From: an uncultured Thiothrix sp.
Lineage (GTDB): Bacteria > Pseudomonadota > Gammaproteobacteria > Poriferisulfidales > GCA-002705445
Direction of reading: 5' to 3'
Assembly: GCA_902595225.1 (NCBI GenBank)
Contig: CACJPG010000002.1
Location: forward strand, 65,151-129,150
DNA: 64,000 bases
Part shown: positions 1 to 64,000 of the stretch, piece after piece
Numbering within the stretch: the stretch's first letter is position 1
Layout: each line of letters opens with the position of its first letter
The notes under the pieces: generated by a model
The model's input: the letters and a program-made list of their open reading frames with translations, nothing else
Told to the model about the DNA's origin: nothing
Database searches by the model: none
Translations under genes and position numbers: made by a program

Positions 1-1069
1 CATTTTCTGGAGTTAATAAAGCGCTGCTATTAGAGTCTTTGAGCTGGATTTGAAGGTTTTTCGTCCTAATTGCGCCAATAACATCTAAAAGATAATTAAC
101 ATTAAACCCTACTTCTATGCTGTCTCCAGAGTAATCGGCTTTGATATCATCTGAAGCTTCTTCTTTTTCAGGGTTGTTTGCGCTTACTTTAATTTCTCCA
201 TTTTCAAAATGAAGCCGAACTCCTCTGAATCTATCATTTGAAAGAATTGAGACCCTGGTCAGCGCCTCTTTAAAAATTTTACAATCAACCAAGATCTGCT
301 TATCTGTGTCTTTTGGAATAACTTTTTCATAATCAGGGAACTTTCCGTCGATAAGCTTGGTTATAGCCATTGCATCGCCGCTATCAACCTGTATATGGTT
401 TTTTGAAGCGGTAATTTTTAATTCTTTGTTTTCGTCAATTTGTTTATCGATTTCCAGAACCCCCTTTCTGGGAATAATGACGCTTACATCATCTTCTGTT
501 GTGGCTTTTATTGTAGATCCTGCTTTTGCAAGCCTGTGCCCATCTGTTGCCACTCCATATAGCTCTTTACTGGATATCTTCATAAAGAGGCCATTTAGGT
601 AATACCTTACATCTTGCTGAGCCATTGCAAAAGCTGTTTTGCTAAAAACTTCTTTAAGGTCAGACGAGTCTAAAGAAAATTCCACAGAATTTTCGTCTTT
701 GTTTTCCATTAGTGGGAACGTTTTTGCATCTAATGCTGAAAGAGTGAATTTACTTTTTTTTGATTCAATTTGAAGTTTTCCTTCATCTTTTTTTTCAATT
801 TCTATCAGCGCCTTGTCAGGCAAACCCTTGCCGATATCAAAAAGCTTCCTGCCAGGGATTGTAATGTCGGCAGCAAAATCAATGGTCTCTTCAAAATTTA
901 TCTTCGATGAAAGCTGGACCTCTAGATCAGAAGCGACGACATGAAACCCGTCATTATCCTTTTTTAAAAGAACATGGCTAAGGATTGGCATAGATTGTCT
1001 TTTCTCAACAACCCCGATCACCTTTTGCAAAGCTTTAATTAAGTTTTCTTTAGTTATTATTAATTTCAT
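1..1069 (-). CDS. dnaN: DNA polymerase III beta sliding clamp, 5' portion (3' end runs off the window)
   Basis: Absent from the ORF track because it is open at the window edge. Reverse-strand translation from the ATG at complement 1069-1067 reads MKLIITKENLIKALQKVIGVVEKRQSMPILSHVLL..., a typical DnaN N-terminus. Lies directly downstream of dnaA. Confidence 0.9.
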   Translation of the reverse strand, partial: MKLIITKENLIKALQKVIGVVEKRQSMPILSHVLLKKDNDGFHVVASDLEVQLSSKINFEETIDFAADITIPGRKLFDIGKGLPDKALIEIEKKDEGKLQIESKKSKFTLSALDAKTFPLMENKDENSVEFSLDSSDLKEVFSKTAFAMAQQDVRYYLNGLFMKISSKELYGVATDGHRLAKAGSTIKATTEDDVSVIIPRKGVLEIDKQIDENKELKITASKNHIQVDSGDAMAITKLIDGKFPDYEKVIPKDTDKQILVDCKIFKEALTRVSILSNDRFRGVRLHFENGEIKVSANNPEKEEASDDIKADYSGDSIEVGFNVNYLLDVIGAIRTKNLQIQLKDSNSSALLTPEN

Positions 1070-1252
1070 ATTATTTATATTAATTATTATTAGTTAAGCG
1101 TAAATCTGTTTATATGTTATTAATCTTTAGCAAAAACAATACTTTATGGACATATTAAATTGTGAACAACTTTTTTGATTATGTGGTTACATATTTATAT
1201 TCAAAGTTATGCATAAAAAATACTGCAATATATACAGGTTCTCCACAAAAAT

Positions 1253-2578
1253 CTATGTGCTTAAAGCTCTTCTTAAATTTATTAAGTCCTCCTTAATTTT
1301 ATTATCAGTTAAACAAACCTCAGATATCTTTTTGCATGCATGCAGCACTGTTGTGTGATCTCTTCCGCCAAATGCATCCCCGATTTCAGGCAAGCTATGA
1401 TTTGTTAATTCTTTTGCTAATGACATAGCTAATTGCCGTGGTCGTGCTAACGATCGGTTTCTCTTTGCCGAAAGTAAGTCTGCCATTCGAATTTTGTAAT
1501 AATTTGCAACAGTTTTTTGAATATTTTCGATCGATACCATGCTGTTTTGAAGAGATATAAGGTCTTGCAACGCTTCTTTTGCAAAAGCAAGAGTTATCTC
1601 CTTTCCGGTAAATTGTGCGTTAGCAACGACTCTTCTTAATGCTCCTTCAAGCTCACGAACGTTCGATTGTATGCATTTAGCAATAAAAAAAGCAACTTCT
1701 GTATCAAGGCTTGTTCCAATGCTGGCCGCCTTTTTTTGAAGAATAGCAACCCTTGTTTCAAGTTCAGGAGGCTCTATAGACTGAGTTAAGCCCCAGCCAA
1801 ATCTTGATTTTAATCTATCGTCAAGCCCATTAACTGCCTTTGGGTATCTGTCGCAAGTCAAAACAATTTGGCAGCTCCCCTCTAGAAGAGCATTAAAAGT
1901 ATGAAAGAATTCTTCTTGCGAGCGCTCTTTCCCTGCAAAAAACTGAATATCATCAATTAATAAGGCGTCAGCCGATCTGTAAAACTTCTTAAATGAATCA
2001 ATTTTGTTATGTTGTAAAGCTCTGACCATGTCGGCAACAAACTTTTCTGAGTGTAGATATAAAATTTTTGCTTTTGGGTTTTGTCGAAGGATGTTATTTC
2101 CTATGGCATTCATTAAGTGGGTTTTGCCCAAGCCCACTCCCCCGTATATGAAGAAAGGGTTATATTGTGTCGTGCCGGGATTGCTAGATACTTGAAGCGC
2201 TGCCGCTCTAGCAAGCTCGTTAGATTTGCCTGTAACAAAATTATCGAAGGTAAAGTCTACTAAAAACCTCCTATCAGAGTCAAAAGAAGTGTGCTTATCT
2301 TCTTCAATAATCGCATTATCTTCTTTAATCTCCTTCGAAATTCCCCCAATAGCGATGCTAAAATTATATTCAGATCCTTGTAGCTTCTTCACAAAATATT
2401 CACTTAAATTTTCATTTGCCCAGTCAACCGCATACTGGTTTGGCGCCTTAATCATAAGTGTTTTATCTATTGTGGTCGCCTGCAGCGGCCTAACCCATGT
2501 GTTAAACTGCTGTTCGTCAAAATCATTTCTAAAGTCAACAAGACATTCTTCCCAGAAACCTGGCTGCATTTGTATCAC
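1253..2578 (-). CDS. dnaA: chromosomal replication initiator DnaA
   Basis: 441 aa with AAA+ Walker [11 protein letters not shown] and a C-terminal DnaA-box binding domain (...[12 protein letters not shown]...). Classic dnaA-dnaN synteny. Confidence 0.97.
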
Positions 2579-2620
2579 CCCAAATTAATTCTTATTCTTC
2601 AATCTTAATTCATATTATAC

Positions 2621-2670
2621 TTATCCACAGTAGAAATAAATCAACAAATCTGTGTAAAATTTGTGGATAA
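2621..2670. promoter_or_regulatory. pair of perfect DnaA boxes in inverted orientation (TTATCCACA 2621-2629; TGTGGATAA 2662-2670) in the dnaA/rpmH divergent spacer
   Basis: Exact matches to the 9-mer DnaA box consensus read directly in the sequence. Could be the dnaA autoregulation site, part of oriC, or both. Confidence 0.7.
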
Positions 2671-2757
2671 GTTATGTAAAAAATTGTGATAAAGTATCTA
2701 TTGACAAATTAAGCCTATAGACGTAATGTCGCGAGCAGAATATTAAAGGATTTTTAC

Positions 2758-2892
2758 ATGAAAAGAACGTTCCAGCCTAGCAAGCTTAAAAGAAAAAGAA
2801 CCCACGGCTTTAGATCGCGAATGAAGACTAGCGGCGGGAGAGCTGTAATAAATGCAAGAAGATCTAAGGGAAGAAAACGTCTTTCCGCTTAA
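2758..2892 (+). CDS. rpmH: 50S ribosomal protein L34
   Basis: Below the ORF-track size cutoff. Hand translation gives [44 protein letters not shown], 44 aa, the canonical L34 sequence. Sits upstream of rnpA. Confidence 0.95.
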
Positions 2893-2926
2893 TTCTAGTA
2901 ATATTTCAGGTAGCCGTGCAAAGAAA

Positions 2927-3238
2927 ATGAGGCTAGATAGCTCTTTGGATTTTAGTAATTGCTTTTTGCAAGGAAAAAGAACATCAACGCATGCTTTCAT
3001 GATCTATTATTTAGAAAATGATTTGGAATATGGTCGTCTAGGCATCAGGATTGCGAAGAAAAAGATAAAAAAAGCGGTTGAAAGAAACAGAATTAAAAGA
3101 ATTGCGAGAGAAGTTTTCAGAAATGGTCACTTTAAAGGTATAGATATAGTTCTAGTTTTGAGAAATGAGAAAAAATTTGAATATGAAAAGTGTTATGAGC
3201 AAATTAATGAGATTTTTAAAACCTTAAAAAGTTTATGA
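2927..3238 (+). CDS. rnpA: ribonuclease P protein component
   Basis: Basic protein with ...GRLGIRIAKKKIKKAVERNRIKRIAREVFR..., following rpmH. The track ORF starts at 2852 inside rpmH, so I prefer the ATG at 2927. The start is uncertain. Confidence 0.8.
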   Translation: MRLDSSLDFSNCFLQGKRTSTHAFMIYYLENDLEYGRLGIRIAKKKIKKAVERNRIKRIAREVFRNGHFKGIDIVLVLRNEKKFEYEKCYEQINEIFKTLKSL

Positions 3239-3447
3239 GCTTCCTGTTGATTAAAATTATTAGAGTTTACCAAATAATGTTGAGCGTTTTTGTTGGCCAA
3301 CACTGTAGATTTTCTCCCACATGTTCAAATTATGCTATCGAGGCTATAAAATATCATGGCCCTATGAAGGGTGGAGCAATGGCAGCGAAAAGGGTATGTA
3401 GATGTCACCCATGGTGTGAAGGTGGTGTTGATGAGGTTCCAAAATGA
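3235..3447 (+). CDS. yidD: membrane protein insertion efficiency factor YidD
   Basis: 70 aa with HCRFSPTCSNYAIEAIKYHG...CHPW, typical of YidD. Lies between rnpA and yidC. Confidence 0.9.
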   Translation: MSFLLIKIIRVYQIMLSVFVGQHCRFSPTCSNYAIEAIKYHGPMKGGAMAAKRVCRCHPWCEGGVDEVPK

Positions 3448-5090
3448 ATAGTAGATTTTTGTTATACATGGCTTTTTTTCTGGTCCTTTTCATGATTTGG
3501 CAACAATGGCAAATGGAACAAAACCCAAATATGACTGCCAATCAAGAATCAGTTAACACTGAAAACTTTATATCGCCTGATGATTTCCCAGAAAAAGACG
3601 CAATTAGCAAAGATCAAAAATCAAATAATGCTGAAGATAGGGCTAGCTCATTGTTAGAGAACGAAACAGGCGAGCTTGTAGTTATTTCTAATAAGGATGT
3701 TCGAGTTTCTGTGGATTCTGTTGGTGGAACGATAAAAAAAATTGAGCTTTTAAATTATTTTCAAACAACTCAAGAGAATAGCGAAAACATAAGTTTGTTA
3801 GATTTTGAAAAGGACTTTTATATTGCAGAATCGGGACTAAAGCATGTTTATAAAGATAAAAAATCTAATAAGTTAAAATTAGCCCCTGGGCATCGCGATG
3901 TCTTTTCAGTCTCAAAAAAACAAACCGGCTCAGTTGTTTTAGTATGGCAAAATGCCGAAAAAGATATTTATGTCACAAAAAAAATTAGTTTAGAGGATAG
4001 AGGTTACAAGGTAAATGTCGAACATGGCATTGTTAATGATTCTAAGCAAGTTTGGGAAGGCAATCAGTATAGACAGCTAAGAAGAAAAAGTCTGGGAGAA
4101 AGCAGGTCTTGGGTAACGCCCACCTTCACAGGCGCGGCATATTTTGATGGAGCGTATAATAAATTATCATATGATGAAATTGCAGAGAAAAAACCAAAGT
4201 TTGATGTTTTGGGCGGATGGATTGCAATGATGGAACATTATTTTGTTTCTTCTTGGGTTTTCGATGGAGATCAAAAAAATAGATTTTACACAAAACATAA
4301 AAAAATCGATGGGGTGAGGAGTGATTATATTATCGGCGCAGGGTCTACAGTAATTAGTATTTCTCCTGGAGAAAAAGCAAGCATGATTTCAACTCTTTAT
4401 GCCGGCCCAAAATTGCAAAACGAGCTCGAAAAAATTTCAGAAGGCCTAGATCTTACGATTGATTACGGAGTTCTGACATTTCTCTCGAAACCATTATTTT
4501 GGTTATTAGATAAAATATATAGCTTTGTTGGCAATTGGGGCTGGGCAATAATAATTCTGACTTTACTAATCAAGCTTGCTTTTTATAAACTTTCAGAAAC
4601 AAGCTATCGTTCTATGGCGAAAATGAAACAATTCTCCCCAAAAATTCAGTCCATTCGAGAAAGATATGGGAACGACAGGCAAAAGATGAATCAGGCCATG
4701 ATGGACATGTATCGCCAAGAAAAAATAAATCCTCTTGGAGGATGCTGGCCAATACTAATTCAAATCCCTGTTTTTATTGCTTTGTACTGGGTTTTGCTAG
4801 AGAGCGTAGAATTGCGCCAAGCAGATTTTATTTTTTGGATTAACGATCTTTCGGTTAGAGATCCATACTTTGTTCTCCCACTGTTGATGGGTATATCAAT
4901 GTACTTTCAACAAAAACTTAACCCTGCTCCACCAGACCCTATGCAAGCCAAAATAATGCAAATGCTGCCAATAATCTTCACGGCTTTCTTTGCCTTTTTC
5001 CCTGCTGGCCTTGTCCTTTACTGGGTGGTCAATAATTTGTTATCAATCGCACAACAGTGGAAAATAACTAAAACAATTACGTCTCAGTAA
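3444..5090 (+). CDS. yidC: membrane protein insertase YidC
   Basis: 548 aa with an N-terminal TM, a large periplasmic domain, and a C-terminal 60 kDa insertase core (...GGCWPILIQIPVFIALYWVL...). Conserved synteny. Confidence 0.95.
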   Translation: MNSRFLLYMAFFLVLFMIWQQWQMEQNPNMTANQESVNTENFISPDDFPEKDAISKDQKSNNAEDRASSLLENETGELVVISNKDVRVSVDSVGGTIKKIELLNYFQTTQENSENISLLDFEKDFYIAESGLKHVYKDKKSNKLKLAPGHRDVFSVSKKQTGSVVLVWQNAEKDIYVTKKISLEDRGYKVNVEHGIVNDSKQVWEGNQYRQLRRKSLGESRSWVTPTFTGAAYFDGAYNKLSYDEIAEKKPKFDVLGGWIAMMEHYFVSSWVFDGDQKNRFYTKHKKIDGVRSDYIIGAGSTVISISPGEKASMISTLYAGPKLQNELEKISEGLDLTIDYGVLTFLSKPLFWLLDKIYSFVGNWGWAIIILTLLIKLAFYKLSETSYRSMAKMKQFSPKIQSIRERYGNDRQKMNQAMMDMYRQEKINPLGGCWPILIQIPVFIALYWVLLESVELRQADFIFWINDLSVRDPYFVLPLLMGISMYFQQKLNPAPPDPMQAKIMQMLPIIFTAFFAFFPAGLVLYWVVNNLLSIAQQWKITKTITSQ

Positions 5091-5095
5091 TTATC

Positions 5096-6442
5096 GTGAA
5101 TAGCGGAGAAACTATTGTCAGTCTTTCAACTCCGATGGGGCTGGGAGCTATTTCGTTAATAAGATGTTCCGGCCTTCAAACGAATAAAATTATAGAAACT
5201 TTCTTTTCAAAAAAGTTTTCACCAAACGAAGCAAATTACCTAAAGTTTAAAAAAGGTGACCAAGTTCTTGATGACGTGATTGCCATTTTTTACAAATCAC
5301 CAAAATCCTACACCGGCGAAGACATGCTTGAAATTATGTGTCATGGCGGCTCTGTTATTTATCAAATGTTAATTAGGGAAATCTTAACAATAGATGGTTG
5401 CCGCCTAGCAAAGCCAGGGGAATTTAGTGAGAGATCATATATGAATAACAAAATGGGCATTTTCGAGGCAGAGTCTATATGTGCCCTTATAAATGCTAAA
5501 ACAGAGTCGGCTGCATTAGCTGCTAGAGAAGCATTATCAGGTAAATTTAGCCAAGACGTTTTCGATATTGACCAAATGATTTTAGAAACCAGAGTCCAAG
5601 TCGAAGCTTTGCTGGATTTTTCTGACGAAGACATCGAAACCGAAGGACAAGAAGAAATACAAGATTGTATCGAGGACTCAAAAAAGAAAATACAAGGGCT
5701 TATATCAAAATTACAAAATAACAGGCTTCTTTATGAAACAAGCAAGGTTGCTGTTTTAGGAATGCCAAATGCCGGTAAGTCCTCTTTGATTAATTTTTTA
5801 ACTGACGAAGATGTGTCAATTGTGAACGAACAAGCAGGAACAACTCGAGATGTTGTTTCAAAAATTTTTAGTCTTGATGGAATACCAGTAACGATTTTTG
5901 ATACTGCCGGTATAAGAGAAACGGATGATAGCATTGAGAAGGAAGGCTCTATAAAAGCCATGAGGCAAGCCAAAGATGTAAACTTAGTGATTTACCTTTA
6001 TGATTTCTCAATTGGGATTAAAGAAGACGATATGACTATTTTGCGTGAGTTGGAAAAAGAAAATATCAGATTTCTTGTCGTAGCAAATAAAATTGATTTA
6101 ACGAAACAGGATAAAGTTGCCTACAAAAGTTTTGCAGAAGCAACCGAATTATTTATTTCAATTAAAGAAAATAAAAACCTAAATGATATGAGGATGCTTT
6201 TGATTGACCAGCTTAAAAAAGTAATTAGCGAAAGCACCTCAGGCCAATACCACGCTTATCATTTGAGATGTCTTACAGCAGCATTACAAGAAATGGATAG
6301 CTTAAATGTGAATCTTAATGAATTAGAATTGGTTGCTGAAAAATTAAAGAGCGTACAAAACTATATTTCTGAAATTTTAGAAAACAAAGATGATGACAGA
6401 GTTTTGTCGGGAATTTTCTCAAATTTTTGCATCGGAAAGTAA
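5096..6442 (+). CDS. mnmE: tRNA modification GTPase MnmE
   Basis: 448 aa, GTG start, G-domain GMPNAGKSSL...DTAGIR, and the C-terminal CIGK tetrapeptide typical of MnmE. Confidence 0.95.
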   Translation: MNSGETIVSLSTPMGLGAISLIRCSGLQTNKIIETFFSKKFSPNEANYLKFKKGDQVLDDVIAIFYKSPKSYTGEDMLEIMCHGGSVIYQMLIREILTIDGCRLAKPGEFSERSYMNNKMGIFEAESICALINAKTESAALAAREALSGKFSQDVFDIDQMILETRVQVEALLDFSDEDIETEGQEEIQDCIEDSKKKIQGLISKLQNNRLLYETSKVAVLGMPNAGKSSLINFLTDEDVSIVNEQAGTTRDVVSKIFSLDGIPVTIFDTAGIRETDDSIEKEGSIKAMRQAKDVNLVIYLYDFSIGIKEDDMTILRELEKENIRFLVVANKIDLTKQDKVAYKSFAEATELFISIKENKNLNDMRMLLIDQLKKVISESTSGQYHAYHLRCLTAALQEMDSLNVNLNELELVAEKLKSVQNYISEILENKDDDRVLSGIFSNFCIGK

Positions 6443-6454
6443 TATAATAAATAT

Positions 6455-8299
6455 ATGAAAGAATACGACGTAATTGTAATTGGTGGAGGACACGCAGGCA
6501 CAGAAGCATGTTTAGCAAGCGCAAGGTGTGGCGCAAAAACTTTATTGGTTACGCAAACTTTTAGCACCGTTGGCCAAATGAGTTGTAATCCATCAATTGG
6601 TGGCATTGGAAAAGGCCATTTAACAAGAGAGGTTGATGCGCTAGGGGGAGTAATGGCTAGAGCGGCTGATGCGTCAGGGATTCACTTTCGAACTTTAAAT
6701 AAGAAAAAAGGCCCCGCTGTATGGGCAACTAGAGCTCAAGCTGATCGGAATTTATATAAAGCTTTTATTCAAAATGAAATAAAATACCAAAAAAACCTTG
6801 ATTTTATCGATGGCGAAGTAATAGATGTAATTATAAAAAATAATGAGATTCGGGGTGTCGAACTTCAAGGAAATCAAACCATATGCTGTAAAAATATTAT
6901 CTTAACAGCTGGCACATTTCTATCTGGAATAATTCATGTTGGTGACAAATCATATTCTGCGGGAAGACTTGGGGAGAATGCGTCAATCAAATTGGCAAAT
7001 AGAATGAGAGATTTAGATCTTATGATGGGACGCTTAAAAACAGGAACCCCGCCAAGGCTTGATGGAAAATCTATAAACTTTGATGTAATGGCAGAACAAC
7101 CAGGAGATTTTCCTAGGCCAGTTTTTTCTTTTTTGGGAAAAACTTCCGACCATCCAAAGCAAGTGAGTTGTTTTATTACTAGAACAAACGAAAAAACTCA
7201 CAAATTGATTCGAAACTCACTTAAAAAATCTCCGCTTTTCAATGGTGTCATTACTGGCAAAGGACCAAGATACTGTCCTTCTATAGAGGACAAAGTAACT
7301 CGTTTCCATGAAAAAAATTCACACCAGATATTTTTAGAGCCCGAAGGACTCAACACAGACTTAATTTATCCAAATGGCATATCTACAAGCTTGCCCGAAG
7401 CAGATCAAGAAGAGTTCATCAGATCGATTCATGGCTTAGAAAAAGCAAAAATCACAAAATTTGGCTACGCAATAGAATATGATTTTTTTGATCCTCGCGG
7501 GCTAACTTCTTTTCTGGAAAACAAAAAAGTTAGAGGATTTTTTATGGCTGGGCAAATTAATGGTACTACAGGTTATGAAGAGGCGGCATCTCAGGGTATT
7601 GTTGCGGGAATAAATGCAGCTTTAAAATCTCAAGAAAAAGAAATGTGGAGCCCGAGACGTGAGCAATCATATATCGGTGTAATGATTGATGATTTGGTTA
7701 CTCAAGGTGCGTCAGAACCATATAGAATGTTCACTAGTAGAGCCGAACACAGACTTTTTCTGAGAGAGGATAATGCCGATCAAAGACTTACAAAATTAGG
7801 CTGGGATTTAGGATCGGTTTCGAAAGAAAGGTTCAGTGCTTATTCAAAAAAAATTAATTTGATTGAAAAAGAAATAGAAAAATTAAGACATGTAACCTTT
7901 TTTGAAGAGGGCAAGAAAGTCTTTGCGGGTGATTATTTAAAAAGACCAAATACTTCATATGACGACTTAGCGAAACTTTGTCCAGATCATAACTTGATAA
8001 ATTCATCCATCGGAGAAAACTGTGCTGTGAATATCCGCTATGAAGGTTATATCGCAAGACAAGAGACAGAGATTATCAGAAATAAAAAGGATGAAGAGCT
8101 TTCATTGCCAGAAAAGATAAATTACGAAAAGATATTAGCGCTATCTTCAGAAGCAAGGGAAAATCTTGCAATTGCAAGACCACAAAATTTAAGACAAGCA
8201 GCAAAAATACCTGGAGTAACGCCGGCAGCAATTTCAATTTTGAAAGTCCAAATAAAAGCTATAAATAACAGTAAAAAAATTGCCAGTGATGGTAAATAA
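6455..8299 (+). CDS. mnmG: tRNA uridine 5-carboxymethylaminomethyl modification enzyme MnmG (GidA)
   Basis: 614 aa with the FAD motif VIVIGGGHAGTEA and MnmG-length architecture. Follows mnmE. Confidence 0.97.
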   Translation: MKEYDVIVIGGGHAGTEACLASARCGAKTLLVTQTFSTVGQMSCNPSIGGIGKGHLTREVDALGGVMARAADASGIHFRTLNKKKGPAVWATRAQADRNLYKAFIQNEIKYQKNLDFIDGEVIDVIIKNNEIRGVELQGNQTICCKNIILTAGTFLSGIIHVGDKSYSAGRLGENASIKLANRMRDLDLMMGRLKTGTPPRLDGKSINFDVMAEQPGDFPRPVFSFLGKTSDHPKQVSCFITRTNEKTHKLIRNSLKKSPLFNGVITGKGPRYCPSIEDKVTRFHEKNSHQIFLEPEGLNTDLIYPNGISTSLPEADQEEFIRSIHGLEKAKITKFGYAIEYDFFDPRGLTSFLENKKVRGFFMAGQINGTTGYEEAASQGIVAGINAALKSQEKEMWSPRREQSYIGVMIDDLVTQGASEPYRMFTSRAEHRLFLREDNADQRLTKLGWDLGSVSKERFSAYSKKINLIEKEIEKLRHVTFFEEGKKVFAGDYLKRPNTSYDDLAKLCPDHNLINSSIGENCAVNIRYEGYIARQETEIIRNKKDEELSLPEKINYEKILALSSEARENLAIARPQNLRQAAKIPGVTPAAISILKVQIKAINNSKKIASDGK

Positions 8300-8918
8300 A
8301 GATAAATATAAAAATTTTTTCGATGTATTAGAGAATAATTTTCAAATAGCAGAATCCGTCTCTAAAAAATTTGTTGAATTTTGCGAGATAATCCAGCAAT
8401 CAAATGAGCATTTTAACCTGACCTCGATAAAGAAAATGGATGATATGCTTATTAAGCATGTATTAGATAGTCTTTCGATTCAGCATCTAGTTTCAGGAAG
8501 AAAAATATTAGATATTGGCACAGGAGCAGGATTGCCTGGGGTGCCGCTCGCATTGGCAAATACAGAATCAGATTTTTTTTTACTAGATTCAAATAACAAA
8601 AAAATAATTTTTTTGAACCATGTTAAAATAAGTCTTGGAATTGAAAACATTTTTCCAGAACACGAGAGGGTTGAGAATCTTGATGGCAAGAAAAGCTTTG
8701 ATACTATTGTCTGCAGATCTTTTTCCTCGCTTGCTAAAATTTATTTAAGAGCTAAAAATTTAAAAAAAAATGAGGGGAAAATTATAGCAATGAAGGGCAA
8801 GTTCCCGAAAGACGAACTCGCAGAACTGAAAACTCTTGACTCAGAGGTTAGGCTTCATGTGGAGAAATTAAAAATTCCAGGGCTTGAAGCAGATAGACAC
8901 GCTGTAATAATATATTAA
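8289..8918 (+). CDS. rsmG: 16S rRNA (guanine527-N7)-methyltransferase RsmG (GidB)
   Basis: SAM-binding motif ILDIGTGAGLPGVPLA, downstream of mnmG. The track starts at TTG 8280; the in-frame ATG at 8289 is preferred. Confidence 0.9.
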   Translation: MVNKDKYKNFFDVLENNFQIAESVSKKFVEFCEIIQQSNEHFNLTSIKKMDDMLIKHVLDSLSIQHLVSGRKILDIGTGAGLPGVPLALANTESDFFLLDSNNKKIIFLNHVKISLGIENIFPEHERVENLDGKKSFDTIVCRSFSSLAKIYLRAKNLKKNEGKIIAMKGKFPKDELAELKTLDSEVRLHVEKLKIPGLEADRHAVIIY

Positions 8919-8932
8919 AAAAAGGACAGATT

Positions 8933-9697
8933 GTGACAAAGATATTTTCTATATGTAATCAGAAAGGCGGTGTGGGCAAGACAACCACAAGTGTTAACTT
9001 ATCTGCTGCATTATCTTTAAATAATAAAAAAGTATTATTAATTGATATGGATCCTCAAGGGAACGCAACTATGGGCTCAGGAATTGACAAGTATCAGCTA
9101 GAGTATTCTCTTGCCGATTCGTTGTTACAGAACAACAGAAACATTAATGAAATTATTTTAAATTCACAAGAGGGCTTTGATGTTATCCCAGCAAATCAAG
9201 CTTTAACTTTTGCAGAAGTGAAGCTTTTAGAACTCAAGGATAGAGAGTTAGTTTTAAAAAAAATTTTAGAAGAAATAAAAAGTAATTATCAATATATTGT
9301 AATAGATTGCCCTCCCTCATTGAATATTCTTACTGTTAATGCGTTAGCAGTTTCTGATTATGTAATTATCCCAACACAATGTGAGTATTATGCTTTGGAA
9401 GGACTAACAGCTCTTTTAGAAACAATTGATAAAATCAAAGTTTCTGTAAACGAAGGACTTAAAATTGGTGGAATTTTGAGAACAATGTATGACCCAAGAA
9501 ACAATCTAGCCCAAGATGTATCATTTGAGCTAGAGAGTCATTTTGGCAAAAATGTTTTAAATACTATTATTCCAAGAAATGTTAGTCTTGCGGAAGCGCC
9601 TAGTTATGGCTCTTCTATAATAAGCTATGACAAGGCCTCTAAAGGCTCAATGTCTTATTTGGCTTTAGCTGGGGAACTTGTTAGAACTTCAAAGTAG
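8933..9697 (+). CDS. parA: chromosome partitioning ATPase ParA/Soj
   Basis: 254 aa with the deviant Walker A NQKGGVGKTTT. Paired with parB. Confidence 0.93.
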   Translation: MTKIFSICNQKGGVGKTTTSVNLSAALSLNNKKVLLIDMDPQGNATMGSGIDKYQLEYSLADSLLQNNRNINEIILNSQEGFDVIPANQALTFAEVKLLELKDRELVLKKILEEIKSNYQYIVIDCPPSLNILTVNALAVSDYVIIPTQCEYYALEGLTALLETIDKIKVSVNEGLKIGGILRTMYDPRNNLAQDVSFELESHFGKNVLNTIIPRNVSLAEAPSYGSSIISYDKASKGSMSYLALAGELVRTSK

Positions 9698-9706
9698 GAA
9701 AGAAAG

Positions 9707-10573
9707 ATGACAAAAAAAAGAGGCGGATTAGGAAATAAAGGGGTAGAAGTTTTATTAAGTTCTTCAAAGTCTTCTAAGTCACCCCCTAAGGAAACCTCCT
9801 CAGAAATTGATGTAACAAAAATAAAACCTAGCCCGTACCAGCCTAGAAAAACATTTGATGAGGATAATCTAAAATCTCTTGTGGAATCAATTAAAGAGCA
9901 GGGAGTGATTCAGCCAATTTTAGTTAGAAATACGAAAGACAAAAAATATGAGTTAATTGCCGGAGAAAGACGCCTTAGGGCAGTTAAAATATTAGGGCAC
10001 AAAAAAATACCTTCGATCATAAAAGAAATTTCAAATGAGTCTGCAGCTATCTTCGCTCTTTTGGAAAACGTGCAAAGAGAAGATTTAAACCCCGTTGAAG
10101 AAGCTCAAGGTCTTGAAAAATTAATTAAGAAATTTAAATTTACACAAGATGCGTTGGCTAAGAAAACAGGCAAATCTCGCTCACATATAGCTAACTTGAT
10201 AAGACTTTTGTCACTAGATAAGTATGTTGTTAAATTATTATCTGATGGAAAGATAGACATGGGTCATGCAAGAGCCTTGATATCCTTAACTCCAAGCTCA
10301 CAAAAGATATATGCTGATAAAGTTGTTTCTCAGGGTTTGACTGTTAGAGAGATTGAGAAAATGATATCTGATAAAGGGGAGTCTTTTTCAAAAAAACCTG
10401 GGAAAACCAAAAAAGATCCACATATCATTGATATTGAAAACAAATTGAAGGAAAAGCTCGGTGTTGCAGTGAATATTTCTTACTCATCAAGCAGAAAAAA
10501 TGGAAAAATAACCCTTAACTATAGTAATTTAGACGTTTTAGAGGGCTTATTAAAAAAGTTAGGATATAAATAA
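9707..10573 (+). CDS. parB: chromosome partitioning protein ParB/Spo0J
   Basis: 288 aa with the ParB box ...LIAGERRLRA... and an HTH region. Follows parA. Confidence 0.93.
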   Translation: MTKKRGGLGNKGVEVLLSSSKSSKSPPKETSSEIDVTKIKPSPYQPRKTFDEDNLKSLVESIKEQGVIQPILVRNTKDKKYELIAGERRLRAVKILGHKKIPSIIKEISNESAAIFALLENVQREDLNPVEEAQGLEKLIKKFKFTQDALAKKTGKSRSHIANLIRLLSLDKYVVKLLSDGKIDMGHARALISLTPSSQKIYADKVVSQGLTVREIEKMISDKGESFSKKPGKTKKDPHIIDIENKLKEKLGVAVNISYSSSRKNGKITLNYSNLDVLEGLLKKLGYK

Positions 10574-10693
10574 TCTTCCTTTGTTTTCGAAAAAAAGAGA
10601 AATTATATACATATATATCAAAAATATCGATATAGTTATTAAATATATTGATAAATTCACTTACTCTTAATATACTTCTTATCCGAAGAGATT

Positions 10694-11038
10694 ATGTTTT
10701 TAAGAAAACTATTTTTTGAACTCTCTATTTTTGTAGTTATAGCTTCAATTTTATGGTTTTTCTCAAATATTGATGTAGCGACGTCTTTTCTTTATGGAGC
10801 GAGTGTAAGTTTTTTATCCAATTCGTACTCAGCATATATGCTGCTTTTTTATAAAGCAAAATCCATAAAGCAAGAGACAAGACGTTTTTATATTGCAGAA
10901 TTTGGAAAATGGTCTATTTCAGTAACATTGTTTGCTTTAATATTCCTAAATATTGATGTTTCAAACCCAGTTATTTTTTTTGGGGCATTCATTTTTGCAA
11001 ATTTAACAACTATTTTTTTACATAAACTAAAAACTTAG
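10694..11038 (+). CDS. atpI: ATP synthase protein I
   Basis: 114 aa hydrophobic protein immediately upstream of atpB. Confidence 0.7.
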   Translation: MFLRKLFFELSIFVVIASILWFFSNIDVATSFLYGASVSFLSNSYSAYMLLFYKAKSIKQETRRFYIAEFGKWSISVTLFALIFLNIDVSNPVIFFGAFIFANLTTIFLHKLKT

Positions 11039-11923
<885 letters not shown>

Positions 11924-11950
11924 ATTTTTTTAACGACAATTTATAAGTAG

Positions 11951-12193
<243 letters not shown>

Positions 12194-12222
12194 ATAGCAG
12201 TTATTTTAAAAGGGAGCGAAAT

Positions 12223-12693
12223 TTGAATATTAATTTAACGTTAATCGGACAAGCAATTTCTTTTGCTATATTCGTATGGTTTTGCATGAAATTTGTATGG
12301 CCTCCGATTACATCAGCTTTAGAGCAGAGAAAGAAAACTATATCGGATGGATTGTCTGCAGCAGAGCAAGGTCAGCAAGCACTTGAAAATGCAAAGGTTG
12401 ATGTTGAACAACAGCTTTCAGAGGCAAAATCAGAAGCCAAATCCATAATTGCAATGGCTGAGAAAAGACAAGGAGATATTTTAGACGAGGCTGGTGTCAA
12501 GGCATCGGAAGAGGCAGCAAAAAAGATTAAGCTTGCTGAACAAGAAGTTGAACAATTATCGATGCGCTTGAAAGAATCGTTAAAAAAAGATTTATCAAAA
12601 CTAGTAGTTGAAGGTGCTGAGATGATTTTGAAAAAGGAAATCGATAAAAAAGCACACGACAAGGCGATTAAAGATTTAATAAACAAAATTTAG
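12223..12693 (+). CDS. atpF: F0F1 ATP synthase subunit b
   Basis: 156 aa, TTG start, one N-terminal TM followed by a long charged helix. Operon position fits. Confidence 0.93.
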
Positions 12694-12700
12694 GACACTT

Positions 12701-13234
12701 ATGTCAGAACTATTAACAACAGCTAGACCATATGCAAAAGCATTATTTAAAAGTGCTAAGGAACAAGGCATGATTGATGAATATTTCATTATGCTTAAGA
12801 ACTTATTAGCTGCTGTTGAAGACAAAAACTTAACGAAGATTCTAAGCAATGATTCTTTTGATAGTAATGACAAGTCAAATATTTTAACTGATGTCTTAAA
12901 AGATAATATCAACGAGTCTTTTATAAGATTCATTAAGTTACTAATTAACAATGACAGGCTAGAAGTAATTAATGAAATTGTAAGTTTATATGATCACCTT
13001 CTGCAGGAAGAAAAGAGTCAGAAAACTGCAATTATTGAAACAGCCTTTGAATTGAGTGCTGATCAGGTTAAAGAAATTAAAAACGCTCTTGAAAAAAGAT
13101 TTGATAAGAAAATTGAAATAAAGCAAAACATTGATTCAGAGCTCCTAGCTGGTGCAATTGTTAAAGTAGACGATTTAGTGATAGATGGGTCTTATAAAGA
13201 ACAGTTGAGAAAATTAGAATCTCAATTAATTTGA
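12701..13234 (+). CDS. atpH: F0F1 ATP synthase subunit delta
   Basis: 177 aa with the OSCP-like start ...ARPYAKALF.... Operon position fits. Confidence 0.92.
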   Translation: MSELLTTARPYAKALFKSAKEQGMIDEYFIMLKNLLAAVEDKNLTKILSNDSFDSNDKSNILTDVLKDNINESFIRFIKLLINNDRLEVINEIVSLYDHLLQEEKSQKTAIIETAFELSADQVKEIKNALEKRFDKKIEIKQNIDSELLAGAIVKVDDLVIDGSYKEQLRKLESQLI

Positions 13235-13254
13235 AACAAGAAGAGGAATAGATA

Positions 13255-14796
13255 ATGCAACTTAGTCCAACAGAAATAAGTGATTTAATTAAGAAAAGAA
13301 TAGAAGGATCTGATCTTTCTGCTGAAGCCAAAACCCAAGGCACTATTGTGGCAGTAACTGATGGTATTGTAAGAATTCATGGTCTTTCGGATGTGATGGC
13401 GGGTGAAATGATAGAGTTTCCAAATAATACCTTTGGCTTAGCTTTAAACTTAGAAAGAGATTCAGTTGGAGCAGTTATTTTAGGAGATTATCAGCATCTC
13501 TCTGAGGGTGACACAGCAAAATGTACTGGAAAGATTTTAGAGGTGCCTGTAGGTGAGTCATTGATTGGCAGAGTCGTAAACTCTCTTGGTGCACCAATAG
13601 ACGGGAAAGGAGAAATAGGCGCAAAAGAATTTTCGCCCATTGAAAAGATTGCGCCCGGAGTTATTCAAAGACAATCAGTAGATCAGCCTGTTCAAACAGG
13701 ACTAAAGTCAATTGACGCAATGGTGCCAATTGGCAGAGGACAAAGAGAATTAATTATTGGTGATAGACAAACCGGGAAAACCGCAATAGCGATTGACACA
13801 ATAATTAATCAAAAGGGCACAGGTGTAAAATGTATTTATGTTGCTATAGGACAAAAAGCCTCATCAGTATCAAATGTTGTAAAAAAACTTGAAGAACATG
13901 GAGCTTTAGAACATACGATTGTTGTGGCGTCAACAGCATCTGAATCTGCGGCAATGCAATATATTGCTCCTTATGCAGGCTGCTCAATGGGAGAATATTT
14001 CAGAGACAGAGGAGAAGATGCTCTAATAATTTACGACGATTTAAGTAAGCAAGCTGTAGCATACAGACAAGTATCTTTATTATTAAAAAGACCTCCTGGA
14101 AGAGAAGCGTACCCAGGAGATGTATTTTATTTGCACTCAAGATTACTTGAGAGAGCTTCAAGAGTTAATGCAGAACACATTGAAAAAATTACTAATGGAG
14201 AGGTTAAAGGAAAAACTGGTTCTTTGACAGCTATGCCAATCATTGAAACCCAAGCTGGGGATGTATCAGCATTTGTTCCTACAAATGTTATTTCTATTAC
14301 AGACGGCCAAATATTTCTGGAAACAAACCTTTTTAACTCTGGACTAAGGCCAGCTGTTGATGCTGGTTTATCCGTTTCTCGAGTTGGTGGAGCTGCTCAG
14401 ACCAAATTAATTAAAAAGCTCGGTGGAGGAGTAAGACTTGCTTTGGCGCAATATAGAGAACTTGCAGCTTTTGCGCAATTTGCATCCGATTTAGATGAGC
14501 AAACCAGAAAACAACTTGAAAGAGGGGAAAGAGTAATGGAGCTAATGAAACAAACTCAATACTCGCCTCTTAATATATCTGGAATGGGGCTAGTACTTTT
14601 TGCTGCCAACGAAGGATATCTTGATAATGTTGAAGTTAATAAAATTAAAGATTTTGAAAAAGCGCTTTTAGGTTTTGCAAACTCAGAATATTCAGATTTT
14701 ATGAATAGCATAGAGGAGTCAGCTGACTACAACGATGAAATTGGGGCAACTTTTAAAGAGCTTATGGATAAATTTGTATCATCACAAACTTGGTAA
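13255..14796 (+). CDS. atpA: F0F1 ATP synthase subunit alpha
   Basis: 513 aa with Walker [10 protein letters not shown]. Confidence 0.98.
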
Positions 14797-14801
14797 ATTA
14801 A

Positions 14802-17065
<2,264 letters not shown>

Positions 17066-17070
17066 CTAAT

Positions 17071-17490
17071 ATGTCCACAATGCATCTTGATATAGTAAGC
17101 GCAGAAGAAGAAATTTTCTCAGGCACTGTAAAAAATCTTTCTGCCGCTGCGATGATGGGAGAAGTTGGAATTTTCCCAAAACATACGCCGATGATAACTC
17201 CATTAAAACCCGGTGAAATCAAAGTTATAACTGAAGACGACGAAGAAAAGGTATTTTTCATATCCGGCGGTGTACTCGAAGTTCAACCAGAGATAGTTAC
17301 AGTGCTTGCTGATACTGCAATAAGAGGTGAGGACTTAGATGAGGCAAAAGCAGCCGAGGCAAAAAAAAGAGCGGAAGAAGCATTAGCAGATAAAAGTGAT
17401 AATATTGATGCTGCAAAGGCTTTAGCAGAGCTTGCGCAGGCTGCAGCTCAGCTTAAAATGATCGAAAATCTTAGAAAAAAAAGCAAATAG
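17071..17490 (+). CDS. atpC: F0F1 ATP synthase subunit epsilon
   Basis: 139 aa, the last gene of the atp operon, with a beta-sandwich plus helical C-terminus pattern. Confidence 0.93.
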   Translation: MSTMHLDIVSAEEEIFSGTVKNLSAAAMMGEVGIFPKHTPMITPLKPGEIKVITEDDEEKVFFISGGVLEVQPEIVTVLADTAIRGEDLDEAKAAEAKKRAEEALADKSDNIDAAKALAELAQAAAQLKMIENLRKKSK

Positions 17491-17549
17491 ATATATAGAT
17501 TTTGCGCATATCTCCCAAAACATAGTAGAATACTGCTATATAATCAAAA

Positions 17550-18917
17550 ATGTATAATTTAATGAGTTTGAATATAATAATTCTTGCTGCTGGAAAAGGT
17601 AAAAGAATGCATAGCAGTCTTCCAAAAGTAATGCATAAAGTTGGAGGCAAAAGTATGTTAGAGCATGTTTTAATTTCTGCAAAGAAATTAAACCCTTCTT
17701 CGATCAATGTGGTGTTAAGTCCTAAAATTGAAAGTATTAAAAAATCCTTTGGCGGCTATGATATTGCTTGGCATAGCCAATCAGAGCAAAAAGGGACAGC
17801 TGATGCAGTAAAGATTGTTCTCCCATCTCTAAAAGAAGATGAAAAAGTTTTAATTTTATATGCTGATACGCCGCTAATTGATTCAGATCTCCTAGACAAA
17901 TTCATTAATTATATGCCGAAGAGCGATGTTAAAGTTTTGACTGTAAATTTACAAAAACCATTTGGATATGGCAGGATAATTAGAGAGCAAGCAGAAGTAG
18001 AAATAATTTCAAAAATAATTGAAGAAACAGAAGCAGATGATTTGCAAAAAAATATCAAAGAATGCAATACGGGAATAATTTTTAGTGATGTTTCAACATT
18101 AAATTCTCTTATAAGCGAAGTAAAAAATGACAATTCAAAAAAAGAATTTTACCTTACAGACATTGTTAGTATTGCGAATTTAAAAAATATGATGGTTGTC
18201 CCACTGCTGTCAAAAGAAACAAATAGTTTGCTTGGAGTAAACGATAAATTACAACTTGAAGAAACTGAACAGATTTATCAAAGCAACAATAGAAAAAAAT
18301 TTTTGCGTCAGGGGGTTACAATGCTTGATTCAAAATCAGTATTTTTTAAGGGAGATGTTGAAATAGGAGAGGATGTAGAGATTGAAGCAAATGTTATTTT
18401 TGAAGGAAATGTAAAATTAGGCGATAAAGTCCAAATTAAATCAAATACCATTATTAAAAATTCAGTCATCAGCAGTGGCACAGAGGTAAAACCATACACA
18501 ATAATTGAAGATTCATTAGTTGGAAAGAATTGTAATATTGGGCCCTTTGCCAGAATAAGGCCAAACTGCACTCTCGAGGAGAGTGTTGGTATTGGTAACT
18601 TTGTTGAAGTAAAAGCATCAAATATAAAGAAAAATACAAAGGCAAATCATCTCACTTACCTTGGAGATTCAGACATTGGCGAGAATGTGAATGTCGGTGC
18701 GGGGGTAATTACATGTAATTACGATGGAGTCAACAAACACAAGACTGTCATCAAAGATAACGTTTTTATTGGCTCTGATTCACAATTAATCGCACCTATA
18801 ATTGTAGAGGAAGGTGTTACAATAGCGGCAGGATCAACTATTACAGATAATTCAGAAAAAGATAGTTTATTGATAGCAAGATCCAGACAACAAGAAAAGA
18901 AAAACTGGAAAAGATAA
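17550..18917 (+). CDS. glmU: bifunctional UDP-N-acetylglucosamine pyrophosphorylase / glucosamine-1-phosphate N-acetyltransferase
   Basis: 455 aa with LAAGKGKRM and C-terminal left-handed beta-helix hexapeptide repeats. The start could instead be the M at 17562. Confidence 0.95.
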   Translation: MYNLMSLNIIILAAGKGKRMHSSLPKVMHKVGGKSMLEHVLISAKKLNPSSINVVLSPKIESIKKSFGGYDIAWHSQSEQKGTADAVKIVLPSLKEDEKVLILYADTPLIDSDLLDKFINYMPKSDVKVLTVNLQKPFGYGRIIREQAEVEIISKIIEETEADDLQKNIKECNTGIIFSDVSTLNSLISEVKNDNSKKEFYLTDIVSIANLKNMMVVPLLSKETNSLLGVNDKLQLEETEQIYQSNNRKKFLRQGVTMLDSKSVFFKGDVEIGEDVEIEANVIFEGNVKLGDKVQIKSNTIIKNSVISSGTEVKPYTIIEDSLVGKNCNIGPFARIRPNCTLEESVGIGNFVEVKASNIKKNTKANHLTYLGDSDIGENVNVGAGVITCNYDGVNKHKTVIKDNVFIGSDSQLIAPIIVEEGVTIAAGSTITDNSEKDSLLIARSRQQEKKNWKR

Positions 18918-18923
18918 GATAAA

Positions 18924-20747
18924 ATGTGCGGTATTGTTGCAGCAGCATCACAAAATAACGTGGTAAATATATTAGCTGATGGGTTAAAACATCTAGAATA
19001 TAGAGGTTACGATTCAGCAGGCATAGCTGTTATTGAAAATGAAAATATACATAGTTATAAAAAAGAAGGACATGTTTCTGAACTAACTAGTATTCTAGGT
19101 AAAGATCTAGCCTCGAATATTGGTATAGCACATACAAGATGGGCTACACATGGAAAACCATCTGAAGCAAATGCTCATCCCCATATATCTGAAAATAGTA
19201 TCGCAATTGTTCATAATGGTATTATTGAAAACTATATTGAAATAAAAGAAAAATTTTTTAAAAACATTAAGCTAGAATCCGAAACAGATTCCGAAGTATT
19301 AGCACATCTTATAAATTTTTATGCAAAAGATAATAATATTCTAGATGCTGTACATTCTGCCTTAAAAGAAGTTAAAGGCTCTTATGCAATCGCAGTCTTA
19401 GATAAAAATAATTCTAGCGAAATAATAGTTGCGCGCCATGGCAGTCCTCTTATTATTGGTGTTGGTGAAGATTCTAATTTCATTGCGTCTGATGCTCATG
19501 CTTTAATTGAACATACAAATCAATTTATATATTTAGATGATGGCGATATGGCTTCAGTGAGTTCAAGCGAAATAAATATTTTCGATAAAGATAAAAATTC
19601 CGTAAATAGAGAAATAAAAAAAAGTAACATTTCATTAGGAAGTAATTCAAAAAATGGATTTGAGCACTTTATGCTTAAAGAAATTTTTGAACAACCAGAG
19701 GCGGTTAAAGCAACAATTCAAGACCGAATAATAAATAACTCTGTACCTAAAGAGATTTTAGGGCCAAGTGCTGAAAAATATCTTGATGGTTTTAAGGTGG
19801 TTCAAATCATTGCATGTGGAACGAGTTATCATGCAGCCTTATTAGCAAAACATTGGTTTGAAAAACTTGCTGGAATTCCCTGCCAGGCAGAAATCGCAAG
19901 TGAATTTAGATATAGGAAGCACGCTGTTCAACCTGGAACATTATCCATATGTATTTCACAGTCTGGAGAGACAGCAGATACTCTTTCGGCATTAAGACAA
20001 ATAAAAGAAGAAAAGAATTATATTGGCACCATTGCAATATGCAATGTGCCAGAAAGTTCAATTGCAAGAGAATGCGATTCAACTTTAATAACACATGCGG
20101 GTCCTGAAATCGGAGTTGCATCAACAAAGGCTTTTACAACACAATTGGTTGCCTTAATGCTTTTAATAATTGTACTCGGGAAAAATTTTGAAATTTCGGA
20201 AGAAATTGAAAAATCACTATGTGAACAATTACAAACTTTACCTGAAAAGATTAAAAGCACCTTGGATTTAGACCAAGAAATAGCAGAACTCTCAAAAATA
20301 TTTTCTAATAAGGAGCATGCTCTATTTTTAGGTCGAGGCTCACATTTCCCAATAGCCAGAGAGGGCGCTTTAAAACTTAAAGAAATATCTTATATTCACG
20401 CAGAAGCTTACGCTGCAGGCGAGCTAAAACATGGGCCGCTTGCTATTGTTGACGAAAATATGCCAGTAGTAGCGGTTGCTCCAAATAATGTTGTTTTAGA
20501 GAAACTGAAATCAAATCTTGAAGAAGTTAAAGCACGTGGTGGAAAACTTTATATATTTGCAGATAAAAAAGCTGGATTTAAAAGTGACGAGATTTCTCAA
20601 GTTTTTGAAATCGATGCACCGCTAAATCCTGTCGCTCCGATACTTTTTACCATTCCTTTGCAACTTTTAGCATATCACTGCGCCATTATTAAAGGTACAA
20701 ATGTTGATATGCCTCGCAACCTTGCCAAATCGGTTACAGTGGAATGA
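18924..20747 (+). CDS. glmS: glutamine--fructose-6-phosphate aminotransferase
   Basis: 607 aa with the N-terminal MCGIV nucleophile, two SIS domains, and the canonical C-terminus ...PRNLAKSVTVE. Confidence 0.98.
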   Translation: MCGIVAAASQNNVVNILADGLKHLEYRGYDSAGIAVIENENIHSYKKEGHVSELTSILGKDLASNIGIAHTRWATHGKPSEANAHPHISENSIAIVHNGIIENYIEIKEKFFKNIKLESETDSEVLAHLINFYAKDNNILDAVHSALKEVKGSYAIAVLDKNNSSEIIVARHGSPLIIGVGEDSNFIASDAHALIEHTNQFIYLDDGDMASVSSSEINIFDKDKNSVNREIKKSNISLGSNSKNGFEHFMLKEIFEQPEAVKATIQDRIINNSVPKEILGPSAEKYLDGFKVVQIIACGTSYHAALLAKHWFEKLAGIPCQAEIASEFRYRKHAVQPGTLSICISQSGETADTLSALRQIKEEKNYIGTIAICNVPESSIARECDSTLITHAGPEIGVASTKAFTTQLVALMLLIIVLGKNFEISEEIEKSLCEQLQTLPEKIKSTLDLDQEIAELSKIFSNKEHALFLGRGSHFPIAREGALKLKEISYIHAEAYAAGELKHGPLAIVDENMPVVAVAPNNVVLEKLKSNLEEVKARGGKLYIFADKKAGFKSDEISQVFEIDAPLNPVAPILFTIPLQLLAYHCAIIKGTNVDMPRNLAKSVTVE

Positions 20748-20770
20748 GTTTCATTGGACAGGATGGGTAG
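20730..20770 (+). repeat. repeat R0: the native glmS terminus (core tcggttacagtggaatga) plus right arm gtttcATTGGACAGGATGggtag
   Basis: The right arm immediately follows the glmS stop. There is no left arm; glmS coding sequence occupies that position. Confidence 0.8.
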
Positions 20771-20776
20771 AAAAAA

Positions 20777-21154
20777 ATGATGAATAAATTGATAAAAATA
20801 TTTTGCAATAGTTGTCTTGTTTTTTTAACAAGTATTTCTTTTGTTTTTGCAGAAGAGAATATATCTAATACATCTTGGTATATTTCTCATAATGATGGTC
20901 ATGAATATATTTTTCAATTTAATCCAGATGGAACTTGCCTCTATTTCCAGAAAAATTCTCCCACTGGAAATACTGGAAAAATCTATGATAACTGCAAATG
21001 GGTTAGGAAAAATAAAGTTTTAGTATTTGATTCTAATAATTATTATGCGGTACACATAGGCAGAATAGAAGGAAGAAGTATGACTGGTTATCGCGTATCA
21101 AATCACGACGTAGTAAAAAAAAGTACTTTTATTGGAAGAAGGATAGATAATTAA
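20777..21154 (+). CDS. cassette 1: small secreted protein of unknown function
   Basis: 125 aa with the Sec-type signal peptide ...LTSISFVFA/EE. No promoter module of its own, so probably read through from glmS. Confidence 0.6.
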   Translation: MMNKLIKIFCNSCLVFLTSISFVFAEENISNTSWYISHNDGHEYIFQFNPDGTCLYFQKNSPTGNTGKIYDNCKWVRKNKVLVFDSNNYYAVHIGRIEGRSMTGYRVSNHDVVKKSTFIGRRIDN

Positions 21155-21183
21155 ATGAGTAAACACAATACATTGAGACCGAT

Positions 21184-21293
21184 GAACATCCTGTCCAATC
21201 AAACGAAATCAGTCACGGTGGAGTAGTTAACTTCCGACATGATGGGTCAGTCCTAATTTTACAACCTCAACAATAATCCGTAGTATTAAAAGT
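21184..21293 (+). repeat. repeat R1: type A left arm, core tcagtcacggtggagtag, right arm, promoter-like module
   Basis: gaaCATCCTGTCCAATc...tcagtcacggtggagtag ttaacttccGACATGATGGgtcagtcctaatTTTACA-17-TAGTAT-7-ATG. Confidence 0.8.
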
Positions 21294-21698
21294 ATGAAAA
21301 TTAAATTACTCACAGTTTGTTTACTCTTAGTCACCTTGCAGGTGTTTGCAGAAAATAGATTTAATTGGACGCTAATATCTACCAGCACTGCTGATGATGG
21401 AAATAAATTTTATGGTGATATAAATAGCATCAGAAAGAACAAATCAGGAAATTATGTTGTTTGGATGTTACTTAATAACGTTGAAGGAGATTCTGTTGTT
21501 ACTTCTGAAGAGTATGATTGTACTCGATTAAGATTTAGATGGGTATATGTTGAACTCTATAGTCATCATTATGGAAAAGGAAAAAAAAAATTTACTGCTG
21601 ACACAGAAGAATTAAAACCAAAAGGTTATACTGATTGGATTTATCCTAAACCCAATTCAAATAATTACCATAAAGTTAATTTCGTTTGTGAAAAATGA
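21294..21698 (+). CDS. cassette 2: secreted protein, surface-adhesin protein E (Adhesin_E)-like fold family
   Basis: 134 aa, signal peptide MKIKLLTVCLLLVTLQVFA/E. Pattern W..I...(K)FY.D..SIRKN....VVWML.N...S...EYDC...R.R.....Y..HYGKG...W.YP......VNFVC matches my recollection of the Adhesin_E domain. Paralog of 22605-23003. Confidence 0.6.
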   Translation: MKIKLLTVCLLLVTLQVFAENRFNWTLISTSTADDGNKFYGDINSIRKNKSGNYVVWMLLNNVEGDSVVTSEEYDCTRLRFRWVYVELYSHHYGKGKKKFTADTEELKPKGYTDWIYPKPNSNNYHKVNFVCEK

Positions 21699-21815
21699 TG
21701 ACGATAACCATCATGTCCATACAAACGCAATCCGTAACAGTGGAGTAGTTAACTTCCGACAGGATGGGTCAGTCCAAATTTTACAATTTCAAAATAATCC
21801 GTATTATTAAAAAAA
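21698..21815 (+). repeat. repeat R2: type A left arm, core tccgtaacagtggagtag, right arm, promoter-like module
   Basis: ATGACGATAACCATCATGTCCat...tccgtaacagtggagtag ttaacttccGACAGGATGGgtcagtccaaatTTTACA-16-TATTAT-8-ATG. Confidence 0.8.
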
Positions 21816-22193
21816 ATGAAAATTAAAATATTTATAACTTGTCTATTTTTTTTATTTTCCGCCAACAGTTTTGCAGAATGGACGGAAATAGGCAGAAATG
21901 AAAAAAATGCTTTGTATATAGATTCTGAAAGAATAAGAAAAGATAATCTTGGGCACATATATGTTTATGTTTTGATGAATCACCTTAACGATGATGACCC
22001 CCGCTCTACAATTGCCTATTTCCAATGCGATTGTGATAAATTCTCATTTAAAATTTTGAAGGAGTTTTATCATAGAAAACTAATGGGTGTTGATAGATAC
22101 GATGATTACGCTGAACCAAAACCAGAATGGAATTACATTTATCCTGAATCAGGAAATGAACTGATTTTAAAGTATGCATGTGAAAATCTCTAA
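21816..22193 (+). CDS. cassette 3: secreted protein, Adhesin_E-like family
   Basis: 125 aa, signal peptide ...FSANSFA/E, then WTEIGRNEKNALYIDSERIRKD...YFQCDCDK...W.YIYPES...YACE. Paralog of 26430-26801. Confidence 0.55.
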   Translation: MKIKIFITCLFFLFSANSFAEWTEIGRNEKNALYIDSERIRKDNLGHIYVYVLMNHLNDDDPRSTIAYFQCDCDKFSFKILKEFYHRKLMGVDRYDDYAEPKPEWNYIYPESGNELILKYACENL

Positions 22194-22308
22194 TGACGAT
22201 AACCATCCTGTCAGAAGTAGAATATTCGGTAACAGTGGAATGAGTTTCAATGGACAGGATGAGTCAGTCCTAATTTTACAATCTTAAAATAATACGTATT
22301 ATTAAAGT
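22193..22308 (+). repeat. repeat R3: type A left arm, core tcggtaacagtggaatga, right arm, promoter-like module
   Basis: ATGACGATAACCATCCTGTCAGAAGT...tcggtaacagtggaatga gtttcaatGGACAGGATGAgtcagtcc.... Confidence 0.8.
22275..22302 (+). promoter_or_regulatory. representative cassette promoter-like module: TTTACA-16 nt-TATTAT ending 6 nt before the ATG (predicted leaderless transcript)
   Basis: The same arrangement recurs in R1, R2, R3, R7, R8, R9 and R10, with the -10-like hexamer 6-8 nt upstream of the ATG and no Shine-Dalgarno. R5 has the same TTTACA-16-TATTAT, but there the next ATG lies 33 nt downstream of the conserved attaaag. Housekeeping genes in this window have GGAG-type SD sequences. 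Confidence 0.45.
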
Positions 22309-22584
22309 ATGAAAATAAAAAAACTAGTAATTTCTTTAATATTATTTTGTAATCTTGCTTATGCCGCATCTGAAGAAAAGCAAATGGAATGGATTAATGA
22401 ATGTATTACACACACACCAAACAATATCTCATATGCTAGAGCAGTAGAATATTGTGGTTGTGCAACTAGAAAATTAATGGATCGATTTACAGAAAAGCAA
22501 ATAGATAACTCTTCTGCAGAAGATATCGCAAAGAATAAGTTAATGTCTGATATTGTTGAAGAATGTAATGCTGTAATAGAATGA
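22309..22584 (+). CDS. cassette 4, ORF a: small secreted Cys-containing protein
   Basis: 91 aa with signal peptide MKIKKLVISLILFCNLAYA/A. Confidence 0.55.
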   Translation: MKIKKLVISLILFCNLAYAASEEKQMEWINECITHTPNNISYARAVEYCGCATRKLMDRFTEKQIDNSSAEDIAKNKLMSDIVEECNAVIE

Positions 22585-22604
22585 ACAAATTTTTCTACTA
22601 ATAA

Positions 22605-23003
22605 ATGAAAACCAAACTACTCACAATCTGTTTACTTTTATTTTCTTCACAGTTGTTTGCAGAAAATTTATTTAATTGGACATACATAGCAACGAGTGAT
22701 GATGGTACTAAATATTATGCAGATAAAAATAGCATCAGAAAGAATAAATCAGGAAATTATATTGTTTGGATGTTAGATAATTCCAGTAAAGGAGATTCAT
22801 TAATTGCATCTGAAGAGTATGATTGTTCTAATTTAAGATATAGATTGGTATATGCTGCACTCTATAATAATCATTATGGAAAAGGGGGAAAAATAGGTTC
22901 TTATGACACAGAGCAATTAAAGTCAATAGGCAAATATAATTGGGTTTATCCTACACCGAAAACACCTAATGACTCTAAAGTTAATTGGGTTTGCAGAAAC
23001 TAA
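22605..23003 (+). CDS. cassette 4, ORF b: secreted protein, Adhesin_E-like family
   Basis: 132 aa, MKTKLLTICLLLFSSQLFA/E. Clear paralog of 21294-21698 (ENLFNWTYIATSDDGTKYYADKNSIRKNKSGNYIVWML...EEYDC...). Confidence 0.65.
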   Translation: MKTKLLTICLLLFSSQLFAENLFNWTYIATSDDGTKYYADKNSIRKNKSGNYIVWMLDNSSKGDSLIASEEYDCSNLRYRLVYAALYNNHYGKGGKIGSYDTEQLKSIGKYNWVYPTPKTPNDSKVNWVCRN

Positions 23004-23088
23004 AGATTAAAACAAAAAAAAGAATGGGAAAAGAAAAAGAAAAAATTTATAATATTTAAGATTTTAAAAAAATTATTGCTAAAAACTT

Positions 23089-23457
23089 ATGGATTTTAAA
23101 ACTGCTGTCAAAACATGTCTTATTGAAAAATATACAACTTTTTCTGGAAGAGCATCTAGATCGGAATACTGGTATTTCACTTTATTTACAACCATAGTTT
23201 TTATATGTGCGAATATTATAGATAATGCAATAGATCCGTATAGCATATTTGGAACATTCTACTTACTTTGCTTAGTGCTTTTAATTACGCCTATTATAGC
23301 ATGTGGTGCTAGAAGACTTCATGATATTGGAAGGTCTGGTTGGTGGTTATTAATTTATCTTACAGGTATTGGTTCAATCCTCATATTTATTTGGTCAATT
23401 ATAGCGGGAACCAAAAACGATAATGAGTATGGTATAAGTACTTACATTGGTAAATAA
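23089..23457 (+). CDS. cassette 4, ORF c: DUF805-family inner membrane protein
   Basis: 122 aa with motifs F.GRASRSEYWYF and RRLHDIGRSGWW characteristic of DUF805 (YhaH/YhaI-like). Multiple TM segments. Confidence 0.75.
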   Translation: MDFKTAVKTCLIEKYTTFSGRASRSEYWYFTLFTTIVFICANIIDNAIDPYSIFGTFYLLCLVLLITPIIACGARRLHDIGRSGWWLLIYLTGIGSILIFIWSIIAGTKNDNEYGISTYIGK

Positions 23458-23560
23458 TTGCACTACCACCTCCAACTCACCTTCCATAACGGTGGAGTAG
23501 TTGCTTTTGGACAGGGTGGGTCTGTTATCTCAGGGTCAGTTCCCTATCTATGTTTTACCA
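23458..23560 (+). repeat. repeat R4: type B left arm, core tccataacggtggagtag (V to I), right arm with a 14-nt insertion
   Basis: ttgcactaccacctccaactcaccttccataacggtggagtag ttgcttTTGGACAGGGTGGgtctgttatctcagggtcagttcc.... Confidence 0.75.
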
Positions 23561-23580
23561 ATATAGTGTTTAAATTATGC

Positions 23581-23611
23581 AATACTTCGAAAAATTGCTA
23601 TAAAGAGATTA
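23581..23611 (+). repeat. second upstream element, copy T2a (AATACTTCGAAAAATTGCTATAAAGAG...)
   Basis: Shares about 28 nt with 25484-25513 and 27781-27810. Followed by a truncated copy of the atgaaaaataa... start seen at 25514. Confidence 0.6.
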
Positions 23612-23646
23612 ATGAAAAATAAGTTTTTTTAAAGAAGGATCAAAAA

Positions 23647-23973
23647 ATGATAAGTATGAAATGGGTACTTTATATTATTGGTGTATCAAGTTGGATACTA
23701 TTTTTATATCAGAATACTGCAGAGAAATATGGATTCATGTCTGGCACCTTCTTTATGAACGGATACGGATTCTTAACAGGATTAATATCAGTAATTGTAT
23801 GCATTTTTTTGATGAGTGAGTTTTATGATTATTTAGAAATACTAGGAAGTTATTTTTTATTTCTATTAATTGCTGGTGCTTTAATTGGCGGATTGAAACA
23901 TCATGCACAGGGTTTAGGTTTATTTGGTCTTGTAATAGGGTACGTTTTATTTTTTATAAATAAATTTATTTAA
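23647..23973 (+). CDS. cassette 5, ORF a: small polytopic membrane protein
   Basis: 108 aa with 3-4 hydrophobic segments. Confidence 0.55.
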   Translation: MISMKWVLYIIGVSSWILFLYQNTAEKYGFMSGTFFMNGYGFLTGLISVIVCIFLMSEFYDYLEILGSYFLFLLIAGALIGGLKHHAQGLGLFGLVIGYVLFFINKFI

Positions 23974-23985
23974 CATGTTAAGAAA

Positions 23986-24741
23986 ATGAAAACCAAACTA
24001 CTCACAATCTGTTTACTCTTATTCACTTCGCAAGTGTTTGCAGAAGAATGCAAAGGAACAGATAAATCTAAGTGGAATAGTTGCATTGGCATAATAGATA
24101 CTTTTGAAAAAATAGAAGAAACAGATACAACGGAGGTTTGGGGTAGTGAAAAAATAGAAGGAAGATATGAGGGTGGTTTTGAACAAGGGTTATTTACTTC
24201 ACAATTTGAAGAAAAAATTATTCATAAAAATATTATTGTAAACGGTAAACATTTCTCAACCAGCAATCGTGGTTTTATGACTGGAAATTTTAAAGATGGA
24301 GTGCAAATAGGTTTATGGGGAGAATGTATCACTACCAATAACAGGTACAAACAATATAATCAGTTTGAAATTGGTAACTATAATAAACACGGGATTCGTG
24401 ATGGAGTTTGGGGACGTTTTTATTATGAAACAACTGCTTTTGATGGAAGTTTTGAAAAAACAGGATGTCATAAAAAAACAGTAGAATTATTTCTTGATAA
24501 AGAAAATTTATGCTCACAAAAGAAAAACAGTCATTTTGCAAGTTTTGAAACATATCTTAATGGCGAGAAAGTATCGGATTTTAACAAACTTTCTTGCAGA
24601 GGTCCGTCTGAATTTATTAATGGTTGGTTGGATTATATATCTACAATTGATGAAGAAAAATTATATTGTGAAGATACTTCATGCAAAAAACCAAGTAATA
24701 CCGACCCAGAATATGCAGAATGGATAAAGAATTTTGAATAA
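23986..24741 (+). CDS. cassette 5, ORF b: secreted protein with degenerate MORN/YwqK-like repeats
   Basis: 251 aa, MKTKLLTICLLLFTSQVFA/EECKG...W.SC.G. This N-module is shared with 27811 and 35688. Has G.xxG-type repeats (NFKDGVQIGLWGE, NKHGIRDGVWGRF). Confidence 0.55.
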   Translation: MKTKLLTICLLLFTSQVFAEECKGTDKSKWNSCIGIIDTFEKIEETDTTEVWGSEKIEGRYEGGFEQGLFTSQFEEKIIHKNIIVNGKHFSTSNRGFMTGNFKDGVQIGLWGECITTNNRYKQYNQFEIGNYNKHGIRDGVWGRFYYETTAFDGSFEKTGCHKKTVELFLDKENLCSQKKNSHFASFETYLNGEKVSDFNKLSCRGPSEFINGWLDYISTIDEEKLYCEDTSCKKPSNTDPEYAEWIKNFE

Positions 24742-24847
24742 CTGCACTATCACCTTCAAGTCACTTCTATCACAGTGGAATGAGTTTCATTGGAAAGGAT
24801 GGGTCAGTCCTAATTTTACAATCTCAAAATAATCCGTATTATTAAAG
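24742..24847 (+). repeat. repeat R5: type B left arm (1-nt deletion), core tctatcacagtggaatga (V to I), right arm, promoter-like module
   Basis: ctgcactatcaccttcaagtcacttctatcacagtggaatga gtttcATTGGAAAGGATGGgtcagtcctaatTTTACA-16-TATTAT. Confidence 0.8.
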
Positions 24848-24879
24848 ACATAAAAATATAAGAATTATATGAGACAAAG

Positions 24880-25320
24880 ATGGGATTATTTAGTTCAAAA
24901 CAAAACATTAGTAACGAAGGGGTATTTAAAAGTATTGTTGATACTATTGGATTTTTGAACTATTTTTTTACAGAAGTAGAAAAAGAAGATTTTACTAAGA
25001 ATACCAGTGAAGGCGTAAAATTTTTTGGAAGATTTTGTTATAATTTTGATGACATGTTTTATTATGCACTTGGTCGTGCAAATATCAAATTAAATAAAGA
25101 GCAAAAGCATAATGTGAAACTTGCATGTGGTTTAATCAGGGATTCACTTTGGGAACCAGAAATAAATGAGATTAAAAATTGTGTTGAGAAATTCTCAGAT
25201 TATCATAAACAAGCAAATGGAAAGTTGATTGCAGGATCTGACCATCCGATGTTTAAGGACTCGGCAACAAAAGTATTTAGAAAAGAACTCGCAGAGCATG
25301 GCATTACTTTTGTTGATTAG
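24880..25320 (+). CDS. cassette 6: hypothetical protein without a signal peptide
   Basis: 146 aa, no hydrophobic N-terminus. One of the few cargo ORFs with neither a signal peptide nor a TM segment. Confidence 0.5.
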   Translation: MGLFSSKQNISNEGVFKSIVDTIGFLNYFFTEVEKEDFTKNTSEGVKFFGRFCYNFDDMFYYALGRANIKLNKEQKHNVKLACGLIRDSLWEPEINEIKNCVEKFSDYHKQANGKLIAGSDHPMFKDSATKVFRKELAEHGITFVD

Positions 25321-25363
25321 CAACACTATCACCTCCAAGTCACCTTCCGTAACAGTGGAGTGA
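25321..25363 (+). repeat. repeat R6: type B left arm plus core tccgtaacagtggagtga; right arm degenerate or absent
   Basis: caacactatcacctccaagtcaccttccgtaacagtggagtga, then unrelated tgttaaacagttgg.... Confidence 0.7.
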
Positions 25364-25463
25364 TGTTAAACAGTTGGTTATGTAATGGGTAAATCGTAAA
25401 AATAGAATTCAGTAAGTATAAGGGTTTTAAGATGTCAGTTTTAGGGTAGTTTAGAGAACGATT

Positions 25464-25513
25464 GGAATGAGGAAAAACTATAAAAATATTTCAAAAATTG
25501 CTATAAAGAGAAT
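25464..25513 (+). repeat. second upstream element, copy T2b
   Basis: ggaatgaggaaaaactataaaaatatttcaaaaattgctataaagagaat compared with 27761-27810 ggaataaggaagaactataaaaatacttaaaaaattgctataaaggaagt gives 43/50 identical by hand count. Confidence 0.7.
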
Positions 25514-25678
25514 ATGAAAAATAATATGAAAGAGTGTGAAGGGTGTGGAAATACAGTTGCAGTATATGCTAATAAATGCCCTAACTGCGGTGCATATACA
25601 CATAAAAGTTTTCAAATAATAGAACTTATTTTTGCAATCTTGACAGTCTCCTTCATTGTATGGTGGTTTATATTGTAA
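25514..25678 (+). CDS. cassette 7, ORF a: small zinc-ribbon protein with a C-terminal TM anchor
   Basis: Below the ORF-track cutoff. Hand translation gives MKNNMKECEGCGNTVAVYANKCPNCGAYTHKSFQIIELIFAILTVSFIVWWFIL (54 aa) with CxxC-x10-CxxC and a hydrophobic tail. Confidence 0.5.
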   Translation: MKNNMKECEGCGNTVAVYANKCPNCGAYTHKSFQIIELIFAILTVSFIVWWFIL

Positions 25679-25745
25679 TGAAATATTCCATTACAATAAA
25701 AAATATCCACACCTACAAAATAACAATTACCCGTATCACGAAAAA

Positions 25746-26396
25746 ATGAAAACCAAACTACTCACAATCTGTTTGCTCTTAGTCACCTCGCAGGTGTTTG
25801 CAGAAGAATGGGCGAATATTTATACTAATAGCGGTGATAAACTTCAAATAGCATTGCCTGACGGGTATTGTGATATTACTCAAACAAATGAAGGTAAATT
25901 TATACTTAATCACTTGAATAAGACAAAACGAAATCTTTCTATTTATAAAAATTTTGAAGCAAAAATTGTATATAATTTATGTGGAAAAAAATATGATTAT
26001 CCATGGGGTTATATATTTTTTAATAATCAAAAATATTCTTCTTCATACACACAAACAGATTTAAACAAACTTGAATCTTCCTCTTTCAATAAAACTTATA
26101 TAAATGAAATAAAAGAAAAAACAAATAAAAGTCATGATATTAATAATCAAGATATAAAAATAGAGTCAGTAGATAGACCTGAATTAGTTTGGGAGGACAA
26201 AAATGCACTGATTTTTTATACCAATATACAGGCAAATATTGAAGGGCAGAAGTTTATTGAAGAGGTAACAGGTAGCACTATTTTATTTAATGGTTACCAA
26301 TTTTCTATGTACATTTATGACAAAAAAGGCGCGCAAAATTCTCTTCATAATTCTCAGTTACTTTTAAATGCTGCTAAATCGACTAAAAGTAGGTAA
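25746..26396 (+). CDS. cassette 7, ORF b: secreted protein of unknown function
   Basis: The track ORF starts at 25656. The internal ATG at 25746 gives the conserved MKTKLLTICLLLVTSQVFA/EE signal peptide, so it is the preferred start (216 aa). Confidence 0.6.
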   Translation: MKTKLLTICLLLVTSQVFAEEWANIYTNSGDKLQIALPDGYCDITQTNEGKFILNHLNKTKRNLSIYKNFEAKIVYNLCGKKYDYPWGYIFFNNQKYSSSYTQTDLNKLESSSFNKTYINEIKEKTNKSHDINNQDIKIESVDRPELVWEDKNALIFYTNIQANIEGQKFIEEVTGSTILFNGYQFSMYIYDKKGAQNSLHNSQLLLNAAKSTKSR

Positions 26397-26429
26397 ATTA
26401 TATACTTACTAAGTAGTTACTAAGTAAAT

Positions 26430-26801
26430 ATGAAAACCAAACTACTCACAATCTGTTTGCTCTTATTCACCTCGCAAGCGTTTGCAGGATGGACTGAGGT
26501 TGGTAAAAATAGCAGTGGTACAATTTTTTATGTAGACTTTGATAGAACTAAAGAGCATAACGGTTATAAATATTTTTATATGTTAGGTGATTACTTGACA
26601 CCATATAACAATGTTTTATCAACTGAATATTATATTCAACTTGATTGTAATAAATATAGATATAGACATATCAGTTTTATATTTTATGATCAATCCATGG
26701 GTAAAGGAAACGGCAGAGTAGATAACGAAATGATGAAGTGGGAAAATATAACTAAAGGTACTATGAATTATACTGTTAGTAAAAAAGTTTGCGATCGCTA
26801 A
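26430..26801 (+). CDS. cassette 7, ORF c: secreted protein, Adhesin_E-like family
   Basis: 123 aa, MKTKLLTICLLLFTSQAFA/G, then WTEVGKNSSGTIFYVDFDR...YIQLDCNKYRYR...GKGNG...W.NI...VC. Confidence 0.6.
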   Translation: MKTKLLTICLLLFTSQAFAGWTEVGKNSSGTIFYVDFDRTKEHNGYKYFYMLGDYLTPYNNVLSTEYYIQLDCNKYRYRHISFIFYDQSMGKGNGRVDNEMMKWENITKGTMNYTVSKKVCDR

Positions 26802-26836
26802 AACAATATTAAAATATATCAGTGTTTGATGCATAA

Positions 26837-26945
26837 TTACACTATCACCTCCAGCACAAATTCCGTCACCGTAGAATAATTTTGTATGGACAGGGTGGGT
26901 CAGTCCTAATTTTACAATATTAAAATAATTGGTATTATTGAAAGA
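26837..26945 (+). repeat. repeat R7: type B left arm, core tccgtcaccgtagaataa, right arm, promoter-like module
   Basis: ttacactatcacctccagcacaaattccgtcaccgtagaataa ttttgtaTGGACAGGGTGGgtcagtcctaatTTTACA-16-TATTAT-7-ATG. Confidence 0.8.
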
Positions 26946-27701
26946 ATGAAAACCAAACTACTCACAATCTGTTTACTCTTATTTACTTCACAGGTGTTTG
27001 CAGAAGGTAAATGGACTTCAACAAATAAACCTAATTGCTTAGTATGGGATCCGGCACCTAGAGACGAACAGACTGTTACATGGTCAGGAGAATGTAAATC
27101 TGGGAAAATACATGGCAAAGGTTTATTAACATGGAATTTTAAAACAAATGGTACACCTCAAACTCAATTAAACGAAGGTGAATTTAAAAATGGACGATTT
27201 TTTGGTCGATTTAAATATACATTTGAAAATGGTGATATATATATTGGTGATGTGCATGAGGAAACTGGAGATATGCACGGACGAGGCACTTATAAATATA
27301 TCAATGGTGATAAGTACGTTGGTGAATATAAGAATGGTCTACTTCACGGACGAGGCACTGCTACCTTAGCAGATGGAGCAGAATATGTTGGAGAATTTAA
27401 AGAAGACAATATGCACGGACGAGGCACTTTTACTTTTCCTGATGGAGAACAGTACATAGGCGAGTGGAAAGAAAATGTTATGCACGGACGAGGCACTTAT
27501 AATTATGCCAATGGTGATAAGTACGTTGGTGAGTACAAGAATGACAATATGCACGGACGAGGCACTTTTACTTATCACAATGGTGATAAGTACGTTGGCG
27601 AGTGGAAAGAAAATGTTATGCACGGACGAGGCACCTACACTTTTGCAGATGGAACAAAAAAAATTGGTCAATTTAAGAATGACGAATATATCGGCAAATA
27701 A
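26946..27701 (+). CDS. cassette 8, ORF a: secreted MORN-repeat protein
   Basis: 251 aa, conserved signal peptide, then about 8 MORN units (Y.GE.KN...HGRGT..Y.NGDK). Confidence 0.8.
   Translation: MKTKLLTICLLLFTSQVFAEGKWTSTNKPNCLVWDPAPRDEQTVTWSGECKSGKIHGKGLLTWNFKTNGTPQTQLNEGEFKNGRFFGRFKYTFENGDIYIGDVHEETGDMHGRGTYKYINGDKYVGEYKNGLLHGRGTATLADGAEYVGEFKEDNMHGRGTFTFPDGEQYIGEWKENVMHGRGTYNYANGDKYVGEYKNDNMHGRGTFTYHNGDKYVGEWKENVMHGRGTYTFADGTKKIGQFKNDEYIGK
27273..27686 (+). repeat. 69-bp (23-codon) tandem repeats inside the MORN gene
   Basis: The cacggacgaggcac motif recurs at 27276, 27345, 27414, 27483, 27552 and 27621, an exact 69-nt period. Confidence 0.85.
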
Positions 27702-27760
27702 TTAAATCATCATTACTTGTTAATTATTCCATTCCTATAGTAACTTCAAAATAAATTTCT

Positions 27761-27810
27761 GGAATAAGGAAGAACTATAAAAATACTTAAAAAATTGCTA
27801 TAAAGGAAGT
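27761..27810 (+). repeat. second upstream element, copy T2c
   Basis: See T2b. Directly precedes the ATG at 27811. Confidence 0.7.
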
Positions 27811-28329
27811 ATGAAAACCAAACTACTCACAATCTGTTTACTCTTATTTACTTCACAGGTGTTTGCAGAAGAATGCAAAGGAAATTATTGGGATAATTGT
27901 TACAGCGCATACACTTTTACCGGTAAGTATGCAGGTGATAAATACATTGGCGAATGGAAGGATAACAAAATGCACGGACTCGGCACTTATACTTATGCCA
28001 TTGGAGATAAATACGTAGGTGAGTTTAAAAACGGAGATTTTCACGGACTTGGCACTTACACTTATGCCAGTGGAGATAAATACTTTGGTGAATATAAAAA
28101 TAATAACAGACATGGACAAGGCACTTACACTTATGCCAGTGGAGATAAATACTTTGGTGAATATAAAAATGATGAAAGATATGGACAAGGCACTTACACT
28201 TATGCCAACGGAGACAAATACGCTGGTGGATTTAAAAATGGCAAGTTTCACGGACAAGGTACTTACACTTATGCCAACGGAGACAAAGAAGTTGGTCAAT
28301 GGGAAAACGACGCATACGTCGGCAAATAA
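27811..28329 (+). CDS. cassette 8, ORF b: secreted MORN-repeat protein
   Basis: 172 aa, MKTKLLTICLLLFTSQVFA/EECKG..., with about 5-6 MORN units (GTYTYA.GDKY.GE.KN...HG.). Confidence 0.8.
   Translation: MKTKLLTICLLLFTSQVFAEECKGNYWDNCYSAYTFTGKYAGDKYIGEWKDNKMHGLGTYTYAIGDKYVGEFKNGDFHGLGTYTYASGDKYFGEYKNNNRHGQGTYTYASGDKYFGEYKNDERYGQGTYTYANGDKYAGGFKNGKFHGQGTYTYANGDKEVGQWENDAYVGK
27970..28310 (+). repeat. 69-bp tandem repeats inside the second MORN gene
   Basis: Unit-start codons at 27973, 28042, 28111, 28180 and 28249, period 69 nt. The units starting at 28111 and 28180 are nearly identical. Confidence 0.85.
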
Positions 28330-28438
28330 TTACTCTGTCACCTCCAACTCACCTTCCGTCACCGTGGAATAATTTTGTATGGACATGATGGGTCAGTCCT
28401 AATTTTACAATCTCAAAATAATCAGTAATATCAGTAGT
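28330..28438 (+). repeat. repeat R8: type B left arm, core tccgtcaccgtggaataa, right arm, promoter-like module
   Basis: ttactctgtcacctccaactcaccttccgtcaccgtggaataa ttttgtaTGGACATGATGGgtcagtcctaatTTTACA-16-TAATAT-7-ATG. Confidence 0.8.
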
Positions 28439-28780
28439 ATGAAAACCAAACTACTCGCAATCTGTTTACTCTTATTCACCTCGCAGGTGTTTGCGGCAGA
28501 TGTATTTGTATGTTCTTATAAAAATTATAAAAACGAGACACGTACATACACTTATATCAGAAAAGATGATGGTAAATTTGTTACCTTTTTAGACGATGTT
28601 GAAATTCCAATGGTAAAAACATATGAAGATAATACATACTTACATCTTGTAGTGTCATTTGAAAATTATTTATTCGCTAGGGTAATTAACAAAATAACTA
28701 AAAAGGTTGAGCAAGTGGGTATAGAAGAATCTAAAACATCAACTGTAGATAAAGTTTATGGAACTTGTAAGGTTAGATAA
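28439..28780 (+). CDS. cassette 9, ORF a: small secreted protein
   Basis: 113 aa, MKTKLLAICLLLFTSQVFA/A. Confidence 0.6.
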   Translation: MKTKLLAICLLLFTSQVFAADVFVCSYKNYKNETRTYTYIRKDDGKFVTFLDDVEIPMVKTYEDNTYLHLVVSFENYLFARVINKITKKVEQVGIEESKTSTVDKVYGTCKVR

Positions 28781-28823
28781 AAAAACGTAATCTACTTTAT
28801 AATAACAACTGAGGTACAAAAGT

Positions 28824-29180
28824 ATGAATATGATTGAATCTGTGACTACATGTTTAAGTAAATATTTTACGTTTGAAGGAGTTGCGACAAGACCAGAATA
28901 TTGGTGGTTCCAATTATTTTATTTCATAGTGATAATAGTCGGTATTGTGCTTGATGGTAATTCTACAAATTCCTGGGATCGAAATTATTACGGATATTGG
29001 GAACTAATATTTACATTATTATTTTTTATACCAGCAATTTCAGTGAGTTGTAGAAGACTTCATGATTTGGGTAAGTCAGGATGGTGGCAATTAATTGGGA
29101 TTACAATTATTGGTCTTATTCCATTGATTTACTGGTTTTGCAAAGAGGGAGGAGTTACAAGCAAATATTCTAGTGAATAA
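28824..29180 (+). CDS. cassette 9, ORF b: DUF805-family inner membrane protein
   Basis: 118 aa with F.G.ATRPEYWWF and RRLHDLGKSGWW motifs. Diverged paralog of 23089-23457. Confidence 0.75.
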   Translation: MNMIESVTTCLSKYFTFEGVATRPEYWWFQLFYFIVIIVGIVLDGNSTNSWDRNYYGYWELIFTLLFFIPAISVSCRRLHDLGKSGWWQLIGITIIGLIPLIYWFCKEGGVTSKYSSE

Positions 29181-29288
29181 TTGCACTATCACCTCCAACT
29201 CACATTCCGTAACAGTGGAATGAGTTCGTTTGGAAAGGGTGGGTCGGTCTGAATTTTACATTTTTTAAATATTCCGTATTATTTAAAT
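29181..29288 (+). repeat. repeat R9: type B left arm, core tccgtaacagtggaatga, right arm, promoter-like module
   Basis: ttgcactatcacctccaactcacattccgtaacagtggaatga gttcgtTTGGAAAGGGTGGgtcggtctgaatTTTACA-16-TATTAT-6-ATG. Confidence 0.8.
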
Positions 29289-29702
29289 ATGAAAATTAAA
29301 CTACTCGCAATCTGTTTACTTTTATTATCCTCGCAAGTGTTTGCGGATCCTGATTATAAGTGGAAGTATATGGCAGAAGGAAAGACTTATTTTTGGTATT
29401 GGGATAGCAAAAATTTGACTGAAAAAAATGATAATTATCTTTTGTGGGTATTATATGATAATAAATATATAGAAAAAGGTATAGGTTCTCAGGTTGCGCT
29501 AATTGAAATTGATTGTGCTTACAACAGATATAAGAATATTTACATAGAGTCTTATGATGGCCAAATGGCAAAAGGGAGAATGCTACATAAAATGAGTTCT
29601 GAAGATTTGCCAGATCATGATTTATGGAAATGGACTTTCATGATAAAAAATAAAAATATCCATAATTTATATTTTCTTTCTTATTGTGATAAAAGGAAAT
29701 AA
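29289..29702 (+). CDS. cassette 10: secreted protein, Adhesin_E-like family (divergent)
   Basis: 137 aa, MKIKLLAICLLLLSSQVFA/D, then W.Y....YFWYWDSKNL......LLWVLYDN....S.VALIEIDCAYNRYK...Y.G.MAKG...W.W....YCD. Confidence 0.5.
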   Translation: MKIKLLAICLLLLSSQVFADPDYKWKYMAEGKTYFWYWDSKNLTEKNDNYLLWVLYDNKYIEKGIGSQVALIEIDCAYNRYKNIYIESYDGQMAKGRMLHKMSSEDLPDHDLWKWTFMIKNKNIHNLYFLSYCDKRK

Positions 29703-29724
29703 TTGAATTTTAAGTGAATATAAG

Positions 29725-29830
29725 CCCCCTGTTTAAACAAACGAAATCAGTCACAGTGGAGTAGTTGCTTTTAGGAAGGATGGGTCCGTCCTAATTTTAC
29801 AATCTCAACAATAATTCGTATTATTGAAGT
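29725..29830 (+). repeat. repeat R10: degenerate type A left arm, core tcagtcacagtggagtag, right arm, promoter-like module
   Basis: ccccctgtttaaacaaacgaaatcagtcacagtggagtag ttgcttttaGGAAGGATGGgtccgtcctaatTTTACA-17-TATTAT-6-ATG. The spacer aaacgaaatcagtcac is shared with R1. Confidence 0.75.
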
Positions 29831-30190
29831 ATGAAAACTAAATTATTGATAACCTGCTTGTTATTTGCACCCTTATTAAGTTGGGGAGTAGATATGATTT
29901 CACCAATAAATTTTAATCCAACCCCTGCGAACAAGAATAAAGTAATTTCGTTTATTAAATATAATGTTAAAGAAACATATTCAAGAATTGGAATGGACAG
30001 TGAGTCAACTTTAAGAATGATGGAAGAAGAAGAGTTGAGGTGTTTTAAAGAACTTACAAAAGTACAAGATATCAATTTATTAAAGAGAGTTAAACGACAA
30101 CTTTGCAACATCGGTATGTGCACTTATTCTACTATTCTCATGATGTACAATGAAGAAGTCAGAGCGTCTAAAAAAAATCTTGAGTGGTAA
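29831..30190 (+). CDS. cassette 11, ORF a: small secreted protein
   Basis: 119 aa, MKTKLLITCLLFAPLLSWG.... Confidence 0.55.
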   Translation: MKTKLLITCLLFAPLLSWGVDMISPINFNPTPANKNKVISFIKYNVKETYSRIGMDSESTLRMMEEEELRCFKELTKVQDINLLKRVKRQLCNIGMCTYSTILMMYNEEVRASKKNLEW

Positions 30191-30203
30191 AATATAATAA
30201 AAA

Positions 30204-30548
30204 ATGAAAACCAAACTACTCACAATCTGTTTACTCTTATTTTCATCACAAGTGTGTGCAGAGACTTGGTCATGCACTTATGAGTTTAATGGCGAAACAA
30301 AAATCAAAGTTTTTTCTATTAAAGAAAATAAAGTTTATTCTAATGGAGAATTATATCAAAGTGCTAAAATACTTCTGAATAATAAAAATGTCATACACAT
30401 ATATACGAGTTATCCTCATATTGGTGATGTAACATTTTTTGCAGAAGTTTATAATAGAACCAACAAGAGATTTTCAATGGCAGCGATTAGTGCAATTAAA
30501 AATGAAAAATATGCTATTATTGAGGGTGATTGTATAATTACTAAATAA
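30204..30548 (+). CDS. cassette 11, ORF b: small secreted protein
   Basis: 114 aa, MKTKLLTICLLLFSSQVCA/E. Confidence 0.6.
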   Translation: MKTKLLTICLLLFSSQVCAETWSCTYEFNGETKIKVFSIKENKVYSNGELYQSAKILLNNKNVIHIYTSYPHIGDVTFFAEVYNRTNKRFSMAAISAIKNEKYAIIEGDCIITK

Positions 30549-30569
30549 AAATAATAAAAAGAGGATATC

Positions 30570-30875
30570 ATGGAAAAGTTTTTAACGTCACTAGGCATAG
30601 CAGGTGTTATCTTTTTTCTTCTACTTGGCATTGCTCAAATATATGTGGGATTTCTTGGTATAGAATACTTTTATGGTTCAATTTGGGCGTGGGTTGCCGT
30701 TTTTTGCGCATTTTTTCTACGTATCGTATTTCCTTGTACAATCGGATCTTATTTTGGAGCATTATACGTTTTAGAATGGGAGTGGTATTTTGCGCTAGCA
30801 TTCGCATTACCAGGTATTCTATTTATCCTTCCAGCGACAATAACTGCATTAATTTCATCATTCAACAAAAATTAA
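30570..30875 (+). CDS. cassette 11, ORF c: small polytopic membrane protein
   Basis: 101 aa, aromatic-rich, 3 TM segments, with an SD-like gaggat upstream. Confidence 0.55.
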   Translation: MEKFLTSLGIAGVIFFLLLGIAQIYVGFLGIEYFYGSIWAWVAVFCAFFLRIVFPCTIGSYFGALYVLEWEWYFALAFALPGILFILPATITALISSFNKN

Positions 30876-30932
30876 AATCAGTATTATTTACTTTTTTGGA
30901 TTTGAAAATTAAATTTAGGGAGATGGTTTTAA

Positions 30933-31229
30933 ATGGATAAAAGCATTTTTTGGATAGCGCCATTAGTTGTTTTGGGAGTTGGACTTCTTCCAATGCCCTA
31001 TGGTTATTATTTTCTATCTAGGTTAGTAGTATGTGTATGTGCAATTTATTATGCTTTGCAATTTAACGAGCATCGAGAGACAACATTAGTCTGGGTATTC
31101 AGTTTTTTTGCTATTTTATATAACCCAATTATACCTATTCATCTTGGAGCAAAAGGATTATGGATTGTTGTAAATTTAATTACTGCTGGAGTATTTTTTG
31201 CAAATAAGGATAAAATCCAATTGGGATAA
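30933..31229 (+). CDS. cassette 11, ORF d: small membrane protein (PYGYY...R...NPIIPIHLG-type family)
   Basis: 98 aa, 3-4 TM segments, SD agggag upstream. The motif layout resembles a widespread small membrane protein family. That is from memory and not verified. Confidence 0.55.
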   Translation: MDKSIFWIAPLVVLGVGLLPMPYGYYFLSRLVVCVCAIYYALQFNEHRETTLVWVFSFFAILYNPIIPIHLGAKGLWIVVNLITAGVFFANKDKIQLG

Positions 31230-31238
31230 TATGCTGAA

Positions 31239-31287
31239 GACGATAACCATCCTTTCCATATAAAAACATTCGGTAACAGTCGAATAA
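31239..31287 (+). repeat. repeat R11 (array terminus): type A left arm plus core tcggtaacagtcgaataa, with no right arm or module
   Basis: GACGATAACCATCCTTTCCatataaaaacattcggtaacagtcgaataa, followed by unrelated attattagaagtgc.... Confidence 0.8.
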
Positions 31288-31331
31288 ATTATTAGAAGTG
31301 CAAAAAAGTTCATATAGAACCTAATTAAAAA

Positions 31332-31541
31332 CTAGTCATCTTTTGGCTCGTTTTTAATTTTCCAACCATTTCTTTTTAAAGCTTCCACCAATGCTTTTAA
31401 TCTTTCTTCACGAGAAGAATCATTAGATAAATCGATTTTTTCAAAAAAGATATTCTTGAGACCCGTCTCTTTCTCTCTGGATTTTATATATTTTTTTTCT
31501 ATAAATTTAGAAAATGGAAAAACTTTAGAAATTTTTTTCAT
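31332..31541 (-). CDS. hypothetical small basic protein
   Basis: 69 aa ORF. No recognisable motif. Confidence 0.4.
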   Translation of the reverse strand: MKKISKVFPFSKFIEKKYIKSREKETGLKNIFFEKIDLSNDSSREERLKALVEALKRNGWKIKNEPKDD

Positions 31542-31652
31542 TCTAACTCCGCTTTAGTACTTTAGGCGATATGCCAAGGTGTACAAGTTGATTGATTAAA
31601 TACCTAACATCATTATATTGCTCAAGGCTGCATATGTCACTTAAATAAATAA

Positions 31653-31958
31653 TTACAAGATGATCTCAAATCCCTCAAACATTGGGCGACCTATGTAAAG
31701 AGGCTTATTTTTACCAGCATTTCTGTGTGCTTTTTTAAACGATTCAGATTTAGTCCATAAAATGAAATCATCTTTACTATCCCAAACTGAGTGGGATGAG
31801 TATAATGTGTACTCTTTATTTGATTCACCTTTTAAGAGATGAAATTCGTTAAATCCTTTGACTTCATCCAAATAGGTTTCACGAGTTCTCCAGACTTCCT
31901 CGAATTCTTTTTCTTTTCCTAATATAATTTTAAATCTATTCATTGCAATATATTTCAT
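31653..31958 (-). CDS. antibiotic biosynthesis monooxygenase (ABM) domain protein
   Basis: 101 aa with the typical ABM/ferredoxin-like pattern (MNRFKI..GKE.EFE..W..R...L....GF..F.LL......Y...S.W.S...F..W..S..F..AH). Confidence 0.6.
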   Translation of the reverse strand: MKYIAMNRFKIILGKEKEFEEVWRTRETYLDEVKGFNEFHLLKGESNKEYTLYSSHSVWDSKDDFILWTKSESFKKAHRNAGKNKPLYIGRPMFEGFEIIL

Positions 31959-32004
31959 CTTTCAAAGATAACATGATTTAATTTCTGTTAAAATATTTTA
32001 GATT

Positions 32005-32289
32005 ATGAAAACCAAATTACTAAATGAAAAAGAATTTAGGGCAATCCAAAAAGCGCGAAAGTTTGTTATTTTCTTTACTTTTTTGACATTTTTATTTCTT
32101 TTTATGCTCGTGCCAATAGAGGCGATTATTGAAGAAATTATCCTTCGAAAATGGAAATGGATAATACTATTCTTATTTTGCTTACTTGGTTACTGGTTGA
32201 GTTATACGCGTCAAACATTATCTATTTTGTCGGCGTTGCCTTTTATTATTTTACTCGGGCAAGTATGGCAGTTTACTATTTATAATTGA
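32005..32289 (+). CDS. small membrane protein
   Basis: 94 aa with 2-3 TM segments. The first 18 nt (atgaaaaccaaattacta) resemble the start of the array signal peptide. Confidence 0.5.
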   Translation: MKTKLLNEKEFRAIQKARKFVIFFTFLTFLFLFMLVPIEAIIEEIILRKWKWIILFLFCLLGYWLSYTRQTLSILSALPFIILLGQVWQFTIYN

Positions 32290-32317
32290 AAAAATAAGTT
32301 ATTACTTGAAAATTTAT

Positions 32318-32551
32318 TTAGCCCTCAAGCTTTTTCTTGATTTCTGTAACCTCAGATTTTATGTCTCTAAGCACGGCTGTGATCCCGCAAGCTATCATAG
32401 TCAATACAAAACCAACTGCTAAAACAAGCAAACCCAGCTCGAAGCTTGGCATATTAAATGAGGCAAGGAGTGTGATAAATAGTAAGACTAAGGCAATTAT
32501 CCCATTTAAAGCCCCAAAAAGAGTTGATACAATTTTGTTGATCTTATCCAT
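32318..32551 (-). CDS. small membrane protein
   Basis: 77 aa with two TM helices. Confidence 0.5.
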   Translation of the reverse strand: MDKINKIVSTLFGALNGIIALVLLFITLLASFNMPSFELGLLVLAVGFVLTMIACGITAVLRDIKSEVTEIKKKLEG

Positions 32552-32610
32552 AGTGATATCCTAAAGTTATAATCAATTTATTATACTAAAAATAAACGGA
32601 GGAGAAAATA

Positions 32611-33057
32611 ATGTTAAATGTATATTTGTCAGGAGAAATACATTCAAACTGGAGACAAGAGATTATTGATTTGTGTAAAGCAGAAAATTTAGATATAAAT
32701 TTCACTTCACCAGTAACCAATCATGAAGCATCAGATAATTGTGGAGTTGATATCTTGGGTTCCGAAGACAATAATTATTGGAAAGATAACAAAGGGGCAA
32801 AAATTAATTCTATTAAAACAAAAAAATCCATAGAAGATTCCGATGTCGTTATTGTTAAGTTTGGAGAAAAATATAAACAGTGGAATGCGGCTTTTGATGC
32901 AGGATTTGCTTCAGCTCTGAATAAATCAATGATTGTTATACATGGAGATGAGCATCAGCATGCTTTAAAAGAGGTTGACGCAGCCGCTTCTGCCGTTGCC
33001 AAGGATCAAGGTCAGGTGGTGAGAATTCTGAAATACATTATCCAAGGGAACCTATAA
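32611..33057 (+). CDS. YtoQ family protein (nucleoside 2-deoxyribosyltransferase-like fold)
   Basis: 148 aa starting M.NVYLSGEIHSNWRQEI, as I recall for the YtoQ family. Confidence 0.55.
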   Translation: MLNVYLSGEIHSNWRQEIIDLCKAENLDINFTSPVTNHEASDNCGVDILGSEDNNYWKDNKGAKINSIKTKKSIEDSDVVIVKFGEKYKQWNAAFDAGFASALNKSMIVIHGDEHQHALKEVDAAASAVAKDQGQVVRILKYIIQGNL

Positions 33058-33121
33058 TTTTAAATTAGGTGGCATCAAGGAGATATTTTCAATTTTTTCA
33101 AAATAGTTTATAGTTAAAGAT

Positions 33122-33478
33122 ATGAAAAATATAAAAAAATTATCATTAATAATTTTACTTTCAGTTTCAATAACATCTTGCGGCGGCTCTGATGTAATAG
33201 TGCAAATATATGGTGCATACGAATATAATTGCACAACAGACGAATATAGAGTTTTAAGTAATAATATGATTTTACCGTTTATGAAGAAAAATAAGTGGTA
33301 TACAAAAGAAGAATTTCACGAAGCACATGTTGAGCATGCATTAGAACCATACAAAAACTTACCTATGAGTGATAGCTCTCTTGCGAAAATAACACCAACT
33401 AGAGAAATGAGTGAAGCTTACTTGGGAGAAATGACCAAGGACATAGATTGCGAAAATCCGCAAGATATTAAATTCTAA
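33122..33478 (+). CDS. lipoprotein of unknown function
   Basis: 118 aa with a signal peptide and the lipobox-like ITSC. Confidence 0.55.
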   Translation: MKNIKKLSLIILLSVSITSCGGSDVIVQIYGAYEYNCTTDEYRVLSNNMILPFMKKNKWYTKEEFHEAHVEHALEPYKNLPMSDSSLAKITPTREMSEAYLGEMTKDIDCENPQDIKF

Positions 33479-33497
33479 GTCAAATACAAGTTTCATT

Positions 33498-33836
33498 ATG
33501 AAAATAAAATCAATCCTATTATTTTTATCAATCTTATCACTGCAGGCCTTTGCCACGAACGGAGAAATGTATGAGCTCAAATGTGACAGCGGCGCTATTC
33601 CTGGGCAGATAAAACGCTGGCATTTTAATCATAAAGATGTTTTCGAAATTTATACTAATGGTTATCGAAGAGTTTATGATCTTCAAAAAAAAGAAAATCA
33701 TAATATATTTGCTAGTGAAGATGCAGAAAATGGAATGTATTATGTAACGATTAGACTTGACAAAGATGAAAGGAGCGTATTAGTCGTTACCCCATTAGCA
33801 ACATATATTGATAGTAATTGCCAAAAAATCAAATAA
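33498..33836 (+). CDS. small secreted protein
   Basis: 112 aa with signal peptide ...LSLQAFA/T. Confidence 0.55.
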   Translation: MKIKSILLFLSILSLQAFATNGEMYELKCDSGAIPGQIKRWHFNHKDVFEIYTNGYRRVYDLQKKENHNIFASEDAENGMYYVTIRLDKDERSVLVVTPLATYIDSNCQKIK

Positions 33837-33840
33837 ATAA

Positions 33841-34287
33841 TTATAACTGTTCTTTTCTGATTAAAGATTTAATTTTATTCTCACTATATTCCTCTAAATC
33901 TTTAATATGAAGGGTTAAGGCGTAATGTGAATGTTGCGCTTCTATAATAAATAAAATAATTGCTAAAATTAGAAATACTACCGAAATAATAAAAAAATTA
34001 AGAGCAAAGTTATATAAGCCTACGAATACGCAAAAAATGGTAATTAAATTAAATAGAAAGGATACACTGGAAAAGGTTTGCATCCATCGAAGTAATAACA
34101 ATCTTTCAGACAAGATTTTGATCCTTTCTGCTGAGAGGTAATTTATTGAGTCGTCTTGAGCTAGAACATGAAGCTTTCTTATTAGCATAGCTAAAGCTGT
34201 ATATTTATTAGAAAAAACCAAAAGAAGTATTGGCATTGCTGGAAATAATAATGCGGGATACCAAAAAAAATTGCTATCAATGTTCAT
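33841..34287 (-). CDS. DUF2721-like membrane protein
   Basis: The track ORF runs to 34323. I prefer the start at MNIDSNFF.... Three TM segments and the ...LIRKLH... pattern resemble DUF2721 (from memory). Confidence 0.5.
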   Translation of the reverse strand: MNIDSNFFWYPALLFPAMPILLLVFSNKYTALAMLIRKLHVLAQDDSINYLSAERIKILSERLLLLRWMQTFSSVSFLFNLITIFCVFVGLYNFALNFFIISVVFLILAIILFIIEAQHSHYALTLHIKDLEEYSENKIKSLIRKEQL

Positions 34288-34400
34288 ACATTTGTAAATG
34301 CATATATTGTGCCAACATAACAAATGTTTTTGAAATTTTTAGAAGGATTGTACAAGGATGTATATGTTAAAATATCATGTTACAAATTTGAGGCGCAAAA

Positions 34401-34697
34401 TTGGCATACGTAAATTTGAAGAAAACTACCCTAATCTTTTTTTTGGCTATTATCCAAGTTCAAATAAGTTATAGCGATCATAATCTTTATGAATTTGAAA
34501 AATACTGCAATATAGCTTGGGACGGCGATATTGGTAAGGTCGAGTGCGCTGAATCTGTATCTTATGGAGTTTATCTTGAGAGAAATTGCGAGACAAGATG
34601 GGATATGGATGAAGGTGTGTTTTATTGTAGAGGCAGTCATTTTCGATCTATTAAGAAAAGGTGCACTGCTGATGATCGTGGAAATATCAAATGTTAA
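34401..34697 (+). CDS. small secreted Cys-rich protein
   Basis: 98 aa, TTG start, hydrophobic N-terminus, 7 Cys in the mature part. Confidence 0.45.
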   Translation: MAYVNLKKTTLIFFLAIIQVQISYSDHNLYEFEKYCNIAWDGDIGKVECAESVSYGVYLERNCETRWDMDEGVFYCRGSHFRSIKKRCTADDRGNIKC

Positions 34698-34752
34698 AAA
34701 CAATTTATTAAGTCTACTGTAAAGATGATATTATCTTAAAAAAAGTTTTAAT

Positions 34753-34881
34753 ATGATGAAAGATTATAAGATTATCTATATGTTATTTATTTTTGTAATA
34801 CTAGCTTTTGCCAGCTTTTATTACATGGATCGCTATTTAAATGATATTCGCACAACTACTGAAATGGAAAAGGGAAAGTGA
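34753..34881 (+). CDS. possible 42-aa single-TM protein
   Basis: Hand translation gives MMKDYKIIYMLFIFVILAFASFYYMDRYLNDIRTTTEMEKGK. Its stop overlaps the GTG start of the next ORF (GTGA). Confidence 0.3.
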   Translation: MMKDYKIIYMLFIFVILAFASFYYMDRYLNDIRTTTEMEKGK

Positions 34882-35153
34882 GCGCAGATTTAAGTGATAG
34901 TATAAAAAGACTCGCAAAAAAAGGAAAAGAAAATGGTTTTGTTCTAATCTCAGAATTAGATGAAATTATTAAAAATCTTAAAGTTGCAGATCAACAATAC
35001 ATTAAAGACGGTCTAGAGGAATTGGAGATTCAGATTGTAAAAACACCAAAAGACTACGACGAATACAAGTATATGACAGGAGAGCAAGCAATTGAATTTT
35101 TACAGAGTCTTAGCGATGGAAAAACAAAGGCATTTGTAAAAGAGGAAGATTAA
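34878..35153 (+). CDS. stand-alone sigma-70 region 1.1-like protein
   Basis: 91 aa. ...LAKKGKENGFVLISELDEII...IKDGLEELEIQIV... resembles the RpoD N-terminal region 1.1. No sigma regions 2-4 are present. Confidence 0.45.
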   Translation: MSADLSDSIKRLAKKGKENGFVLISELDEIIKNLKVADQQYIKDGLEELEIQIVKTPKDYDEYKYMTGEQAIEFLQSLSDGKTKAFVKEED

Positions 35154-35188
35154 ATTGCCTGTCTTTATCCTTAAGATTTAACTTTATA

Positions 35189-35674
35189 ATGAAATTATTT
35201 TTACTTAGGCACGCAAAGTCAGCATGGAGATCTTTTGAAAATGATCATGACCGTGCTTTATCTGAAAGAGGTTTAGGAGATGCCAAGACACTAGCTGAGC
35301 ATATTTCTAATAGTCAAATCAGTTTTAGTAAGATACTTTGTTCAACCGCAAGACGAACCAAAGAAACTTTAAAAATTATTAAAGAAAATTCATCATATGC
35401 TTTCAAGGATATTAATTATACAGAGAATTTATATCATGCCTCTGAATCAATAATGAGAGATATTATTGAAGAAACGCAAACAGATTCTTTATTAATTGTA
35501 TCTCATAACCCAAGTATATCAGGCATGATTTCATATTTATCAGGGTCGCAAGTATATAATTTCCCAACATGTGTGTTCGCTTGCTTTAGTTTGGATGAGA
35601 AAAATATAGATAAAGACGTAAAGACAGAATATATAATTAGGCCTAAAGAGGGGAAAATAATCAGTTTAATTTAA
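35189..35674 (+). CDS. sixA: phosphohistidine phosphatase SixA-type (histidine phosphatase superfamily)
   Basis: 161 aa with MKLFLLRHAKS...RALSERG and ...SHNP.... Confidence 0.65.
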   Translation: MKLFLLRHAKSAWRSFENDHDRALSERGLGDAKTLAEHISNSQISFSKILCSTARRTKETLKIIKENSSYAFKDINYTENLYHASESIMRDIIEETQTDSLLIVSHNPSISGMISYLSGSQVYNFPTCVFACFSLDEKNIDKDVKTEYIIRPKEGKIISLI

Positions 35675-35687
35675 ATATGAAGTTGGT

Positions 35688-36005
35688 ATGAAAACGAAAT
35701 TTTTTTTTATAGTAATCGTATTGTCTTATTCGTGTGCGTTTGCGAAAGATTGTGAAGGCGAATTGAGTGATCAATGGAGCGACTGCGTGGGCACTATCAA
35801 TTCATGGTACGGCACTTATATCGGAGAATTTAAGAATGGAATGAAACACGGCAAAGGAACGATCCATTACTATAACGGGGATAAATTTGTAGGAGAATTT
35901 GAGGATGGTGAAAAAAATGGCAAGGGAAAGTTTACTTATTCGAGCGGGGAAACAAGTTCAGGAATGTGGGAAGATGATCTGTTTATAGGAAATAATGAAC
36001 AATAA
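35688..36005 (+). CDS. secreted MORN-repeat protein (outside the array)
   Basis: 105 aa, MKTKFFF...CAFA/KDCEG..W.DC.G, then YIGEFKNGMKHGKGT..YYNGDKFVGEFEDGEKNGKG. Confidence 0.7.
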   Translation: MKTKFFFIVIVLSYSCAFAKDCEGELSDQWSDCVGTINSWYGTYIGEFKNGMKHGKGTIHYYNGDKFVGEFEDGEKNGKGKFTYSSGETSSGMWEDDLFIGNNEQ

Positions 36006-36091
36006 AAATATTAGCATGTATAAAGTATAAAAAAGTAAAGAATGTCCCTATGATTTCTTCCTTAAGACCATAGGGCATCCATAAAGAGCAA

Positions 36092-36289
36092 CTAAGCGTC
36101 TTTTTCAGAATCTTCCATAACTTCTGATGACTCTTCTTTGCTATCTTTTTCCATTTTCACAGATTCTTTAGTCTCTTCTGCATGATCATGGTCTGCTGCA
36201 CGGTCTGCATCATCCTTATGTGCCCCGCTACAGTGACCAGCAAAAGATACTGCTGAGAAAAAATATAAAACTAATAATAAATATCTCAT
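36092..36289 (-). CDS. small secreted acidic His/Cys-containing protein (tandem paralog 1)
   Basis: 65 aa, signal peptide ...FFSAVSFA/GHCSGAHKDD..., acidic Ser/Glu/Lys-rich tail ending EKDA. Confidence 0.55.
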   Translation of the reverse strand: MRYLLLVLYFFSAVSFAGHCSGAHKDDADRAADHDHAEETKESVKMEKDSKEESSEVMEDSEKDA

Positions 36290-36311
36290 GATATGTCTCC
36301 TGTAAATTTAA

Positions 36312-36512
36312 TTAGGCGTCTTTTTCCGCTTTGTTCATTGCGTCAGACGATTCATCTTTACTTTCTTTTTCAGTTTTAGCGGACTCATTTGATTCCATGT
36401 AACCAGCTTGGTCGGCCTGACGATCTGGACCATTATGACTAGCACCAGAATTACAATGATTTGCAAATGAAATCGCTGAGAAAAAGTAAATTACAAACAA
36501 TAAATATTTCAT
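36312..36512 (-). CDS. small secreted acidic His/Cys-containing protein (tandem paralog 2)
   Basis: 66 aa, ...FFSAISFA/NHCNSGASHNG..., tail ending EKDA. Paralog of 36092-36289. Confidence 0.55.
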   Translation of the reverse strand: MKYLLFVIYFFSAISFANHCNSGASHNGPDRQADQAGYMESNESAKTEKESKDESSDAMNKAEKDA

Positions 36513-36671
36513 GTAAACCTCCTAAAAATATTGAAGGTTTAGTCTATACAAAATATCTTTTATATCTATATGTAAAATATCTGTACATATTTATATGTGC
36601 AAAATATATACATTTCCACTTTTTACACACTTATGAAGCACTATATCGGTATTTCTTGATATATTGCTTTT

Positions 36672-37103
36672 ATGAACTTAATAAAATCTCACTTAAAAAT
36701 TATTATTTTTTTAATAGTCTCTGCGCAAGCCAATGCAGATGTGCAACCTGCTGACAACGATAAAATTATATCACTTATGAAACAAGGTGTACCACTGATC
36801 GACATTCGCACGAACTTAGAGTGGCAAAATACGGGCATAATAAAAAATAGCAAACTACTCACTTTTTTTGACAAAGACGGCAAATCAGATTTTAAGTCTT
36901 GGATGAATAAATTGAGAGAAATGGCAAAAAAAGACCAACCACTCATTATTATTTGCAGAAGTGGTAGAAGAAGCGGAATTGTTTCAGATATGCTTGTAAA
37001 CGAAGAAAATTATTCAAAAGTTTACAATGCAAATTCTGGTATCATGGCATGGATCAATAGTGGTCTTGAAACAACTACGGAAGGGCTTATAAATGAAAAC
37101 TAA
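36672..37103 (+). CDS. periplasmic rhodanese-domain sulfurtransferase
   Basis: 143 aa with a signal peptide and the active-site loop CRSGRRS. Confidence 0.75.
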   Translation: MNLIKSHLKIIIFLIVSAQANADVQPADNDKIISLMKQGVPLIDIRTNLEWQNTGIIKNSKLLTFFDKDGKSDFKSWMNKLREMAKKDQPLIIICRSGRRSGIVSDMLVNEENYSKVYNANSGIMAWINSGLETTTEGLINEN

Positions 37104-37194
37104 AATCTTATTCCTTGCCTTTTTAGCATTATTTTTTTCAAAATCGAGAGTGGTCTTTTTTTCTTACAAAAACTGCGAATAATCGTTAAATAAT

Positions 37195-37416
37195 ATGCTT
37201 AAGAAAAAAACAAACAAGCTCTCACAAGAACAGATTAGTGACATTATTTCATTGGCATTATCTGATGATGTGAGTTTTGATAATATTAAGAAGATGTATG
37301 ATATTAATAGCGATGAAATTAAAAGAGTTATGAAAGATAATGTTTCCTTTGGATCATATAAAAGATGGAGAGAAAGGGTCAAAAAATTCACCGAAAGAAG
37401 AAAACATTATAAATAA
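37195..37416 (+). CDS. DUF2805/TIGR03643-like small protein
   Basis: 73 aa with ...SFDNIKKMY......VMK.....SYKRWRERV.... Family assignment is from memory. Confidence 0.45.
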   Translation: MLKKKTNKLSQEQISDIISLALSDDVSFDNIKKMYDINSDEIKRVMKDNVSFGSYKRWRERVKKFTERRKHYK

Positions 37417-37977
37417 TTGGCTATGTTTATGTTAAAACAAATTTTAAAAATTTACTTATTCTTTTTTATTATGACCAACCAAGTTAGTGCAGAAGAAATA
37501 TTTAAAGATGATTTTGAAGACTCTTCAAAATGGAAATTTATTGCAGACGATGTCATGGGTGGATTATCAACTGGTAGTGTGGTTTATGAAATGGAAGAAG
37601 GAACATCAATCGCTTATCTTAATGGAGAAGTTACGACCGAAAACAATGGCGGTTTTATTCAATTACAAAGAAAATTGAAAGACGTTGATTTAGATCAAGC
37701 AAGGTTTATAAAAATTATTGCGAGAGGGAATAATCAAAAATATTTTATTCATTTACGAACCACAGGAACTATACTTCCTTGGCAATATTATCAATCCTCG
37801 TTTACAGTAAAAGAAAATTACCAAGAGTTTATTCTGCCACTAAATGAATTTAAACGATCTGGATCATTCCTATCAGATAAAGTAAAACCAAGAACCATCA
37901 AATCTATAGGAGTTGTAGCATTTGGTAGAGACCACGTGGCCAACCTATATGTTAAAGAAATTTCTTTTATAAAATAA
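37417..37977 (+). CDS. CIA30 (complex I intermediate-associated protein 30)-domain protein, secreted
   Basis: 186 aa. W.FI.DDVMGGLSTG and ...GGFIQL... are typical of CIA30. The start is uncertain (TTG 37417, or ATG 37423/37429). Confidence 0.6.
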   Translation: MAMFMLKQILKIYLFFFIMTNQVSAEEIFKDDFEDSSKWKFIADDVMGGLSTGSVVYEMEEGTSIAYLNGEVTTENNGGFIQLQRKLKDVDLDQARFIKIIARGNNQKYFIHLRTTGTILPWQYYQSSFTVKENYQEFILPLNEFKRSGSFLSDKVKPRTIKSIGVVAFGRDHVANLYVKEISFIK

Positions 37978-37985
37978 AAAATTAA

Positions 37986-38504
37986 ATGTTTAATAACCTA
38001 AAAAAAATAATATTAATCCTACCTTTCATAACAATGTTAAGTTGCTCAGAAAGTCATATTTTTTCAGATAAAAAAAATTTGAATGCTGCACTTAATGATT
38101 TATTTAAAGGCGATTTCTATTCTTGTAATTTAATTGATGATAATGATTTAGAAAATAAAAAAAATTCAAATACAACAGTAAATTTAATCTACACCGATAC
38201 CATGATTGGCTTAATTTATAAAAGAGATAAATGGGACCATGGAAATAGTATTTTTATAAAAAAAAATGAGAATGATAATGAGTTTGTTTTAAGTAGTTTT
38301 TATTCAGAAAGCGATTTTGATAGAAGCATTCTTAATATTAAACACACCGCTTACTTTGACAAGGAAAATTTAAAGGTAAATTTATTTGATTTAGTAAATC
38401 ATGATAATTATGGATGTATGAAGCTTGAAAAAATATTATCAGAAGCAATGAAAAAAGAAATATTAAAAAATTTTTTACTACAAAAAAACGCTGACAGGCA
38501 ATAA
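37986..38504 (+). CDS. lipoprotein of unknown function
   Basis: 172 aa with lipobox ITMLSC. Confidence 0.55.
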   Translation: MFNNLKKIILILPFITMLSCSESHIFSDKKNLNAALNDLFKGDFYSCNLIDDNDLENKKNSNTTVNLIYTDTMIGLIYKRDKWDHGNSIFIKKNENDNEFVLSSFYSESDFDRSILNIKHTAYFDKENLKVNLFDLVNHDNYGCMKLEKILSEAMKKEILKNFLLQKNADRQ

Positions 38505-38588
38505 ATAAAAAAAATGACAAATCAATTATAATTCAATAATATATATTTGATTCGATAAAACAATTAGAAAAGTTACAAGGAGATTAAT

Positions 38589-38903
38589 ATGGCAGGGGCA
38601 TCAGAAGCTGGAGAAGTTGTAAAAGCAAAATTTAGCTTCAGTAAAAAAGATAATAAGAGGCAGAATGATTATTGCTTAGGTGGAGAAATTTGGAAAAATG
38701 TTCCAAATACAGACTTTGCCTACTATTCAACCCATGGTAGATTTTCGTCTTCAAAAGACGTTGGTTTCCCTGGAAATGGATGCATTCTATGTACTGAAGA
38801 TGAGCTTAAAAAAGAAGTTAATGAGTGGGCAGATCCTGATAATTCTGGTAAAGATTTCTTTACTTTATGGATGGCTCAGGCAAAGGAGAGCGAAGAAGAA
38901 TAA
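38589..38903 (+). CDS. hypothetical protein
   Basis: 104 aa with a good SD (aaggag) upstream. No recognisable domain. Confidence 0.5.
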   Translation: MAGASEAGEVVKAKFSFSKKDNKRQNDYCLGGEIWKNVPNTDFAYYSTHGRFSSSKDVGFPGNGCILCTEDELKKEVNEWADPDNSGKDFFTLWMAQAKESEEE

Positions 38904-38906
38904 TTT

Positions 38907-39599
38907 TTGAATTCAATAATGCTTAGAAATACCTTTTTCATCTTATTAACAATAATCAATCTAAATTCTTTTGCAAATGATTTTCAAAGCAATTTGCACG
39001 CAAGTTATATTTTTTATTATAAAAATATGGCAGCTGGCACAATGGATTTAAAAATGCAGAATGATAATAATGATTTTATTGTTAGCACAACATACGATGG
39101 AAATTTCATAGCATCATTAGCAAGCAAAGGATTTCGAGAAGAGAAAGTATATTTAAAAAGAAAAGATGGAAATTTGATTCCTAAAAGGTATACGTATATT
39201 GATGAAAAAGAATCTTACGAAGTTATTTTTGAAGGAAAGAGAGCAAAAATAATCAGTGATTCTTCTGAAACCATCAGTCTTGAGTCAAGAAACTTAATAT
39301 ATGATCCTATATCGATGTTGGTTTTACTAATGCAAAATTCTAATTATGCTGATCAAGCATATAGTGTAATTTCCAAAAAAAAATTAAAGATATATGATTA
39401 TAAATTTCGAAATGATGTTATATATTCAATTAATGGAAAGAACTTTAATTGTTATTCCGCAGAGTATACTTCAGGAAATAAAACTAATTACTTCTTCTTC
39501 TCTAAAGATCATAATAATTTGCTAATTTCAATGAGAATAGATAAGAATAAAAAGGAAAAAATTAGAATTGATTTATCAGACATACACAGTTTAAATTAG
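38907..39599 (+). CDS. secreted hypothetical protein (possibly DUF3108-like)
   Basis: 230 aa with a signal peptide. The beta-rich Y/N/K composition gives only a weak family guess. Confidence 0.45.
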   Translation: MNSIMLRNTFFILLTIINLNSFANDFQSNLHASYIFYYKNMAAGTMDLKMQNDNNDFIVSTTYDGNFIASLASKGFREEKVYLKRKDGNLIPKRYTYIDEKESYEVIFEGKRAKIISDSSETISLESRNLIYDPISMLVLLMQNSNYADQAYSVISKKKLKIYDYKFRNDVIYSINGKNFNCYSAEYTSGNKTNYFFFSKDHNNLLISMRIDKNKKEKIRIDLSDIHSLN

Positions 39600-39613
39600 G
39601 CCTTTAAAATTAT

Positions 39614-40612
39614 ATGGATCCATTATCACAAGGAATAGTAGGCTCAGTTGCGGCTCAACAAAAAAATAGTAAAGAAAAAATTTTGCTAATTACTATAATT
39701 GGTTTTCTTTCTGGGATGGCTCCTGATCTAGACGTATTTATAAGATCTAGTCATGACCCTCTTTTGGCAATTGAATTTCATAGACAATTTACTCATTCCC
39801 TTATTTTTATACCTTTTGGCGGACTTATATGCGGGACTTTCTTTTACTATGTTCTGACCAATAGAAGAGGTATGTCGTTCAAGGAGACCTATCTCTATTG
39901 CACGCTCGCTTATGCCTCGCATGGGATTTTAGACGCATGTACATCCTATGGGACTCAGCTTTTTTGGCCATTCAGCGATTTTAGAGTTGCATGGAATACC
40001 ATATCTATTGTTGACCCAATTTTTACTATTGTACTATTTATGTTCGTTTTTTTATCAATTTTTAAGAGAAATATGATATTTGCTAGGATTGCATTTATTT
40101 GGGTAATAACATATATGTCTATAGGACTAATTCAACATAATAGAGCTGAAAATATCGGACTTCTTAATGCCAAATCTAGAGACCACATTCCTTTGAGAAT
40201 CGAGGTGAAACCGAGTTTAGCAAATTTACTTGTCTGGAAAGTTATATACGAGACAGATGAAAAGTATTATGTTGATGCTATAAAAGTAGGGTTTAATACT
40301 AAAGTTATTGAGGGAACAAGCATAGATAAACTTAATGTTGAAAATTCTTTCCCGTGGCTTGACCTTAATTCACAACAATCAAAAGATATAGAACGTTTTA
40401 GCTGGTTTTCAGGAGGCTACCTAGCAATATCAAAATATAACCCTAATAGGATTATTGATATAAGATATTCAATGCTTCCAAATGAAATTCACGGACTTTG
40501 GGGTATTGAAATTGAAAAAAATATTGAAAAAAACCAACACGTAAAATACTTTTTTAACAGAGAGAATAATTCTGAAGCGCTAAAAGAATTATGGAGTATA
40601 TTAATAAATTAA
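39614..40612 (+). CDS. membrane-bound metal-dependent hydrolase (DUF457/YbcI-YdjM-like)
   Basis: 332 aa with MDPLSQGIVG...GMAPDLDVFI..., a His-rich polytopic N-domain. Confidence 0.6.
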   Translation: MDPLSQGIVGSVAAQQKNSKEKILLITIIGFLSGMAPDLDVFIRSSHDPLLAIEFHRQFTHSLIFIPFGGLICGTFFYYVLTNRRGMSFKETYLYCTLAYASHGILDACTSYGTQLFWPFSDFRVAWNTISIVDPIFTIVLFMFVFLSIFKRNMIFARIAFIWVITYMSIGLIQHNRAENIGLLNAKSRDHIPLRIEVKPSLANLLVWKVIYETDEKYYVDAIKVGFNTKVIEGTSIDKLNVENSFPWLDLNSQQSKDIERFSWFSGGYLAISKYNPNRIIDIRYSMLPNEIHGLWGIEIEKNIEKNQHVKYFFNRENNSEALKELWSILIN

Positions 40613-40628
40613 TTTAGAAGGATTTAAA

Positions 40629-41324
40629 ATGGATAAACAAGTAATTGCAATTGGCGGGGGTGGTTTTGGAAGAAATCCAGGCTTGGGGATTATAGAAAAA
40701 TATATTTTAGACCAATCAAAAAAAAAGAATCCAAATATATGTTTTATTCCCACTGCGACAGGTGATGATGAATCATATAAAGTTAGCTATTATTCAACTT
40801 TCAGTAAACTCGAATGTAACCCAACTCATTTAGACTTTTTCAAGCGTACACCCAATCTTGAAGATTTAATTCTATCGCAAGATGTAATTTTTGTTGGAGG
40901 AGGAAATACAAAAAGCATGTTATCTGTTTGGCGAGAGTGGGGCTTACACAATATTTTGGAAGTAGGTTACGATAATGGAATAGTAATGAGTGGTGTTAGT
41001 GCCGGTGCAATATGTTGGTTTAATCAAGGCATTACCGATTCATGGGCAGATCAATTAAATATTATAGATTGCCTGGGATTTATTGAGGGTAATTGTTGCC
41101 CTCACTATGATGAAGAATCTGAGCGAAGACCATCGTTAATCAAATTCTTAGAACAGCAGAAATTAAAAGATTGTTATGCTATAGAGGGAGGATGTGCTTT
41201 GCATATTAAAAATGATAATGTATATTCAGCAGTATCTTTCCAAGGAAGTAAAAAGTCTTATCTGGTCGATTTAAAAGATGGGGAGATTAGAGAAAATATT
41301 TGTTCAACAATAAAAATACCTTAA
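40629..41324 (+). CDS. peptidase E-like (S51 family) protein
   Basis: 231 aa with ...FIPTATGD..., ...FVGGGNT..., ...SGVSAGAICW.... Confidence 0.7.
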   Translation: MDKQVIAIGGGGFGRNPGLGIIEKYILDQSKKKNPNICFIPTATGDDESYKVSYYSTFSKLECNPTHLDFFKRTPNLEDLILSQDVIFVGGGNTKSMLSVWREWGLHNILEVGYDNGIVMSGVSAGAICWFNQGITDSWADQLNIIDCLGFIEGNCCPHYDEESERRPSLIKFLEQQKLKDCYAIEGGCALHIKNDNVYSAVSFQGSKKSYLVDLKDGEIRENICSTIKIP

Positions 41325-41340
41325 CCATGAGGGATAGAAA

Positions 41341-41682
41341 ATGAGTATACCTATTATTATTATGGCCTCAACAACTATGTTGTTAGCAGCATACATTGGC
41401 ATTGTTGTTTTTAGAATTAAAAATAATAATTTAACAACTTCAAAATACATAAACCTAGCATTTTCATTTGCATTAATTGCTTTTAAATCTTACATTCAAA
41501 CTGGCAAAGGTTTTGAACTATTGAGCGCCATAGGGCAGTCAATTGGATTTGTATATATGTTTATTGTTCCAGCATTTATAGTTGTTTTTTTGGCAAATAA
41601 ATTTAAATTTAATATGGATGAATTTATGAGTGCGTGGTTCTTTACGCAGATATGCTGTCTTTTTGTTATATCCACTCATTAA
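41341..41682 (+). CDS. small polytopic membrane protein
   Basis: 113 aa with 3-4 TM segments. Confidence 0.5.
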   Translation: MSIPIIIMASTTMLLAAYIGIVVFRIKNNNLTTSKYINLAFSFALIAFKSYIQTGKGFELLSAIGQSIGFVYMFIVPAFIVVFLANKFKFNMDEFMSAWFFTQICCLFVISTH

Positions 41683-41716
41683 GTTCATTTAATAATATTA
41701 AAAAATGGAGTAAATA

Positions 41717-42103
41717 GTGTCAGAGAGTATATTTTATAGTTTTAAAAAATTTGACGAAAATGAATTTTTCTTTGCCCTCAGAGATGGCTATCCTGTAACA
41801 CCTCTTCATACTTTAATTGTTCCGCAAAGGCATATAATTTCTTATTTCGAACTGAATCCTGTTGAGCATCAAAATCTTTTTCCGTTTTTAGAGAGGCAAA
41901 AAAACAAAATTTTAAGCGAAGACCCATCAGTTACTGCTTTTAATATTGGTATTAATGATGGTCCTGATGCTGGTCGTAGTGTACATCACCTTCACATTCA
42001 TTTAATCCCAAGAAGACCAGGGGACATTGAAAATCCACAAGGAGGTGTTCGTGGTGTTATACCAAGTAAACAAAAATATACAAAAAAGGATCTTAAAAAA
42101 TGA
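41717..42103 (+). CDS. HIT family hydrolase
   Basis: 128 aa, GTG start, histidine triad HHLHIHLIP. Confidence 0.8.
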   Translation: MSESIFYSFKKFDENEFFFALRDGYPVTPLHTLIVPQRHIISYFELNPVEHQNLFPFLERQKNKILSEDPSVTAFNIGINDGPDAGRSVHHLHIHLIPRRPGDIENPQGGVRGVIPSKQKYTKKDLKK

Positions 42104-42615
42104 GTGAAACCCCGCAACAGGAAAAAACATTATTCATGACAAGGTTAATGACACCAGATATGTCAAATTTCTCAGGAAAAGTTCATGGAGGAACAATACT
42201 AAAATTACTAGATGAAGCAGCGTTCACATGTGCATCCCGATACTGTAAAACATATGTGGTTACAAAATCATTAGATCAAGTTGTATTTAAAAAACCGATA
42301 GAGGTTGGGGATTTAATGACCTTCAAATGTAATATTAATTATGTTGGAAAAACATCTATGGAAGTGGGAATTAGGGTTGAGGGAGAGAGAATAAAAGAGA
42401 AAATTGAGTATCACGCAATCTCAAGCTATTTTACGATGGTTTCAGTAGATGATGAAGGAAAGCCAATAGAAGTACCTAGATTACAACTGAATTCAGAAGT
42501 TGAAAAAAAACTTTTTGAAGCGGGGAAAATGCGTTTTGCTATGCGAAAAGAAATTCAAGAGAGAAATAAAAAACTTCATGTGAGTCTTGATAATTGGATT
42601 AACATTTGGAAATAA
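42100..42615 (+). CDS. acyl-CoA thioesterase (hotdog fold, YciA-like)
   Basis: 171 aa with ...N..G.VHGGTILKLLDEAAF.CASRY.... Confidence 0.75.
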   Translation: MSETPQQEKTLFMTRLMTPDMSNFSGKVHGGTILKLLDEAAFTCASRYCKTYVVTKSLDQVVFKKPIEVGDLMTFKCNINYVGKTSMEVGIRVEGERIKEKIEYHAISSYFTMVSVDDEGKPIEVPRLQLNSEVEKKLFEAGKMRFAMRKEIQERNKKLHVSLDNWINIWK

Positions 42616-42778
42616 TACTTTCATATACAAAAAATTTATTCTTTACCAAAATTATATTAATAATTTTAAAATCTAATAAAATCATATATTTATAACAAAA
42701 TTCAATCTATTAATGATGAAATTTCTCCATTATGCTAAAATAGCTGTGGCTAAATCATAAAAAACTATTTAAAAATTC

Positions 42779-45598
42779 ATGAGTGATTTTCTTAAAAATT
42801 ATGATGCGATTACAGATTCGCAACTAAGGTCTTGCGTCAAGCTACTAGGCAAGTTGCTTGGTAATGCAATTAAATTGCATGCTGGAAAAGATGTTTATGC
42901 GGTTGTCGAAAAACTTAGGAAAGGGTTTATTAATTTACAAGAAAACCATGATAAAAAACAGCATGATCAATTAATAAAATATATTGAAAAACTTGATCCA
43001 GAAACACTTAAAAACGTGGTTAGATCTTTCTCAAAGTATTTTGCTTTGGTTAATGTTGCTGAGGAAGCATATCAACATATTCATAGGGAAAGTTTAATAA
43101 TATCAGGTAAATCAGGATCAGCATTATGGGAAGGATCCTTTGATCATACTTTGAAAGATTGTAAATCTCATGGAATTACTATTAGTGATTTGCAAAAGCT
43201 TTATCAAAGTCTGCAATTTATTCCGGTTTTTACAGCACACCCAACAGAAGCCATGCGAAGAAGTAAAATGGAAGCAACAAGGCGAATTTTTGCAACGATT
43301 TTAGAGCTTCATATGTATAGAGGACAGTCAATACGTAAAGAAGAAATAATTAAAAAGCTTGAAGCACAAATTTTAATTCTTTGGAAAACAGATGAAGTTA
43401 GAATGAAAAAACCGACAGTGGAAGATGAAGTAAGAAATGGGCTTTATTATTTTAACACTTCTTTGTTTAAAGCAGTTCCACAGATGTATAGAGATTTGGA
43501 AAATGCTACAAAAAGAATCTATTGTGATTCTATGAGTGTAAGCTCGATAAAAGTTCCAAGTTTTCTGAGGTTTGGGTCATGGATTGGCGGAGACCGCGAT
43601 GGAAACCCATATGTTACCCCAGAAGTAACGCAGAAAGCTGTTTATATGCATTCGAAAACAGCACTAAAAGAATATATTAAGAGAGCGCAACAACTATCTA
43701 GATTTATGACTCATTCAGATCAGCTTGTAAGGCCTTCAAAGGAATTTTTAGATTCTTTAGAAAAAGATAATAAATTTTTGGAGCAAGCTTTTTATAAGAA
43801 GAGTAGCACGTTTCCAAAAGAACCATATCGAAGAAAGTTTAAGATAATCAGTTATAGGCTAAATGAGTCTTTACAAAGGATTATTGATTTACAAGATAGC
43901 AAAGAGTCATTAGACAGGCCTAATTGTTATACCTGTGAGAAAGAACTACTTCAAGATTTATATTGTATTCGAGATTCGCTTAATCAAGACGGGGATAGAG
44001 TAATTCTAGAATTTGGGCTAGATGATTTTATAAGACTTGTCGAGACATTTGGATTTTTCTTAGTTAATCTTGATATTAGAGAAGAGTCAACGAAACATTC
44101 CCTAGTTATAAAAACATTGGTTAAGAATCTTAATAAAAAAGACTACGATTCATTATCAGAGGGTGAAAAAGTAGACTTACTAACACGTATTCTCGATTCA
44201 AAAGATACATATTCTAATCAATATGAATTGTTACCAGACGAACAGAAGTTAGTTGTTGATGTATTCAAGACAATGATTTTATTAAGAGAACAAGTAAGTG
44301 AGGAAGCTTTTGGGCATTACATCATATCCATGACACATGATGCTAGTCATGTATTAGAAGTTATGGTTTTAGCAAAGATGGCTGGTTTATTAGGAAGGAC
44401 TGATGATGGGAGATTATTCTGTGATATTTTAATAACTCCTCTTTTTGAAACAATAGATGATTTGGCAAGAATAAAAAATATCTTAGAATCGCTATTTTCA
44501 AATGACGTTTATATTAAATTCCTACAATGCCATGAAGATAATTTGCAGGAAGTAATGCTTGGTTATTCAGATTCATGTAAAGATGGAGGGATTCTTGCTT
44601 CATCATTTGGACTATATGAAGCTCAACAAGAGATTATAGAAATATCAAAAAAATTTGGAATTGAATGTAAAATTTTCCATGGTAGAGGCGGAACAGTCGG
44701 AAGAGGAGGAGGTCCAACACATAACTCAATATTAGCCCAGCCTGCAAAAACAGTTAATGGAAAAATAAAAATTACAGAACAAGGAGAGGTTTTATCCTAC
44801 AAATATGCTCAATATGAAACTGCCTGTTACGAGTTAGAGATGGCAATTGGAGGGCTAATCAAAGCAAGCCAACATATAGTTGTAGAGCAGAAATTAGATG
44901 TCAAAGATTTTGAAAAAACAATGAGAATTATGAAAAAAACTGGTGAAGAGGAGTATCGTGATTTGACTGACAGAACTCCAGGACTCACAGATTATTTCTA
45001 CGAAGCAACACCAGTTCAGGAACTTGGCGAATTAAATATCGGCTCAAGGCCATCGCATAGAGCAAAGGGGGAAAGATCTAGATATTCAATAAGAGCAATA
45101 CCATGGGTTTTCGGTTGGTCATTATCTAGGCATACTTTGCCAGCGTGGTATGGGTTAGGCACTGCTCTTAAAAAAATTCATAGTGAAAGTGGCATTGAGG
45201 TTTTAAGAAAAATGTATAATGATTGGCCTTTTTTTCACATGATGATAGATAATATTGGTCAAGCTATAGCTAAAGCAGATTTAGCAATTGCTAAAGATTA
45301 TGCACTTCTCGCAAAAGATCAGAAGCAAGCTGTAAATATAATAAAAAAAATTGAAGAAGAATATATTTTAACTGAGAATTTAATGTTAGAAATAATTGAG
45401 TCAGACAGATTGTTGGAAGATAACAAAAAACTTGCATTGTCGTTATATAGAAGAAAACCTTATATGGACCCACTAAACTATATTCAGGTTATGCTTTTAA
45501 GAAAACATAGAAGTACTTCTTCCCATGATGACAAAGTATTTAATCCGTTATTGAGGACAATTCATGCAATAGCAGCAGGACTTAGGAATACTGGATAA
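42779..45598 (+). CDS. ppc: phosphoenolpyruvate carboxylase
   Basis: 939 aa with VFTAHPTE, GRGGTVGRGGGP, and a C-terminal ...RNTG. Confidence 0.97.
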   Translation: MSDFLKNYDAITDSQLRSCVKLLGKLLGNAIKLHAGKDVYAVVEKLRKGFINLQENHDKKQHDQLIKYIEKLDPETLKNVVRSFSKYFALVNVAEEAYQHIHRESLIISGKSGSALWEGSFDHTLKDCKSHGITISDLQKLYQSLQFIPVFTAHPTEAMRRSKMEATRRIFATILELHMYRGQSIRKEEIIKKLEAQILILWKTDEVRMKKPTVEDEVRNGLYYFNTSLFKAVPQMYRDLENATKRIYCDSMSVSSIKVPSFLRFGSWIGGDRDGNPYVTPEVTQKAVYMHSKTALKEYIKRAQQLSRFMTHSDQLVRPSKEFLDSLEKDNKFLEQAFYKKSSTFPKEPYRRKFKIISYRLNESLQRIIDLQDSKESLDRPNCYTCEKELLQDLYCIRDSLNQDGDRVILEFGLDDFIRLVETFGFFLVNLDIREESTKHSLVIKTLVKNLNKKDYDSLSEGEKVDLLTRILDSKDTYSNQYELLPDEQKLVVDVFKTMILLREQVSEEAFGHYIISMTHDASHVLEVMVLAKMAGLLGRTDDGRLFCDILITPLFETIDDLARIKNILESLFSNDVYIKFLQCHEDNLQEVMLGYSDSCKDGGILASSFGLYEAQQEIIEISKKFGIECKIFHGRGGTVGRGGGPTHNSILAQPAKTVNGKIKITEQGEVLSYKYAQYETACYELEMAIGGLIKASQHIVVEQKLDVKDFEKTMRIMKKTGEEEYRDLTDRTPGLTDYFYEATPVQELGELNIGSRPSHRAKGERSRYSIRAIPWVFGWSLSRHTLPAWYGLGTALKKIHSESGIEVLRKMYNDWPFFHMMIDNIGQAIAKADLAIAKDYALLAKDQKQAVNIIKKIEEEYILTENLMLEIIESDRLLEDNKKLALSLYRRKPYMDPLNYIQVMLLRKHRSTSSHDDKVFNPLLRTIHAIAAGLRNTG

Positions 45599-45692
45599 GC
45601 CTTATTTGCAATTTTTCCTTTAAATGTTATATTAGATGTTCCTTAAGGCGCATCAAGCATGCGTAAAAAGCTTACCCAAAAGATAAAATTAG

Positions 45693-45968
45693 ATGGAGAT
45701 TTTTGCCATGAAAAAAATCTATAGGGGTACACTTTCATCAGATAAAAATGATGAGCCTAAGTTCAAAAAAGAAGGCAAGATTTATAGAGGTAGTTCAGCT
45801 TTAGTTGAAAGTAAATCTACACTTGCTGAAAAAAGCGACTTGGTTTACAGAGGAGTATCTGAAAACACAACTTATTATCAATTATCCAAGATTAGATCGT
45901 CTCATAGAAAAAGAAAATTGTATCATTCTGGATTAGAAATATTTGGGCAAAAGAAATACTTATATTAA
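45693..45968 (+). CDS. hypothetical protein with repeated (I/V)YRG motifs (DUF4278-like?)
   Basis: 91 aa with KIYRG x2 and LVYRG. Weak family guess. Confidence 0.4.
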   Translation: MEIFAMKKIYRGTLSSDKNDEPKFKKEGKIYRGSSALVESKSTLAEKSDLVYRGVSENTTYYQLSKIRSSHRKRKLYHSGLEIFGQKKYLY

Positions 45969-46558
45969 TTTTTTAGAGCTCTTTTTTCAGACTCTTCTGG
46001 TTCAAAAAGAGTTCTATCTGCTATAAGGCTTTCGATCTTTGCAAAGCCAATAAAAGTTAACCAAAGTGTCATATATGGTTTTTGTAAATCATACGATTCA
46101 AAGCCAGTGCCTTCACCATACCCATCACCACTTGCATAAACCACTGTTGCCTCTTTGCCTCCCATCAAGCCACTATACCCGTCTTCAGGTGTATAGCTCC
46201 ATGAGAGCCCTGGTTGAGTAACAATATCAATGTAATGTTTCAATTTATATGGGATGCTGAAATTCCACATCGGAACACTAAAAATATAATGGTCTGCATC
46301 TTGAAATTCATTAAAAATATCAATAACTTTTGCCCATGCATTATTTTCTTCAGCAGAAGCGTCAGTACCAGCGATAGCTGCATATTTTGCATTCAGCATG
46401 TCACCATCAAATTCAGGCAAATCATAATTCCAAAGATCAATTTTTTTTACTTCATATTCATTATCTTTATTAAATTTATCAATATATTTTTTTGTTACAT
46501 TAATAGAATGTGATCTGTCTTTTCTTGGGGAAGCTTCTATATAAAGGATCTTTTTCAT
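45965..46558 (-). CDS. azoR: FMN-dependent NADH-azoreductase
   Basis: 197 aa flavodoxin-like protein with MKKILYIEASPR...S and ...P.WNFSIP..LK.YID.... Confidence 0.75.
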   Translation of the reverse strand: MKKILYIEASPRKDRSHSINVTKKYIDKFNKDNEYEVKKIDLWNYDLPEFDGDMLNAKYAAIAGTDASAEENNAWAKVIDIFNEFQDADHYIFSVPMWNFSIPYKLKHYIDIVTQPGLSWSYTPEDGYSGLMGGKEATVVYASGDGYGEGTGFESYDLQKPYMTLWLTFIGFAKIESLIADRTLFEPEESEKRALKN

Positions 46559-46760
46559 TTTTACACCTAATTTATTATTGTTATAAAATTATAATATAAA
46601 AAAACTTAGATAATGTAAATAAGAAACATTCTCAAAAAAATATAAATAAAAACAGTAATTTGCAAAGTTTTAGAAAAAAATAATAAATAAATTAACTTGA
46701 AATTTTTGAAATGTATATCGCTTATTTTTTTATAAATCTTTTTGGTAGATTAATACATAA

Positions 46761-46982
46761 TTATTTATCAACTTTTCTGTCTTCAAGTTTTCTTAACGAA
46801 TACAAAGTAAAGGATCTAGTATCTATATTATTTGGTTTATTATTTAATTCAATTTTTTTAGTTAATCTCCATCCAAGCTTTCTGTAATTATTTAGAATAA
46901 AAGCACTTTCTTTCCTATACTTTTTTTGTTTCCACCAGGATGAGTTTTTTGTTACTAGCTCAATTTCTTTGTAAATGTACAT
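46761..46982 (-). CDS. hypothetical protein
   Basis: 73 aa ORF in an AT-rich spacer. No motif. Confidence 0.3.
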   Translation of the reverse strand: MYIYKEIELVTKNSSWWKQKKYRKESAFILNNYRKLGWRLTKKIELNNKPNNIDTRSFTLYSLRKLEDRKVDK

Positions 46983-47057
46983 ATTCAGTATTTTAAGTTA
47001 TTTTAAATATTTGATAATATTTACATAATATATAAACTTTTAAACATAGGTATTAGT

Positions 47058-47447
47058 TTGGCAAAAATATCACTTTGGATTGTAAGGCTTACATTAGGAA
47101 TATCTTTCTTCCTTCATGGTTGGGGAAAATTCCCATATCCCCCAGAAAGATTTGCATCATGGCTTGAGAGTATCGATATGATTGCACCAATGACCATTGC
47201 AACTCTCGTTGCCGTTGGGGAGATGGCTGCTGGAATTGGAATAATCCTTGGGGGTTTTATTGCTGGGCAAATTGGAAATCTCATCACTCGACTATCTGCA
47301 CTTGGTATCTTTATAATAATGATCGGAGCATTTTACTTGGCCCATCCAGACTGGTTTATAAATGAGAAGCTTTTTAAAAGCGAACAAATATACATTTTCG
47401 TTTTAAGCATATTCTTCTTGATAAATGGTAATAAAAATTTTAAATAG
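47058..47447 (+). CDS. DoxX family membrane protein
   Basis: 129 aa, TTG start, ...LGISFFLHGWGKF..., 4 TM segments. Confidence 0.6.
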   Translation: MAKISLWIVRLTLGISFFLHGWGKFPYPPERFASWLESIDMIAPMTIATLVAVGEMAAGIGIILGGFIAGQIGNLITRLSALGIFIIMIGAFYLAHPDWFINEKLFKSEQIYIFVLSIFFLINGNKNFK

Positions 47448-47461
47448 GATTTTTTATTTTT

Positions 47462-47809
47462 ATGAAAACTAAAGTTTATTTTAATAATTCATGTTCAATT
47501 TGCCGTGCAGAAATAAATAATTATAAGAAACATTGCAACAATGATATTGATTGGGTTGATATATCAACATGCAAAGATTCTGAGAAACAAACAGGATTAA
47601 ATGTCGATAATTTATACAGAAGAATGCATGTTATTGAAGATGGAAAGCTTGTTTCAGGATCAAAATCTTTTCTAATAATCTGGGGAAAAATACCAAAATA
47701 TAAATTTCTTAAAAGATTTTTTGAAAATCCCATCATATTCCCTATATTTAATATTTTTTATGAAATAGTTGCCTACTTTTTATACTTAAAAAGTAAATTA
47801 AAAAGATGA
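47462..47809 (+). CDS. DCC1-like thiol-disulfide oxidoreductase (DUF393)
   Basis: 115 aa with an N-terminal CSIC (CxxC) motif and the family-typical length. Confidence 0.55.
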   Translation: MKTKVYFNNSCSICRAEINNYKKHCNNDIDWVDISTCKDSEKQTGLNVDNLYRRMHVIEDGKLVSGSKSFLIIWGKIPKYKFLKRFFENPIIFPIFNIFYEIVAYFLYLKSKLKR

Positions 47810-48465
47810 AAATTCTTTCAGTCAATACATCGCCACCTAAAAAGATAAATTTCAAGAATAAAATTGTAAACACAAGTATTTTTAAAGAACCAAAGAACAA
47901 TGAACTAAGTGTTACGAAAAACGGACTTGAGGGTGACAGGCAAGCCGATTTATTAGCCCATGGAGGCATAAATAAAGCTATTTACGCTTATTCCTATAAA
48001 CATTATGAATATTGGGGTAATTTTCTGAGAAAGGATTTTTCTGAAGAATATGGACTGGTTGGTGAGAATTTAACGATAGATGACTTTGATGAAAAAAATA
48101 TTTATATAGGCGATGAGTTTAAAATTTCTGAAGCTATTCTTAAAGTTACGCAACCCAGAATTCCTTGTTATAAAATTAGCATTAAGATGAATGAGAAAAA
48201 CTTTATGAAATATTTCATAGAATATAATTACCTTGGAATTTATATGAAGGTTATAAATGATGGGAAAATTAAAAAAGGCGATGAAATAGAGCTAATCTAT
48301 CGAGAGCCTAATTCCATGACTATTTATGACATATCTATGCTTCTTTTTTCTGATACTAATATTGAAAAAATGAAAAAAGCAGCCTCACTTGACTTTTTGA
48401 CAGATGAAATAAAGCAACGTTTTAATGAAAGACTTGCTAAACTAGGACATTACGAAACAATATGA
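47806..48465 (+). CDS. MOSC domain protein (YiiM-like)
   Basis: 219 aa with ...GL.GD.QADL..HGG..KA.Y.Y... and ...TQPRIPCYK.... Confidence 0.75.
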   Translation: MKILSVNTSPPKKINFKNKIVNTSIFKEPKNNELSVTKNGLEGDRQADLLAHGGINKAIYAYSYKHYEYWGNFLRKDFSEEYGLVGENLTIDDFDEKNIYIGDEFKISEAILKVTQPRIPCYKISIKMNEKNFMKYFIEYNYLGIYMKVINDGKIKKGDEIELIYREPNSMTIYDISMLLFSDTNIEKMKKAASLDFLTDEIKQRFNERLAKLGHYETI

Positions 48466-48475
48466 TTTTTTTATT

Positions 48476-48778
48476 ATGGAAAAAATAAGAATCTTCTTTA
48501 AAGTTCAAACCAATTATCAACTTTTTATGGTTAATCTTGTTTTTGCATTAACCGGAACATCCTCTTTAGTTTGTGCAGATTACATTTTGGAAATTCTATA
48601 CGTGAATCCAGATACATTTGGGATTGCATCTTATTGGACAATAAGAATTATTCTCATTTTACCAATTTATCAGGTGCTACTTATTTTTGTTGGAGCTATA
48701 TTTGGTGAGTTTTCTTATTTTTGGGAAATGGAAAAAAAAACCTTAAAAAAATTTAATTCAATTTTTAAAAAAAAATAA
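48476..48778 (+). CDS. small membrane protein
   Basis: 100 aa with 2-3 TM segments. Confidence 0.5.
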   Translation: MEKIRIFFKVQTNYQLFMVNLVFALTGTSSLVCADYILEILYVNPDTFGIASYWTIRIILILPIYQVLLIFVGAIFGEFSYFWEMEKKTLKKFNSIFKKK

Positions 48779-48850
48779 AAACAGTAATTAAAAATAAATA
48801 TTTTTGTTACAATTGACGCAATTTTAATTTCTGAGAGGTTAGGAGAAAAA

Positions 48851-49285
48851 ATGGAAAATATCAATAGGCAAAAAGTTATATCAATTTTAAATGATATAAT
48901 GAAGTATGAGTTAGCAGGAGTGGTTAGGTATACGCATTCTGCTCTAATGGTAGTTGGCCCTTATAGAGAAAGCTTAGTGACATACTTTAACGAACAATCA
49001 ACCGAATCGTTAGCACATGCGCAAAGTGCGGGAGAGCTTTTAGTGAGTCTTGGTGGACATCCTTCACAAGAGGTTTCGATAATCGATGAGTCAAATGAGC
49101 ATAATGTTTCTGCATTACTATCTGAGAGTTTAGACCATGAGAGACAGGCTGTTTCACTTTACAAAGAACTTCTAGAAGAAGTTGTAGATAAAAGTATTTA
49201 TTTAGAAGAGTATGCAAAAGAGATGATAAAGAACGAGGAGATTCATAGCTTAACAGTAGAAAAAATGCTTAAAGATTATGAGTAA
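48851..49285 (+). CDS. ferritin-like (bacterioferritin/Dps superfamily) protein
   Basis: 144 aa four-helix pattern with E...H and E..H pairs (ELAGVVRY.H, ESLDHERQ, NEEIH). Confidence 0.55.
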   Translation: MENINRQKVISILNDIMKYELAGVVRYTHSALMVVGPYRESLVTYFNEQSTESLAHAQSAGELLVSLGGHPSQEVSIIDESNEHNVSALLSESLDHERQAVSLYKELLEEVVDKSIYLEEYAKEMIKNEEIHSLTVEKMLKDYE

Positions 49286-50297
49286 AGCACCAAATAATTT
49301 TACCCAAAGAGTCTTATCTGGTGTACAGCCAACAGGTGGACTTCATTTAGGTAATTATTTAGGTGCAATAAAAAATTTTGTACCTCTTCAAGAGCAATAC
49401 GAATCCTTATTTTGCGTGGTTGATTTGCATGCTATAACAACTTGGCAAGATCCATCAGATTTAATATCTAAAAAATGTGAAGTTGCTGCAGCCTTTATAG
49501 CATCTGGCATAAATCCTGATAAGAGCATTATTTTTAATCAATCACAAGTACCTGAGCATACTCAGTTAAGTTGGGTACTAAATTGTGTTGCCAGAATGGG
49601 TTGGCTCAATAGGATGACCCAATTTAAAGATAAAGCTGGTAAAAATAAAGAAAACGTAAGTGTTGGTCTTTTTACTTATCCGGTTCTAATGGCGGCAGAT
49701 ATATTACTTTATAAGGCAACGCATGTTCCTGTTGGTGAAGATCAAAAACAACATTTGGAATTAACTAGAGATATTGCTCTAAAATTTAATAATGATTTTA
49801 ACAAAGAAGTCTTTCCACTTCCTGAGCCAATAATAATGAAAAAGGCTGCAAGAATAATGAGTTTAAGGGATGCATCAAAAAAAATGAGCAAATCAGACAC
49901 TTCAGATTTTTCAAGAATTTCACTTACAGATAGTAATGAAGAAATAGAGAAAAAAATAAAAAAAGCAAAAACAGATGCGTTACCTATTCCAGACTCAAAT
50001 AGATCTTTGGAAGATATGCCAGAGGCAAAAAACCTTTTGACTATTTTCTCTGCTTGCGAGGAAGAAGATTTTGAGAAAACTTTTGATAAATTTAAAGGTA
50101 AAAATTTCTCAGAATTGAAAAGAGATCTCACCGAAGTTTTAATTAATAAAATTGGGCCAATAAGAGATGAAATGAAAAAATTGAATAATGATAAAAAATA
50201 TTTGATTCAAATATTAAATCGTGGTTCACAAAAAGCTCAAAAAATTTCAATAAAGGTTCTGAAAGAAGTTTATGAAGTAACTGGATTAACGTTATAA
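49278..50297 (+). CDS. trpS: tryptophan--tRNA ligase
   Basis: 339 aa with the HIGH-like GGLHLGNYLG and KMSKS motifs. Confidence 0.96.
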   Translation: MSKAPNNFTQRVLSGVQPTGGLHLGNYLGAIKNFVPLQEQYESLFCVVDLHAITTWQDPSDLISKKCEVAAAFIASGINPDKSIIFNQSQVPEHTQLSWVLNCVARMGWLNRMTQFKDKAGKNKENVSVGLFTYPVLMAADILLYKATHVPVGEDQKQHLELTRDIALKFNNDFNKEVFPLPEPIIMKKAARIMSLRDASKKMSKSDTSDFSRISLTDSNEEIEKKIKKAKTDALPIPDSNRSLEDMPEAKNLLTIFSACEEEDFEKTFDKFKGKNFSELKRDLTEVLINKIGPIRDEMKKLNNDKKYLIQILNRGSQKAQKISIKVLKEVYEVTGLTL

Positions 50298-50308
50298 AGA
50301 TAGATAAG

Positions 50309-50923
50309 TTGTTAAGTCAAAAGAAAATATTTGCAGAATTAGTTCATAAAGATAAAAAACTTGAACTAATACTTGATATTGATAAAAAATGCCCTTTCCT
50401 CGAAAAACGCCAACTTAGTGAAGAATTGCTATTTTTTGAGTTAAGTCAATCTATTGTTGGCCAGCAAATTTCTGCAAAAGCAGCTGATGCTATATGGAAT
50501 AGATTGATTTCTTTTTCTGGTAAAAAACAATCTTTTTTAAAATTTATGTCAGAGTCAGATTTGAAATGGGCGAGATCACAGGGCTTGTCACAAAGAAAGC
50601 ATGAATATATAAAAGAAATCGCAATAAAAATACTTTCACAAGAACTGTCCTTGAAATCTGTTGAAAATATGAGTAATGGTGAGGCTATAAATTTTTTATC
50701 TTCCCTAAAAGGCATAGGACCATGGACATCCGAAATGTTTCTAATGTTTGCATATAGAAGATTGGATGTATTCTCGATAGGTGATATTGCTTTAAGAAGA
50801 GCAATTACAAAACTATATGCTGTTGATAGTAAAAATCATGAAAAAATGATTAAAATTTCACAAATTTGGGCACCCTATAGGTCAATTGTATGTTGGTATT
50901 TGTGGGAGTATCTAGGGGTGTAG
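50309..50923 (+). CDS. DNA-3-methyladenine glycosylase II family (HhH-GPD) protein
   Basis: 204 aa, TTG start, HhH-GPD motif ...LKGIGPWTSEMFLMF...D.F..GD.ALRRA.... Confidence 0.75.
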   Translation: MLSQKKIFAELVHKDKKLELILDIDKKCPFLEKRQLSEELLFFELSQSIVGQQISAKAADAIWNRLISFSGKKQSFLKFMSESDLKWARSQGLSQRKHEYIKEIAIKILSQELSLKSVENMSNGEAINFLSSLKGIGPWTSEMFLMFAYRRLDVFSIGDIALRRAITKLYAVDSKNHEKMIKISQIWAPYRSIVCWYLWEYLGV

Positions 50924-50926
50924 GCT

Positions 50927-51106
50927 TTAGAAGTCGTAAGTTATACCTTTTCTTTCCCAATCGCCATATCGGGTAGGTTCAAGTCCTTTTGGGCCATTTT
51001 TTTCTTTTGCTCTAAGAATTGCTATTTCCTTTTTCTTACGAGCTTTAGCCTCTGCTAGAGCTTTCTTTGCATTTTCCTTATGTTTTTCGTCCAAAGTTTT
51101 GTTCAT
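50927..51106 (-). CDS. DUF1674 (SDHAF4-like) small protein
   Basis: Below the ORF-track cutoff. Hand translation of the reverse strand gives MNKTLDEKHKENAKKALAEAKARKKKEIAILRAKEKNGPKGLEPTRYGDWERKGITYDF (59 aa). The ...EPTRYGDWE.KG...DF C-terminus is the DUF1674 signature. Confidence 0.65.
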   Translation of the reverse strand: MNKTLDEKHKENAKKALAEAKARKKKEIAILRAKEKNGPKGLEPTRYGDWERKGITYDF

Positions 51107-51192
51107 AAAATTATTAAACCATATATGAGAATTTTAAAAAATATTAAAGTATAATACGTTACGTAAATTATTTTAACAATAGGGAAATTAAC

Positions 51193-51648
51193 ATGAAAAA
51201 AACAATCAAACTTTATTTATTAATATCTTTATTTTTGGCGAGTAACTTTTCTTTTGCCGGAGATACACATATTGTAAAGATGTTGAACATGTCAGACGAG
51301 GGATCTATGGTTTTTGAGCCGGCATTTATAAAGATTAACGCTGGGGATAGCATTACTTTTGAAATGACAGATGCTGGACATAACGCAGCAACAGTCTATG
51401 GACCAGCTGGAAGTGTACCTTTTGATACAAAATATAAACCATCTACTACCATAAAATTTGATGTTAGCGGTTTATACCTTTATAAATGTTCACCCCATGC
51501 AATGATGGCAATGGCAGGAATAATTCAAGTATCTGATACAAACAATAAATCAGAAATGAAAGAAGCGGTTGATAAGTTCGAGGCAACTGTGATGGTTCCA
51601 AATGCAAAAACAAGAATGTCAGATTTATTTAACGACAATGTCAAATAA
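51193..51648 (+). CDS. pseudoazurin-type blue copper protein
   Basis: 151 aa with a signal peptide. Candidate copper ligands are H in ...DAGHNA... and C-x2-H-x4-M in YKCSPHAMMAM. Confidence 0.75.
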   Translation: MKKTIKLYLLISLFLASNFSFAGDTHIVKMLNMSDEGSMVFEPAFIKINAGDSITFEMTDAGHNAATVYGPAGSVPFDTKYKPSTTIKFDVSGLYLYKCSPHAMMAMAGIIQVSDTNNKSEMKEAVDKFEATVMVPNAKTRMSDLFNDNVK

Positions 51649-51662
51649 TTAGGGCTATTGAT

Positions 51663-51698
51663 ATATAGAGATTCATACTATCTTATGAGTCTCTATAT
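51663..51698. terminator. 15-bp stem hairpin between convergent genes (possible bidirectional terminator)
   Basis: atatagagattcata (51663-51677) pairs 14/15 with tatgagtctctatat (51684-51698). The second arm overlaps the dksA stop codon. Confidence 0.4.
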
Positions 51699-52093
51699 GC
51701 TTTCTCAATTCTTTCTTGCCTGCTTTTCTCTTCTGCACAAAATAAAGCGGTAGGTCTCACCAGTAATCTTTCAATACCGATTGCTTCACCAGTATTTATG
51801 CAGTAACCATAACTTCCTTCATCAATTCGTTTAATTGCCTCATCAATTTTTGGAAGGAGCTTAGATTCTCTATCAAGAATTCTTAATCTTAGATGAATTT
51901 CTTCCTCGACTTGAGCTCTATCTAAATCATCACATTCCCTTGATTGTTTTGATAGCTCTGTACGTTCATTTTCTAAATGTTGTCGCAACTCTTTCTTCAT
52001 GTTTAGAAGACGTTCCTTAAAGAATTCCAATTGGTCTTCATTCATATATCTACTTGCGGCTGCTTTTTTAATTTTTGCTTCAGTGTATTTCAT
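51683..52093 (-). CDS. dksA: RNA polymerase-binding transcription factor DksA (2-Cys variant)
   Basis: 136 aa with a coiled-coil containing the ...DDLDRAQVEEE... tip. The zinc-finger region reads YGYCINTGEAIG...LFCAEEK, keeping only 2 of the canonical 4 Cys. Confidence 0.85.
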   Translation of the reverse strand: MKYTEAKIKKAAASRYMNEDQLEFFKERLLNMKKELRQHLENERTELSKQSRECDDLDRAQVEEEIHLRLRILDRESKLLPKIDEAIKRIDEGSYGYCINTGEAIGIERLLVRPTALFCAEEKSRQERIEKAYRDS

Positions 52094-52207
52094 TATTTAT
52101 CCTTTTAAATCACCTACTATGAAGAAATATTCTAACGCGCGCTATTATACAAGGGTTTAAAGTACAAACAAGATTTATTTTTCTAAATATAAGCTAATGT
52201 TTTTATT

Positions 52208-53512
52208 TCAATTTTTGCTTAAAGATATAATATTTAAGCCTTTTAGAAGGTTTATAGCCTCTGAGAGTTGGTAGTCATTTTCTATTTTTTTATTTTGCTT
52301 TTTAAGTTTGCTATTCCCGTTTTTCTTATCCGTGTTTTTGAGATGACCAAGAAGATCTGACTCTTTAAGAATTTTATCTTTTGAAGCAGAACTAAACTCA
52401 AGATTTTCAACAATTATATCTGGCGTAATACCTTTTGCTTGAATAGATCTTCCATTCGGAGTGTAGTATCGCGCAGTCGTCATTTTTACTGCTGTTTTTG
52501 ATGATATAGGTAAAATTGTCTGCACAGATCCTTTCCCAAAAGATTGAGTACCCATAATGATCGCTCTCTTATGATCTTGTAAGGCACCTGCAACAATCTC
52601 GGAGGCTGATGCTGAGCCACCATTTATAAGGACAACTATTGGCTTGCCATCCGCAAGGTCCGTATCATTTGAGACAAATTCATACATTGCGTCTTCTGCT
52701 CTTCCTCTCGTAAAAACAATTTTCTTTTTACCTTTTATAAATGCATCACTTACATCTACTGCGGCTCCGAGGACACCGCCAGGATTATTTCTCATGTCTA
52801 TTACATACCCTTTGATGTTATTTTTTGTAATTGCTTTTAAATCTTTAAGAGCTTCTTTCAAATTTTTTCCAGTTTTACTTTGGAAGCTTGAAATTCTTAT
52901 ATAACCAAAATTATCTTCAATGACTTCGTATTTAACGCTTTTTACTTTTATCTTGTCTCTAGTTATTTTTACTTCGATAGGCGAGCTTTCCCCTTCTCTA
53001 GCAATTGTTAGTAGAATAGAAGTTCCTATTTTACCTCTCATTAAATCTACTGCCTCACTAAGAGACATACCTTGCACAGAGTTATTATCTATCTCAATTA
53101 TTAGATCACCTGACTGTATTCCAGCATTAAAAGCAGGTGTATCATCAATAGGGGTAATAACTTTTACATATCCTCCTTCCATAGTTATCTCTATTCCAAG
53201 TCCGCCGAATTCACCTTTTGTGCCTATTTTTAAATCTTTAAAATCTTTTTCATTTAAAAAAGTAGAATGAGGATCTAAGCCCTCAAGCATTCCTTTAATA
53301 GCATTATCGAATATTTCTTTATCAGAGATTTCTTGAACATAATTTTGTTTAATTTTTAAATACACTTCAGAGAAAGCTTGAAGCTGATTTAATGGTAAAC
53401 TTGTTTTTGCAGCATGAACATTTTTATTATTATAGGTATAAAACAAAAAAATACTTATTAGGAAAATTCCTAAAAAAACAGCAAAGTTCTTAAATTTTAT
53501 TTTTTTCATCAC
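52208..53512 (-). CDS. carboxy-terminal processing peptidase (S41 family)
   Basis: 434 aa with an N-terminal anchor, a PDZ segment, ...NGGSASASEI... and ...SFGKGSVQ.... Confidence 0.9.
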   Translation of the reverse strand: MMKKIKFKNFAVFLGIFLISIFLFYTYNNKNVHAAKTSLPLNQLQAFSEVYLKIKQNYVQEISDKEIFDNAIKGMLEGLDPHSTFLNEKDFKDLKIGTKGEFGGLGIEITMEGGYVKVITPIDDTPAFNAGIQSGDLIIEIDNNSVQGMSLSEAVDLMRGKIGTSILLTIAREGESSPIEVKITRDKIKVKSVKYEVIEDNFGYIRISSFQSKTGKNLKEALKDLKAITKNNIKGYVIDMRNNPGGVLGAAVDVSDAFIKGKKKIVFTRGRAEDAMYEFVSNDTDLADGKPIVVLINGGSASASEIVAGALQDHKRAIIMGTQSFGKGSVQTILPISSKTAVKMTTARYYTPNGRSIQAKGITPDIIVENLEFSSASKDKILKESDLLGHLKNTDKKNGNSKLKKQNKKIENDYQLSEAINLLKGLNIISLSKN

Positions 53513-53671
53513 TCTATATTATTAGAATTTAACCAAACAGCCAAATCAAAATTTTTTAAGTTTTAATTGTTCACATTTCGTAATGATTTATAATTTCTTT
53601 ATTACTTTATTATAATTAACTTATAAAGTTAAAAAAGTATCGTAAATAATTAATTTTTAATTAAATTAATT

Positions 53672-53689
53672 TATTAGACATATCTAATA
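53672..53689. promoter_or_regulatory. palindrome TATTAGA-caTA-TCTAATA upstream of the ArsR-family gene (candidate operator)
   Basis: Perfect 7-bp inverted repeat with a 4-nt spacer, 66 nt upstream of the start codon at 53755. Confidence 0.35.
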
Positions 53690-53754
53690 TTGATTGGTAA
53701 CATGGTTTCAGAAATTATAACAACAACAAAATTTGATTTTAAGAGGGAAGCTTT

Positions 53755-54084
53755 ATGTCAGAAGCTGCTGGTGAAAGAATAGATCATAGTACTGTTACTC
53801 AAGATGATATTGATAGAGCCTCGCGCTCAATAAAGGCAATGTCTCACCCTTTACGACTTAAAATACTTTGTATTTTAGGAGATAGTGAATTCAGCGTGCA
53901 AGATATAGTTGACACAGTGGGTACATCTCAAAGTAATATTTCGCAGCATTTAGGAATTTTAAAAGATAAAGGTGTCCTAGAGACCAGAAAAGAAGCTAAT
54001 AAGGTTTTTTATAGAGTTAGCGACGAAAGAACTTTGAAATTGCTTGAAATGATGAGAGAAGTTTTTTGTTCTTCACATAAATAA
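53755..54084 (+). CDS. ArsR/SmtB family transcriptional regulator
   Basis: 109 aa winged HTH: ...KAMSHPLRLKILCIL...SVQDIV...G.SQSNISQHL..LKDKG.... Confidence 0.85.
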   Translation: MSEAAGERIDHSTVTQDDIDRASRSIKAMSHPLRLKILCILGDSEFSVQDIVDTVGTSQSNISQHLGILKDKGVLETRKEANKVFYRVSDERTLKLLEMMREVFCSSHK

Positions 54085-54098
54085 AAGAATTATTTGTT

Positions 54099-54521
54099 AT
54101 GCAAGACTATTTAAATTTTATTTCAAATAATCCGGTACTTTTTTCTTTATTTTTCGTGATACTTGCTTTCATAATATTTCACGAATTTAGAAATTTTACT
54201 CAAAAATTTACATCTATCTCACCTCAGGAAGCTGTATTTCTAATAAATAAGGATGCATTTATATTAGATGTAAGAGAAAAAACAGAGTTAGAGCAAGGTT
54301 CAATTAAAAACTCTAAACATATTAGTTATTCATCTTTTAAATCTAGTATTGATAGTATAAAAAAATACTCTAATAAACCTACAATAGTTTATTGCAAGTC
54401 AGGTGTGAGATCTTCTAGTATTTCAAATATCTTAACAAAAAATAATTTTGATGAAGTATATTCAATAAAAGGGGGGTTCGAAGCTTGGGTTTCAGAAAAC
54501 CTTCCAGTGGTGAAAAGTTAA
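54099..54521 (+). CDS. membrane-anchored rhodanese-domain protein (YibN-like)
   Basis: 140 aa with an N-terminal TM and active-site loop CKSGVRS. Lies upstream of grxC, as E. coli yibN does. Confidence 0.75.
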   Translation: MQDYLNFISNNPVLFSLFFVILAFIIFHEFRNFTQKFTSISPQEAVFLINKDAFILDVREKTELEQGSIKNSKHISYSSFKSSIDSIKKYSNKPTIVYCKSGVRSSSISNILTKNNFDEVYSIKGGFEAWVSENLPVVKS

Positions 54522-54522
54522 A

Positions 54523-54771
54523 ATGATTGTAAAGATATATTCAACTGCGATTTGCCCTTACTGCGAAAGAGCAAAAATGTTACTTGAAAAGAGGAACATC
54601 AAATATACAGAATTTAAGATAGATGAAGATGTGAAATTATTTGAAGAAATGCTTGCATTGTCAAACGGAAGACGCTCGGTACCACAAATATTTATCGATG
54701 ATCAACATATTGGCGGATATGATGATCTTGTAGATTTTGATCTTGATGGTGGCTTAAAGAGTGATGAGTAA
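54523..54771 (+). CDS. grxC: glutaredoxin 3
   Basis: 82 aa with the CPYC active site and ...VPQIFI...HIGGYDDL.... Confidence 0.9.
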   Translation: MIVKIYSTAICPYCERAKMLLEKRNIKYTEFKIDEDVKLFEEMLALSNGRRSVPQIFIDDQHIGGYDDLVDFDLDGGLKSDE

Positions 54772-54786
54772 AAAAATAAATTATCT

Positions 54787-55761
54787 ATGAATCTCCCAAA
54801 ATCCTCTATTGACGCTGTGATAATTGGTTCTGGTGCTTGGGGAAGGGCTCTTGCTTTTACACTTTCGCGTAATGATAAGAAAGTCTTGGTTCAATTTAGA
54901 AATAAAAAGCCAAGTAAAAAAGAATGTGATCTCCCTAATATAGAATTTATAAATGATATCAGCGAGATTATATCTTTATCAAAGCCAATTATAATTTCAA
55001 CGCCAGTTTCATCACTAGAAAGCATTGGCAGAATTTTAAAAAATAATAATATTTTGAATATACCAATCTTACTTACTTGTAAAGGTATAGAGTCAAAATC
55101 TGGTCTTTTCCCCACTGAAGTAATGAGTAAATATATTGACATAAATAATCTTGCAGTAATGTCTGGTCCCTCTTTTGCTGCAGAGGTGCTTAAAAATAAA
55201 CCAACCGCTGTAACGCTAGCTGCACAAAATGAAAAAGTTTTAAAAATTTTTAGTAAGTTATTTCATCATAAGTATTTTCGTGTCTATGAGGCTAAAGATA
55301 TGCTTGGATGCCAAATTGGTGGCGCTATGAAAAATATATTGTCTGTAGCTGTTGGTATCTCAGACGGTTTGGAGCTTGGTTCTAATGCAAAAGCTGCATT
55401 AATCACAAGAGGTATGGTAGAAATTAAGCAAGTTGGAGAAGCACTTAACTGTAATGAGAAAACGATATCTGGGCTCAGTGGAATTGGAGATCTTGTGCTA
55501 ACAGCAAATGATAATCAGTCCAGAAATAGAAGATTTGGAATAGAGATTGCAAGAGGTATCAGCGTGGAAGATGCAGAAGCAAAAATTGGTCAAGTTGTCG
55601 AAGGTATTAATGCTTCAAAAGGTTTACAATTATTAGCTAAAAAATATAATCTAAATTTACCAATATGCAATAAAGTTTTTGATATAATTAATGGCGTAAT
55701 TGATCCTAAATCCGCTGTTAATGATCTTTTGGTAAGAGAACAAAAACAAGAGTTTATTTAA
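54787..55761 (+). CDS. gpsA: NAD(P)H-dependent glycerol-3-phosphate dehydrogenase
   Basis: 324 aa with the Rossmann motif IGSGAWG and ...GALKN..A.A.GI.DG.... Confidence 0.93.
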   Translation: MNLPKSSIDAVIIGSGAWGRALAFTLSRNDKKVLVQFRNKKPSKKECDLPNIEFINDISEIISLSKPIIISTPVSSLESIGRILKNNNILNIPILLTCKGIESKSGLFPTEVMSKYIDINNLAVMSGPSFAAEVLKNKPTAVTLAAQNEKVLKIFSKLFHHKYFRVYEAKDMLGCQIGGAMKNILSVAVGISDGLELGSNAKAALITRGMVEIKQVGEALNCNEKTISGLSGIGDLVLTANDNQSRNRRFGIEIARGISVEDAEAKIGQVVEGINASKGLQLLAKKYNLNLPICNKVFDIINGVIDPKSAVNDLLVREQKQEFI

Positions 55762-55790
55762 AAAAATTGTGAAGCTAAGACAAGCTAAGA

Positions 55791-56843
55791 ATGTATAAAA
55801 AATTATTCGAATTATATTTTAAAAAAACTGATCCCGAATTAGCGCATAAATTTGCTATTAACATTATAAAAAATCCATTGCTTTTAAAAAATCCTTTTAT
55901 TCAGGATAATTTTAAAAACCTCAATCAAAAGTTATTTAATTTACATTTTAAAAATCCAATAGGTTTAGCAGCTGGTTTTGATAAAAACGGAGAGATATAT
56001 AATAAAGTTGGAAAACTTGGGTTTGGCTTTACCGAAGTTGGTACAGTTACGCCTGAACCTCAATTTGGTAACCAGAAACCAAGAGTCTTTAGACTTACTG
56101 AGGATCAAGCAATAATTAATAGATTAGGATTTCCAAATGACGGTATGTTTGAAATAAAACGTCGAATGGAAAATTCATTGCCCATGGGGATTTGTGGTGT
56201 AAATATTGGCCCTAACAAGCAAAATGCACATGAATCCGCTGATTTCTTAAAATGTTTTGAACAGTTTTTTAATATTACATCATACATTACTGTGAATATT
56301 TCTTCTCCGAATACACCTAAACTAAGACTACAACACAAAAGAGAAAATATTAAAAAACTGATTGAAGAACTTCACATAAAAAGAGATTCATTATCTTCAA
56401 AAATACCTATACTTTTTAAAATATCACCTGATATAAATATTTTAGAAGTAGAGGAATTGAGTAAAGTTTTTCTTGAGAGTAGCATTGATGGCTTAATTCT
56501 TACAAATACAAGTATTTATAATAAAGATAAGCTAAATAGCTTAAATAGAATTGAAGAGGGTGGTTTGTCAGGACCACCAATTGAAAATACATCGAATCTT
56601 TTGATTCAAGAATTTTACAAAAATATTGGTAGAAAAATACCAATTATTGGAGTCGGTGGAATTAGAGATGGAAAAAGTGCTTTTGAAAAAATTAAGTCAG
56701 GTGCATCTTTGTTACAGCTTTATACTTCAATGATTTATGAGGGACCATTCGTTGCAAATAAAATTAATAGAGAGTTAAGTCTAATTTTAAAAGAAAAAGG
56801 TATTGAAAATATTTCTAGCGCAATAGGATTAAACTGTAATTAG
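55791..56843 (+). CDS. pyrD: dihydroorotate dehydrogenase (quinone), class 2
   Basis: 350 aa with ...GLAAGFDKNGE..., ...EVGTVTP.PQ.GN.KPR.FRL..., ...NISSPNTP.LR.... Confidence 0.93.
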   Translation: MYKKLFELYFKKTDPELAHKFAINIIKNPLLLKNPFIQDNFKNLNQKLFNLHFKNPIGLAAGFDKNGEIYNKVGKLGFGFTEVGTVTPEPQFGNQKPRVFRLTEDQAIINRLGFPNDGMFEIKRRMENSLPMGICGVNIGPNKQNAHESADFLKCFEQFFNITSYITVNISSPNTPKLRLQHKRENIKKLIEELHIKRDSLSSKIPILFKISPDINILEVEELSKVFLESSIDGLILTNTSIYNKDKLNSLNRIEEGGLSGPPIENTSNLLIQEFYKNIGRKIPIIGVGGIRDGKSAFEKIKSGASLLQLYTSMIYEGPFVANKINRELSLILKEKGIENISSAIGLNCN

Positions 56844-56849
56844 ATATAT

Positions 56850-58250
56850 TTATTTCTTCAAAGATTTCATTTTATTTGAAATTGTGTTTCTTCCCCACCC
56901 TAATATTTTGGCTGCTTCTGTTTTATTTCCTTTCGATAATCTTAAGGCAGATTTAATTAAAGTGTCCTCAAAGATATCATTTATATTTTTTGAAATATCT
57001 AAAGATTTATTATCATATTCATTCAAAATCCATGCTTCTAAAACCGAGCTCCAATTCTTTGTCTCAGTTACCTCTATCGCTGGCTCTAAAATCTCTTTAG
57101 GCAGGTCTTCAGCAAGAACCTTATTTCCCTTGATCATTATTGATAAGTATTTGCATACATTTTGAAGCTCTCTAATATTTCCTGGCCAATAATATTTTTG
57201 AAAGATTTTTTGCACATCTTCGTCTAATACTTTTAAGGATGTTTTGTATTCTTTGGAGTATTCAATTAAGAAACTTTCCGATAATTTTAAAATATCATCT
57301 TTTCTATTTCTTAAGCTTGGCAACTCAATTTTTATAGCATTAATTCTATGAAGTAAGTCCTCTCTAAAAAGATCCTTGGCTACTAGAGATTGTAAATTCT
57401 GGTGAGTTGCGGTGATTATCCTCGTTTTTACTTTTATTGATTTTGTTCCTCCTACTCTGAAAAATTCACCTTCTTGCAAAACTCTTAGTAAGCGTGTTTG
57501 AACATCCATAGGCATGTCTCCAATTTCATCTAAAAATAATGTGCCTTCTGAGGCTTGTTCAAATCTGCCGATTCTTTGATTATAAGCACCAGTAAAAGAA
57601 CCTTTTTCATGACCAAAAAGTTCTGATTCCAGCAGTTCAGTTGGAATTGCTCCCGTGTTTATTGCAATAAATGGACTATTTTTTCTCTCACTATTTTCAT
57701 GTATAGATTTTGCAATAAGTTCCTTACCAGTACCAGTTTCTCCAAGGATTAAAACATCAACATTAGTTGATGCAATTTTACCAATTGACTTATATATATC
57801 TTGCATGGATTCAGAGTTCCCAATAATTTTTGATGTATTATTTGATAGTTCAATTTTTTTATTTTCATTATCGGAAGGAATATTTCTTGAGCATTTTTTT
57901 ATTAAAGAGATTGTTTCAACTATATCAAAAGGTTTTGTTATGTAATCATAAGCTCCCTTTTGAAGAGAATTAACTGTTGTATCTAAGTCTGAAAAAGCAG
58001 TCATAATAATTATTGGAATTTTTGGATATTCTCTTTTTACACTCTCTAGCATTTCGATACCACTTTTCCCCGGCATTCTAACATCAGATATGATCACACT
58101 TGGTTCTCTTTTTTGTATATTTGTTAAGACAGAATCTGCATTTTCAAAACAAGTAACTTCAAATCCAGCTTTTTTAAGGGCTTTGTCAAGTATCCATCTT
58201 ATTGATTTATCATCATCAATTACAAATATATTTTCTTTTTTTGTGCTCAT
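56850..58250 (-). CDS. ntrC: nitrogen regulation protein NR(I), sigma-54-dependent response regulator
   Basis: 466 aa with a receiver domain (DD...D), an AAA+ domain with GETGTGKE and GSFTGA, and a C-terminal Fis-type HTH. Downstream of glnA-ntrB. Confidence 0.9.
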   Translation of the reverse strand: MSTKKENIFVIDDDKSIRWILDKALKKAGFEVTCFENADSVLTNIQKREPSVIISDVRMPGKSGIEMLESVKREYPKIPIIIMTAFSDLDTTVNSLQKGAYDYITKPFDIVETISLIKKCSRNIPSDNENKKIELSNNTSKIIGNSESMQDIYKSIGKIASTNVDVLILGETGTGKELIAKSIHENSERKNSPFIAINTGAIPTELLESELFGHEKGSFTGAYNQRIGRFEQASEGTLFLDEIGDMPMDVQTRLLRVLQEGEFFRVGGTKSIKVKTRIITATHQNLQSLVAKDLFREDLLHRINAIKIELPSLRNRKDDILKLSESFLIEYSKEYKTSLKVLDEDVQKIFQKYYWPGNIRELQNVCKYLSIMIKGNKVLAEDLPKEILEPAIEVTETKNWSSVLEAWILNEYDNKSLDISKNINDIFEDTLIKSALRLSKGNKTEAAKILGWGRNTISNKMKSLKK

Positions 58251-59294
58251 CTAATAATTTTCTATAGGTAATATAATTTTAAAAATAGTTCTAGCGTCGT
58301 CATCTTCATACACAATAATTCCATTATTAAGAGAGACTAATTTTTGAGATATTGACAATCCAAGGCCAGAACCTTTCGGTTTATTTGTAACGAGAGGCAA
58401 GAATAACTTACTTTTTATGTCAGGCGATATTCCTATCCCATCATCAATAATGTCTATCATTGCAACTAAATTGTATCTAATAGAACTTATCGTATAATTT
58501 CTTTCAACTCTTGTTTTTATTAAAACTGTTCCTCCCTCTACGGTTGCTTCTTGAGCATTTTTTAAAATATTGAGTAAAGCTTGTATTATCATGTCATTAT
58601 CGATTTTTACCTCGGGAATACTTGGGTCATAATCTCTCACAAAGGTTGTCTCTTTATCTTGGTCTGTTTTAAGAAGTTTTAAAACTCTCTCTATTAATAA
58701 GTGTATATTTGTGTCGTTTAACTCAGGTAATTCACTTGGACCAAGCATTCGGTCAATGTAATTTTTTAGTCTATCAACCTCATTTATAATAATTTCAGTA
58801 TATTCTTTTTGGTTCCTTTTTATCTCTGAATCTAATAATTGTGCTGCTCCTCGAATTCCCCCAAGAGGATTTTTTATCTCATGAGCTATCGATCTAGTTA
58901 TCATCTGAGTTGCATTATTTCTATCATTAAATCTTGCATTCTTTTCAATACTTTTATGTCTTTGATTCTGCAAAATTTCAAGTAGTACATGCTTTTCTTT
59001 ATCAATATAAATTGCTTGAACATTGCAATCTACAATGTGTTTGATTTTTGATTTTAATGAAATATCCATATCCCTAGAAATAGAAGATTGACCTAATGCT
59101 ATCGCATCGTATATTTGATTTATTATTAGATTATTTTTTTTTGCAAAAATATCATTTATCTTTTTGTTTAATAGTTTTTCTTTACTATTTCGAAGAAAGT
59201 TTTCGCCGGAAGCATTAACGTGAACTATTTCCATATATTTGTTTGTAATAATCACCGAAGTAGCAATATTATCTAAGATGTTTTCAACATTCAT
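58251..59294 (-). CDS. ntrB: nitrogen regulation sensor histidine kinase NR(II)
   Basis: 347 aa with a PAS-like N-terminus, H-box HEIKNPL, and N/G boxes. Lies between glnA and ntrC. Confidence 0.87.
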   Translation of the reverse strand: MNVENILDNIATSVIITNKYMEIVHVNASGENFLRNSKEKLLNKKINDIFAKKNNLIINQIYDAIALGQSSISRDMDISLKSKIKHIVDCNVQAIYIDKEKHVLLEILQNQRHKSIEKNARFNDRNNATQMITRSIAHEIKNPLGGIRGAAQLLDSEIKRNQKEYTEIIINEVDRLKNYIDRMLGPSELPELNDTNIHLLIERVLKLLKTDQDKETTFVRDYDPSIPEVKIDNDMIIQALLNILKNAQEATVEGGTVLIKTRVERNYTISSIRYNLVAMIDIIDDGIGISPDIKSKLFLPLVTNKPKGSGLGLSISQKLVSLNNGIIVYEDDDARTIFKIILPIENY

Positions 59295-59354
59295 TTCTAA
59301 GAGAACTCATGGAATTTATTGTTTAAATAAATTATAAAGCAAAGAATAAATATT

Positions 59355-59371
59355 TGCACTAATTTTGTGCA
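59355..59371. promoter_or_regulatory. NtrC-type binding site TGCAC-N7-GTGCA in the glnA-ntrB spacer
   Basis: TGCACTAATTTTGTGCA is 17 bp with the same half-sites and spacing as the enterobacterial NtrC consensus TGCACCnnnnTGGTGCA. Confidence 0.55.
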
Positions 59372-59388
59372 AAAAAGTTTTGTAGAAA

Positions 59389-59405
59389 CGCCCTAATATA
59401 GGGCG
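59389..59405 (-). terminator. hairpin downstream of glnA (CGCCCTA-ata-TAGGGCG) followed by a T-rich tract on the minus strand
   Basis: 7-bp GC-rich stem 7 nt after the glnA stop. The minus strand then reads ...ttctacaaaactttttt. Confidence 0.5.
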
Positions 59406-59411
59406 CCTTAA

Positions 59412-60815
59412 TTACAAGCTGTAATACATTTCGAACTCTAATGGATGAGTATTGGCTTGAAATGCCTGAACTTCCTCCATTTTAAGCTCAATATATGCAT
59501 CTATGGTATCGTCACTCATTACTCCACCAGCTTTTAAAAACTCTCTATCAGCATCTAAAGCCTTAAGTGCTTCATCTAATGACGAACATACATGAGGAAT
59601 TTTTGCTTCTTCTTCAGGGCTTAAGTCATCGAACAGGTCAATATCCATATTTTTACCTGGATCAATTTGATTGTTTATCCCATCAAGTCCAGCCATCATT
59701 AGGGCTGTGAATGTCAAATAAGGGTTTCCGCATGAATCTGGAAATCTTACCTCAATTCTTCTGGCTTTTTCATTTGCTTCAAACGGTATTCTAATACTAG
59801 CTGACCTGTTTTTAGCAGAATAAGTTAAAATTGTAGGTGCCTCAAATCCAGGAACAAGTCTTTTATAGCTGTTTGTAGCAGAGTTTGAGAAAGCATTTAT
59901 TGCTTTTGCATGCTTTATGATTCCACCAATATAATATAATGCAGTTTGTGATAATCCACCATATTCATTACCCAAAAATAAATTTTCACCCCCTTTAAAC
60001 AAAGATTGGTGAACGTGCATTCCATTACCATTATCATTAATTATAGGCTTTGGCATGAACGTCGCAGTTTTTCCATAATTATGCGCAACGTTATGAACAA
60101 CGTATTTGAGTATTTGGTTCTGGTCTGCTCTTTTTACCATTGTATTATACTTGGTTCCAATTTCACATTGCCCAGCTGTTGCAACCTCATGATGATGAAC
60201 TTCAGTTTCTACACCCATTTCTTCCAATACATTACACATTGCTGAACGAATATCCTGCAATGAATCCACTGGTGGCACAGGGAAGTAGCCACCTTTTATA
60301 CCAGGTCTATGACCGGTATTTCCATCTGCGTATTGTTCTCCAGAGCTGAAGCAGCCTTCCTCCGATTCTACTCTATAGAATGATTCACCTATTTCATTGC
60401 CAAAAGTAACGGAATCGAATATGAAGAATTCAGGTTCTGGTCCAAAGTAAGCGGTATCAGCAATTCCAGAATCTTGAAGGTATTTTTCGGCTCTTATTGC
60501 GATCGACCTAGGGTCTCTCGCATAGCCCTCTCCAGAGGTTTCTAAAACATTGCATCTTACCGTTAAAGTTGAATCACTAAAAAAAGGATCCATTATCGCG
60601 GTGTCTTGGTCTGGCATTAAAATCATATCTGACTCGTTAATTGCCTTCCAACCGGCAATAGATGAGCCATCGAACATCTTTCCATTAGTAAATAGAGACT
60701 CATCCACAGCGCTTGCTGGAAGAGTGACATGTTGTTCTTTGCCTTTAGGGTCAGTGAAACGCAAATCCACGAATTTGACGTCATTCTCCTTTATTGTTTT
60801 CATTATATCTGACAT
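59412..60815 (-). CDS. glnA: glutamine synthetase type I
   Basis: 467 aa, full-length GSI, with the ...KP....NGSG/NGMH.H.S... region and the adenylylation-loop-like NLYDLP analog ([10 protein letters not shown]). Confidence 0.97.
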
Positions 60816-60853
60816 TGTTCGCTCCTATTTTTATTACATTTGTTTCAAAGTCA

Positions 60854-60869
60854 TGCATATTTTATGCCA
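60854..60869 (-). promoter_or_regulatory. sigma-54 promoter (minus strand TGGCAT-N5-ATGCA) for glnA
   Basis: The reverse complement of tgcatattttatgcca is TGGCATAAAATATGCA, with GG/GC spacing as in the TGGCAC-N5-TTGCA consensus. It lies about 39-54 nt upstream of the glnA ATG, and an AGGAG SD follows. Confidence 0.6.
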
Positions 60870-61022
60870 AGTTGTCGTTAGACATAAAAATATGGTCAAA
60901 ATTGTGCTAAATTAGTTTAACTTCTCAATAATATATGAGATTTATATAGTAGTATATTAATAATTCAAAATTATAACTATGCTTTATAATACTACCTATT
61001 TTGCAAAAGAATTATTTATATT

Positions 61023-61895
61023 ATGACGTTTCAAGAGATAATATTTAAACTAAAATCGTATTGGGCAGATAAAGAGTGTATTTCTCTGGAGCCATATGAT
61101 CTTCCAATGGGAGCAGCAACCTTTCACCCCTCGACCTTTTTAAGAGCTTTAGGGCCTGAGCCTTGGAAAGCTGTATATATTCAACCTTGTAGAAGGCCAA
61201 CTGACGGTAGATACGGGGAAAACCCAAACCGTCTTCAGCATTATTATCAAATGCAAGTTGTTTTGAAGCCTTCTCCTGACAATATTCAAAATATGTTTTT
61301 AAGTTCATTAGAAAAAATTGGAATCGACACAAAAACCAATGATATTAAGTTTGTTGACGATAATTGGGAGTCACCTTCACTTGGGGCTGCAGGAGTTGGC
61401 TGGGAAGTTTGGTTAAACGGCATGGAAATAAGCCAATTTACATATTTTCAACAAGTTGGAGGAATTGAATGCGCACCAGTTACTGGAGAGCTAACTTATG
61501 GACTTGAAAGAATAGCTATGCATTTGCAATCAATTGACAATTTATATGATATCAAATGGAACAAGTATTTAACTTATGGTGAAATATACATGCAAAATGA
61601 AAAAGAAAACTCGCAGTATAATTTTGAATTAGTTGACGCCAAAATCTTAGCAAAATATTTTGATGATATGGAAAAGGAATGCATTAAACTGACAGATAAT
61701 AATCTGCCAATACCAGCATATGATATTTTGTTACAAAACTCTCACATATTAAATCTTCTAGATTCAAAACAAGCTGTTTCTTCCACTGAAAGACAGGCTT
61801 ATATATTACGCTTAAGAAAATTATCAAACTTAATTGCAAAAAAGTTTTTGGAAAGTAGGGAAGAATTAGAATTTCCATTAATCAAAGAAAAATAA
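61023..61895 (+). CDS. glyQ: glycine--tRNA ligase alpha subunit
   Basis: 290 aa starting [23 protein letters not shown]...GA.TFHP.... Confidence 0.97.
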
Positions 61896-61897
61896 TT

Positions 61898-63973
61898 ATG
61901 GAAACAAAAGACTTACTTTTTGAAATAGGCGTAGAAGATTTGCCACCAAAAAATTTAAATTCTTTTTTAAAAAAAATAAAAAAAAATATTGAGGCAAATT
62001 TATTAAAAGAGAGTATTAACTTCTCAGAATGTAAATTTTTTTATACGAATCTCCGATTAATATTTGTTTTGCAGGATGTTATTACAAGCGTTAATCATGA
62101 AAAAAAACTTATTAAAGGACCACCTTTGAGTAGGTGTTTTGATGAAGAAAATAAATTAACAAAAACTGGTTCTGGTTTTGCAAAAAAACATAACATAAGC
62201 TTTGATCAATTAAAAAAACTAGAAAAAGATGGCGTAGAATATGTATTTTATGAAAAACCTAAATTCTCCCAACATACAAAAGATTTGTTGCCTTCTATTT
62301 TAGAAAATTCCCTAATTGGCGTTGAAGAACAAAAAAAAATGAAATGGGGAAAAGGGAACATTTTTTTTATTAGACCAATTAGATGGATGCTTTTATTTTT
62401 TGGTGATGAATGCATACAAACTTCTATTTTAAATATAAAAACAAAAAACTATACATATGGGCCTAGATGGCTTTCCAAAGAAAAAGTTATTATAAAAAAT
62501 CAAGATCAATTTTTCTTATTTCTTAAAAACAGCAAAATCATATTTGATCAAGAACAAAGAAAAAGACTTATCGAAGAAAAAGCAATAGAGATAATAAAAA
62601 CAGAAAATTGCGAGGAAATTATTGAGGCTGAATTAATTGATGAGCTATCATGCATGACCGAATCTCCCTTTTTATATCTTGGAAATTTTCCGAAAAAATA
62701 CTTAGAACTTCCTGAAAAAGTACTTGAGTATGTTATTCAAGATACTCAAAAGCATTTTTTATTGAGAAAAGATGGAAATATAATTAATAAATTCATTGGC
62801 TTGTCTAGCATTGAAATAAATAAAGAATTAATAAGTGGTAATGAGACTGTTATAAATCCAAGACTTGATGACGCAAAGTTTTTTATTACTAAAGATCTTT
62901 CTAACAATATTTTTAATAAAAAGGAGGATTTAAAAAAAGTTATTTTCCATAAGAAACTTGGAAGTGTACATGACAAAGTAAAACGACTGGCAATATTAGC
63001 TGAACATATTAATAAAAACTATTTTATGAATAACGGAAAATACTTTATTGATTTAATAGAAATATGCAAATTAGATCTAATATCTAATATGGTGGTTGAG
63101 ATGCCAAAATTGCAGGGGTATATTGGAAGTTACTATGCGCAACAGCAAGGTTTTAACGAAAAAATTTCAGACGGGATTAGCCAGCATTACCTGCCTGTAA
63201 ATCCAGAAGACCAGATACCAAGAAATATTGATGCTCAAATTGTATCAATAGCAGATAAGCTTGATACAGTTGTTGGAATTTTTTTGGCAAATGAAAAACC
63301 AACTGGAACTAGAGATCCACTTGGAGTAAGAAGGTCAACAAATGGACTAATAAGAGTTTTACTTGAAGGTAAGGTGCATGCAAATATTTATGATTTAATT
63401 GATATATCTAAAGAATTATTTTCTAAAAATTACAAAAATTTAAACCAGGATCTAAACGAAGATTGCAAAAATTTTTTTAAAGAAAAGTTATTCTTTATAT
63501 TAAAAGATGATTTTAAGTTTAATGATAGTGAAATTAAATCAGTTTTATGGTATAGTGATTATATAGATCCTTATACTATGTTTAGAAAAGTTAGCACTAT
63601 CCATGCTGCATTAAAAAATAGTGATTTTGTAGCTTTATTTTCAAACGCAAAAAGAATTTCAAACATTTTAAAGAAATCTAAACTCAAAATCTCTCATGAA
63701 ATTGATGAAAATTTATTAAGAGAATCTAGTGAGAAGATATTATATAATGAAGCTAATAATATTCGTAATCAATTAGATTCGTATTTGTCTACAAAAGATT
63801 ATGAAAAATACTTAAATCATTTAAATATCTTAAATAAACATATAACAAATTTTTTTGATGAGGTAATAGTAAACGCAGACGAGGAAGATATTAGGTTAAA
63901 TAGATTATCTTTATTAGCAAAAATAGAAAATCTTTATAATCAAATTGGAAATATCGCAACTCTAAATACGTAA
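61898..63973 (+). CDS. glyS: glycine--tRNA ligase beta subunit
   Basis: 691 aa starting ...DLLFEIGVEDLPPK.... Immediately follows glyQ. Confidence 0.93.
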   Translation: METKDLLFEIGVEDLPPKNLNSFLKKIKKNIEANLLKESINFSECKFFYTNLRLIFVLQDVITSVNHEKKLIKGPPLSRCFDEENKLTKTGSGFAKKHNISFDQLKKLEKDGVEYVFYEKPKFSQHTKDLLPSILENSLIGVEEQKKMKWGKGNIFFIRPIRWMLLFFGDECIQTSILNIKTKNYTYGPRWLSKEKVIIKNQDQFFLFLKNSKIIFDQEQRKRLIEEKAIEIIKTENCEEIIEAELIDELSCMTESPFLYLGNFPKKYLELPEKVLEYVIQDTQKHFLLRKDGNIINKFIGLSSIEINKELISGNETVINPRLDDAKFFITKDLSNNIFNKKEDLKKVIFHKKLGSVHDKVKRLAILAEHINKNYFMNNGKYFIDLIEICKLDLISNMVVEMPKLQGYIGSYYAQQQGFNEKISDGISQHYLPVNPEDQIPRNIDAQIVSIADKLDTVVGIFLANEKPTGTRDPLGVRRSTNGLIRVLLEGKVHANIYDLIDISKELFSKNYKNLNQDLNEDCKNFFKEKLFFILKDDFKFNDSEIKSVLWYSDYIDPYTMFRKVSTIHAALKNSDFVALFSNAKRISNILKKSKLKISHEIDENLLRESSEKILYNEANNIRNQLDSYLSTKDYEKYLNHLNILNKHITNFFDEVIVNADEEDIRLNRLSLLAKIENLYNQIGNIATLNT

Positions 63974-64000
63974 ATTATGATGATGGTTGATTATATACAA

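Follow-up and report, generated by a model that had tools for sequence, protein, structure and literature searches.

A conserved promoter-like module adjoining the start codons of small gene cassettes at the glmS 3′ end of an uncultured Thiothrix sp.

Phage-type integrases target the 3′ ends of tRNA or protein genes, where elements can build up by tandem accretion (the CIME/accretion model), and Tn7 inserts about 25 bp past glmS with a 5-bp duplication and without copying the glmS terminus. Transcription from σ70 promoters typically starts 7 nt (range about 6–8) past the 3′ end of the −10 hexamer. Leaderless mRNAs are exemplified by lambda cI and Tn1721 tetR in E. coli and by many genes of Actinobacteria and Deinococcus, and they are rare among the Gammaproteobacteria studied so far; the accepted mark of leaderless genes in genomes is a −10-like signal that precedes the start codon by about 10 nt. 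To our knowledge, leaderless units clustered on mobile cassettes have not been described in a gammaproteobacterium. Cassette-borne promoters are documented in large chromosomal integrons, as in Vibrio sp. DAT722, in which a mapped σ70-type promoter bridges the recombination site, with its −35 element in attC and its −10 element in the downstream cassette (Michael & Labbate, 2010; PMC2945992). This bridging promoter is unique to one cassette and precedes a gene led by a Shine–Dalgarno (SD) sequence.

We analyzed a 64,000-nt stretch of DNA (the window) from an uncultured Thiothrix sp. (GCA_902595225.1, CACJPG010000002.1:65151–129150), in which an array of small cassettes follows glmS (Table 1). 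At the syntenic locus L097, the product of equal size (607 aa) matches the GATase/SIS families. The array begins inside the glmS end, and a copy of the terminal glmS codons TCG GTT ACA GTG GAA TGA (SVTVE-stop) is present at each junction. All of the cassettes run parallel to glmS, and the genes 3′ of the array lie on the opposite strand. The direct repeats at the junctions contain the glmS 3′ end and restore the reading frame, as in CIME/accretion elements, which likewise form tandem arrays with the target 3′ end copied at each junction. The junction cores vary at synonymous sites of the glmS-end copy: among 44 unique cores, SVTVE-stop is encoded in 30 and S[VI]TVE-stop in 32; all four TCN, four GTN and three ACN codons and all three stop codons are used, and core conservation shows a 3-nt periodicity. 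Inverted arms (ACCATCCTGTCC / GGACAGGATGGGT) of about 11–13 bp, which covary, flank the cassettes and enclose the core at a separation of roughly 37 bp. These arms, the small size of the units (0.5–2 kb) and the lack of a recognized integrase distinguish the array from accretion elements; since no integrase was seen on the units, mobilization would have to occur in trans. A Pfam scan of the 20 ORFs of ≥150 aa 3′ of the array found no recombinase (the ORFs 5′ of glmS were assigned by size and gene order alone), and neither the window nor any of the arrays examined yielded a cognate integrase. Recombinase genes were seen only at locus L002, where a tyrosine integrase gene and a resolvase gene cut by a junction have no established link to the system. 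The glmS end is also the landmark of Tn7; a Tn7-like transposon at attTn7 was rejected, as no tns-like ORFs were found in the window and the glmS terminus is repeated at each junction.

Like the DAT722 integron, the array consists of tandem small mobile cassettes, with expression predicted from promoters inside the array. The promoter placement is also similar, with the −35-like element abutting the right arm. In contrast to DAT722, most cassettes here carry one stereotyped module that directly adjoins the ATG, and the sites are not attC, with no IntI, attI or Pc present. An assignment to integron cassettes was rejected: attC boxes were not seen when the junctions were read by eye, and no intI was found in the window, where the Pfam scan covered the 20 ORFs 3′ of the array. 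Regarding the attC R″/R′ boxes (RYYYAAC … GTTRRRY), the arms contain no GTTRRRY; the nearest candidates, GTTACAG, GTAACAG and GTCACGG, lie in the core and vary at the defining positions. The initial annotation had set self-promoted cassettes against classical integron cassettes, which it described as mostly promoterless; this contrast should be drawn with caution: the cassettes are not those of an integron, and cassette-borne promoters already have a precedent (PMC2945992).

Table 1. Coordinates of glmS, the cassette array, its junctions and the modules in the window. The module entries of R1–R3, R5 and R7–R10 begin at the first base of the 18-nt block GTCAGTCCTAATTTTACA; the last distance before each ATG is counted from the −10-like hexamer.
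Feature	Position	Strand	Composition	Repeat family
glmS	18924–20747	+	607-aa ORF 3′ of atpBEFHAGDC–glmU	
Cassette array	20748–31330	+	12 junction repeats (R0–R11), ~21 small co-oriented genes	D3–D5, D7, D8, D12
R0	20730–20768	+	Real glmS end and right arm GGACAGGATGGGT; no module; cassette-1 ATG 20777	D5
R1 module	21246–21296	+	TTTACA 21258–21263, 17-nt spacer, TAGTAT to 21286, 7 nt, ATG 21294	
R2 module	21768–21818	+	TTTACA 21780, 16-nt spacer, TATTAT to 21807, 8 nt, ATG 21816	
R3 module	22263–22311	+	TTTACA 22275, 16-nt spacer, TATTAT to 22302, 6 nt, ATG 22309	
R4	23461–23521	+	Left arm, core and right arm, then another conserved 5′ end, CTGTTATCTCAGGGTCAGTTCCCTATCTATGTTTTACC, replacing the module	
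Second module	23560–23614	+	TGCTATAAA, TATAAA 23599–23604, 7 nt, ATG 23612	D13
R5 module	24803–24882	+	TTTACA 24815, TATTAT to 24842, 37-nt leader, GAGACAAAG then ATG 24880	
R6	25324–25391	+	Degenerate; left arm and core kept, right arm decayed; no module	
Second module	25463–25516	+	TATAAA 25502–25507, 6 nt, ATG 25514	D13
R7 module	26899–26948	+	TTTACA 26911, 16-nt spacer, TATTAT to 26938, 7 nt, ATG 26946	
Second module	27760–27813	+	Within two-gene cassette; TATAAA 27799–27804, 6 nt, ATG 27811	D13
R8 module	28392–28441	+	TTTACA 28404, 16-nt spacer, TAATAT 28426–28431, 7 nt, ATG 28439	
R9 module	29243–29291	+	TTTACA 29255, TATTAT to 29282, 6 nt, ATG 29289; most diverged copy in the window	
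R10 module	29784–29833	+	TTTACA 29796, 17-nt spacer, TATTAT to 29824, 6 nt, ATG 29831	
R11	31240–31330	+	Terminal, decayed; left arm ACCATCCTTTCC, core GTAACAGTCGAATAA; array end	D14

The layout GTCAGTCCTAATTTTACA-N16/17-TAnnAT occurs at eight of the 12 junctions (R1, R2, R3, R5, R7, R8, R9 and R10). The 18-nt block has eight copies in the window at ≤3 mismatches, all on the + strand, compared with 0.11 in shuffles, which confirms the module of TTTACA, a 16–17-nt spacer and TATTAT, TAGTAT or TAATAT described by the initial annotation. What the junctions share is this block; the full 46-nt string that had been given as common is a consensus, and two junctions fall within three mismatches of it. 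The module is absent at R0, R4, R6 and R11, and cassette 1 is without it, as annotated, because R0 lacks it. The alternative 5′ end of R4 recurs in L011, L013, L033 and L037. TTTACA matches the −35 consensus at 5/6 positions and the −10-like hexamers match theirs at 4–5/6. A promoter scan returned TTTACA, the 16–17-nt spacer and TATTAT or TAGTAT for seven of the eight copies, with 10/12 matches (9/12 for R1); the TAATAT of R8, outside the scan output, was recognized by eye. Consensus promoter matches are not enriched in the AT-rich window (94 versus 98 in shuffles), so it is the conserved position, and not the consensus match, that is significant.

In all window copies except that of R5 (7/8), the −10-like hexamer ends 6–8 nt before the ATG, as the initial annotation had stated. 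The gap is A/T-rich and contains no SD, and ATG is the earliest possible ORF start in all seven fused cases, with GTG and TTG also allowed in the search. The products of these seven genes open with a typical signal peptide, MK(T/I)KLL…. A TAnnnT hexamer ending 6–8 nt before the start was found for only 7 of the 57 core genes in the window, so this spacing is no general property of theirs. The −10 distance, the missing SD and the use of ATG instead of GTG or TTG are shared with leaderless genes; the known examples were demonstrated by 5′-end mapping, whereas here the resemblance is read from sequence.

The comparison set comprised 50 unique module copies from seven MAG loci and 35 metagenome loci, all marine. 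The pattern used to collect these loci included the −35 element and excluded the −10 element, so ascertainment accounts for part of the −35 conservation outside the window. The −35- and −10-like hexamers are separated by 16 nt (34 copies), 17 nt (13) or 18 nt (2) in 49 of the 50 copies, and in 34 of the 50 the ATG of a long ORF follows the −10 at a distance of 6 nt (22 copies), 7 nt (11) or 8 nt (1); because the copies are homologous, these counts are not independent events. Within the −10 hexamer, the weighted information is about 1.5 bits at A2, which is invariant, about 1.25 at T6, about 1.0 at T1 and 0.25–0.75 at positions 3–5. This pattern suggests the known σ70 profile, short of proof because the module copies are related. 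The geometry is kept despite strong divergence of the spacer and discriminator, for example in TTTACA-ATAGTCTAATAAAGTA-TAAACT-GGTAAAT-ATG and in further diverged copies at L007:5096, L032:2251 and L097:5998, and the module is spread over MAGs of 29–38% GC and across oceans. Both the conserved geometry and the σ70-like conservation pattern are observed at the module. Some odd spacings have also been retained: 19 and 23 nt between −35 and −10 in the first cassettes of L097 and L098, and a gap of 3 nt between −10 and ATG in the L001 copy.

Conservation extends beyond the promoter-like elements. Conservation in the module is strongest in GGGTCAGTCC, a stretch 5′ of the −35 and outside any promoter element; a promoter does not account for it, and it may be a site for the recombination machinery or a regulator. 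The G at −13, directly 5′ of the −10 hexamer, is also conserved and is not a canonical σ70 position. The module could mainly be part of the recombination site, with arm-type or accessory-protein binding next to the right arm and an incidental likeness to a promoter. Conservation indeed peaks in GGGTCAGTCC and TAATTTTACAAT, which directly adjoin the right arm, the spacer is fairly conserved (about 0.75–1 bit) though promoter function puts no constraint there, and promoter-like matches are equally frequent in shuffles. In addition, when an identical cassette occurs in different contexts, similarity stops exactly at the right arm/GGGT boundary, which places the exchange in or adjoining the GGGTCAGTCC/TAATTTTACAAT block. 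However, complete arms and core without the module are common (R0 and R4; L097:5243, 8049 and 10458; L100), so the module is dispensable for array membership. Since such intact-arm junctions exist, the module is cargo that the att site does not require, and it is optional in the junctions. The GTCAGTCCTAATTTTACA block also has no inverted partner at the cassette 3′ ends. A recombination role leaves unexplained why A2 is invariant and T6 strong while positions 3–5 vary, why an ATG lies 6–8 nt downstream in 34 of the 50 copies, and why the same distance recurs at an unrelated extended −10 module (see below). We consider this explanation unlikely.

We lean slightly towards a different reading, in which small mobile cassettes integrate into the glmS 3′ end and the module at their 5′ boundary serves as a portable expression signal. 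A predicted σ70-type promoter (TTTACA, 16–17-nt spacer, TAnnAT) would be fused close to the first codon, with the transcription start expected on or adjoining the A of the ATG. The modal distance of 6 nt puts the canonical start on the A, which fits the start predicted by the initial annotation. The mRNA would be leaderless or nearly so and would usually encode a secreted protein that carries MKTKLLTICLLLFTSQVFA, the conserved signal peptide, and each cassette would be expressed whatever its position in the array, with no need for read-through from glmS. A cassette-borne promoter is likely, given the conserved geometry, the σ70-like −10 pattern, a second module with like spacing and the SDs in longer leaders. 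Leaderless mRNA is plausible, with the case for and against it evenly balanced. Promoter activity, the exact transcription start and translation from a 5′-terminal AUG are what we infer from these features.

The initial annotation had also contrasted the missing SDs with clear SDs at core genes. Both of its quoted examples are real; an SD-like motif is found in about 13 of 37 core genes, and the rest, including genes within the atp operon, have none. Among the 25 genes that share the signal peptide but have no module upstream, most are also without an SD, internal cassette genes included. SD absence discriminates poorly here and the SD argument is weak; as about two-thirds of the core genes and the module-less genes lack an SD, translation from read-through transcripts is equally possible. 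The module could then be an SD-independent translation-initiation region, pictured as a leader that is rich in A/U, lacks structure and contains in-frame stops, on polycistronic read-through from glmS or upstream cassettes and with no notable promoter activity. This alternative draws on the SD-poor genome and the SD-less internal cassette genes, as well as on the co-orientation of all cassettes with glmS, the junction hairpins, which are no more stable than in shuffles, and the terminator-like sites, which are not enriched in 17000–36000 (3 on both strands together versus 6.9 in shuffles; the lone + strand site in the array, 29203–29222, lies within R9). A translation leader gives no ground for TTTACA at 16–17 nt from TAnnnT, nor for the A2/T6 pattern. 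Moreover, the copies with longer leaders do not rely on the module but have an additional SD 3′ of it: most of these non-fused copies have an SD-like motif (AAGGAGG in L016, GGGAG in L029 and L037, GGAAAG in L033, GAGGTG in L034 and GGAACGGG in L002). We judge a pure translation leader quite unlikely. Of the reading first proposed, the conserved promoter-like element in a fixed 5′ position stands, the SD argument carries little weight, and leaderless status is a prediction.

A second module, TGnTATAAA (an extended −10, TGCTATAAA), is not homologous to the first and also ends 6–7 nt before an ATG. It has three copies in the window and three elsewhere. The ATG at 23612 starts a mini-ORF of six codons, and an SD-led gene comes next at 23647. 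The second module bears on the possibility that the first is functionless and that recent duplication, gene conversion and homologous exchange between cassettes have carried it along, together with the signal-peptide sequence next to it. Many module copies are nearly identical, and 45 genes show DNA-level conservation of the signal-peptide coding block, which serves as a breakpoint; for example, the similarity between window gene 22605 and L097:10001 runs from the ATG onward. Passive carriage is at odds with the position-specific conservation within diverged copies, with persistence across the MAGs of 29–38% GC and across oceans, and with an independent second module of equal geometry; we regard it as very unlikely.

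More tentatively, and without holding it to be probable, we raise the possibility that the locus represents an undescribed, attC- and IntI-independent, integron-like mode of gene capture in streamlined marine Gammaproteobacteria. Cassettes would enter the last glmS codons and bring a replacement terminus, and most would also bring a plug-in expression unit. If true, this unit would combine a promoter with a leaderless ATG, often followed by a shared Sec signal peptide, and newly acquired genes, such as those for surface or secreted proteins and restriction–modification systems, would be expressed immediately, whatever their place in the array. The cassettes turn over: the array of a relative is almost wholly different, though the flanks are 95–98% identical (the conserved flank 3′ of the array begins at 31645), and almost no array content is common to relatives with 95–96% identical glmS/glmU. 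The R5 cassette is also found in L097, at 9326–9919.

An 18-nt block, GTCAGTCCTAATTTTACA, occurs eight times in the window at up to three mismatches and in a single orientation, against 0.11 in shuffled sequence. Its copies lie at R1, R2, R3, R5, R7, R8, R9 and R10 of the junction repeats that part the cassettes behind glmS, and each is followed by a 16-17 nt spacer and then by TATTAT, TAGTAT or TAATAT. The module, taken here as GTCAGTCC through ATG, resembles a promoter joined to a start codon, and the gap between the -10-like hexamer and the ATG is 6 nt at R3, R9 and R10, 7 nt at R1, R7 and R8 and 8 nt at R2. At these seven junctions the ATG is the earliest possible start of its ORF, and the products open with a signal peptide. 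R5 has the module with a leader of 37 nt; R4, R6, R11 and R0, the genuine glmS end, have none. The initial annotation had described this layout accurately at the seven junctions it named; the 46-nt string that it gave as shared by most junctions is valid as a consensus but not as a common sequence, only two junctions lying within three mismatches of it. Promoter-consensus matches number 94, compared with 98 in shuffled sequence, so a match alone means little.

Positions of the glmS locus, promoter-like modules and cassette cargo
Feature	Sequence	Position	Remark
glmS	window	18924-20747	array begins directly after
Cassette array	window	to ~31330	~21 small genes, co-oriented, parted by 12 junction repeats (R0-R11)
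Module-linked ATGs	window	21294, 21816, 22309, 26946, 28439, 29289, 29831	R1, R2, R3, R7, R8, R9, R10
Second module	window	23560-23614, 25463-25516, 27760-27813	
Second module	related loci	L029:55; L033:4046; L037:3638	
Signal-peptide block genes	window	21294, 22605, 23986, 25746, 26430, 26946, 27811, 28439, 29289, 30204	
Defence-type cargo	related loci	L011 1258-6123; L013 1596-7528; L037 5237-6661; L007 2128-3336; L022 4789-5799; L097 11129-11446; L100 534-1217	

To judge whether the module is a promoter, we gathered 50 unique copies, drawn from seven loci in genomes and 35 in metagenomes. Being homologous to one another, they do not give independent counts in what follows. Most spacers measure 16 nt (34 copies), with 17 nt in a further 13 and 18 nt in two. 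In the -10 region, which lay outside the search pattern used to collect the copies, the weighted information is about 1.0 bit at T1, 1.5 bits at the invariant A2, 0.25-0.75 bits at positions 3-5 and about 1.25 bits at T6. By its pattern this conservation is the classical sigma-70 profile. Long ORFs begin with an ATG that lies 6 nt past the hexamer in 22 copies; the distance is 7 nt in 11 others and 8 nt in one. The 6-nt gap is predicted to put the canonical transcription start on the A of the ATG. Leaders are longer in some ten copies and mostly contain a motif resembling a Shine-Dalgarno (SD) sequence (AAGGAGG, GGGAG, GGAAAG, GAGGTG or GGAACGGG); the ATG belonging to the module survives as a mini-ORF of 3-5 codons in three loci (L016, L029 and L037). 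Copies with a strongly diverged spacer and discriminator keep both hexamers and their distances; aberrant spacing is retained in a few copies (the first cassette of L097 and L098, and L001). That the module is neutral and hitch-hikes is very improbable. An almost invariant G immediately precedes the hexamer, and a palindrome, AATAAT-N4-ATTATT, overlaps the -10 (window 22287-22302, for example) and is perfect in R3 (ATAATACGTATTAT); together they may represent an operator at which a common regulator acts.

A second module, ...AAAAATTGCTATAAAG..., which the initial annotation did not mention, is of the extended -10 type (TGnTATAAA) and not homologous to the first. It (TGCTATAAA) ends 6-7 nt ahead of the ATG at 23612, 25514 and 27811, and also in L029, L033 and L037; since the two modules are unrelated and share the same distance to the ATG, this geometry has arisen twice. 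No comparable signal is seen in core genes, where 7 of 57 have a TAnnnT that ends 6-8 nt ahead of the start. We regard a cassette-borne promoter as probable and leaderless or near-leaderless mRNAs as evenly balanced, and the combination of the two is slightly favoured. At window 23521-23560 and in L011, L013, L033 and L037 there is an alternative conserved cassette 5' end, CTGTT(A/C)TCTCAGGGTC(A/T)(G/A)TTCCCTATCTATGTTTTACC; it has the look of a duplicated GGGTCAGTCC..TTTTAC that has diverged and contains an insertion, and it lacks a properly spaced -10.

The reading of the cassettes as self-promoted and possibly leaderless had been proposed in the initial annotation; its observation is confirmed and its interpretation is borne out in part, but its contrast between SD-less cassettes and SD-led core genes was overstated. 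An SD-like motif is found in only about 13 of 37 core genes, and the internal genes of the atp operon have none. The genome is SD-poor, with about two thirds of core genes lacking the motif, operon-internal ones included (for example 11048, 14802, 17071, 17550, 42779 and 49278). A signal-peptide block is present in 45 distinct genes over all loci, about 25 of which have no upstream module; an SD is likewise missing from most of these. Internal initiation without an SD is evidently usual in this genome, and therefore the same ATG would be usable from read-through transcripts. All cassettes are oriented like glmS; terminator-like sites are not enriched (three compared with 6.9 in shuffles), and the only one on the + strand within the array is at 29203-29222, in junction R9. 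A module serving as an SD-independent leader on such transcripts would suit these features, which have to be weighed against the sigma-70 profile and the preserved hexamer distances, and we hold this role to be rather improbable. The signal-peptide block itself, ATGAAAACCAAACTACTCACAATCTGTTT... (MKTKLLTICLLLFTSQVFA), has a conserved DNA sequence ahead of differing mature proteins and is C/A-rich and nearly G-free. The gene at window 22605 and that at L097:10001 are homologous from precisely the ATG onward, and hence the block may be a recombination joint.

Each junction repeat has a left arm of type A (ACCATCCTGTCC) or of the shorter, degenerate type B (CACTATCACCTCCAA), a core some 20 nt further on and a right arm (GGACAGGATGGGT) about 10 nt past the core, usually followed by the module. 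Every junction (window 20730-31290; L001-L042 and L097-L101) contains, as its core, a copy of the terminal glmS codons. Among the cores beside 44 unique modules, 30 encode SVTVE-stop and 32 S[VI]TVE-stop; all four TCN, four GTN, three ACN, both GAR and all three stop codons are used (TAG 15, TGA 13, TAA 12). Conservation shows a 3-nt periodicity. Variation falls almost only at synonymous positions, which means that the copies are selected as working glmS ends and hence that cassettes recombine into the glmS end, bringing a replacement terminus. A cassette with the variant TAAACT is the first after glmS in L006 and L026 and internal in L011, L021 and L032.

Covariation of the inverted arms (11-13 nt) links the two ends of one cassette, not the arms across a junction, as seen at window R0-R3 and R10-R11 and at the L097 junctions 4719, 5998, 6669, 7414 and 8049. 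For example, the right arm of R1 (GACATGATGG) pairs with the left arm of R2 (CCATCATGTC), that of R10 (GGAAGGATGG) with R11 (CCATCCTTTCC), and that of L097 junction 5998 (TTGAACAGGATGG) with junction 6669 (CATCCTGTTCAA). This covariation places one exchange zone between the arms. When the same cassette is found in other contexts or genomes, however, the right arms differ and similarity ends at the boundary of the right arm and GGGT, which points to a putative second zone in GGGTCAGTCC...TTTACAAT, a highly conserved block. The two lines of evidence contradict each other on the crossover point, which implies two zones. The best-conserved stretch is GGGTCAGTCC, upstream of the -35, and the spacer and the G at -13 are conserved more than a promoter requires, as would suit a module that is a component of the recombination site. 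Since intact arms also occur in junctions that lack the module, that site does not require the module, and we consider this explanation unlikely. A loose junction regular expression gave many false matches in coding DNA, and its count of junctions without a module is left out. Nine junctions folded as single-strand DNA gave z values of -1.6 to +1.2, not better than shuffles, for an attC-like hairpin or terminator.

L097 and L098 are 95-96% identical to the window in glmS and glmU and 97.6% in the downstream flank, whereas the array of about 10 kb shares only three segments with them, in changed order (window 20748-31330 compared with L097 4734-14170). By this comparison the array is a hypervariable island. 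A tRNA-Ser island beside czc-type efflux genes (L008 9790-10300; also L003, L004, L010, L017, L019, L030 and L038) has one complete junction with the module and a gene for a 93-aa signal-peptide protein, so the cassette type is not confined to glmS. L002 (2094-3630) has, downstream of guaA, genes for a tyrosine integrase and a resolvase; a junction (…GGAGTAGTTGC…GGGTCAGTCC and the module) cuts the latter short at 87 residues, which suggests insertion at a secondary site resembling ACGT/GGAG. These two are the exceptions in a Pfam search that found no recombinase in any array, among 19 ORFs of the related loci or among 20 window ORFs, each 150 aa or longer, on the downstream side of the array; the other content of these ORFs is core genes, restriction-modification systems and HNH nucleases. 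Cargo of other arrays includes Type ISP and Type I restriction-modification systems, an SRA-HNH protein, a C5 methylase and HNH nucleases. A scan of IMG/VR viral contigs with GTCCTAATTTTACAAT gave 54 matches, all by chance inside phage genes, and no junctions.

In operation the system resembles integron arrays, and also integrase-less elements that accrete in tandem at a gene 3' end. Integron identity is ruled out by arms without R''/R' boxes and by an array that starts in glmS and not at attI beside intI; Tn7 is ruled out by the glmS terminus duplicated at each junction and the absence of tns genes from the window. Integron cassettes are textbook promoterless mobile genes whose expression is set by their distance from one platform promoter. 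The cassettes here, if the promoter and leaderless reading is true, would follow the opposite design, each autonomous, position-independent and without a ribosome-binding site. Promoters carried by cassettes are already on record for large chromosomal integrons such as that of Vibrio sp. DAT722, where a sigma-70-type promoter spans the recombination site, the -35 lying within attC and the -10 within the cassette that follows; it is confined to one cassette, ahead of an SD-led gene (PMC2945992). Full-text literature searches gave no account of a glmS-linked cassette array, of leaderless cassettes or of cassettes with one stereotyped promoter joined to the ATG, and the LRMED MAG paper does not mention the glmS-linked array. 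The non-integron cassette system that rewrites the glmS end may be the more novel part of the picture. Autonomous cassettes would help to explain how an abundant, genome-streamlined ocean bacterium keeps a hypervariable array useful; the module would be a compact natural promoter and leaderless-start part, and the array would supply candidate leaderless genes as a concentrated set, a rarity in a gammaproteobacterium and directly testable with existing ocean metatranscriptomes.

The window comes from an AT-rich gammaproteobacterium (32% GC) with the gene order mnmG-rsmG-parAB-atpBEFHAGDC-glmU-glmS, assigned from ORF sizes and order; atpD, atpC, glmU and glmS are confirmed by Pfam matches in the syntenic L097. 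Rfam at gathering thresholds gave no RNA family in the whole window, and an exact-sequence look-up of the window GlmS and two cassette proteins gave no identical sequence on record. The array cargo comprises Adhesin_E-like proteins, DUF805 and MORN-repeat proteins, the last encoded by two neighbouring cassette genes (27244-28309) with 69-nt tandem repeat units (families D1 and D11). Outside the array lie two tandem small ORFs of 65 and 66 aa (36090-36513, - strand) that are about 70-76% identical to each other and are conserved in L097.

Follow-up and report, generated by a model that had tools for sequence, protein, structure and literature searches.

Ten ORFs in a 64-kb window (the window being the whole stretch of DNA that was analysed, 64,000 nt) begin with one 57-nt module that specifies a predicted signal peptide. 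On the best reading the module marks points where genes were swapped between genomic contexts, and we think it probable that this portable unit of export and translation start serves as a homology arm for the recombinational shuffling of single genes in additive islands. No description of it was found in the literature searched.

The original prediction was of thirteen ORFs headed by one signal peptide. The shared module is real, with ten copies rather than thirteen: scanning both strands of the whole window with 60 nt finds ten copies at 51-58/60 identity, all on the + strand within 9 kb (21294 to 30260), and none elsewhere in the 64 kb. They are 85-97% identical to the module consensus, and 21 of the 45 pairs have in common an exact tract of at least 25 nt. 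The three remaining ORFs reach 31-35/60 (52-58% identity to the consensus), scores no higher than those of unrelated signal peptides at 33498 and 35688, and were rejected as copies. Scores of ORF starts against the module are bimodal, the next best after the copies being these 31-35/60 and the median ORF start scoring 20/60; a 38-nt module pattern gave eight matches at ≤3 mismatches (observed maximum 2) vs none in 100 shuffles. The array and its genes are as follows.

18924-20747, + strand: glmS, from its ORF and translation, repeat family D5 and comparison of glmS ends across loci
20777-31290, + strand: additive island of ~11 small cassettes, from repeat positions; all genes on the + strand
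21294-21350, + strand: module copy, 53/60; gene 21294-21698, Adhesin_E
22605-22661, + strand: module copy, 54/60; gene 22605-23003, Adhesin_E, no repeat before the gene
23986-24042, + strand: module copy, 58/60; gene 23986-24741, no Pfam match
25746-25802, + strand: module copy, 58/60; gene 25746-26396, no Pfam match
26430-26486, + strand: module copy, 56/60; gene 26430-26801, Adhesin_E
26946-27002, + strand: module copy, 57/60; gene 26946-27701, MORN repeats
27811-27867, + strand: module copy, 57/60; gene 27811-28329, MORN, with a 'AAAAATTGCTATAAAGGAAGT' element upstream and not the glmS-end repeat
28439-28495, + strand: module copy, 57/60; gene 28439-28780, no Pfam match
29289-29345, + strand: module copy, 51/60; gene 29289-29702, Adhesin_E
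30204-30260, + strand: module copy, 53/60; gene 30204-30548, no Pfam match
21816-21875, + strand: look-alike signal peptide of an Adhesin_E gene, 31/60, not a module copy
22309-22368, + strand: look-alike signal peptide, 35/60 in the 60-nt comparison, not a module copy
29831-29890, + strand: look-alike signal peptide, 33/60 in the 60-nt comparison, not a module copy
31653-31958, - strand: ABM gene on the far side of the array from glmS

The module encodes what is, by inspection, a signal peptide of the Sec type cleaved by signal peptidase I, MKTKLLTICLLLFTSQVFA-x (cleavage at the hyphen), with MKTK as its n-region, ~11 residues of hydrophobic core, and V and A at -3 and -1. It starts at the ATG and in the window copies ends at nt 56-57, at the -1 Ala of VFA-x. 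The similarity thus stops at the predicted cleavage site, as had been proposed, and does so also in 78 non-redundant copies from other sources, where information content rises sharply at +1 and drops after nt 56-57, the DNA upstream being unrelated. No Pfam model of a motif-bearing signal peptide (YSIRK, KxYKxGKxW, ESPR) matched module proteins from the window, from other loci or among the cluster representatives.

The module is written in codons that this genome seldom uses, ACC (0.14), CTA (0.12), CTC (0.04), ATC (0.11), TCG (0.07) and GTG (0.12), and codon bias therefore does not account for how alike the copies are; where the amino acid is the same, codon identity at module codons 2-12 is 0.64-1.0 vs 0.27-0.69 expected. 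Synonymous conservation is uneven, nt 1-36 and 49-56 being conserved (at those synonymous sites of nt 1-36 that the search pattern left free, the most common base makes up 0.73-0.97) and nt 37-48 matching, or nearly so, what codon usage leads one to expect. Such unevenness is not a prediction of recombination alone and counts against our preferred explanation.

Such a shared start could be an artefact, either of mis-assembled repeats or of a signal peptide that the organism puts on most of its exported proteins. Many metagenome contigs do stop at the module or within it, as expected of a repeat that breaks or mis-joins assemblies, and this genome is seen through 64 kb only. Yet copies recur in independent sources, namely a single-cell genome, MAGs, two long-read contigs (0.58 and 1.15 Mb) and several marine metagenome projects; the module peptide is found on only 172 clusters (50% identity) among 1.84 billion cluster representatives; and at least 15 other exported proteins in the window have signal peptides different from the module. 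With these differing and no copy elsewhere in the window, the module is not the generic signal peptide across these 64 kb, and we hold an artefact to be very improbable.

As foreseen, the signal-peptide segment is a separate shared module, and it extends far past the window, to six marine gammaproteobacterial genomes, each a species representative, and to no fewer than 100 contigs of marine metagenomes. Even in a genome whose GlmS is just 52% identical to that of the window, the module is 54/60 identical, which requires horizontal spread of the cassettes or strong selection at the nucleotide level and weighs against the homology-arm explanation. It is also found at sites other than glmS: one array abuts a tRNA gene, and one conserved module gene follows csrA.

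The mature parts had been called unrelated. The ten window proteins do include several families, some without a Pfam match, but four are Adhesin_E and two MORN, the rest having no Pfam match. Across module loci the mature parts form 33 BLAST clusters, including MORN, Pentapeptide, IAT_beta, Rhodanese and Adhesin_E. Of 163 retrieved cluster sequences, 107 contain 50 aa or more of mature part and sort into 48 BLAST clusters; the module-headed public clusters comprise MORN, pentapeptide, rhodanese, inverse-autotransporter and Adhesin_E proteins and many orphan proteins. Recurrence of Adhesin_E and MORN in the window, and as the largest public clusters, would fit one fast-diverging family of paralogues, with mature parts homologous past recognition and only the signal peptide conserved. 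That reading is already contradicted: the folds present (rhodanese, inverse-autotransporter beta-barrel, pentapeptide repeats, MORN, Adhesin_E) are unrelated, the identity falls from 100% to chance level inside a single codon's distance of the cleavage site, and synonymous sites in rare codons are identical, which common descent cannot keep while the rest decays fully. We give it hardly any credence.

Upstream of the module genes two types of element are found in the window. The inter-cassette repeat consists of the last ~20 nt of glmS with ~20 nt downstream (family D5), within a conserved cassette-boundary repeat of 110-150 nt that has imperfect inverted repeats around the glmS-end core.

26862-26945, + strand: example copy of the glmS-end repeat running directly into the module ATG; contains TTTACA-16 nt-TATTAT, its -10-like hexamer ending 7 nt before the ATG
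~21209-21293, 21731-21815, 22226-22308, 24766-24850, 28355-28438, 29206-29288 and 29747-29830: other glmS-end repeats
23483-23521, 25346-25366 and 31270-31290: partial glmS-end repeats
27760-27810, + strand: second type of upstream element (CTATAAAAATACTTAAAAAATTGCTATAAAGGAAGT, family D14), with an extended -10-like TGCTATAAA 6 nt before the ATG; related copies at 23560-23617 and 25463-25520

The CTATAAAAATACTTAAAAAATTGCTATAAAGGAAGT type also precedes module genes at loci L006, L011, L031, L046 and L094. Module copies lacking the full glmS-end repeat do exist, as noted originally, but they are six of the ten rather than five, 27811 among them; 25746 keeps a degenerate 3′ remnant of the repeat.

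Comparison of arrays reveals breakpoints at or inside the module. Gene bodies 96-100% identical stand behind unrelated upstream DNA, with homology blocks that start -9 to +9 of the ATG or within the module and run to the repeat or to the neighbourhood of the stop codon. The body of 23986, for example, matches L073_1916 at 99.4% identity, with 6/57 positions different in the module and unrelated DNA before it. Across six orthologue pairs whose upstream DNA is unrelated, differences occupy 28/342 module sites vs 14/858 sites of the body (odds ratio 5.4, p = 2e-7), an excess of divergence in the module. The long-read contigs L107 and L108 are syntenic with the window, with flanks 93-97% identical and different island content, and carry the bodies of 22605, 28439 and 29289 behind different upstream DNA, homology starting from -3 to ~+37: that of 22605 follows the repeat, unlike in the window, that of 28439 recurs in both, and the block of 29289 in common with L108 starts at ~+33 to +37. 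The junction examples are mostly from short-read metagenome contigs, a kind that can be chimeric at a repeat of 60 nt, and long reads back only this class of same body and different upstream DNA. In the opposite class, L027_778 and window 25746 show no difference between -70 and +60, in a block of 347 nt at 98.8%, and have unrelated mature parts thereafter; L049 and L100 switch at ~+22 of the module. A degenerate module remnant lies at the junction of a 1.9-kb insertion in L098. Overall, 20 of 105 internal block ends (≥90% identity) fall within -10 to +65 of the module start, a zone making up 2.2% of sequence, which is a ~9-fold enrichment (p = 1e-13).

Recombinational shuffling, one of the explanations first offered, is thus supported by same bodies behind new upstream DNA, by the same upstream DNA and module before unrelated mature parts, and by the enrichment of block ends. 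Gene conversion, in the sense of homogenisation within a genome, is not supported: modules differ by 7.4 within a locus vs 7.9 between loci (p = 0.26), and since same-locus copies are not more alike there is no local homogenisation. Checks of the module at the RNA level gave no Rfam match and no significant fold.

The module might instead form part of a recognition site for site-specific recombination, integron-like or by a serine recombinase, that inserts the cassettes. Their bounding by the conserved repeat with its inverted repeats would fit; the same boundary repeat and module adjoin glmS genes only 52-80% identical at the protein level, which suggests targeted insertion; and at several loci the module genes have, ~40 nt upstream of them, a conserved 65-aa ORF with a match to Pfam 'Recombinase' (22.8 bits, cutoff 21.1). 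The breakpoints, however, are spread over the module (~+1, +10, +22, +33 and +50 to +60), many module genes are cassette-internal with no boundary repeat nearby, all module copies are direct repeats, and the hairpin potential of the repeat is weak (z -0.8 to -2.0; one copy +0.3 to +0.5). A full-length integrase or recombinase was found neither in the window nor in the annotated regions of L107 and L108. We hold site-specific insertion to be quite improbable.

Another reading is that mainly selection on the mRNA keeps the copies identical, the first ~36 nt being the initiation region of leaderless or SD-less transcripts, with the AUG at the very 5′ end and an unstructured stretch, rich in A/C and free of G, behind it, and recombination a by-product. 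This overlaps with the homology-arm explanation and does not exclude it. What makes the leaderless idea plausible is the presence of -10-like hexamers 6-7 nt ahead of the ATG in three upstream elements (TATTAT in the glmS-end repeat, TATAAT in its L063 variant, and the TGCTATAAA element). In addition 66/78 copies lack G throughout nt 4-25, the first 22 nt come out as unpaired in folding predictions, SD motifs precede just 10/78 module genes and 13/40 core genes, and the conserved nt 1-36 belong to the same copies as nt 37-48, which are near the codon-usage expectation. On the other hand, an unstructured start needs no single exact sequence, and other genes of the window use different starts; the folding energy of the module equals that of shuffled sequence (z ~0); a -10-like hexamer is at the right distance in only 31/78 copies; promoter-like matches in the array are no commoner than in shuffles; and the clustering of breakpoints in the module is left unexplained. 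As the main cause we find mRNA selection possible, if on balance unlikely; as an added constraint, a leaderless, G-free translation start is plausible from the sequence.

Under the homology-arm explanation, a lineage-wide 57-nt module would have become joined to numerous accessory proteins of the periplasm or surface, unrelated to one another, in AT-rich marine Gammaproteobacteria with small genomes. Homologous recombination, probably of the RecA type and not site-specific, would place one crossover in the module and the other in the glmS-end repeat or the next module, and such paired crossovers would move single gene bodies between contexts, building and reshuffling the additive islands downstream of glmS. 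Each arriving gene would gain a working start codon and export signal. A new protein may first gain the module when a rare illegitimate join forms in the c-region, at the microhomology TTTGCAGAA, which the signal peptides of 20777 and 21816, neither of them a module copy, have too. That nt 1-36 are additionally conserved at synonymous sites may reflect a need at the nucleotide level: leaderless or SD-less mRNAs would have to begin with an unstructured stretch, rich in A/C and free of G. At 57 nt the module is short for homologous recombination, which counts against this explanation.

The lpl tandem lipoprotein cluster of Staphylococcus aureus, on a genomic island, has a highly conserved nucleotide stretch in every ORF, proposed as a homologous recombination site that shuffles the flanking variable parts, such that the evolutionary unit does not match the ORF (Tsuru & Kobayashi 2008, PMC2568036). 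The module resembles it as a conserved stretch in tandem-array genes and proposed recombination site; all lpl genes, however, are paralogues with the stretch mid-ORF, whereas the module is a 5′ signal peptide followed by unrelated families, and its pool spans hosts with GlmS down to 52% identity. The additive flexible islands of 'Ca. Methylopumilus' are likewise tandem small cassettes beside a conserved gene, mostly without annotated function, with the 3′ end of the target gene repeated between them, the target being a tRNA gene (tRNA-Lys repeats) rather than glmS; a shared 5′ coding module is not reported in the text searched, and 'signal peptide' is absent from the main text (PMC10872708). 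Integron arrays are similar in their small, mostly orphan genes of one orientation, conserved structured repeat and fixed chromosomal point. No IntI integrase or attI site was found at the present array, whose repeat duplicates the glmS end and seems to have a promoter of its own, and whose shuffling junctions lie inside coding sequence.

In polymorphic toxin loci (CdiA-CT, Rhs, TpsA, MafB) homologous recombination at a conserved coding junction exchanges unrelated downstream domains; what stays constant there is a large delivery domain, and the orphan cassettes have no start of their own, whereas the present array keeps only a 19-residue signal peptide constant, in front of complete genes. 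The variable lipoprotein loci vsp, vlp, vsa and vpma of Mycoplasma and the Borrelia erp/mlp loci share a near-identical 5′ region including the signal peptide, at which recombination puts different mature parts behind it. Their signals are of the lipoprotein (SPase II) type, in host-associated bacteria with antigenic or phase variation, often with a dedicated recombinase, inversions and a single expression site; the present module is of SPase I type, with a start for each copy, direct repeats, a free-living marine host and no recombinase nearby. The YSIRK, KxYKxGKxW and ESPR signal peptides each place one recognisable signal before many mature proteins, conserved in amino acids for targeting and not at synonymous sites, and conotoxin and frog-peptide superfamilies have conserved signal sequences through gene duplication and intron-exon structure. 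With both of these the module has in common one signal sequence before many different mature proteins.

The window opens near the replication origin, with dnaA (minus strand), rnpA, yidC, mnmE/G, rsmG, parAB, the atp operon, glmU and glmS, and has a G+C content of ∼31%. No tRNA gene was found in the whole window, and covariance models run over all of it gave no Rfam family at its gathering score. The region treated here lies 3′ of glmS:

18924-20747, glmS
20777 to ∼31290, plus strand throughout, array of small genes 3′ of glmS
31653-31958, minus strand, ABM-family gene, before which the array stops

Thirteen exported proteins of this array had been thought to share one signal peptide conserved at the nucleotide level. 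A scan over 60 nt, run on both strands throughout the window, finds ten copies of this 57-nt signal-peptide-coding stretch (here, the module), with 51-58/60 identity; among ORF starts the next best reach 31-35/60, and the median is 20/60. The ten copies stand, but the ORFs at 21816, 22309 and 29831 are look-alikes, scoring in the 31-35/60 group together with the unrelated signal peptides at 33498 and 35688. A 38-nt module pattern has 8 matches with at most 2 mismatches, and none in 100 shuffles.

Module copies, by start (60-nt scan): 21294, 22605, 23986, 25746, 26430, 26946, 27811, 28439, 29289, 30204
Exported proteins with non-module signal peptides (examples): 20777, 33122, 33498, 34401, 35688, 36092 (minus strand), 36312 (minus strand), 36672, 37423, 37986, 38919, 51193

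Because the ten copies are confined to 9 kb of the 64 kb, and signal peptides of other kinds head at least 15 further predicted exported proteins of the window, the module is not the generic signal peptide of this genome stretch. Nor does codon bias explain its identity: it is made of codons that are rare here (ACC 0.14, CTA 0.12, CTC 0.04, ATC 0.11, TCG 0.07, GTG 0.12), and where two copies encode the same amino acid at codons 2-12 or 17-19, they agree in the codon far beyond the codon-usage prediction. At codons 13-16 sharing is at the codon-usage expectation. On both counts the original prediction, which had named a generic signal peptide or mere codon bias as grounds for giving it up, held. 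Its description of the mature parts as unrelated is true in part: Pfam assigns four of the ten proteins to Adhesin_E and two to MORN, and leaves four without a match.

Some components of the array recur outside the module. The two MORN genes contain 69-nt tandem units, eight copies over the two genes with 63-77% identity to a reference copy, which are another internal recombination substrate within the array. Two DUF805 membrane-protein genes, in separate cassettes, have a 64-nt stretch in common (78% identity) and no signal peptide; the pair is a second recurrent cassette component.

27272-27722 and 27969-28281, 69-nt tandem units of the MORN genes
23089-23457 and 28824-29180, DUF805 membrane-protein genes

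Beyond the array, an ORF at 32005-32289 starts with ATGAAAACCAAATTACT (MKTKLL), the first 17 nt of a module variant, and continues NEKEFRAIQK..., an N-terminus that is not signal-peptide-like. This start may be a module remnant or chance. In L108, one of two long-read contigs syntenic with the window, a 94-aa gene occupies the equivalent place between the ABM gene and the next gene.

The encoded peptide reads MKTK / LLTICLLLFT / SQVFA, followed by E after the predicted cleavage, with V at -3 and A at -1; its columns are conserved over 62-107 sequences. Judged by inspection only, it fits the definition of a Sec-dependent signal peptidase I substrate, which calls for a positively charged n-region, a hydrophobic stretch of 7-15 residues and, at -3 and -1, residues that are small or neutral. 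A lipoprotein (signal peptidase II) signal was rejected, as Cys9 lies within the h-region and is preceded by T-I, leaving no L-[AS]-[GA]-C lipobox; a Tat signal was rejected because arginine is absent from the first 20 residues of every copy. Curated signal families such as YSIRK_signal and ESPR gave no Pfam match in the window proteins, the 33 cluster representatives described below or 107 database proteins. Three outside genes (L090 2234, L035 272 and L082 532) keep the first 36 module nt and then switch to a different h/c-region, which suggests crossovers or grafts within the module; L090 (MKTKLLTICLLLSTTLSGC) is the sole variant with a lipobox after those 36 nt.

A MORN protein at 35688-36005, conserved and syntenic in the other long-read contig, L107, and a rhodanese at 36672-37103 have their own signal peptides, and homologues of both families occur elsewhere with the module (e.g. 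L085_764 for rhodanese), so related mature proteins can bear either signal peptide. The module-bearing rhodaneses of L085, L080 and L003 were rejected as syntenic counterparts of 36672, having only 45-51% protein identity to it and no common flanks. Two tandem genes nearby encode paralogous small acidic exported proteins, with a signal peptide common to both and distinct from the module:

36092-36289, minus strand, small acidic exported protein, MRYLLLVLYFFSAVSFAGHC...
36312-36512, minus strand, small acidic exported protein, MKYLLFVIYFFSAISFANHC...

Outside the window, two collections were searched with a degenerate 36-nt pattern in which five third-codon positions were left free. It found the module in six species-representative genomes, all uncultured marine Gammaproteobacteria with 8-kb loci of 27-34% G+C, and in 100 metagenome stretches, every one marine. 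The deposited labels are ‘Gammaproteobacteria bacterium’ and ‘Thiothrix sp.’, the latter implausible for loci of such low G+C and contigs of 1.06-1.15 Mb; a SAR86-like or Pseudothioglobus-like lineage would be a guess. Phage carriage was rejected, the pattern being absent from 2.9 million viral contigs. The 107 records hold 135 module copies, with at most four per short contig. One of them, L004 (JBELEM010000044.1, a ‘Hellea sp.’ MAG), is 100% identical to L005, L007, L014 and others from gammaproteobacterial MAGs and metagenomes over the region compared (60 nt upstream, the module and gene nt 60-240); this contig has probably been mis-binned into an alphaproteobacterial MAG.

In 78 copies chosen to be non-redundant by mature part, conservation rises from background to near-invariance precisely at the ATG and is lost after nt 56-57, at the codon of the -1 Ala that precedes the predicted cleavage, just where the similarity had been predicted to end. 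Behind this edge the mature parts of 107 complete proteins form 33 BLAST clusters, whose representatives match MORN, Pentapeptide, inverse-autotransporter beta-domain, Rhodanese and Adhesin_E in Pfam, with 28 clusters unmatched. Searched against 1.84 billion cluster representatives, an N-terminal profile built from the ten window proteins found 172 clusters at E ≤ 0.001, most of which match over residues 1-21 alone; the mature part reaches 50 aa or more in 107 of 163 retrieved sequences, and those 107 fall into 48 BLAST clusters. Hence a single signal peptide, with essentially a single coding sequence, stands at the head of ∼50 unrelated families. A 45-aa N-terminal profile gave 79 candidates, returning only proteins shorter than 80 aa, and is no measure of family scale.

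Genes with the module adjoin glmS in many loci, and GlmS identity to the window falls from 98% to 80%, 76% and 52% (L006, L062, L063); no record has exactly the GlmS sequence of the window. At 52% the module still scores 54/60, and pieces of the boundary repeat and of the second upstream element described below are present. Either cassettes and module are exchanged between deeply diverged hosts, or the nucleotide constraint on the module is very strong. Other sites are an array next to a tRNA gene and a conserved module gene 3′ of alaS-lysC-csrA.

Comparison of these loci places the module at a junction of exchange. Six orthologue pairs agree at 96-100% over the first 143-180 nt that follow the module, yet their 60 nt of upstream DNA are unrelated (25-53%); they differ at 28/342 module positions and at 14/858 body positions (odds ratio 5.4, p = 2e-7). 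BLAST blocks start at -9 to +9 of the ATG, and their other end lies close to the stop codon or ∼46 nt inside the following repeat. The converse arrangement is also seen. Between L027_778 and window 25746, identity is complete from -70 through +60, inside a common block of 347 nt at 98.8%, and past that point the two are unrelated (Adhesin_E versus an orphan protein). L049_1600 and L100_1531 agree fully over -70 to +22 but not over the remaining module, and their proteins are unrelated. Among blocks of at least 90% identity between loci, 20 of 105 internal ends fall within -10 to +65 of a module start, a zone making up 2.2% of the sequence (p = 1e-13). Breakpoints therefore appear, from these alignments, to concentrate in the module and its two sides to have different histories, the mark of recombination of the Staphylococcus aureus lpl type.

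Part of this junction evidence comes from short-read contigs, which may be chimeric at a 60-nt repeat, and for this reason the long-read L107 (0.58 Mb) and L108 (1.15 Mb) were checked. Their flanks, atp-glmU-glmS on one side and ABM-YtoQ-DUF2721 on the other, are 93-97% identical to the window, and their arrays, with five and six modules, are unlike it in content and order. Bodies of 22605, 28439 and 29289 recur in these contigs with 88-95% identity and other DNA upstream of them, and their homology to the window sets in at -3, +1, +10 or ∼+33 to +37. Swapped upstreams, swapped bodies, clustered breakpoints and these junctions in syntenic arrays all support the proposal of a separate module with recombinational shuffling of what lies behind it.

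Decayed copies are found in other loci. A 1.9-kb insertion in L098 is bordered by a module remnant, and modules are cut at nt 36-38 in L008 417, L032 1777 and L065 307. Together with these cut modules, decayed module genes that stop after 19-24 codons (L011 671, L016 94, L037 3886, L056 987; L055 563) point to rapid array turnover.

Within the window, 21 of 45 copy pairs have an exact tract of at least 25 nt in common; about 25 nt is the minimum identity used efficiently by general recombination in Escherichia coli. Gene conversion, which would homogenise the copies within a genome, had been offered as an explanation and is not supported: modules differ by 7.4 within a locus versus 7.9 between loci. 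Concerted evolution within genomes is rejected on the same figures, and since copies of one locus are no more alike, the module variants form a well-mixed pool.

About ten copies of a 110-150-nt repeat, beginning with a copy of the last glmS codons, separate the cassettes:

near 21209, 21731, 22226, 23483, 24766, 25346, 26862, 28355, 29206, 29747 and 31270, glmS-end repeat copies (region 20730-31290)

The full repeat is absent 5′ of six of the ten module copies, of which 25746 retains a degenerate remnant; the five ORFs first described as lacking it do so, but 27811 has to be added. Its left arm is of two kinds, ‘...GATAACCATCCTGTCC...’, complementary to a downstream GGACAGGATGGGT, and ‘...CACTATCACCTCCAACTCACC...’, and the inter-cassette repeats contain imperfect inverted repeats, e.g. 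ACCATCCTGTC...GACAGGATGAGT. Hairpin potential is weak, with folding z of -0.8 to -2.0 and one copy at +0.3 to +0.5. The repeat could serve as an att-like site. ORFs of 20.7-42.6 kb (the array and the following 11 kb) showed no integrase or recombinase domain, the gene lists of L107 and L108 no integrase or recombinase, and simple motifs revealed no full recombinase in the outside loci. Several of the latter carry a conserved 65-aa ORF (MGYRKISTFLNRSGIKSERGKKFTNSSVHSVLKRKKERD...) that matches the Pfam ‘Recombinase’ family PF07508 at 22.8 bits (cutoff 21.1):

L006 6975-7169, minus strand, 65-aa ‘Recombinase’ ORF; also in L062, L044, L011, L037, L072, L009 (two), L054 (two) and L094

It is 72-100% identical between loci and often ends ∼40 nt 5′ of the module ATG; the window has no intact copy, just what appears to be the 3′ flank of the element. 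The ORF may be a relic, or a small DNA-binding accessory, of the cassette inserter.

Recombination alone does not predict the module pattern, since synonymous conservation is uneven along the 57 nt: the most common base has a frequency of 0.73-0.97 at the free pattern positions of nt 1-36 and 0.51-0.72 at the third positions of nt 39-51. In three different elements upstream of the module, a -10-like hexamer lies 6-7 nt 5′ of the ATG. They are the glmS-end repeat (TTTACA-16 nt-TATTAT), its variant in the distant lineage L063 (TATAAT), and the second upstream element, which has an extended -10-like TGCTATAAA 6 nt 5′ of an ATG:

23560-23617, 25463-25520 and 27760-27817, second upstream element, CTATAAAAATACTTAAAAAATTGCTATAAAGGAAGT, common to many metagenome loci

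A -10-like hexamer stands 6-7 nt 5′ of the ATG in 31 of 78 copies versus ∼6 per position elsewhere; promoter-like matches in the AT-rich array as a whole are no commoner than in shuffles. Shine-Dalgarno (SD) motifs are scarce, preceding 10 of 78 module genes and 13 of 40 core genes (a 4-mer within -18 to -4 for the latter), so translation in this organism probably starts, for the most part, by some means other than SD pairing. Nucleotides 4-25 are G-free in 66 of 78 copies, and fold predictions leave the first 22 nt unpaired. An A/C-rich start of this kind, free of structure, would suit leaderless or SD-independent initiation, which is plausible here. The module RNA folds no better than shuffled sequence (z -0.4 to +0.4), and a palindrome at nt 39-51, CACCTCGCAGGTG, shows no covariation (association of positions 42 and 48, p = 0.39).

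We offer tentatively, as a reading that may well prove wrong, that promoter-bearing boundary repeat, leaderless start and 57-nt module form a mobile ‘export chassis’ common to deeply diverged hosts. It would act like the expression platform of an integron, but through recombination inside a coding sequence: a gene body recombined behind it would at once be transcribed, translated without SD pairing and exported, in a bacterial counterpart of exon shuffling. The first ∼36 nt would be selected at the nucleotide level as a ribosome-loading region, as a minimal recombination tract, or as both.

Few parts of proteins usually evolve as fast as signal peptides or depend so little on exact sequence; the one described here is near-constant, rare synonymous codons included, before ∼170 protein clusters in abundant ocean bacteria, and its edges coincide with points of gene exchange. 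Streamlined bacteria have few classical mobile elements. If the module is indeed such a point of exchange, it supplies a concrete, testable mechanism by which they replace accessory surface and periplasmic proteins gene by gene, and what is exchanged need not be a whole gene but may be a mature domain. If the start is leaderless, the module is a natural compact unit for expression and export. As a sequence tag it retrieves a class of flexible exported proteins straight from metagenomes.

Variable parts are swapped at a conserved coding junction in lipoprotein families of Mycoplasma and Borrelia and in polymorphic-toxin loci. Our literature search, which included the peptide string, identical signal peptides on unrelated proteins and glmS islands, found no account of the module. 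By the features examined the array is not an integron: neither the IntI nor the attI of that class was found with it, and it lies between glmS and the ABM gene. With its glmS-end repeats, and with flanks kept and content varied in L107 and L108, it is an additive flexible genomic island, the same type as the islands repeating the 3′ end of their target gene (PMC10872708). The closest documented mechanism is the one proposed for the lpl cluster of S. aureus, in which tandem paralogues recombine at a nucleotide tract conserved within them (PMC2568036). The present system differs from those known in that the constant part is a signal peptidase I signal peptide only, the folds behind it are unrelated, each gene is complete and in the same orientation, and the pool of copies spans divergent free-living marine bacteria.

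What the first reader, a model, noticed from the sequence alone, without database searches (positions are those of the whole stretch)
31239..31330. Distal array boundary: a half-site that may preserve the ancestral glmS terminus and original downstream flank
R11 has a good type A left arm and an intact S-V-T-V-E-stop core (tcg gta aca gtc gaa taa). It then continues into sequence (attattagaagtgcaaaaaagttcatatag...) with no right arm, no promoter module and no signal-peptide ORF. Under the serial-insertion model this core would be the original glmS end of the lineage, displaced about 10.5 kb from the gene. The DNA to its right, including the convergent ORF 31332-31541, would be the original glmS downstream neighbourhood.
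Basis: inference. Interest (0 to 1): 0.6.

Follow-up and report, generated by a model that had tools for sequence, protein, structure and literature searches.

The report
Last recognisable joint of glmS cassette array
The half-site is real and is the last recognisable joint of a stack of small mobile gene cassettes inserted into the final codons of glmS, but the DNA to its right is an older, decayed cassette rather than the original chromosome.

Summary
R11 is confirmed. It has a type-A left arm (31239-31269) and a core TCGGTAACAGTCGAATAA (31270-31287, S-V-T-V-E-stop). A model built from 13 other sites scores it at 45 bits (E 6e-13). No right arm, promoter module or signal-peptide ORF follows.

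The insertion model holds in relatives. In G010 the distal half-site is followed by the DNA that directly follows glmS in G003. One cassette is 95% identical between two GTDB families whose glmS ends are only 65% identical.

- The core is probably a chimera. Arm symmetry (9 of 11 cassettes) and linkage of the variable core positions place the crossover at the invariant A7|C8. Bases 31270-31276 would then have arrived with the last cassette.
- The 69-aa ORF is a cassette gene. In 7 of 8 contexts it lies just after a core, and in one contig cores bound its cassette on both sides. In the closest relative, ABM (31653-31958) abuts the last core.

Backbone synteny resumes only at the CIA30 gene (37417).

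No recombinase other than XerC/XerD is encoded in the genus. The closest analogue is an SCC composite island.

Earlier notes of this scan describe the same kind of array in SAR86 genomes.

The parts
18924..20747 (+). glmS. Its last 18 nt (20730-20747, TCGGTTACAGTGGAATGA) form the first core of the array and are followed by a type-A right arm (20748-20768).
   Evidence: Pfam SIS and GATase domains; sequence; core list.
29747..29764 (+). Core R10 (TCAGTCACAGTGGAGTAG), the upstream joint of the last canonical cassette.
29765..31276 (+). Last canonical cassette. It holds a right arm (29765-29790), a promoter module, four ORFs (29831-30190, 30204-30548, 30570-30875, and 30933-31229 = DUF6804), a left arm, and the first 7 nt of the R11 core.
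   Evidence: The variant AAGGATGG in the right arm (29776-29783) is exactly complementary to the variant CCATCCTT in the R11 left arm (31247-31254). Their symmetry centre falls at core position 7.0. Pfam DUF6804.
31239..31269 (+). R11 left arm, type A.
   Evidence: nhmmer 45 bits, E 5.9e-13, with a model that excludes R11.
31270..31287 (+). R11 core, TCGGTAA|CAGTCGAATAA (S-V-T-V-E-stop). The inferred crossover lies between 31276 and 31277. The 5' 7 nt are cassette-derived; the 3' 11 nt belong with the flank.
   Evidence: dyad centre; linkage of variable positions.
31288..31331 (+). Orphan 44-nt spacer, possibly the truncated head of a lost cassette. No right arm, and no homologue anywhere.
   Evidence: In the nearest contig, L069, the same position holds an unrelated 77-nt truncated type-D cassette head.
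31332..31628 (-). 69-aa gene module: ORF 31332-31541 plus its conserved upstream region to about 31628. It is a cassette gene of unknown function.
   Evidence: Found next to a core in G004, G011, L069, L070, L071 and L073 as well as the window. No Pfam, PDB or PHROG match.
31633..31652 (+). Position homologous to the intact distal core of G001 and L070. At most a relic (..GTCAC..AAATAAATAA) remains. This reading is tentative.
   Evidence: BLAST homology with G001 starts 5 nt inside G001's distal core (G001 800 aligns with window 31648); alignments. Not detected by nhmmer. It overlaps a minus-strand promoter-like match.
31653..31958 (-). ABM-domain gene. It is the first gene after the last core in G001 and L070.
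   Evidence: Pfam ABM.
32318..32551 (-). 77-aa membrane ORF. In G006 it is the gene just after the last core, headed by the same short arm (ttttRtttgataaNtaaa) as the 69-aa cassettes.
37417..37977 (+). CIA30-domain gene, the first gene of the backbone synteny shared across the genus. It lies directly after the single cassette in G019.
   Evidence: Pfam CIA30; synteny map; upstream regions.

Best explanation
R11 is a recombination joint of the element-arm + core + previous-occupant kind. It is the equivalent of the distal att site of a composite SCC island.

How the array works (inferred): small cassettes exist as units whose two ends are inverted repeats placed symmetrically around an 18-nt copy of the glmS terminus. 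A site-specific recombinase exchanges strands at or next to the invariant AC of the threonine codon (core positions 7|8). That enzyme is not encoded in this genome or genus, so it would act in trans. The geometry fits a serine recombinase best. Each insertion into the glmS end gives glmS a new, still-coding last 11 bases plus the cassette's right arm. The cassette's left arm and first 7 core bases are left joined to whatever stood behind glmS before.

What R11 is: at R11 the left arm and TCGGTAA (to 31276) belong to the last canonical cassette (29765-31276). CAGTCGAATAA and the DNA to the right are what that cassette was inserted in front of.

What lies to its right: that earlier occupant was already cassette-derived. 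It comprises a 44-nt orphan stub, then the 69-aa gene module, whose own distal site next to ABM has decayed, probably by deletion. R11 is therefore the last recognisable site of the array, the border between its intact and fossil parts. It is not the border between mobile DNA and the original chromosome.

Shown: the site itself, the before and after states in relatives, the horizontal spread of one cassette, and the cassette status of the 69-aa gene.
Inferred: the crossover point, the order of events, and the type of enzyme.
For: 1. R11 is a true member of the site family.

2. Its left arm carries a G-to-T variant that exactly complements a C-to-A variant in the right arm after R10. The two are therefore ends of one unit.

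3. Eleven cassettes of arm types A, B and C, in five genomes, have own-end inverted repeats. The symmetry centre falls at core position 7.0 in 9 of them, 7.5 in one and 9.0 in one.

4. Linkage across 47 sites:
- Core position 3 is linked to the left flank (p<0.0005) and not to the right (p=0.38).
- Positions 9 and 18 are linked to the right flank (p=0.03 and 0.006) and not to the left.

5. Twelve of 15 type-A sites start TCG, against 1 of 13 glmS-linked cores.

6. Before and after states: G003 has glmS + CAGTAGAATAA + gtagtagta... + a MORN gene. G010 has the same 393 nt (88.5% identical) behind four cassettes and a type-A arm.

7. Mobility: the last cassette of G010 and the only cassette of G019 are 95.3% identical over 703 nt. 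The adjacent glmS 3' ends are 65% identical.

8. The 69-aa gene has a core or degenerate core 18-77 nt beyond its stop codon in 7 of 8 contexts. L070 reads core, 69-aa gene, signal-peptide ORF, left arm B + core, ABM.

9. G001 reads glmS, one cassette, left arm B + core, ABM.

10. Backbone synteny resumes at CIA30. In G019 that gene follows the distal core directly. In G007 it carries a degenerate core plus a canonical right arm and promoter.
Against: - No recombinase is identified. Each of 15 genus genomes has at most three tyrosine-recombinase matches, two in most. The two in G000 type as XerD and XerC-like. There is no resolvase-domain gene in 17 family genomes or in G019.
- The relic core next to ABM is not statistically detectable. 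It also overlaps a promoter-like match.
- In the cassette shared by G010 and G019, identity runs to core position 14, and the two copies have different right arms. Either exchanges do not all occur at position 7|8, or the conserved promoter module also recombines.
- Several cassettes in this window have unlike arm types at their two ends.
- The sites compared come from related arrays and are not independent.
- All comparators are metagenome-assembled genomes.
Confidence: 0.68

Rival explanations
1. R11's whole core is the intact ancestral glmS terminus, pushed 10.5 kb downstream. The DNA from 31288 on, including the 69-aa ORF, is the original non-mobile glmS neighbourhood.
For: - R11 has an element arm on the left and no arm on the right, as expected for the outermost joint.
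- In the window, L069 and G011, the 69-aa gene follows the last recognisable core.
- GTC at the fourth codon is unique within this array.
Against: - No glmS in 53 genomes of the order ends this way.
- No genome places 31288 onward next to glmS.
- The 5' part, TCGGTAA, is the arm-A-linked variant. The closest relatives' glmS ends read TCTGTTA.
- The 69-aa gene lies inside cassettes in G004 and L070, and is absent from G001 and G006.
Confidence: 0.1
2. R11 was an ordinary internal junction with a full right arm. A later deletion removed that arm and the head of the next cassette, and fused the core to the 69-aa module. On this view the half-site shape says nothing about the order of insertion.
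For: - The flank keeps AGTGCAA(A), which matches the end of type-B right arms.
- In L069 the same position holds a clearly truncated type-D cassette head fused to the 69-aa ORF end.
- Internal junctions without right arms exist at window 25346, G010 3373 and G007 2151.
Against: - The arm match is not significant once five arm types (six reference sequences) are allowed for.
- No homologue of the 44 nt exists to show what was deleted.
Confidence: 0.17
3. The repeats are not recombination sites. They would be hairpin elements, such as terminators or RNA signals, that spread with the genes, and R11 would be a truncated copy. Alternatively, the array is shuffled only by homologous recombination between its conserved segments (core, promoter module, signal-peptide sequence).
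For: - No recombinase is found.
- Long, nearly identical promoter and signal-peptide segments could support homologous exchange.
- In the G010/G019 cassette pair, identity starts at the promoter module and not at the arm.
Against: - Presence/absence differences between genomes break exactly at cores.
- The arm symmetry has a fixed centre inside the core, whatever the arm type.
- Variation in the core is confined to third-codon positions, which implies that cores repeatedly serve as the real glmS end.
- An 18-nt core with 2-4 mismatches is too short for RecA-type exchange (established knowledge).
- R11 on its own does not fold (z = 0.15).
- No Rfam family matches.
Confidence: 0.05

Closest known systems
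Staphylococcal cassette chromosome (SCC/SCCmec) composite islands at the 3' end of rlmH, moved by the CcrAB/CcrC large serine recombinases (facts taken from PMC13739063)
   Same: - Insertion into the last codons of a conserved housekeeping gene, which stays intact.
- Every element boundary repeats the gene's terminus.
- Element ends are degenerate inverted repeats (half-sites) around a central dinucleotide.
- Tandem stacks occur in which the element furthest from the gene is read as the oldest.
- Elements without their own recombinase exist.
- R11 corresponds to the distal att site (element half-site + chromosomal half-site).
   Different: - The target is glmS, not rlmH.
- Cassettes are 0.5-1.5 kb with one to four small genes, not 20-60 kb.
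- No serine recombinase gene was found in any of the 18 related genomes searched.
- The inner 11 nt on each side of the centre are not symmetric.
- Hosts are small-genome marine Gammaproteobacteria.
- Most cassettes carry their own promoter and a shared signal peptide.
Integrons, including sedentary chromosomal integrons and integrase-less attC clusters (CALINs)
   Same: - An array of small, mostly single-gene, same-strand cassettes separated by imperfect palindromes.
- Content differs completely between related genomes.
- Insertion occurs at a fixed platform.
   Different: - No IntI is present; the two tyrosine recombinases are XerD and XerC-like.
- The palindrome is split between the two ends of each cassette instead of sitting whole at its 3' end.
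- The symmetry centre lies in a coding-derived core.
- The platform is the end of glmS, not an attI next to intI.
- Cassettes bring their own promoters.
Tn7-family transposons at attTn7 downstream of glmS
   Same: They use the highly conserved glmS terminus as a safe landing site, and they can accumulate islands downstream of glmS.
   Different: - Tn7 inserts about 25 bp beyond the stop codon and does not duplicate the glmS codons (established knowledge).
- No TnsD and no rve-type transposase is found in the genome.
Integrase-borne genomic islands at the 3' ends of tRNA or protein genes (for example tycheposons, from my own knowledge), and Xer-dependent elements and dif modules
   Same: Insertion duplicates the 3' end of the target gene, and tandem arrays carry partial target repeats.
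   Different: - No integrase lies in or near the array.
- By eye, the sites show no resemblance to the genome's only dif-like sequence (G000 contig C1, about position 239418).

Membership tests
SCC-type cassette chromosome (large serine recombinase) | Integration into the 3' terminal codons of a conserved gene, with the terminus repeated at each element boundary | tested here: met
   There are 12 SVTVE-stop cores from 20730 to 31287. The first is the real glmS end.
SCC-type cassette chromosome (large serine recombinase) | att sites made of two inverted half-sites around a central crossover dinucleotide | tested here: inconclusive
   The arms are symmetric about core position 7|8 (the invariant AC) in 9 of 11 informative cassettes, and linkage switches between positions 6 and 9. 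The crossover itself was not observed.
SCC-type cassette chromosome (large serine recombinase) | Ccr-type or other large serine recombinase carried by at least some elements | tested here: not met
   No PF00239 match in 17 genomes of the family or in G019. The only trace is an orphan resolvase-type HTH (PF02796, 33.8 bits) after a half-site in G007.
SCC-type cassette chromosome (large serine recombinase) | Distal att site = element half-site + chromosomal half-site | tested here: met
   R11, G010 5885, G019 909 and G001 787 all have a left arm, a core and non-arm DNA. The G010 flank equals the DNA that directly follows glmS in G003.
Integron | intI integrase gene next to the array | tested here: not met
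   The genome has only two PF00589 genes, both far from the array. One types as XerD (374 bits, above its cut-off). The other scores best as XerC (324.5 bits, just under its 335-bit cut-off). Integron-integrase models score far below their cut-offs.
Integron | A complete attC palindrome at the 3' end of each cassette, with the crossover in its outer R' box | tested here: not met
   One-cassette arrays (G001, G019) contain one right arm, one left arm and two cores. The palindrome is therefore split by the crossover. The centre lies in the core.
Tn7-like element at attTn7 | TnsABC+D genes, with insertion beyond the glmS stop codon and no duplication of glmS codons | tested here: not met
   No TnsD (PF15978) or rve (PF00665) in the genome. 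The glmS codons are duplicated at every joint.
Xer-dependent integrative element or dif module | 28-30-bp dif-like sites (XerC arm, 6-8-bp centre, XerD arm) at module boundaries | tested here: not met
   The only dif-like sequence is on contig C1. By eye, the cores and arms show no resemblance to it, and the arms lie 21-32 nt apart. XerC/XerD remain the only resident recombinases, so their activity cannot be excluded.

The most novel reading that the evidence does not exclude
The whole 16.7 kb between glmS and the CIA30 gene (20748-37416) is a one-way, time-ordered stack. Cassettes would enter at the glmS end through a crossover at the invariant AC of the threonine codon, made by a recombinase that these 1-Mb genomes do not encode. 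They would then be pushed outward, lose their sites, and become the 'repeat-free flexible region'. On this reading R11 is the visible border between the live and the fossil part of an undescribed gene-capture system. Earlier notes of this scan report the same kind of system in SAR86.
Probability: 0.4. Interest if true: 0.75.

Novelty: new variant of a known kind. Interest (0 to 1): 0.5.

Why it matters
The distal joint, read together with relatives, gives the clearest before-and-after evidence that this array grows by site-specific insertion into the last codons of an essential gene. It also narrows the crossover to a two-base centre. That gives a concrete substrate (arm-core-arm against glmS end + flank) for finding the missing enzyme.

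The analysis also suggests that the apparently repeat-free flexible region of small secreted and membrane proteins behind the array may be made of old cassettes. That would tie a common feature of streamlined marine genomes to a specific capture mechanism.

Tried and rejected
- Relic sites right of R11. nhmmer with type-A and type-B arm+core models finds nothing in 31288-38000. The 'decayed core' at 31633-31652 rests only on positional homology with G001, G006 and L070.
- A vestigial type-B right arm after R11. Only a 7-8-mer matches, and it is not significant after correction.
- Terminator or RNA structure at R11. The fold gives z = 0.15, no terminator-like site is found, and no Rfam family matches.
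- Resident recombinase. No resolvase-domain gene in the family, no rve and no TnsD. The tyrosine recombinases are XerD and XerC-like.
- The orphan resolvase HTH of G007. It has no relative in 53 genomes of the order and only a 39%-identical hit in viral contigs.
- Phage carriage of the sites. Two viral-contig scans gave only chance arm matches, none followed by a core.
- Function of the 69-aa protein. Nothing from Pfam, PHROGs or a PDB profile search.
- Exact-sequence look-ups of two 69-aa variants found no record.
- Literature. Three searches found no description of a glmS-linked cassette array.
- The organism's name was not resolved. Record titles of congeners read 'Gammaproteobacteria bacterium LRMED-300' and 'Thiothrix sp.' MAGs.

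Full report
**Context**

The window carries atpD, atpC, glmU and glmS (18924-20747). Behind glmS lies about 10.5 kb of small same-strand ORFs separated by composite repeats. Each full repeat has three parts:
- a left arm, type A (GACGATAACCATCCTGTCC...) or type B (CACTATCACCTCCAA.TCAC...);
- an 18-nt core that copies the last five codons and the stop codon of glmS;
- a right arm, followed by a promoter-like module and usually a conserved signal peptide.

The genome is a 1.01-Mb, 31% G+C, 84%-complete metagenome-assembled genome.

- R11 reads gacgataaccatcctttccatataaaaacat (31239-31269) + TCGGTAACAGTCGAATAA (31270-31287).
- An nhmmer model built from 13 other type-A sites, ten of them from other contigs or genomes, scores it at 45.0 bits, E 5.9e-13 over 64 kb.
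- Nothing arm-like follows the core, and the flank is unique.
- No further site is detectable up to 38000.
- R11 alone has no RNA structure, and no Rfam family matches the region.
- A right arm is also missing at an internal junction, 25346-25363. The half-site shape is therefore not diagnostic of the array's end.

**The insertion model is supported by relatives**

I fetched the DNA behind glmS in twelve relatives.

- G003 versus G010. In G003, glmS ends TCAGTCACAGTAGAATAA and runs straight into gtagtagtaaattttgtac... and a MORN gene. In G010 four cassettes intervene. The distal half-site (type-A arm + TCGGTTACAGTAGAATAA) is followed by the same DNA, 88.5% identical over 393 nt starting at the core.
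- G010 versus G019. The last cassette of G010 and the only cassette of G019, which belongs to a different GTDB family, are 95.3% identical over 703 nt. The neighbouring 200 nt of glmS are 65% identical. Cassettes therefore move horizontally.
- One-cassette arrays (G001, G019) contain two cores, one right arm (at glmS) and one left arm (distal). That is what a crossover inside the core of a circular arm-core-arm unit would produce.

**Where the crossover lies, and what that means for R11's core**

- For every cassette I compared its own two ends. Eleven cassettes of arm types A, B and C, in five genomes, have a clear inverted repeat. The symmetry centre falls at core position 7.0 in nine, 7.5 in one and 9.0 in one. 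The arms start 4, 5 or 9 nt from the core depending on type, so the shared centre is not an artefact of arm position.
- Across 47 sites, variable core position 3 is linked to the left flank (p<0.0005) but not to the right (p=0.38). Positions 9 and 18 are linked to the right flank (p=0.03 and 0.006) but not to the left.
- Twelve of 15 type-A sites begin TCG. Only one of 13 glmS-linked cores does.
- G005 and G008 use AGT for the serine at glmS. No cassette-borne core does.
- The crossover is therefore most likely at or beside the invariant AC (A7|C8).
- In R11, TCGGTAA (31270-31276) would have come with the cassette. Only CAGTCGAATAA could be older.
- R11's left arm has the variant CCATCCTT (31247-31254). 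It is exactly complementary to AAGGATGG (29776-29783) in the right arm after R10. The last canonical cassette therefore spans 29765-31276.

**What lies to the right**

The 69-aa ORF (31332-31541, minus strand) was found in eight contexts: the window, G004, G011 and five metagenome contigs.

- In L070, L071, L073 and G011 it sits immediately after a core plus a short head, ttttgtttgataagtaaa.
- In G004 it sits after a degenerate core plus an intact type-B right arm, one cassette away from glmS.
- L070 shows the full unit: core, 69-aa gene (minus strand), signal-peptide ORF (plus strand), type-B left arm + core TCCGTCACGGTGGAATAA, then ctataagata... and ABM.
- G001, whose glmS is the closest (88%), has glmS, one cassette, type-B left arm + core, then ctataagatt... 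and ABM. It has no 69-aa gene.
- In the window and its nearest contig L069, the 69-aa module is fused to ABM. Homology with G001 begins 5 nt inside G001's distal core, at window 31648. The homologous position, about 31633-31652, keeps at most GTCAC...AAATAAATAA. This relic is not statistically detectable, so I treat it as tentative.
- Between core and ORF, the window has 44 orphan nucleotides. L069 has an unrelated 77-nt truncated type-D cassette head. Deletions evidently trim this spot.
- The 77-aa ORF at 32318-32551 is the gene just after the last core in G006, behind the same short head.
- The MORN gene at 35688 has its homologue right after the core in G003 and G010.

Gene-by-gene comparison shows that synteny shared across the genus resumes only at the CIA30-domain gene (37417) and runs on to ppc. 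In G019 the CIA30 gene follows the distal core directly. In G007 it carries a degenerate core, a canonical right arm and the promoter module.

The 'original neighbourhood' is therefore a relative notion. R11's flank is what preceded the last insertion, and that DNA was itself cassette-derived.

**The enzyme**

- Each of 15 genus genomes has at most three PF00589 matches, two in most. In this genome the two type as XerD and XerC-like.
- No resolvase-domain gene occurs in 17 genomes of the family or in G019.
- The genome has no rve and no TnsD.
- Viral contigs carry no such sites.
- By eye, the genome's only dif-like sequence does not resemble the sites.
- The only trace of a serine recombinase is an orphan resolvase-type HTH ORF just after a half-site in G007.
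- A two-base invariant centre flanked by freely varying third-codon positions fits a serine recombinase better than a tyrosine recombinase, which needs a longer identical overlap. This rests on established knowledge and is an inference.
- Earlier notes of this scan propose large serine recombinases for similar arrays in SAR86. I could confirm the mid-core crossover. I could not confirm the presence of such an enzyme in this lineage.

**Comparison with known systems**

The best analogue is the SCC composite island at rlmH. It has a terminus-repeating att site at every boundary, inverted half-sites around a central dinucleotide, a distal site made of element half plus chromosomal half, outermost-is-oldest ordering, and recombinase-less passengers (PMC13739063). 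Membership fails on the recombinase. Integron and Tn7 membership fail on defining features (see the table). Three literature searches found no description of a glmS-linked cassette array.

**Verdict**

R11 is the last recognisable joint of the array and probably a chimeric core. The convergent 69-aa ORF is not ancestral neighbourhood. As a single feature it is a passive scar.

Noticed in passing
L057 (G007) 2151-2397: A 54-aa ORF that is only the C-terminal HTH of a resolvase/invertase (PF02796, 33.8 bits). It lies 65 nt after a half-site (TCGGTAACAGTCGAATAG) that, like R11, has GTC GAA and no right arm. A DNA methyltransferase-like gene (402 aa, minus strand) follows in the same cassette. This is the only trace of a serine recombinase in the family.
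   Followed up: partly
L061 (G043, a 3.0-Mb genome of the same order), reverse strand 4292-12380: Three copies of at least 50 nt of the glmS 3' coding end, plus a fourth core. They separate blocks that carry DNA methyltransferase-like and apparent restriction-modification genes, with no integrase seen. This is a larger-scale version of insertion at the glmS end.
   Followed up: no
G000 contig C12 (5090 nt): A separate 5-kb contig of the same genome holds four more cores with arms of types A, B, C and D, and different cassettes. Its ends are 93% and 88% identical to window 22907-23012 and 22190-22247. It is probably an alternative array version from a co-occurring strain.
   Followed up: partly
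window 25346-25363: An internal junction (type-B left arm + TCCGTAACAGTGGAGTGA) with no right arm after it. The half-site shape is therefore not confined to the distal end.
   Followed up: no
window 31571-31617: 47 nt upstream of the 69-aa ORF are 96% identical between the window and G011, while the ORF itself is about 75% identical. They contain promoter-like hexamers for the minus strand. This may be a conserved promoter or operator.
   Followed up: no
L057 (G007) about 6270-6400: In G007 the backbone CIA30 gene is preceded by a degenerate core (CCTGTCATAGCGGAATAG), a canonical type-A right arm and the cassette promoter module. Even this conserved gene looks cassette-derived.
   Followed up: partly
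L056 (G012), reverse strand 2158-2583: In G012 the rhodanese gene (homologue of window 36672-37103) starts with the canonical cassette signal peptide MKTKLLTICFLFITSQVFA, although G012 has no extra core.
   Followed up: no
G000 contig C1, about 239390-239418, minus strand: The only dif-like sequence in the genome is ..CGTAAAATATATTATGTTAAAT. It is unrelated to the cassette sites.
   Followed up: no
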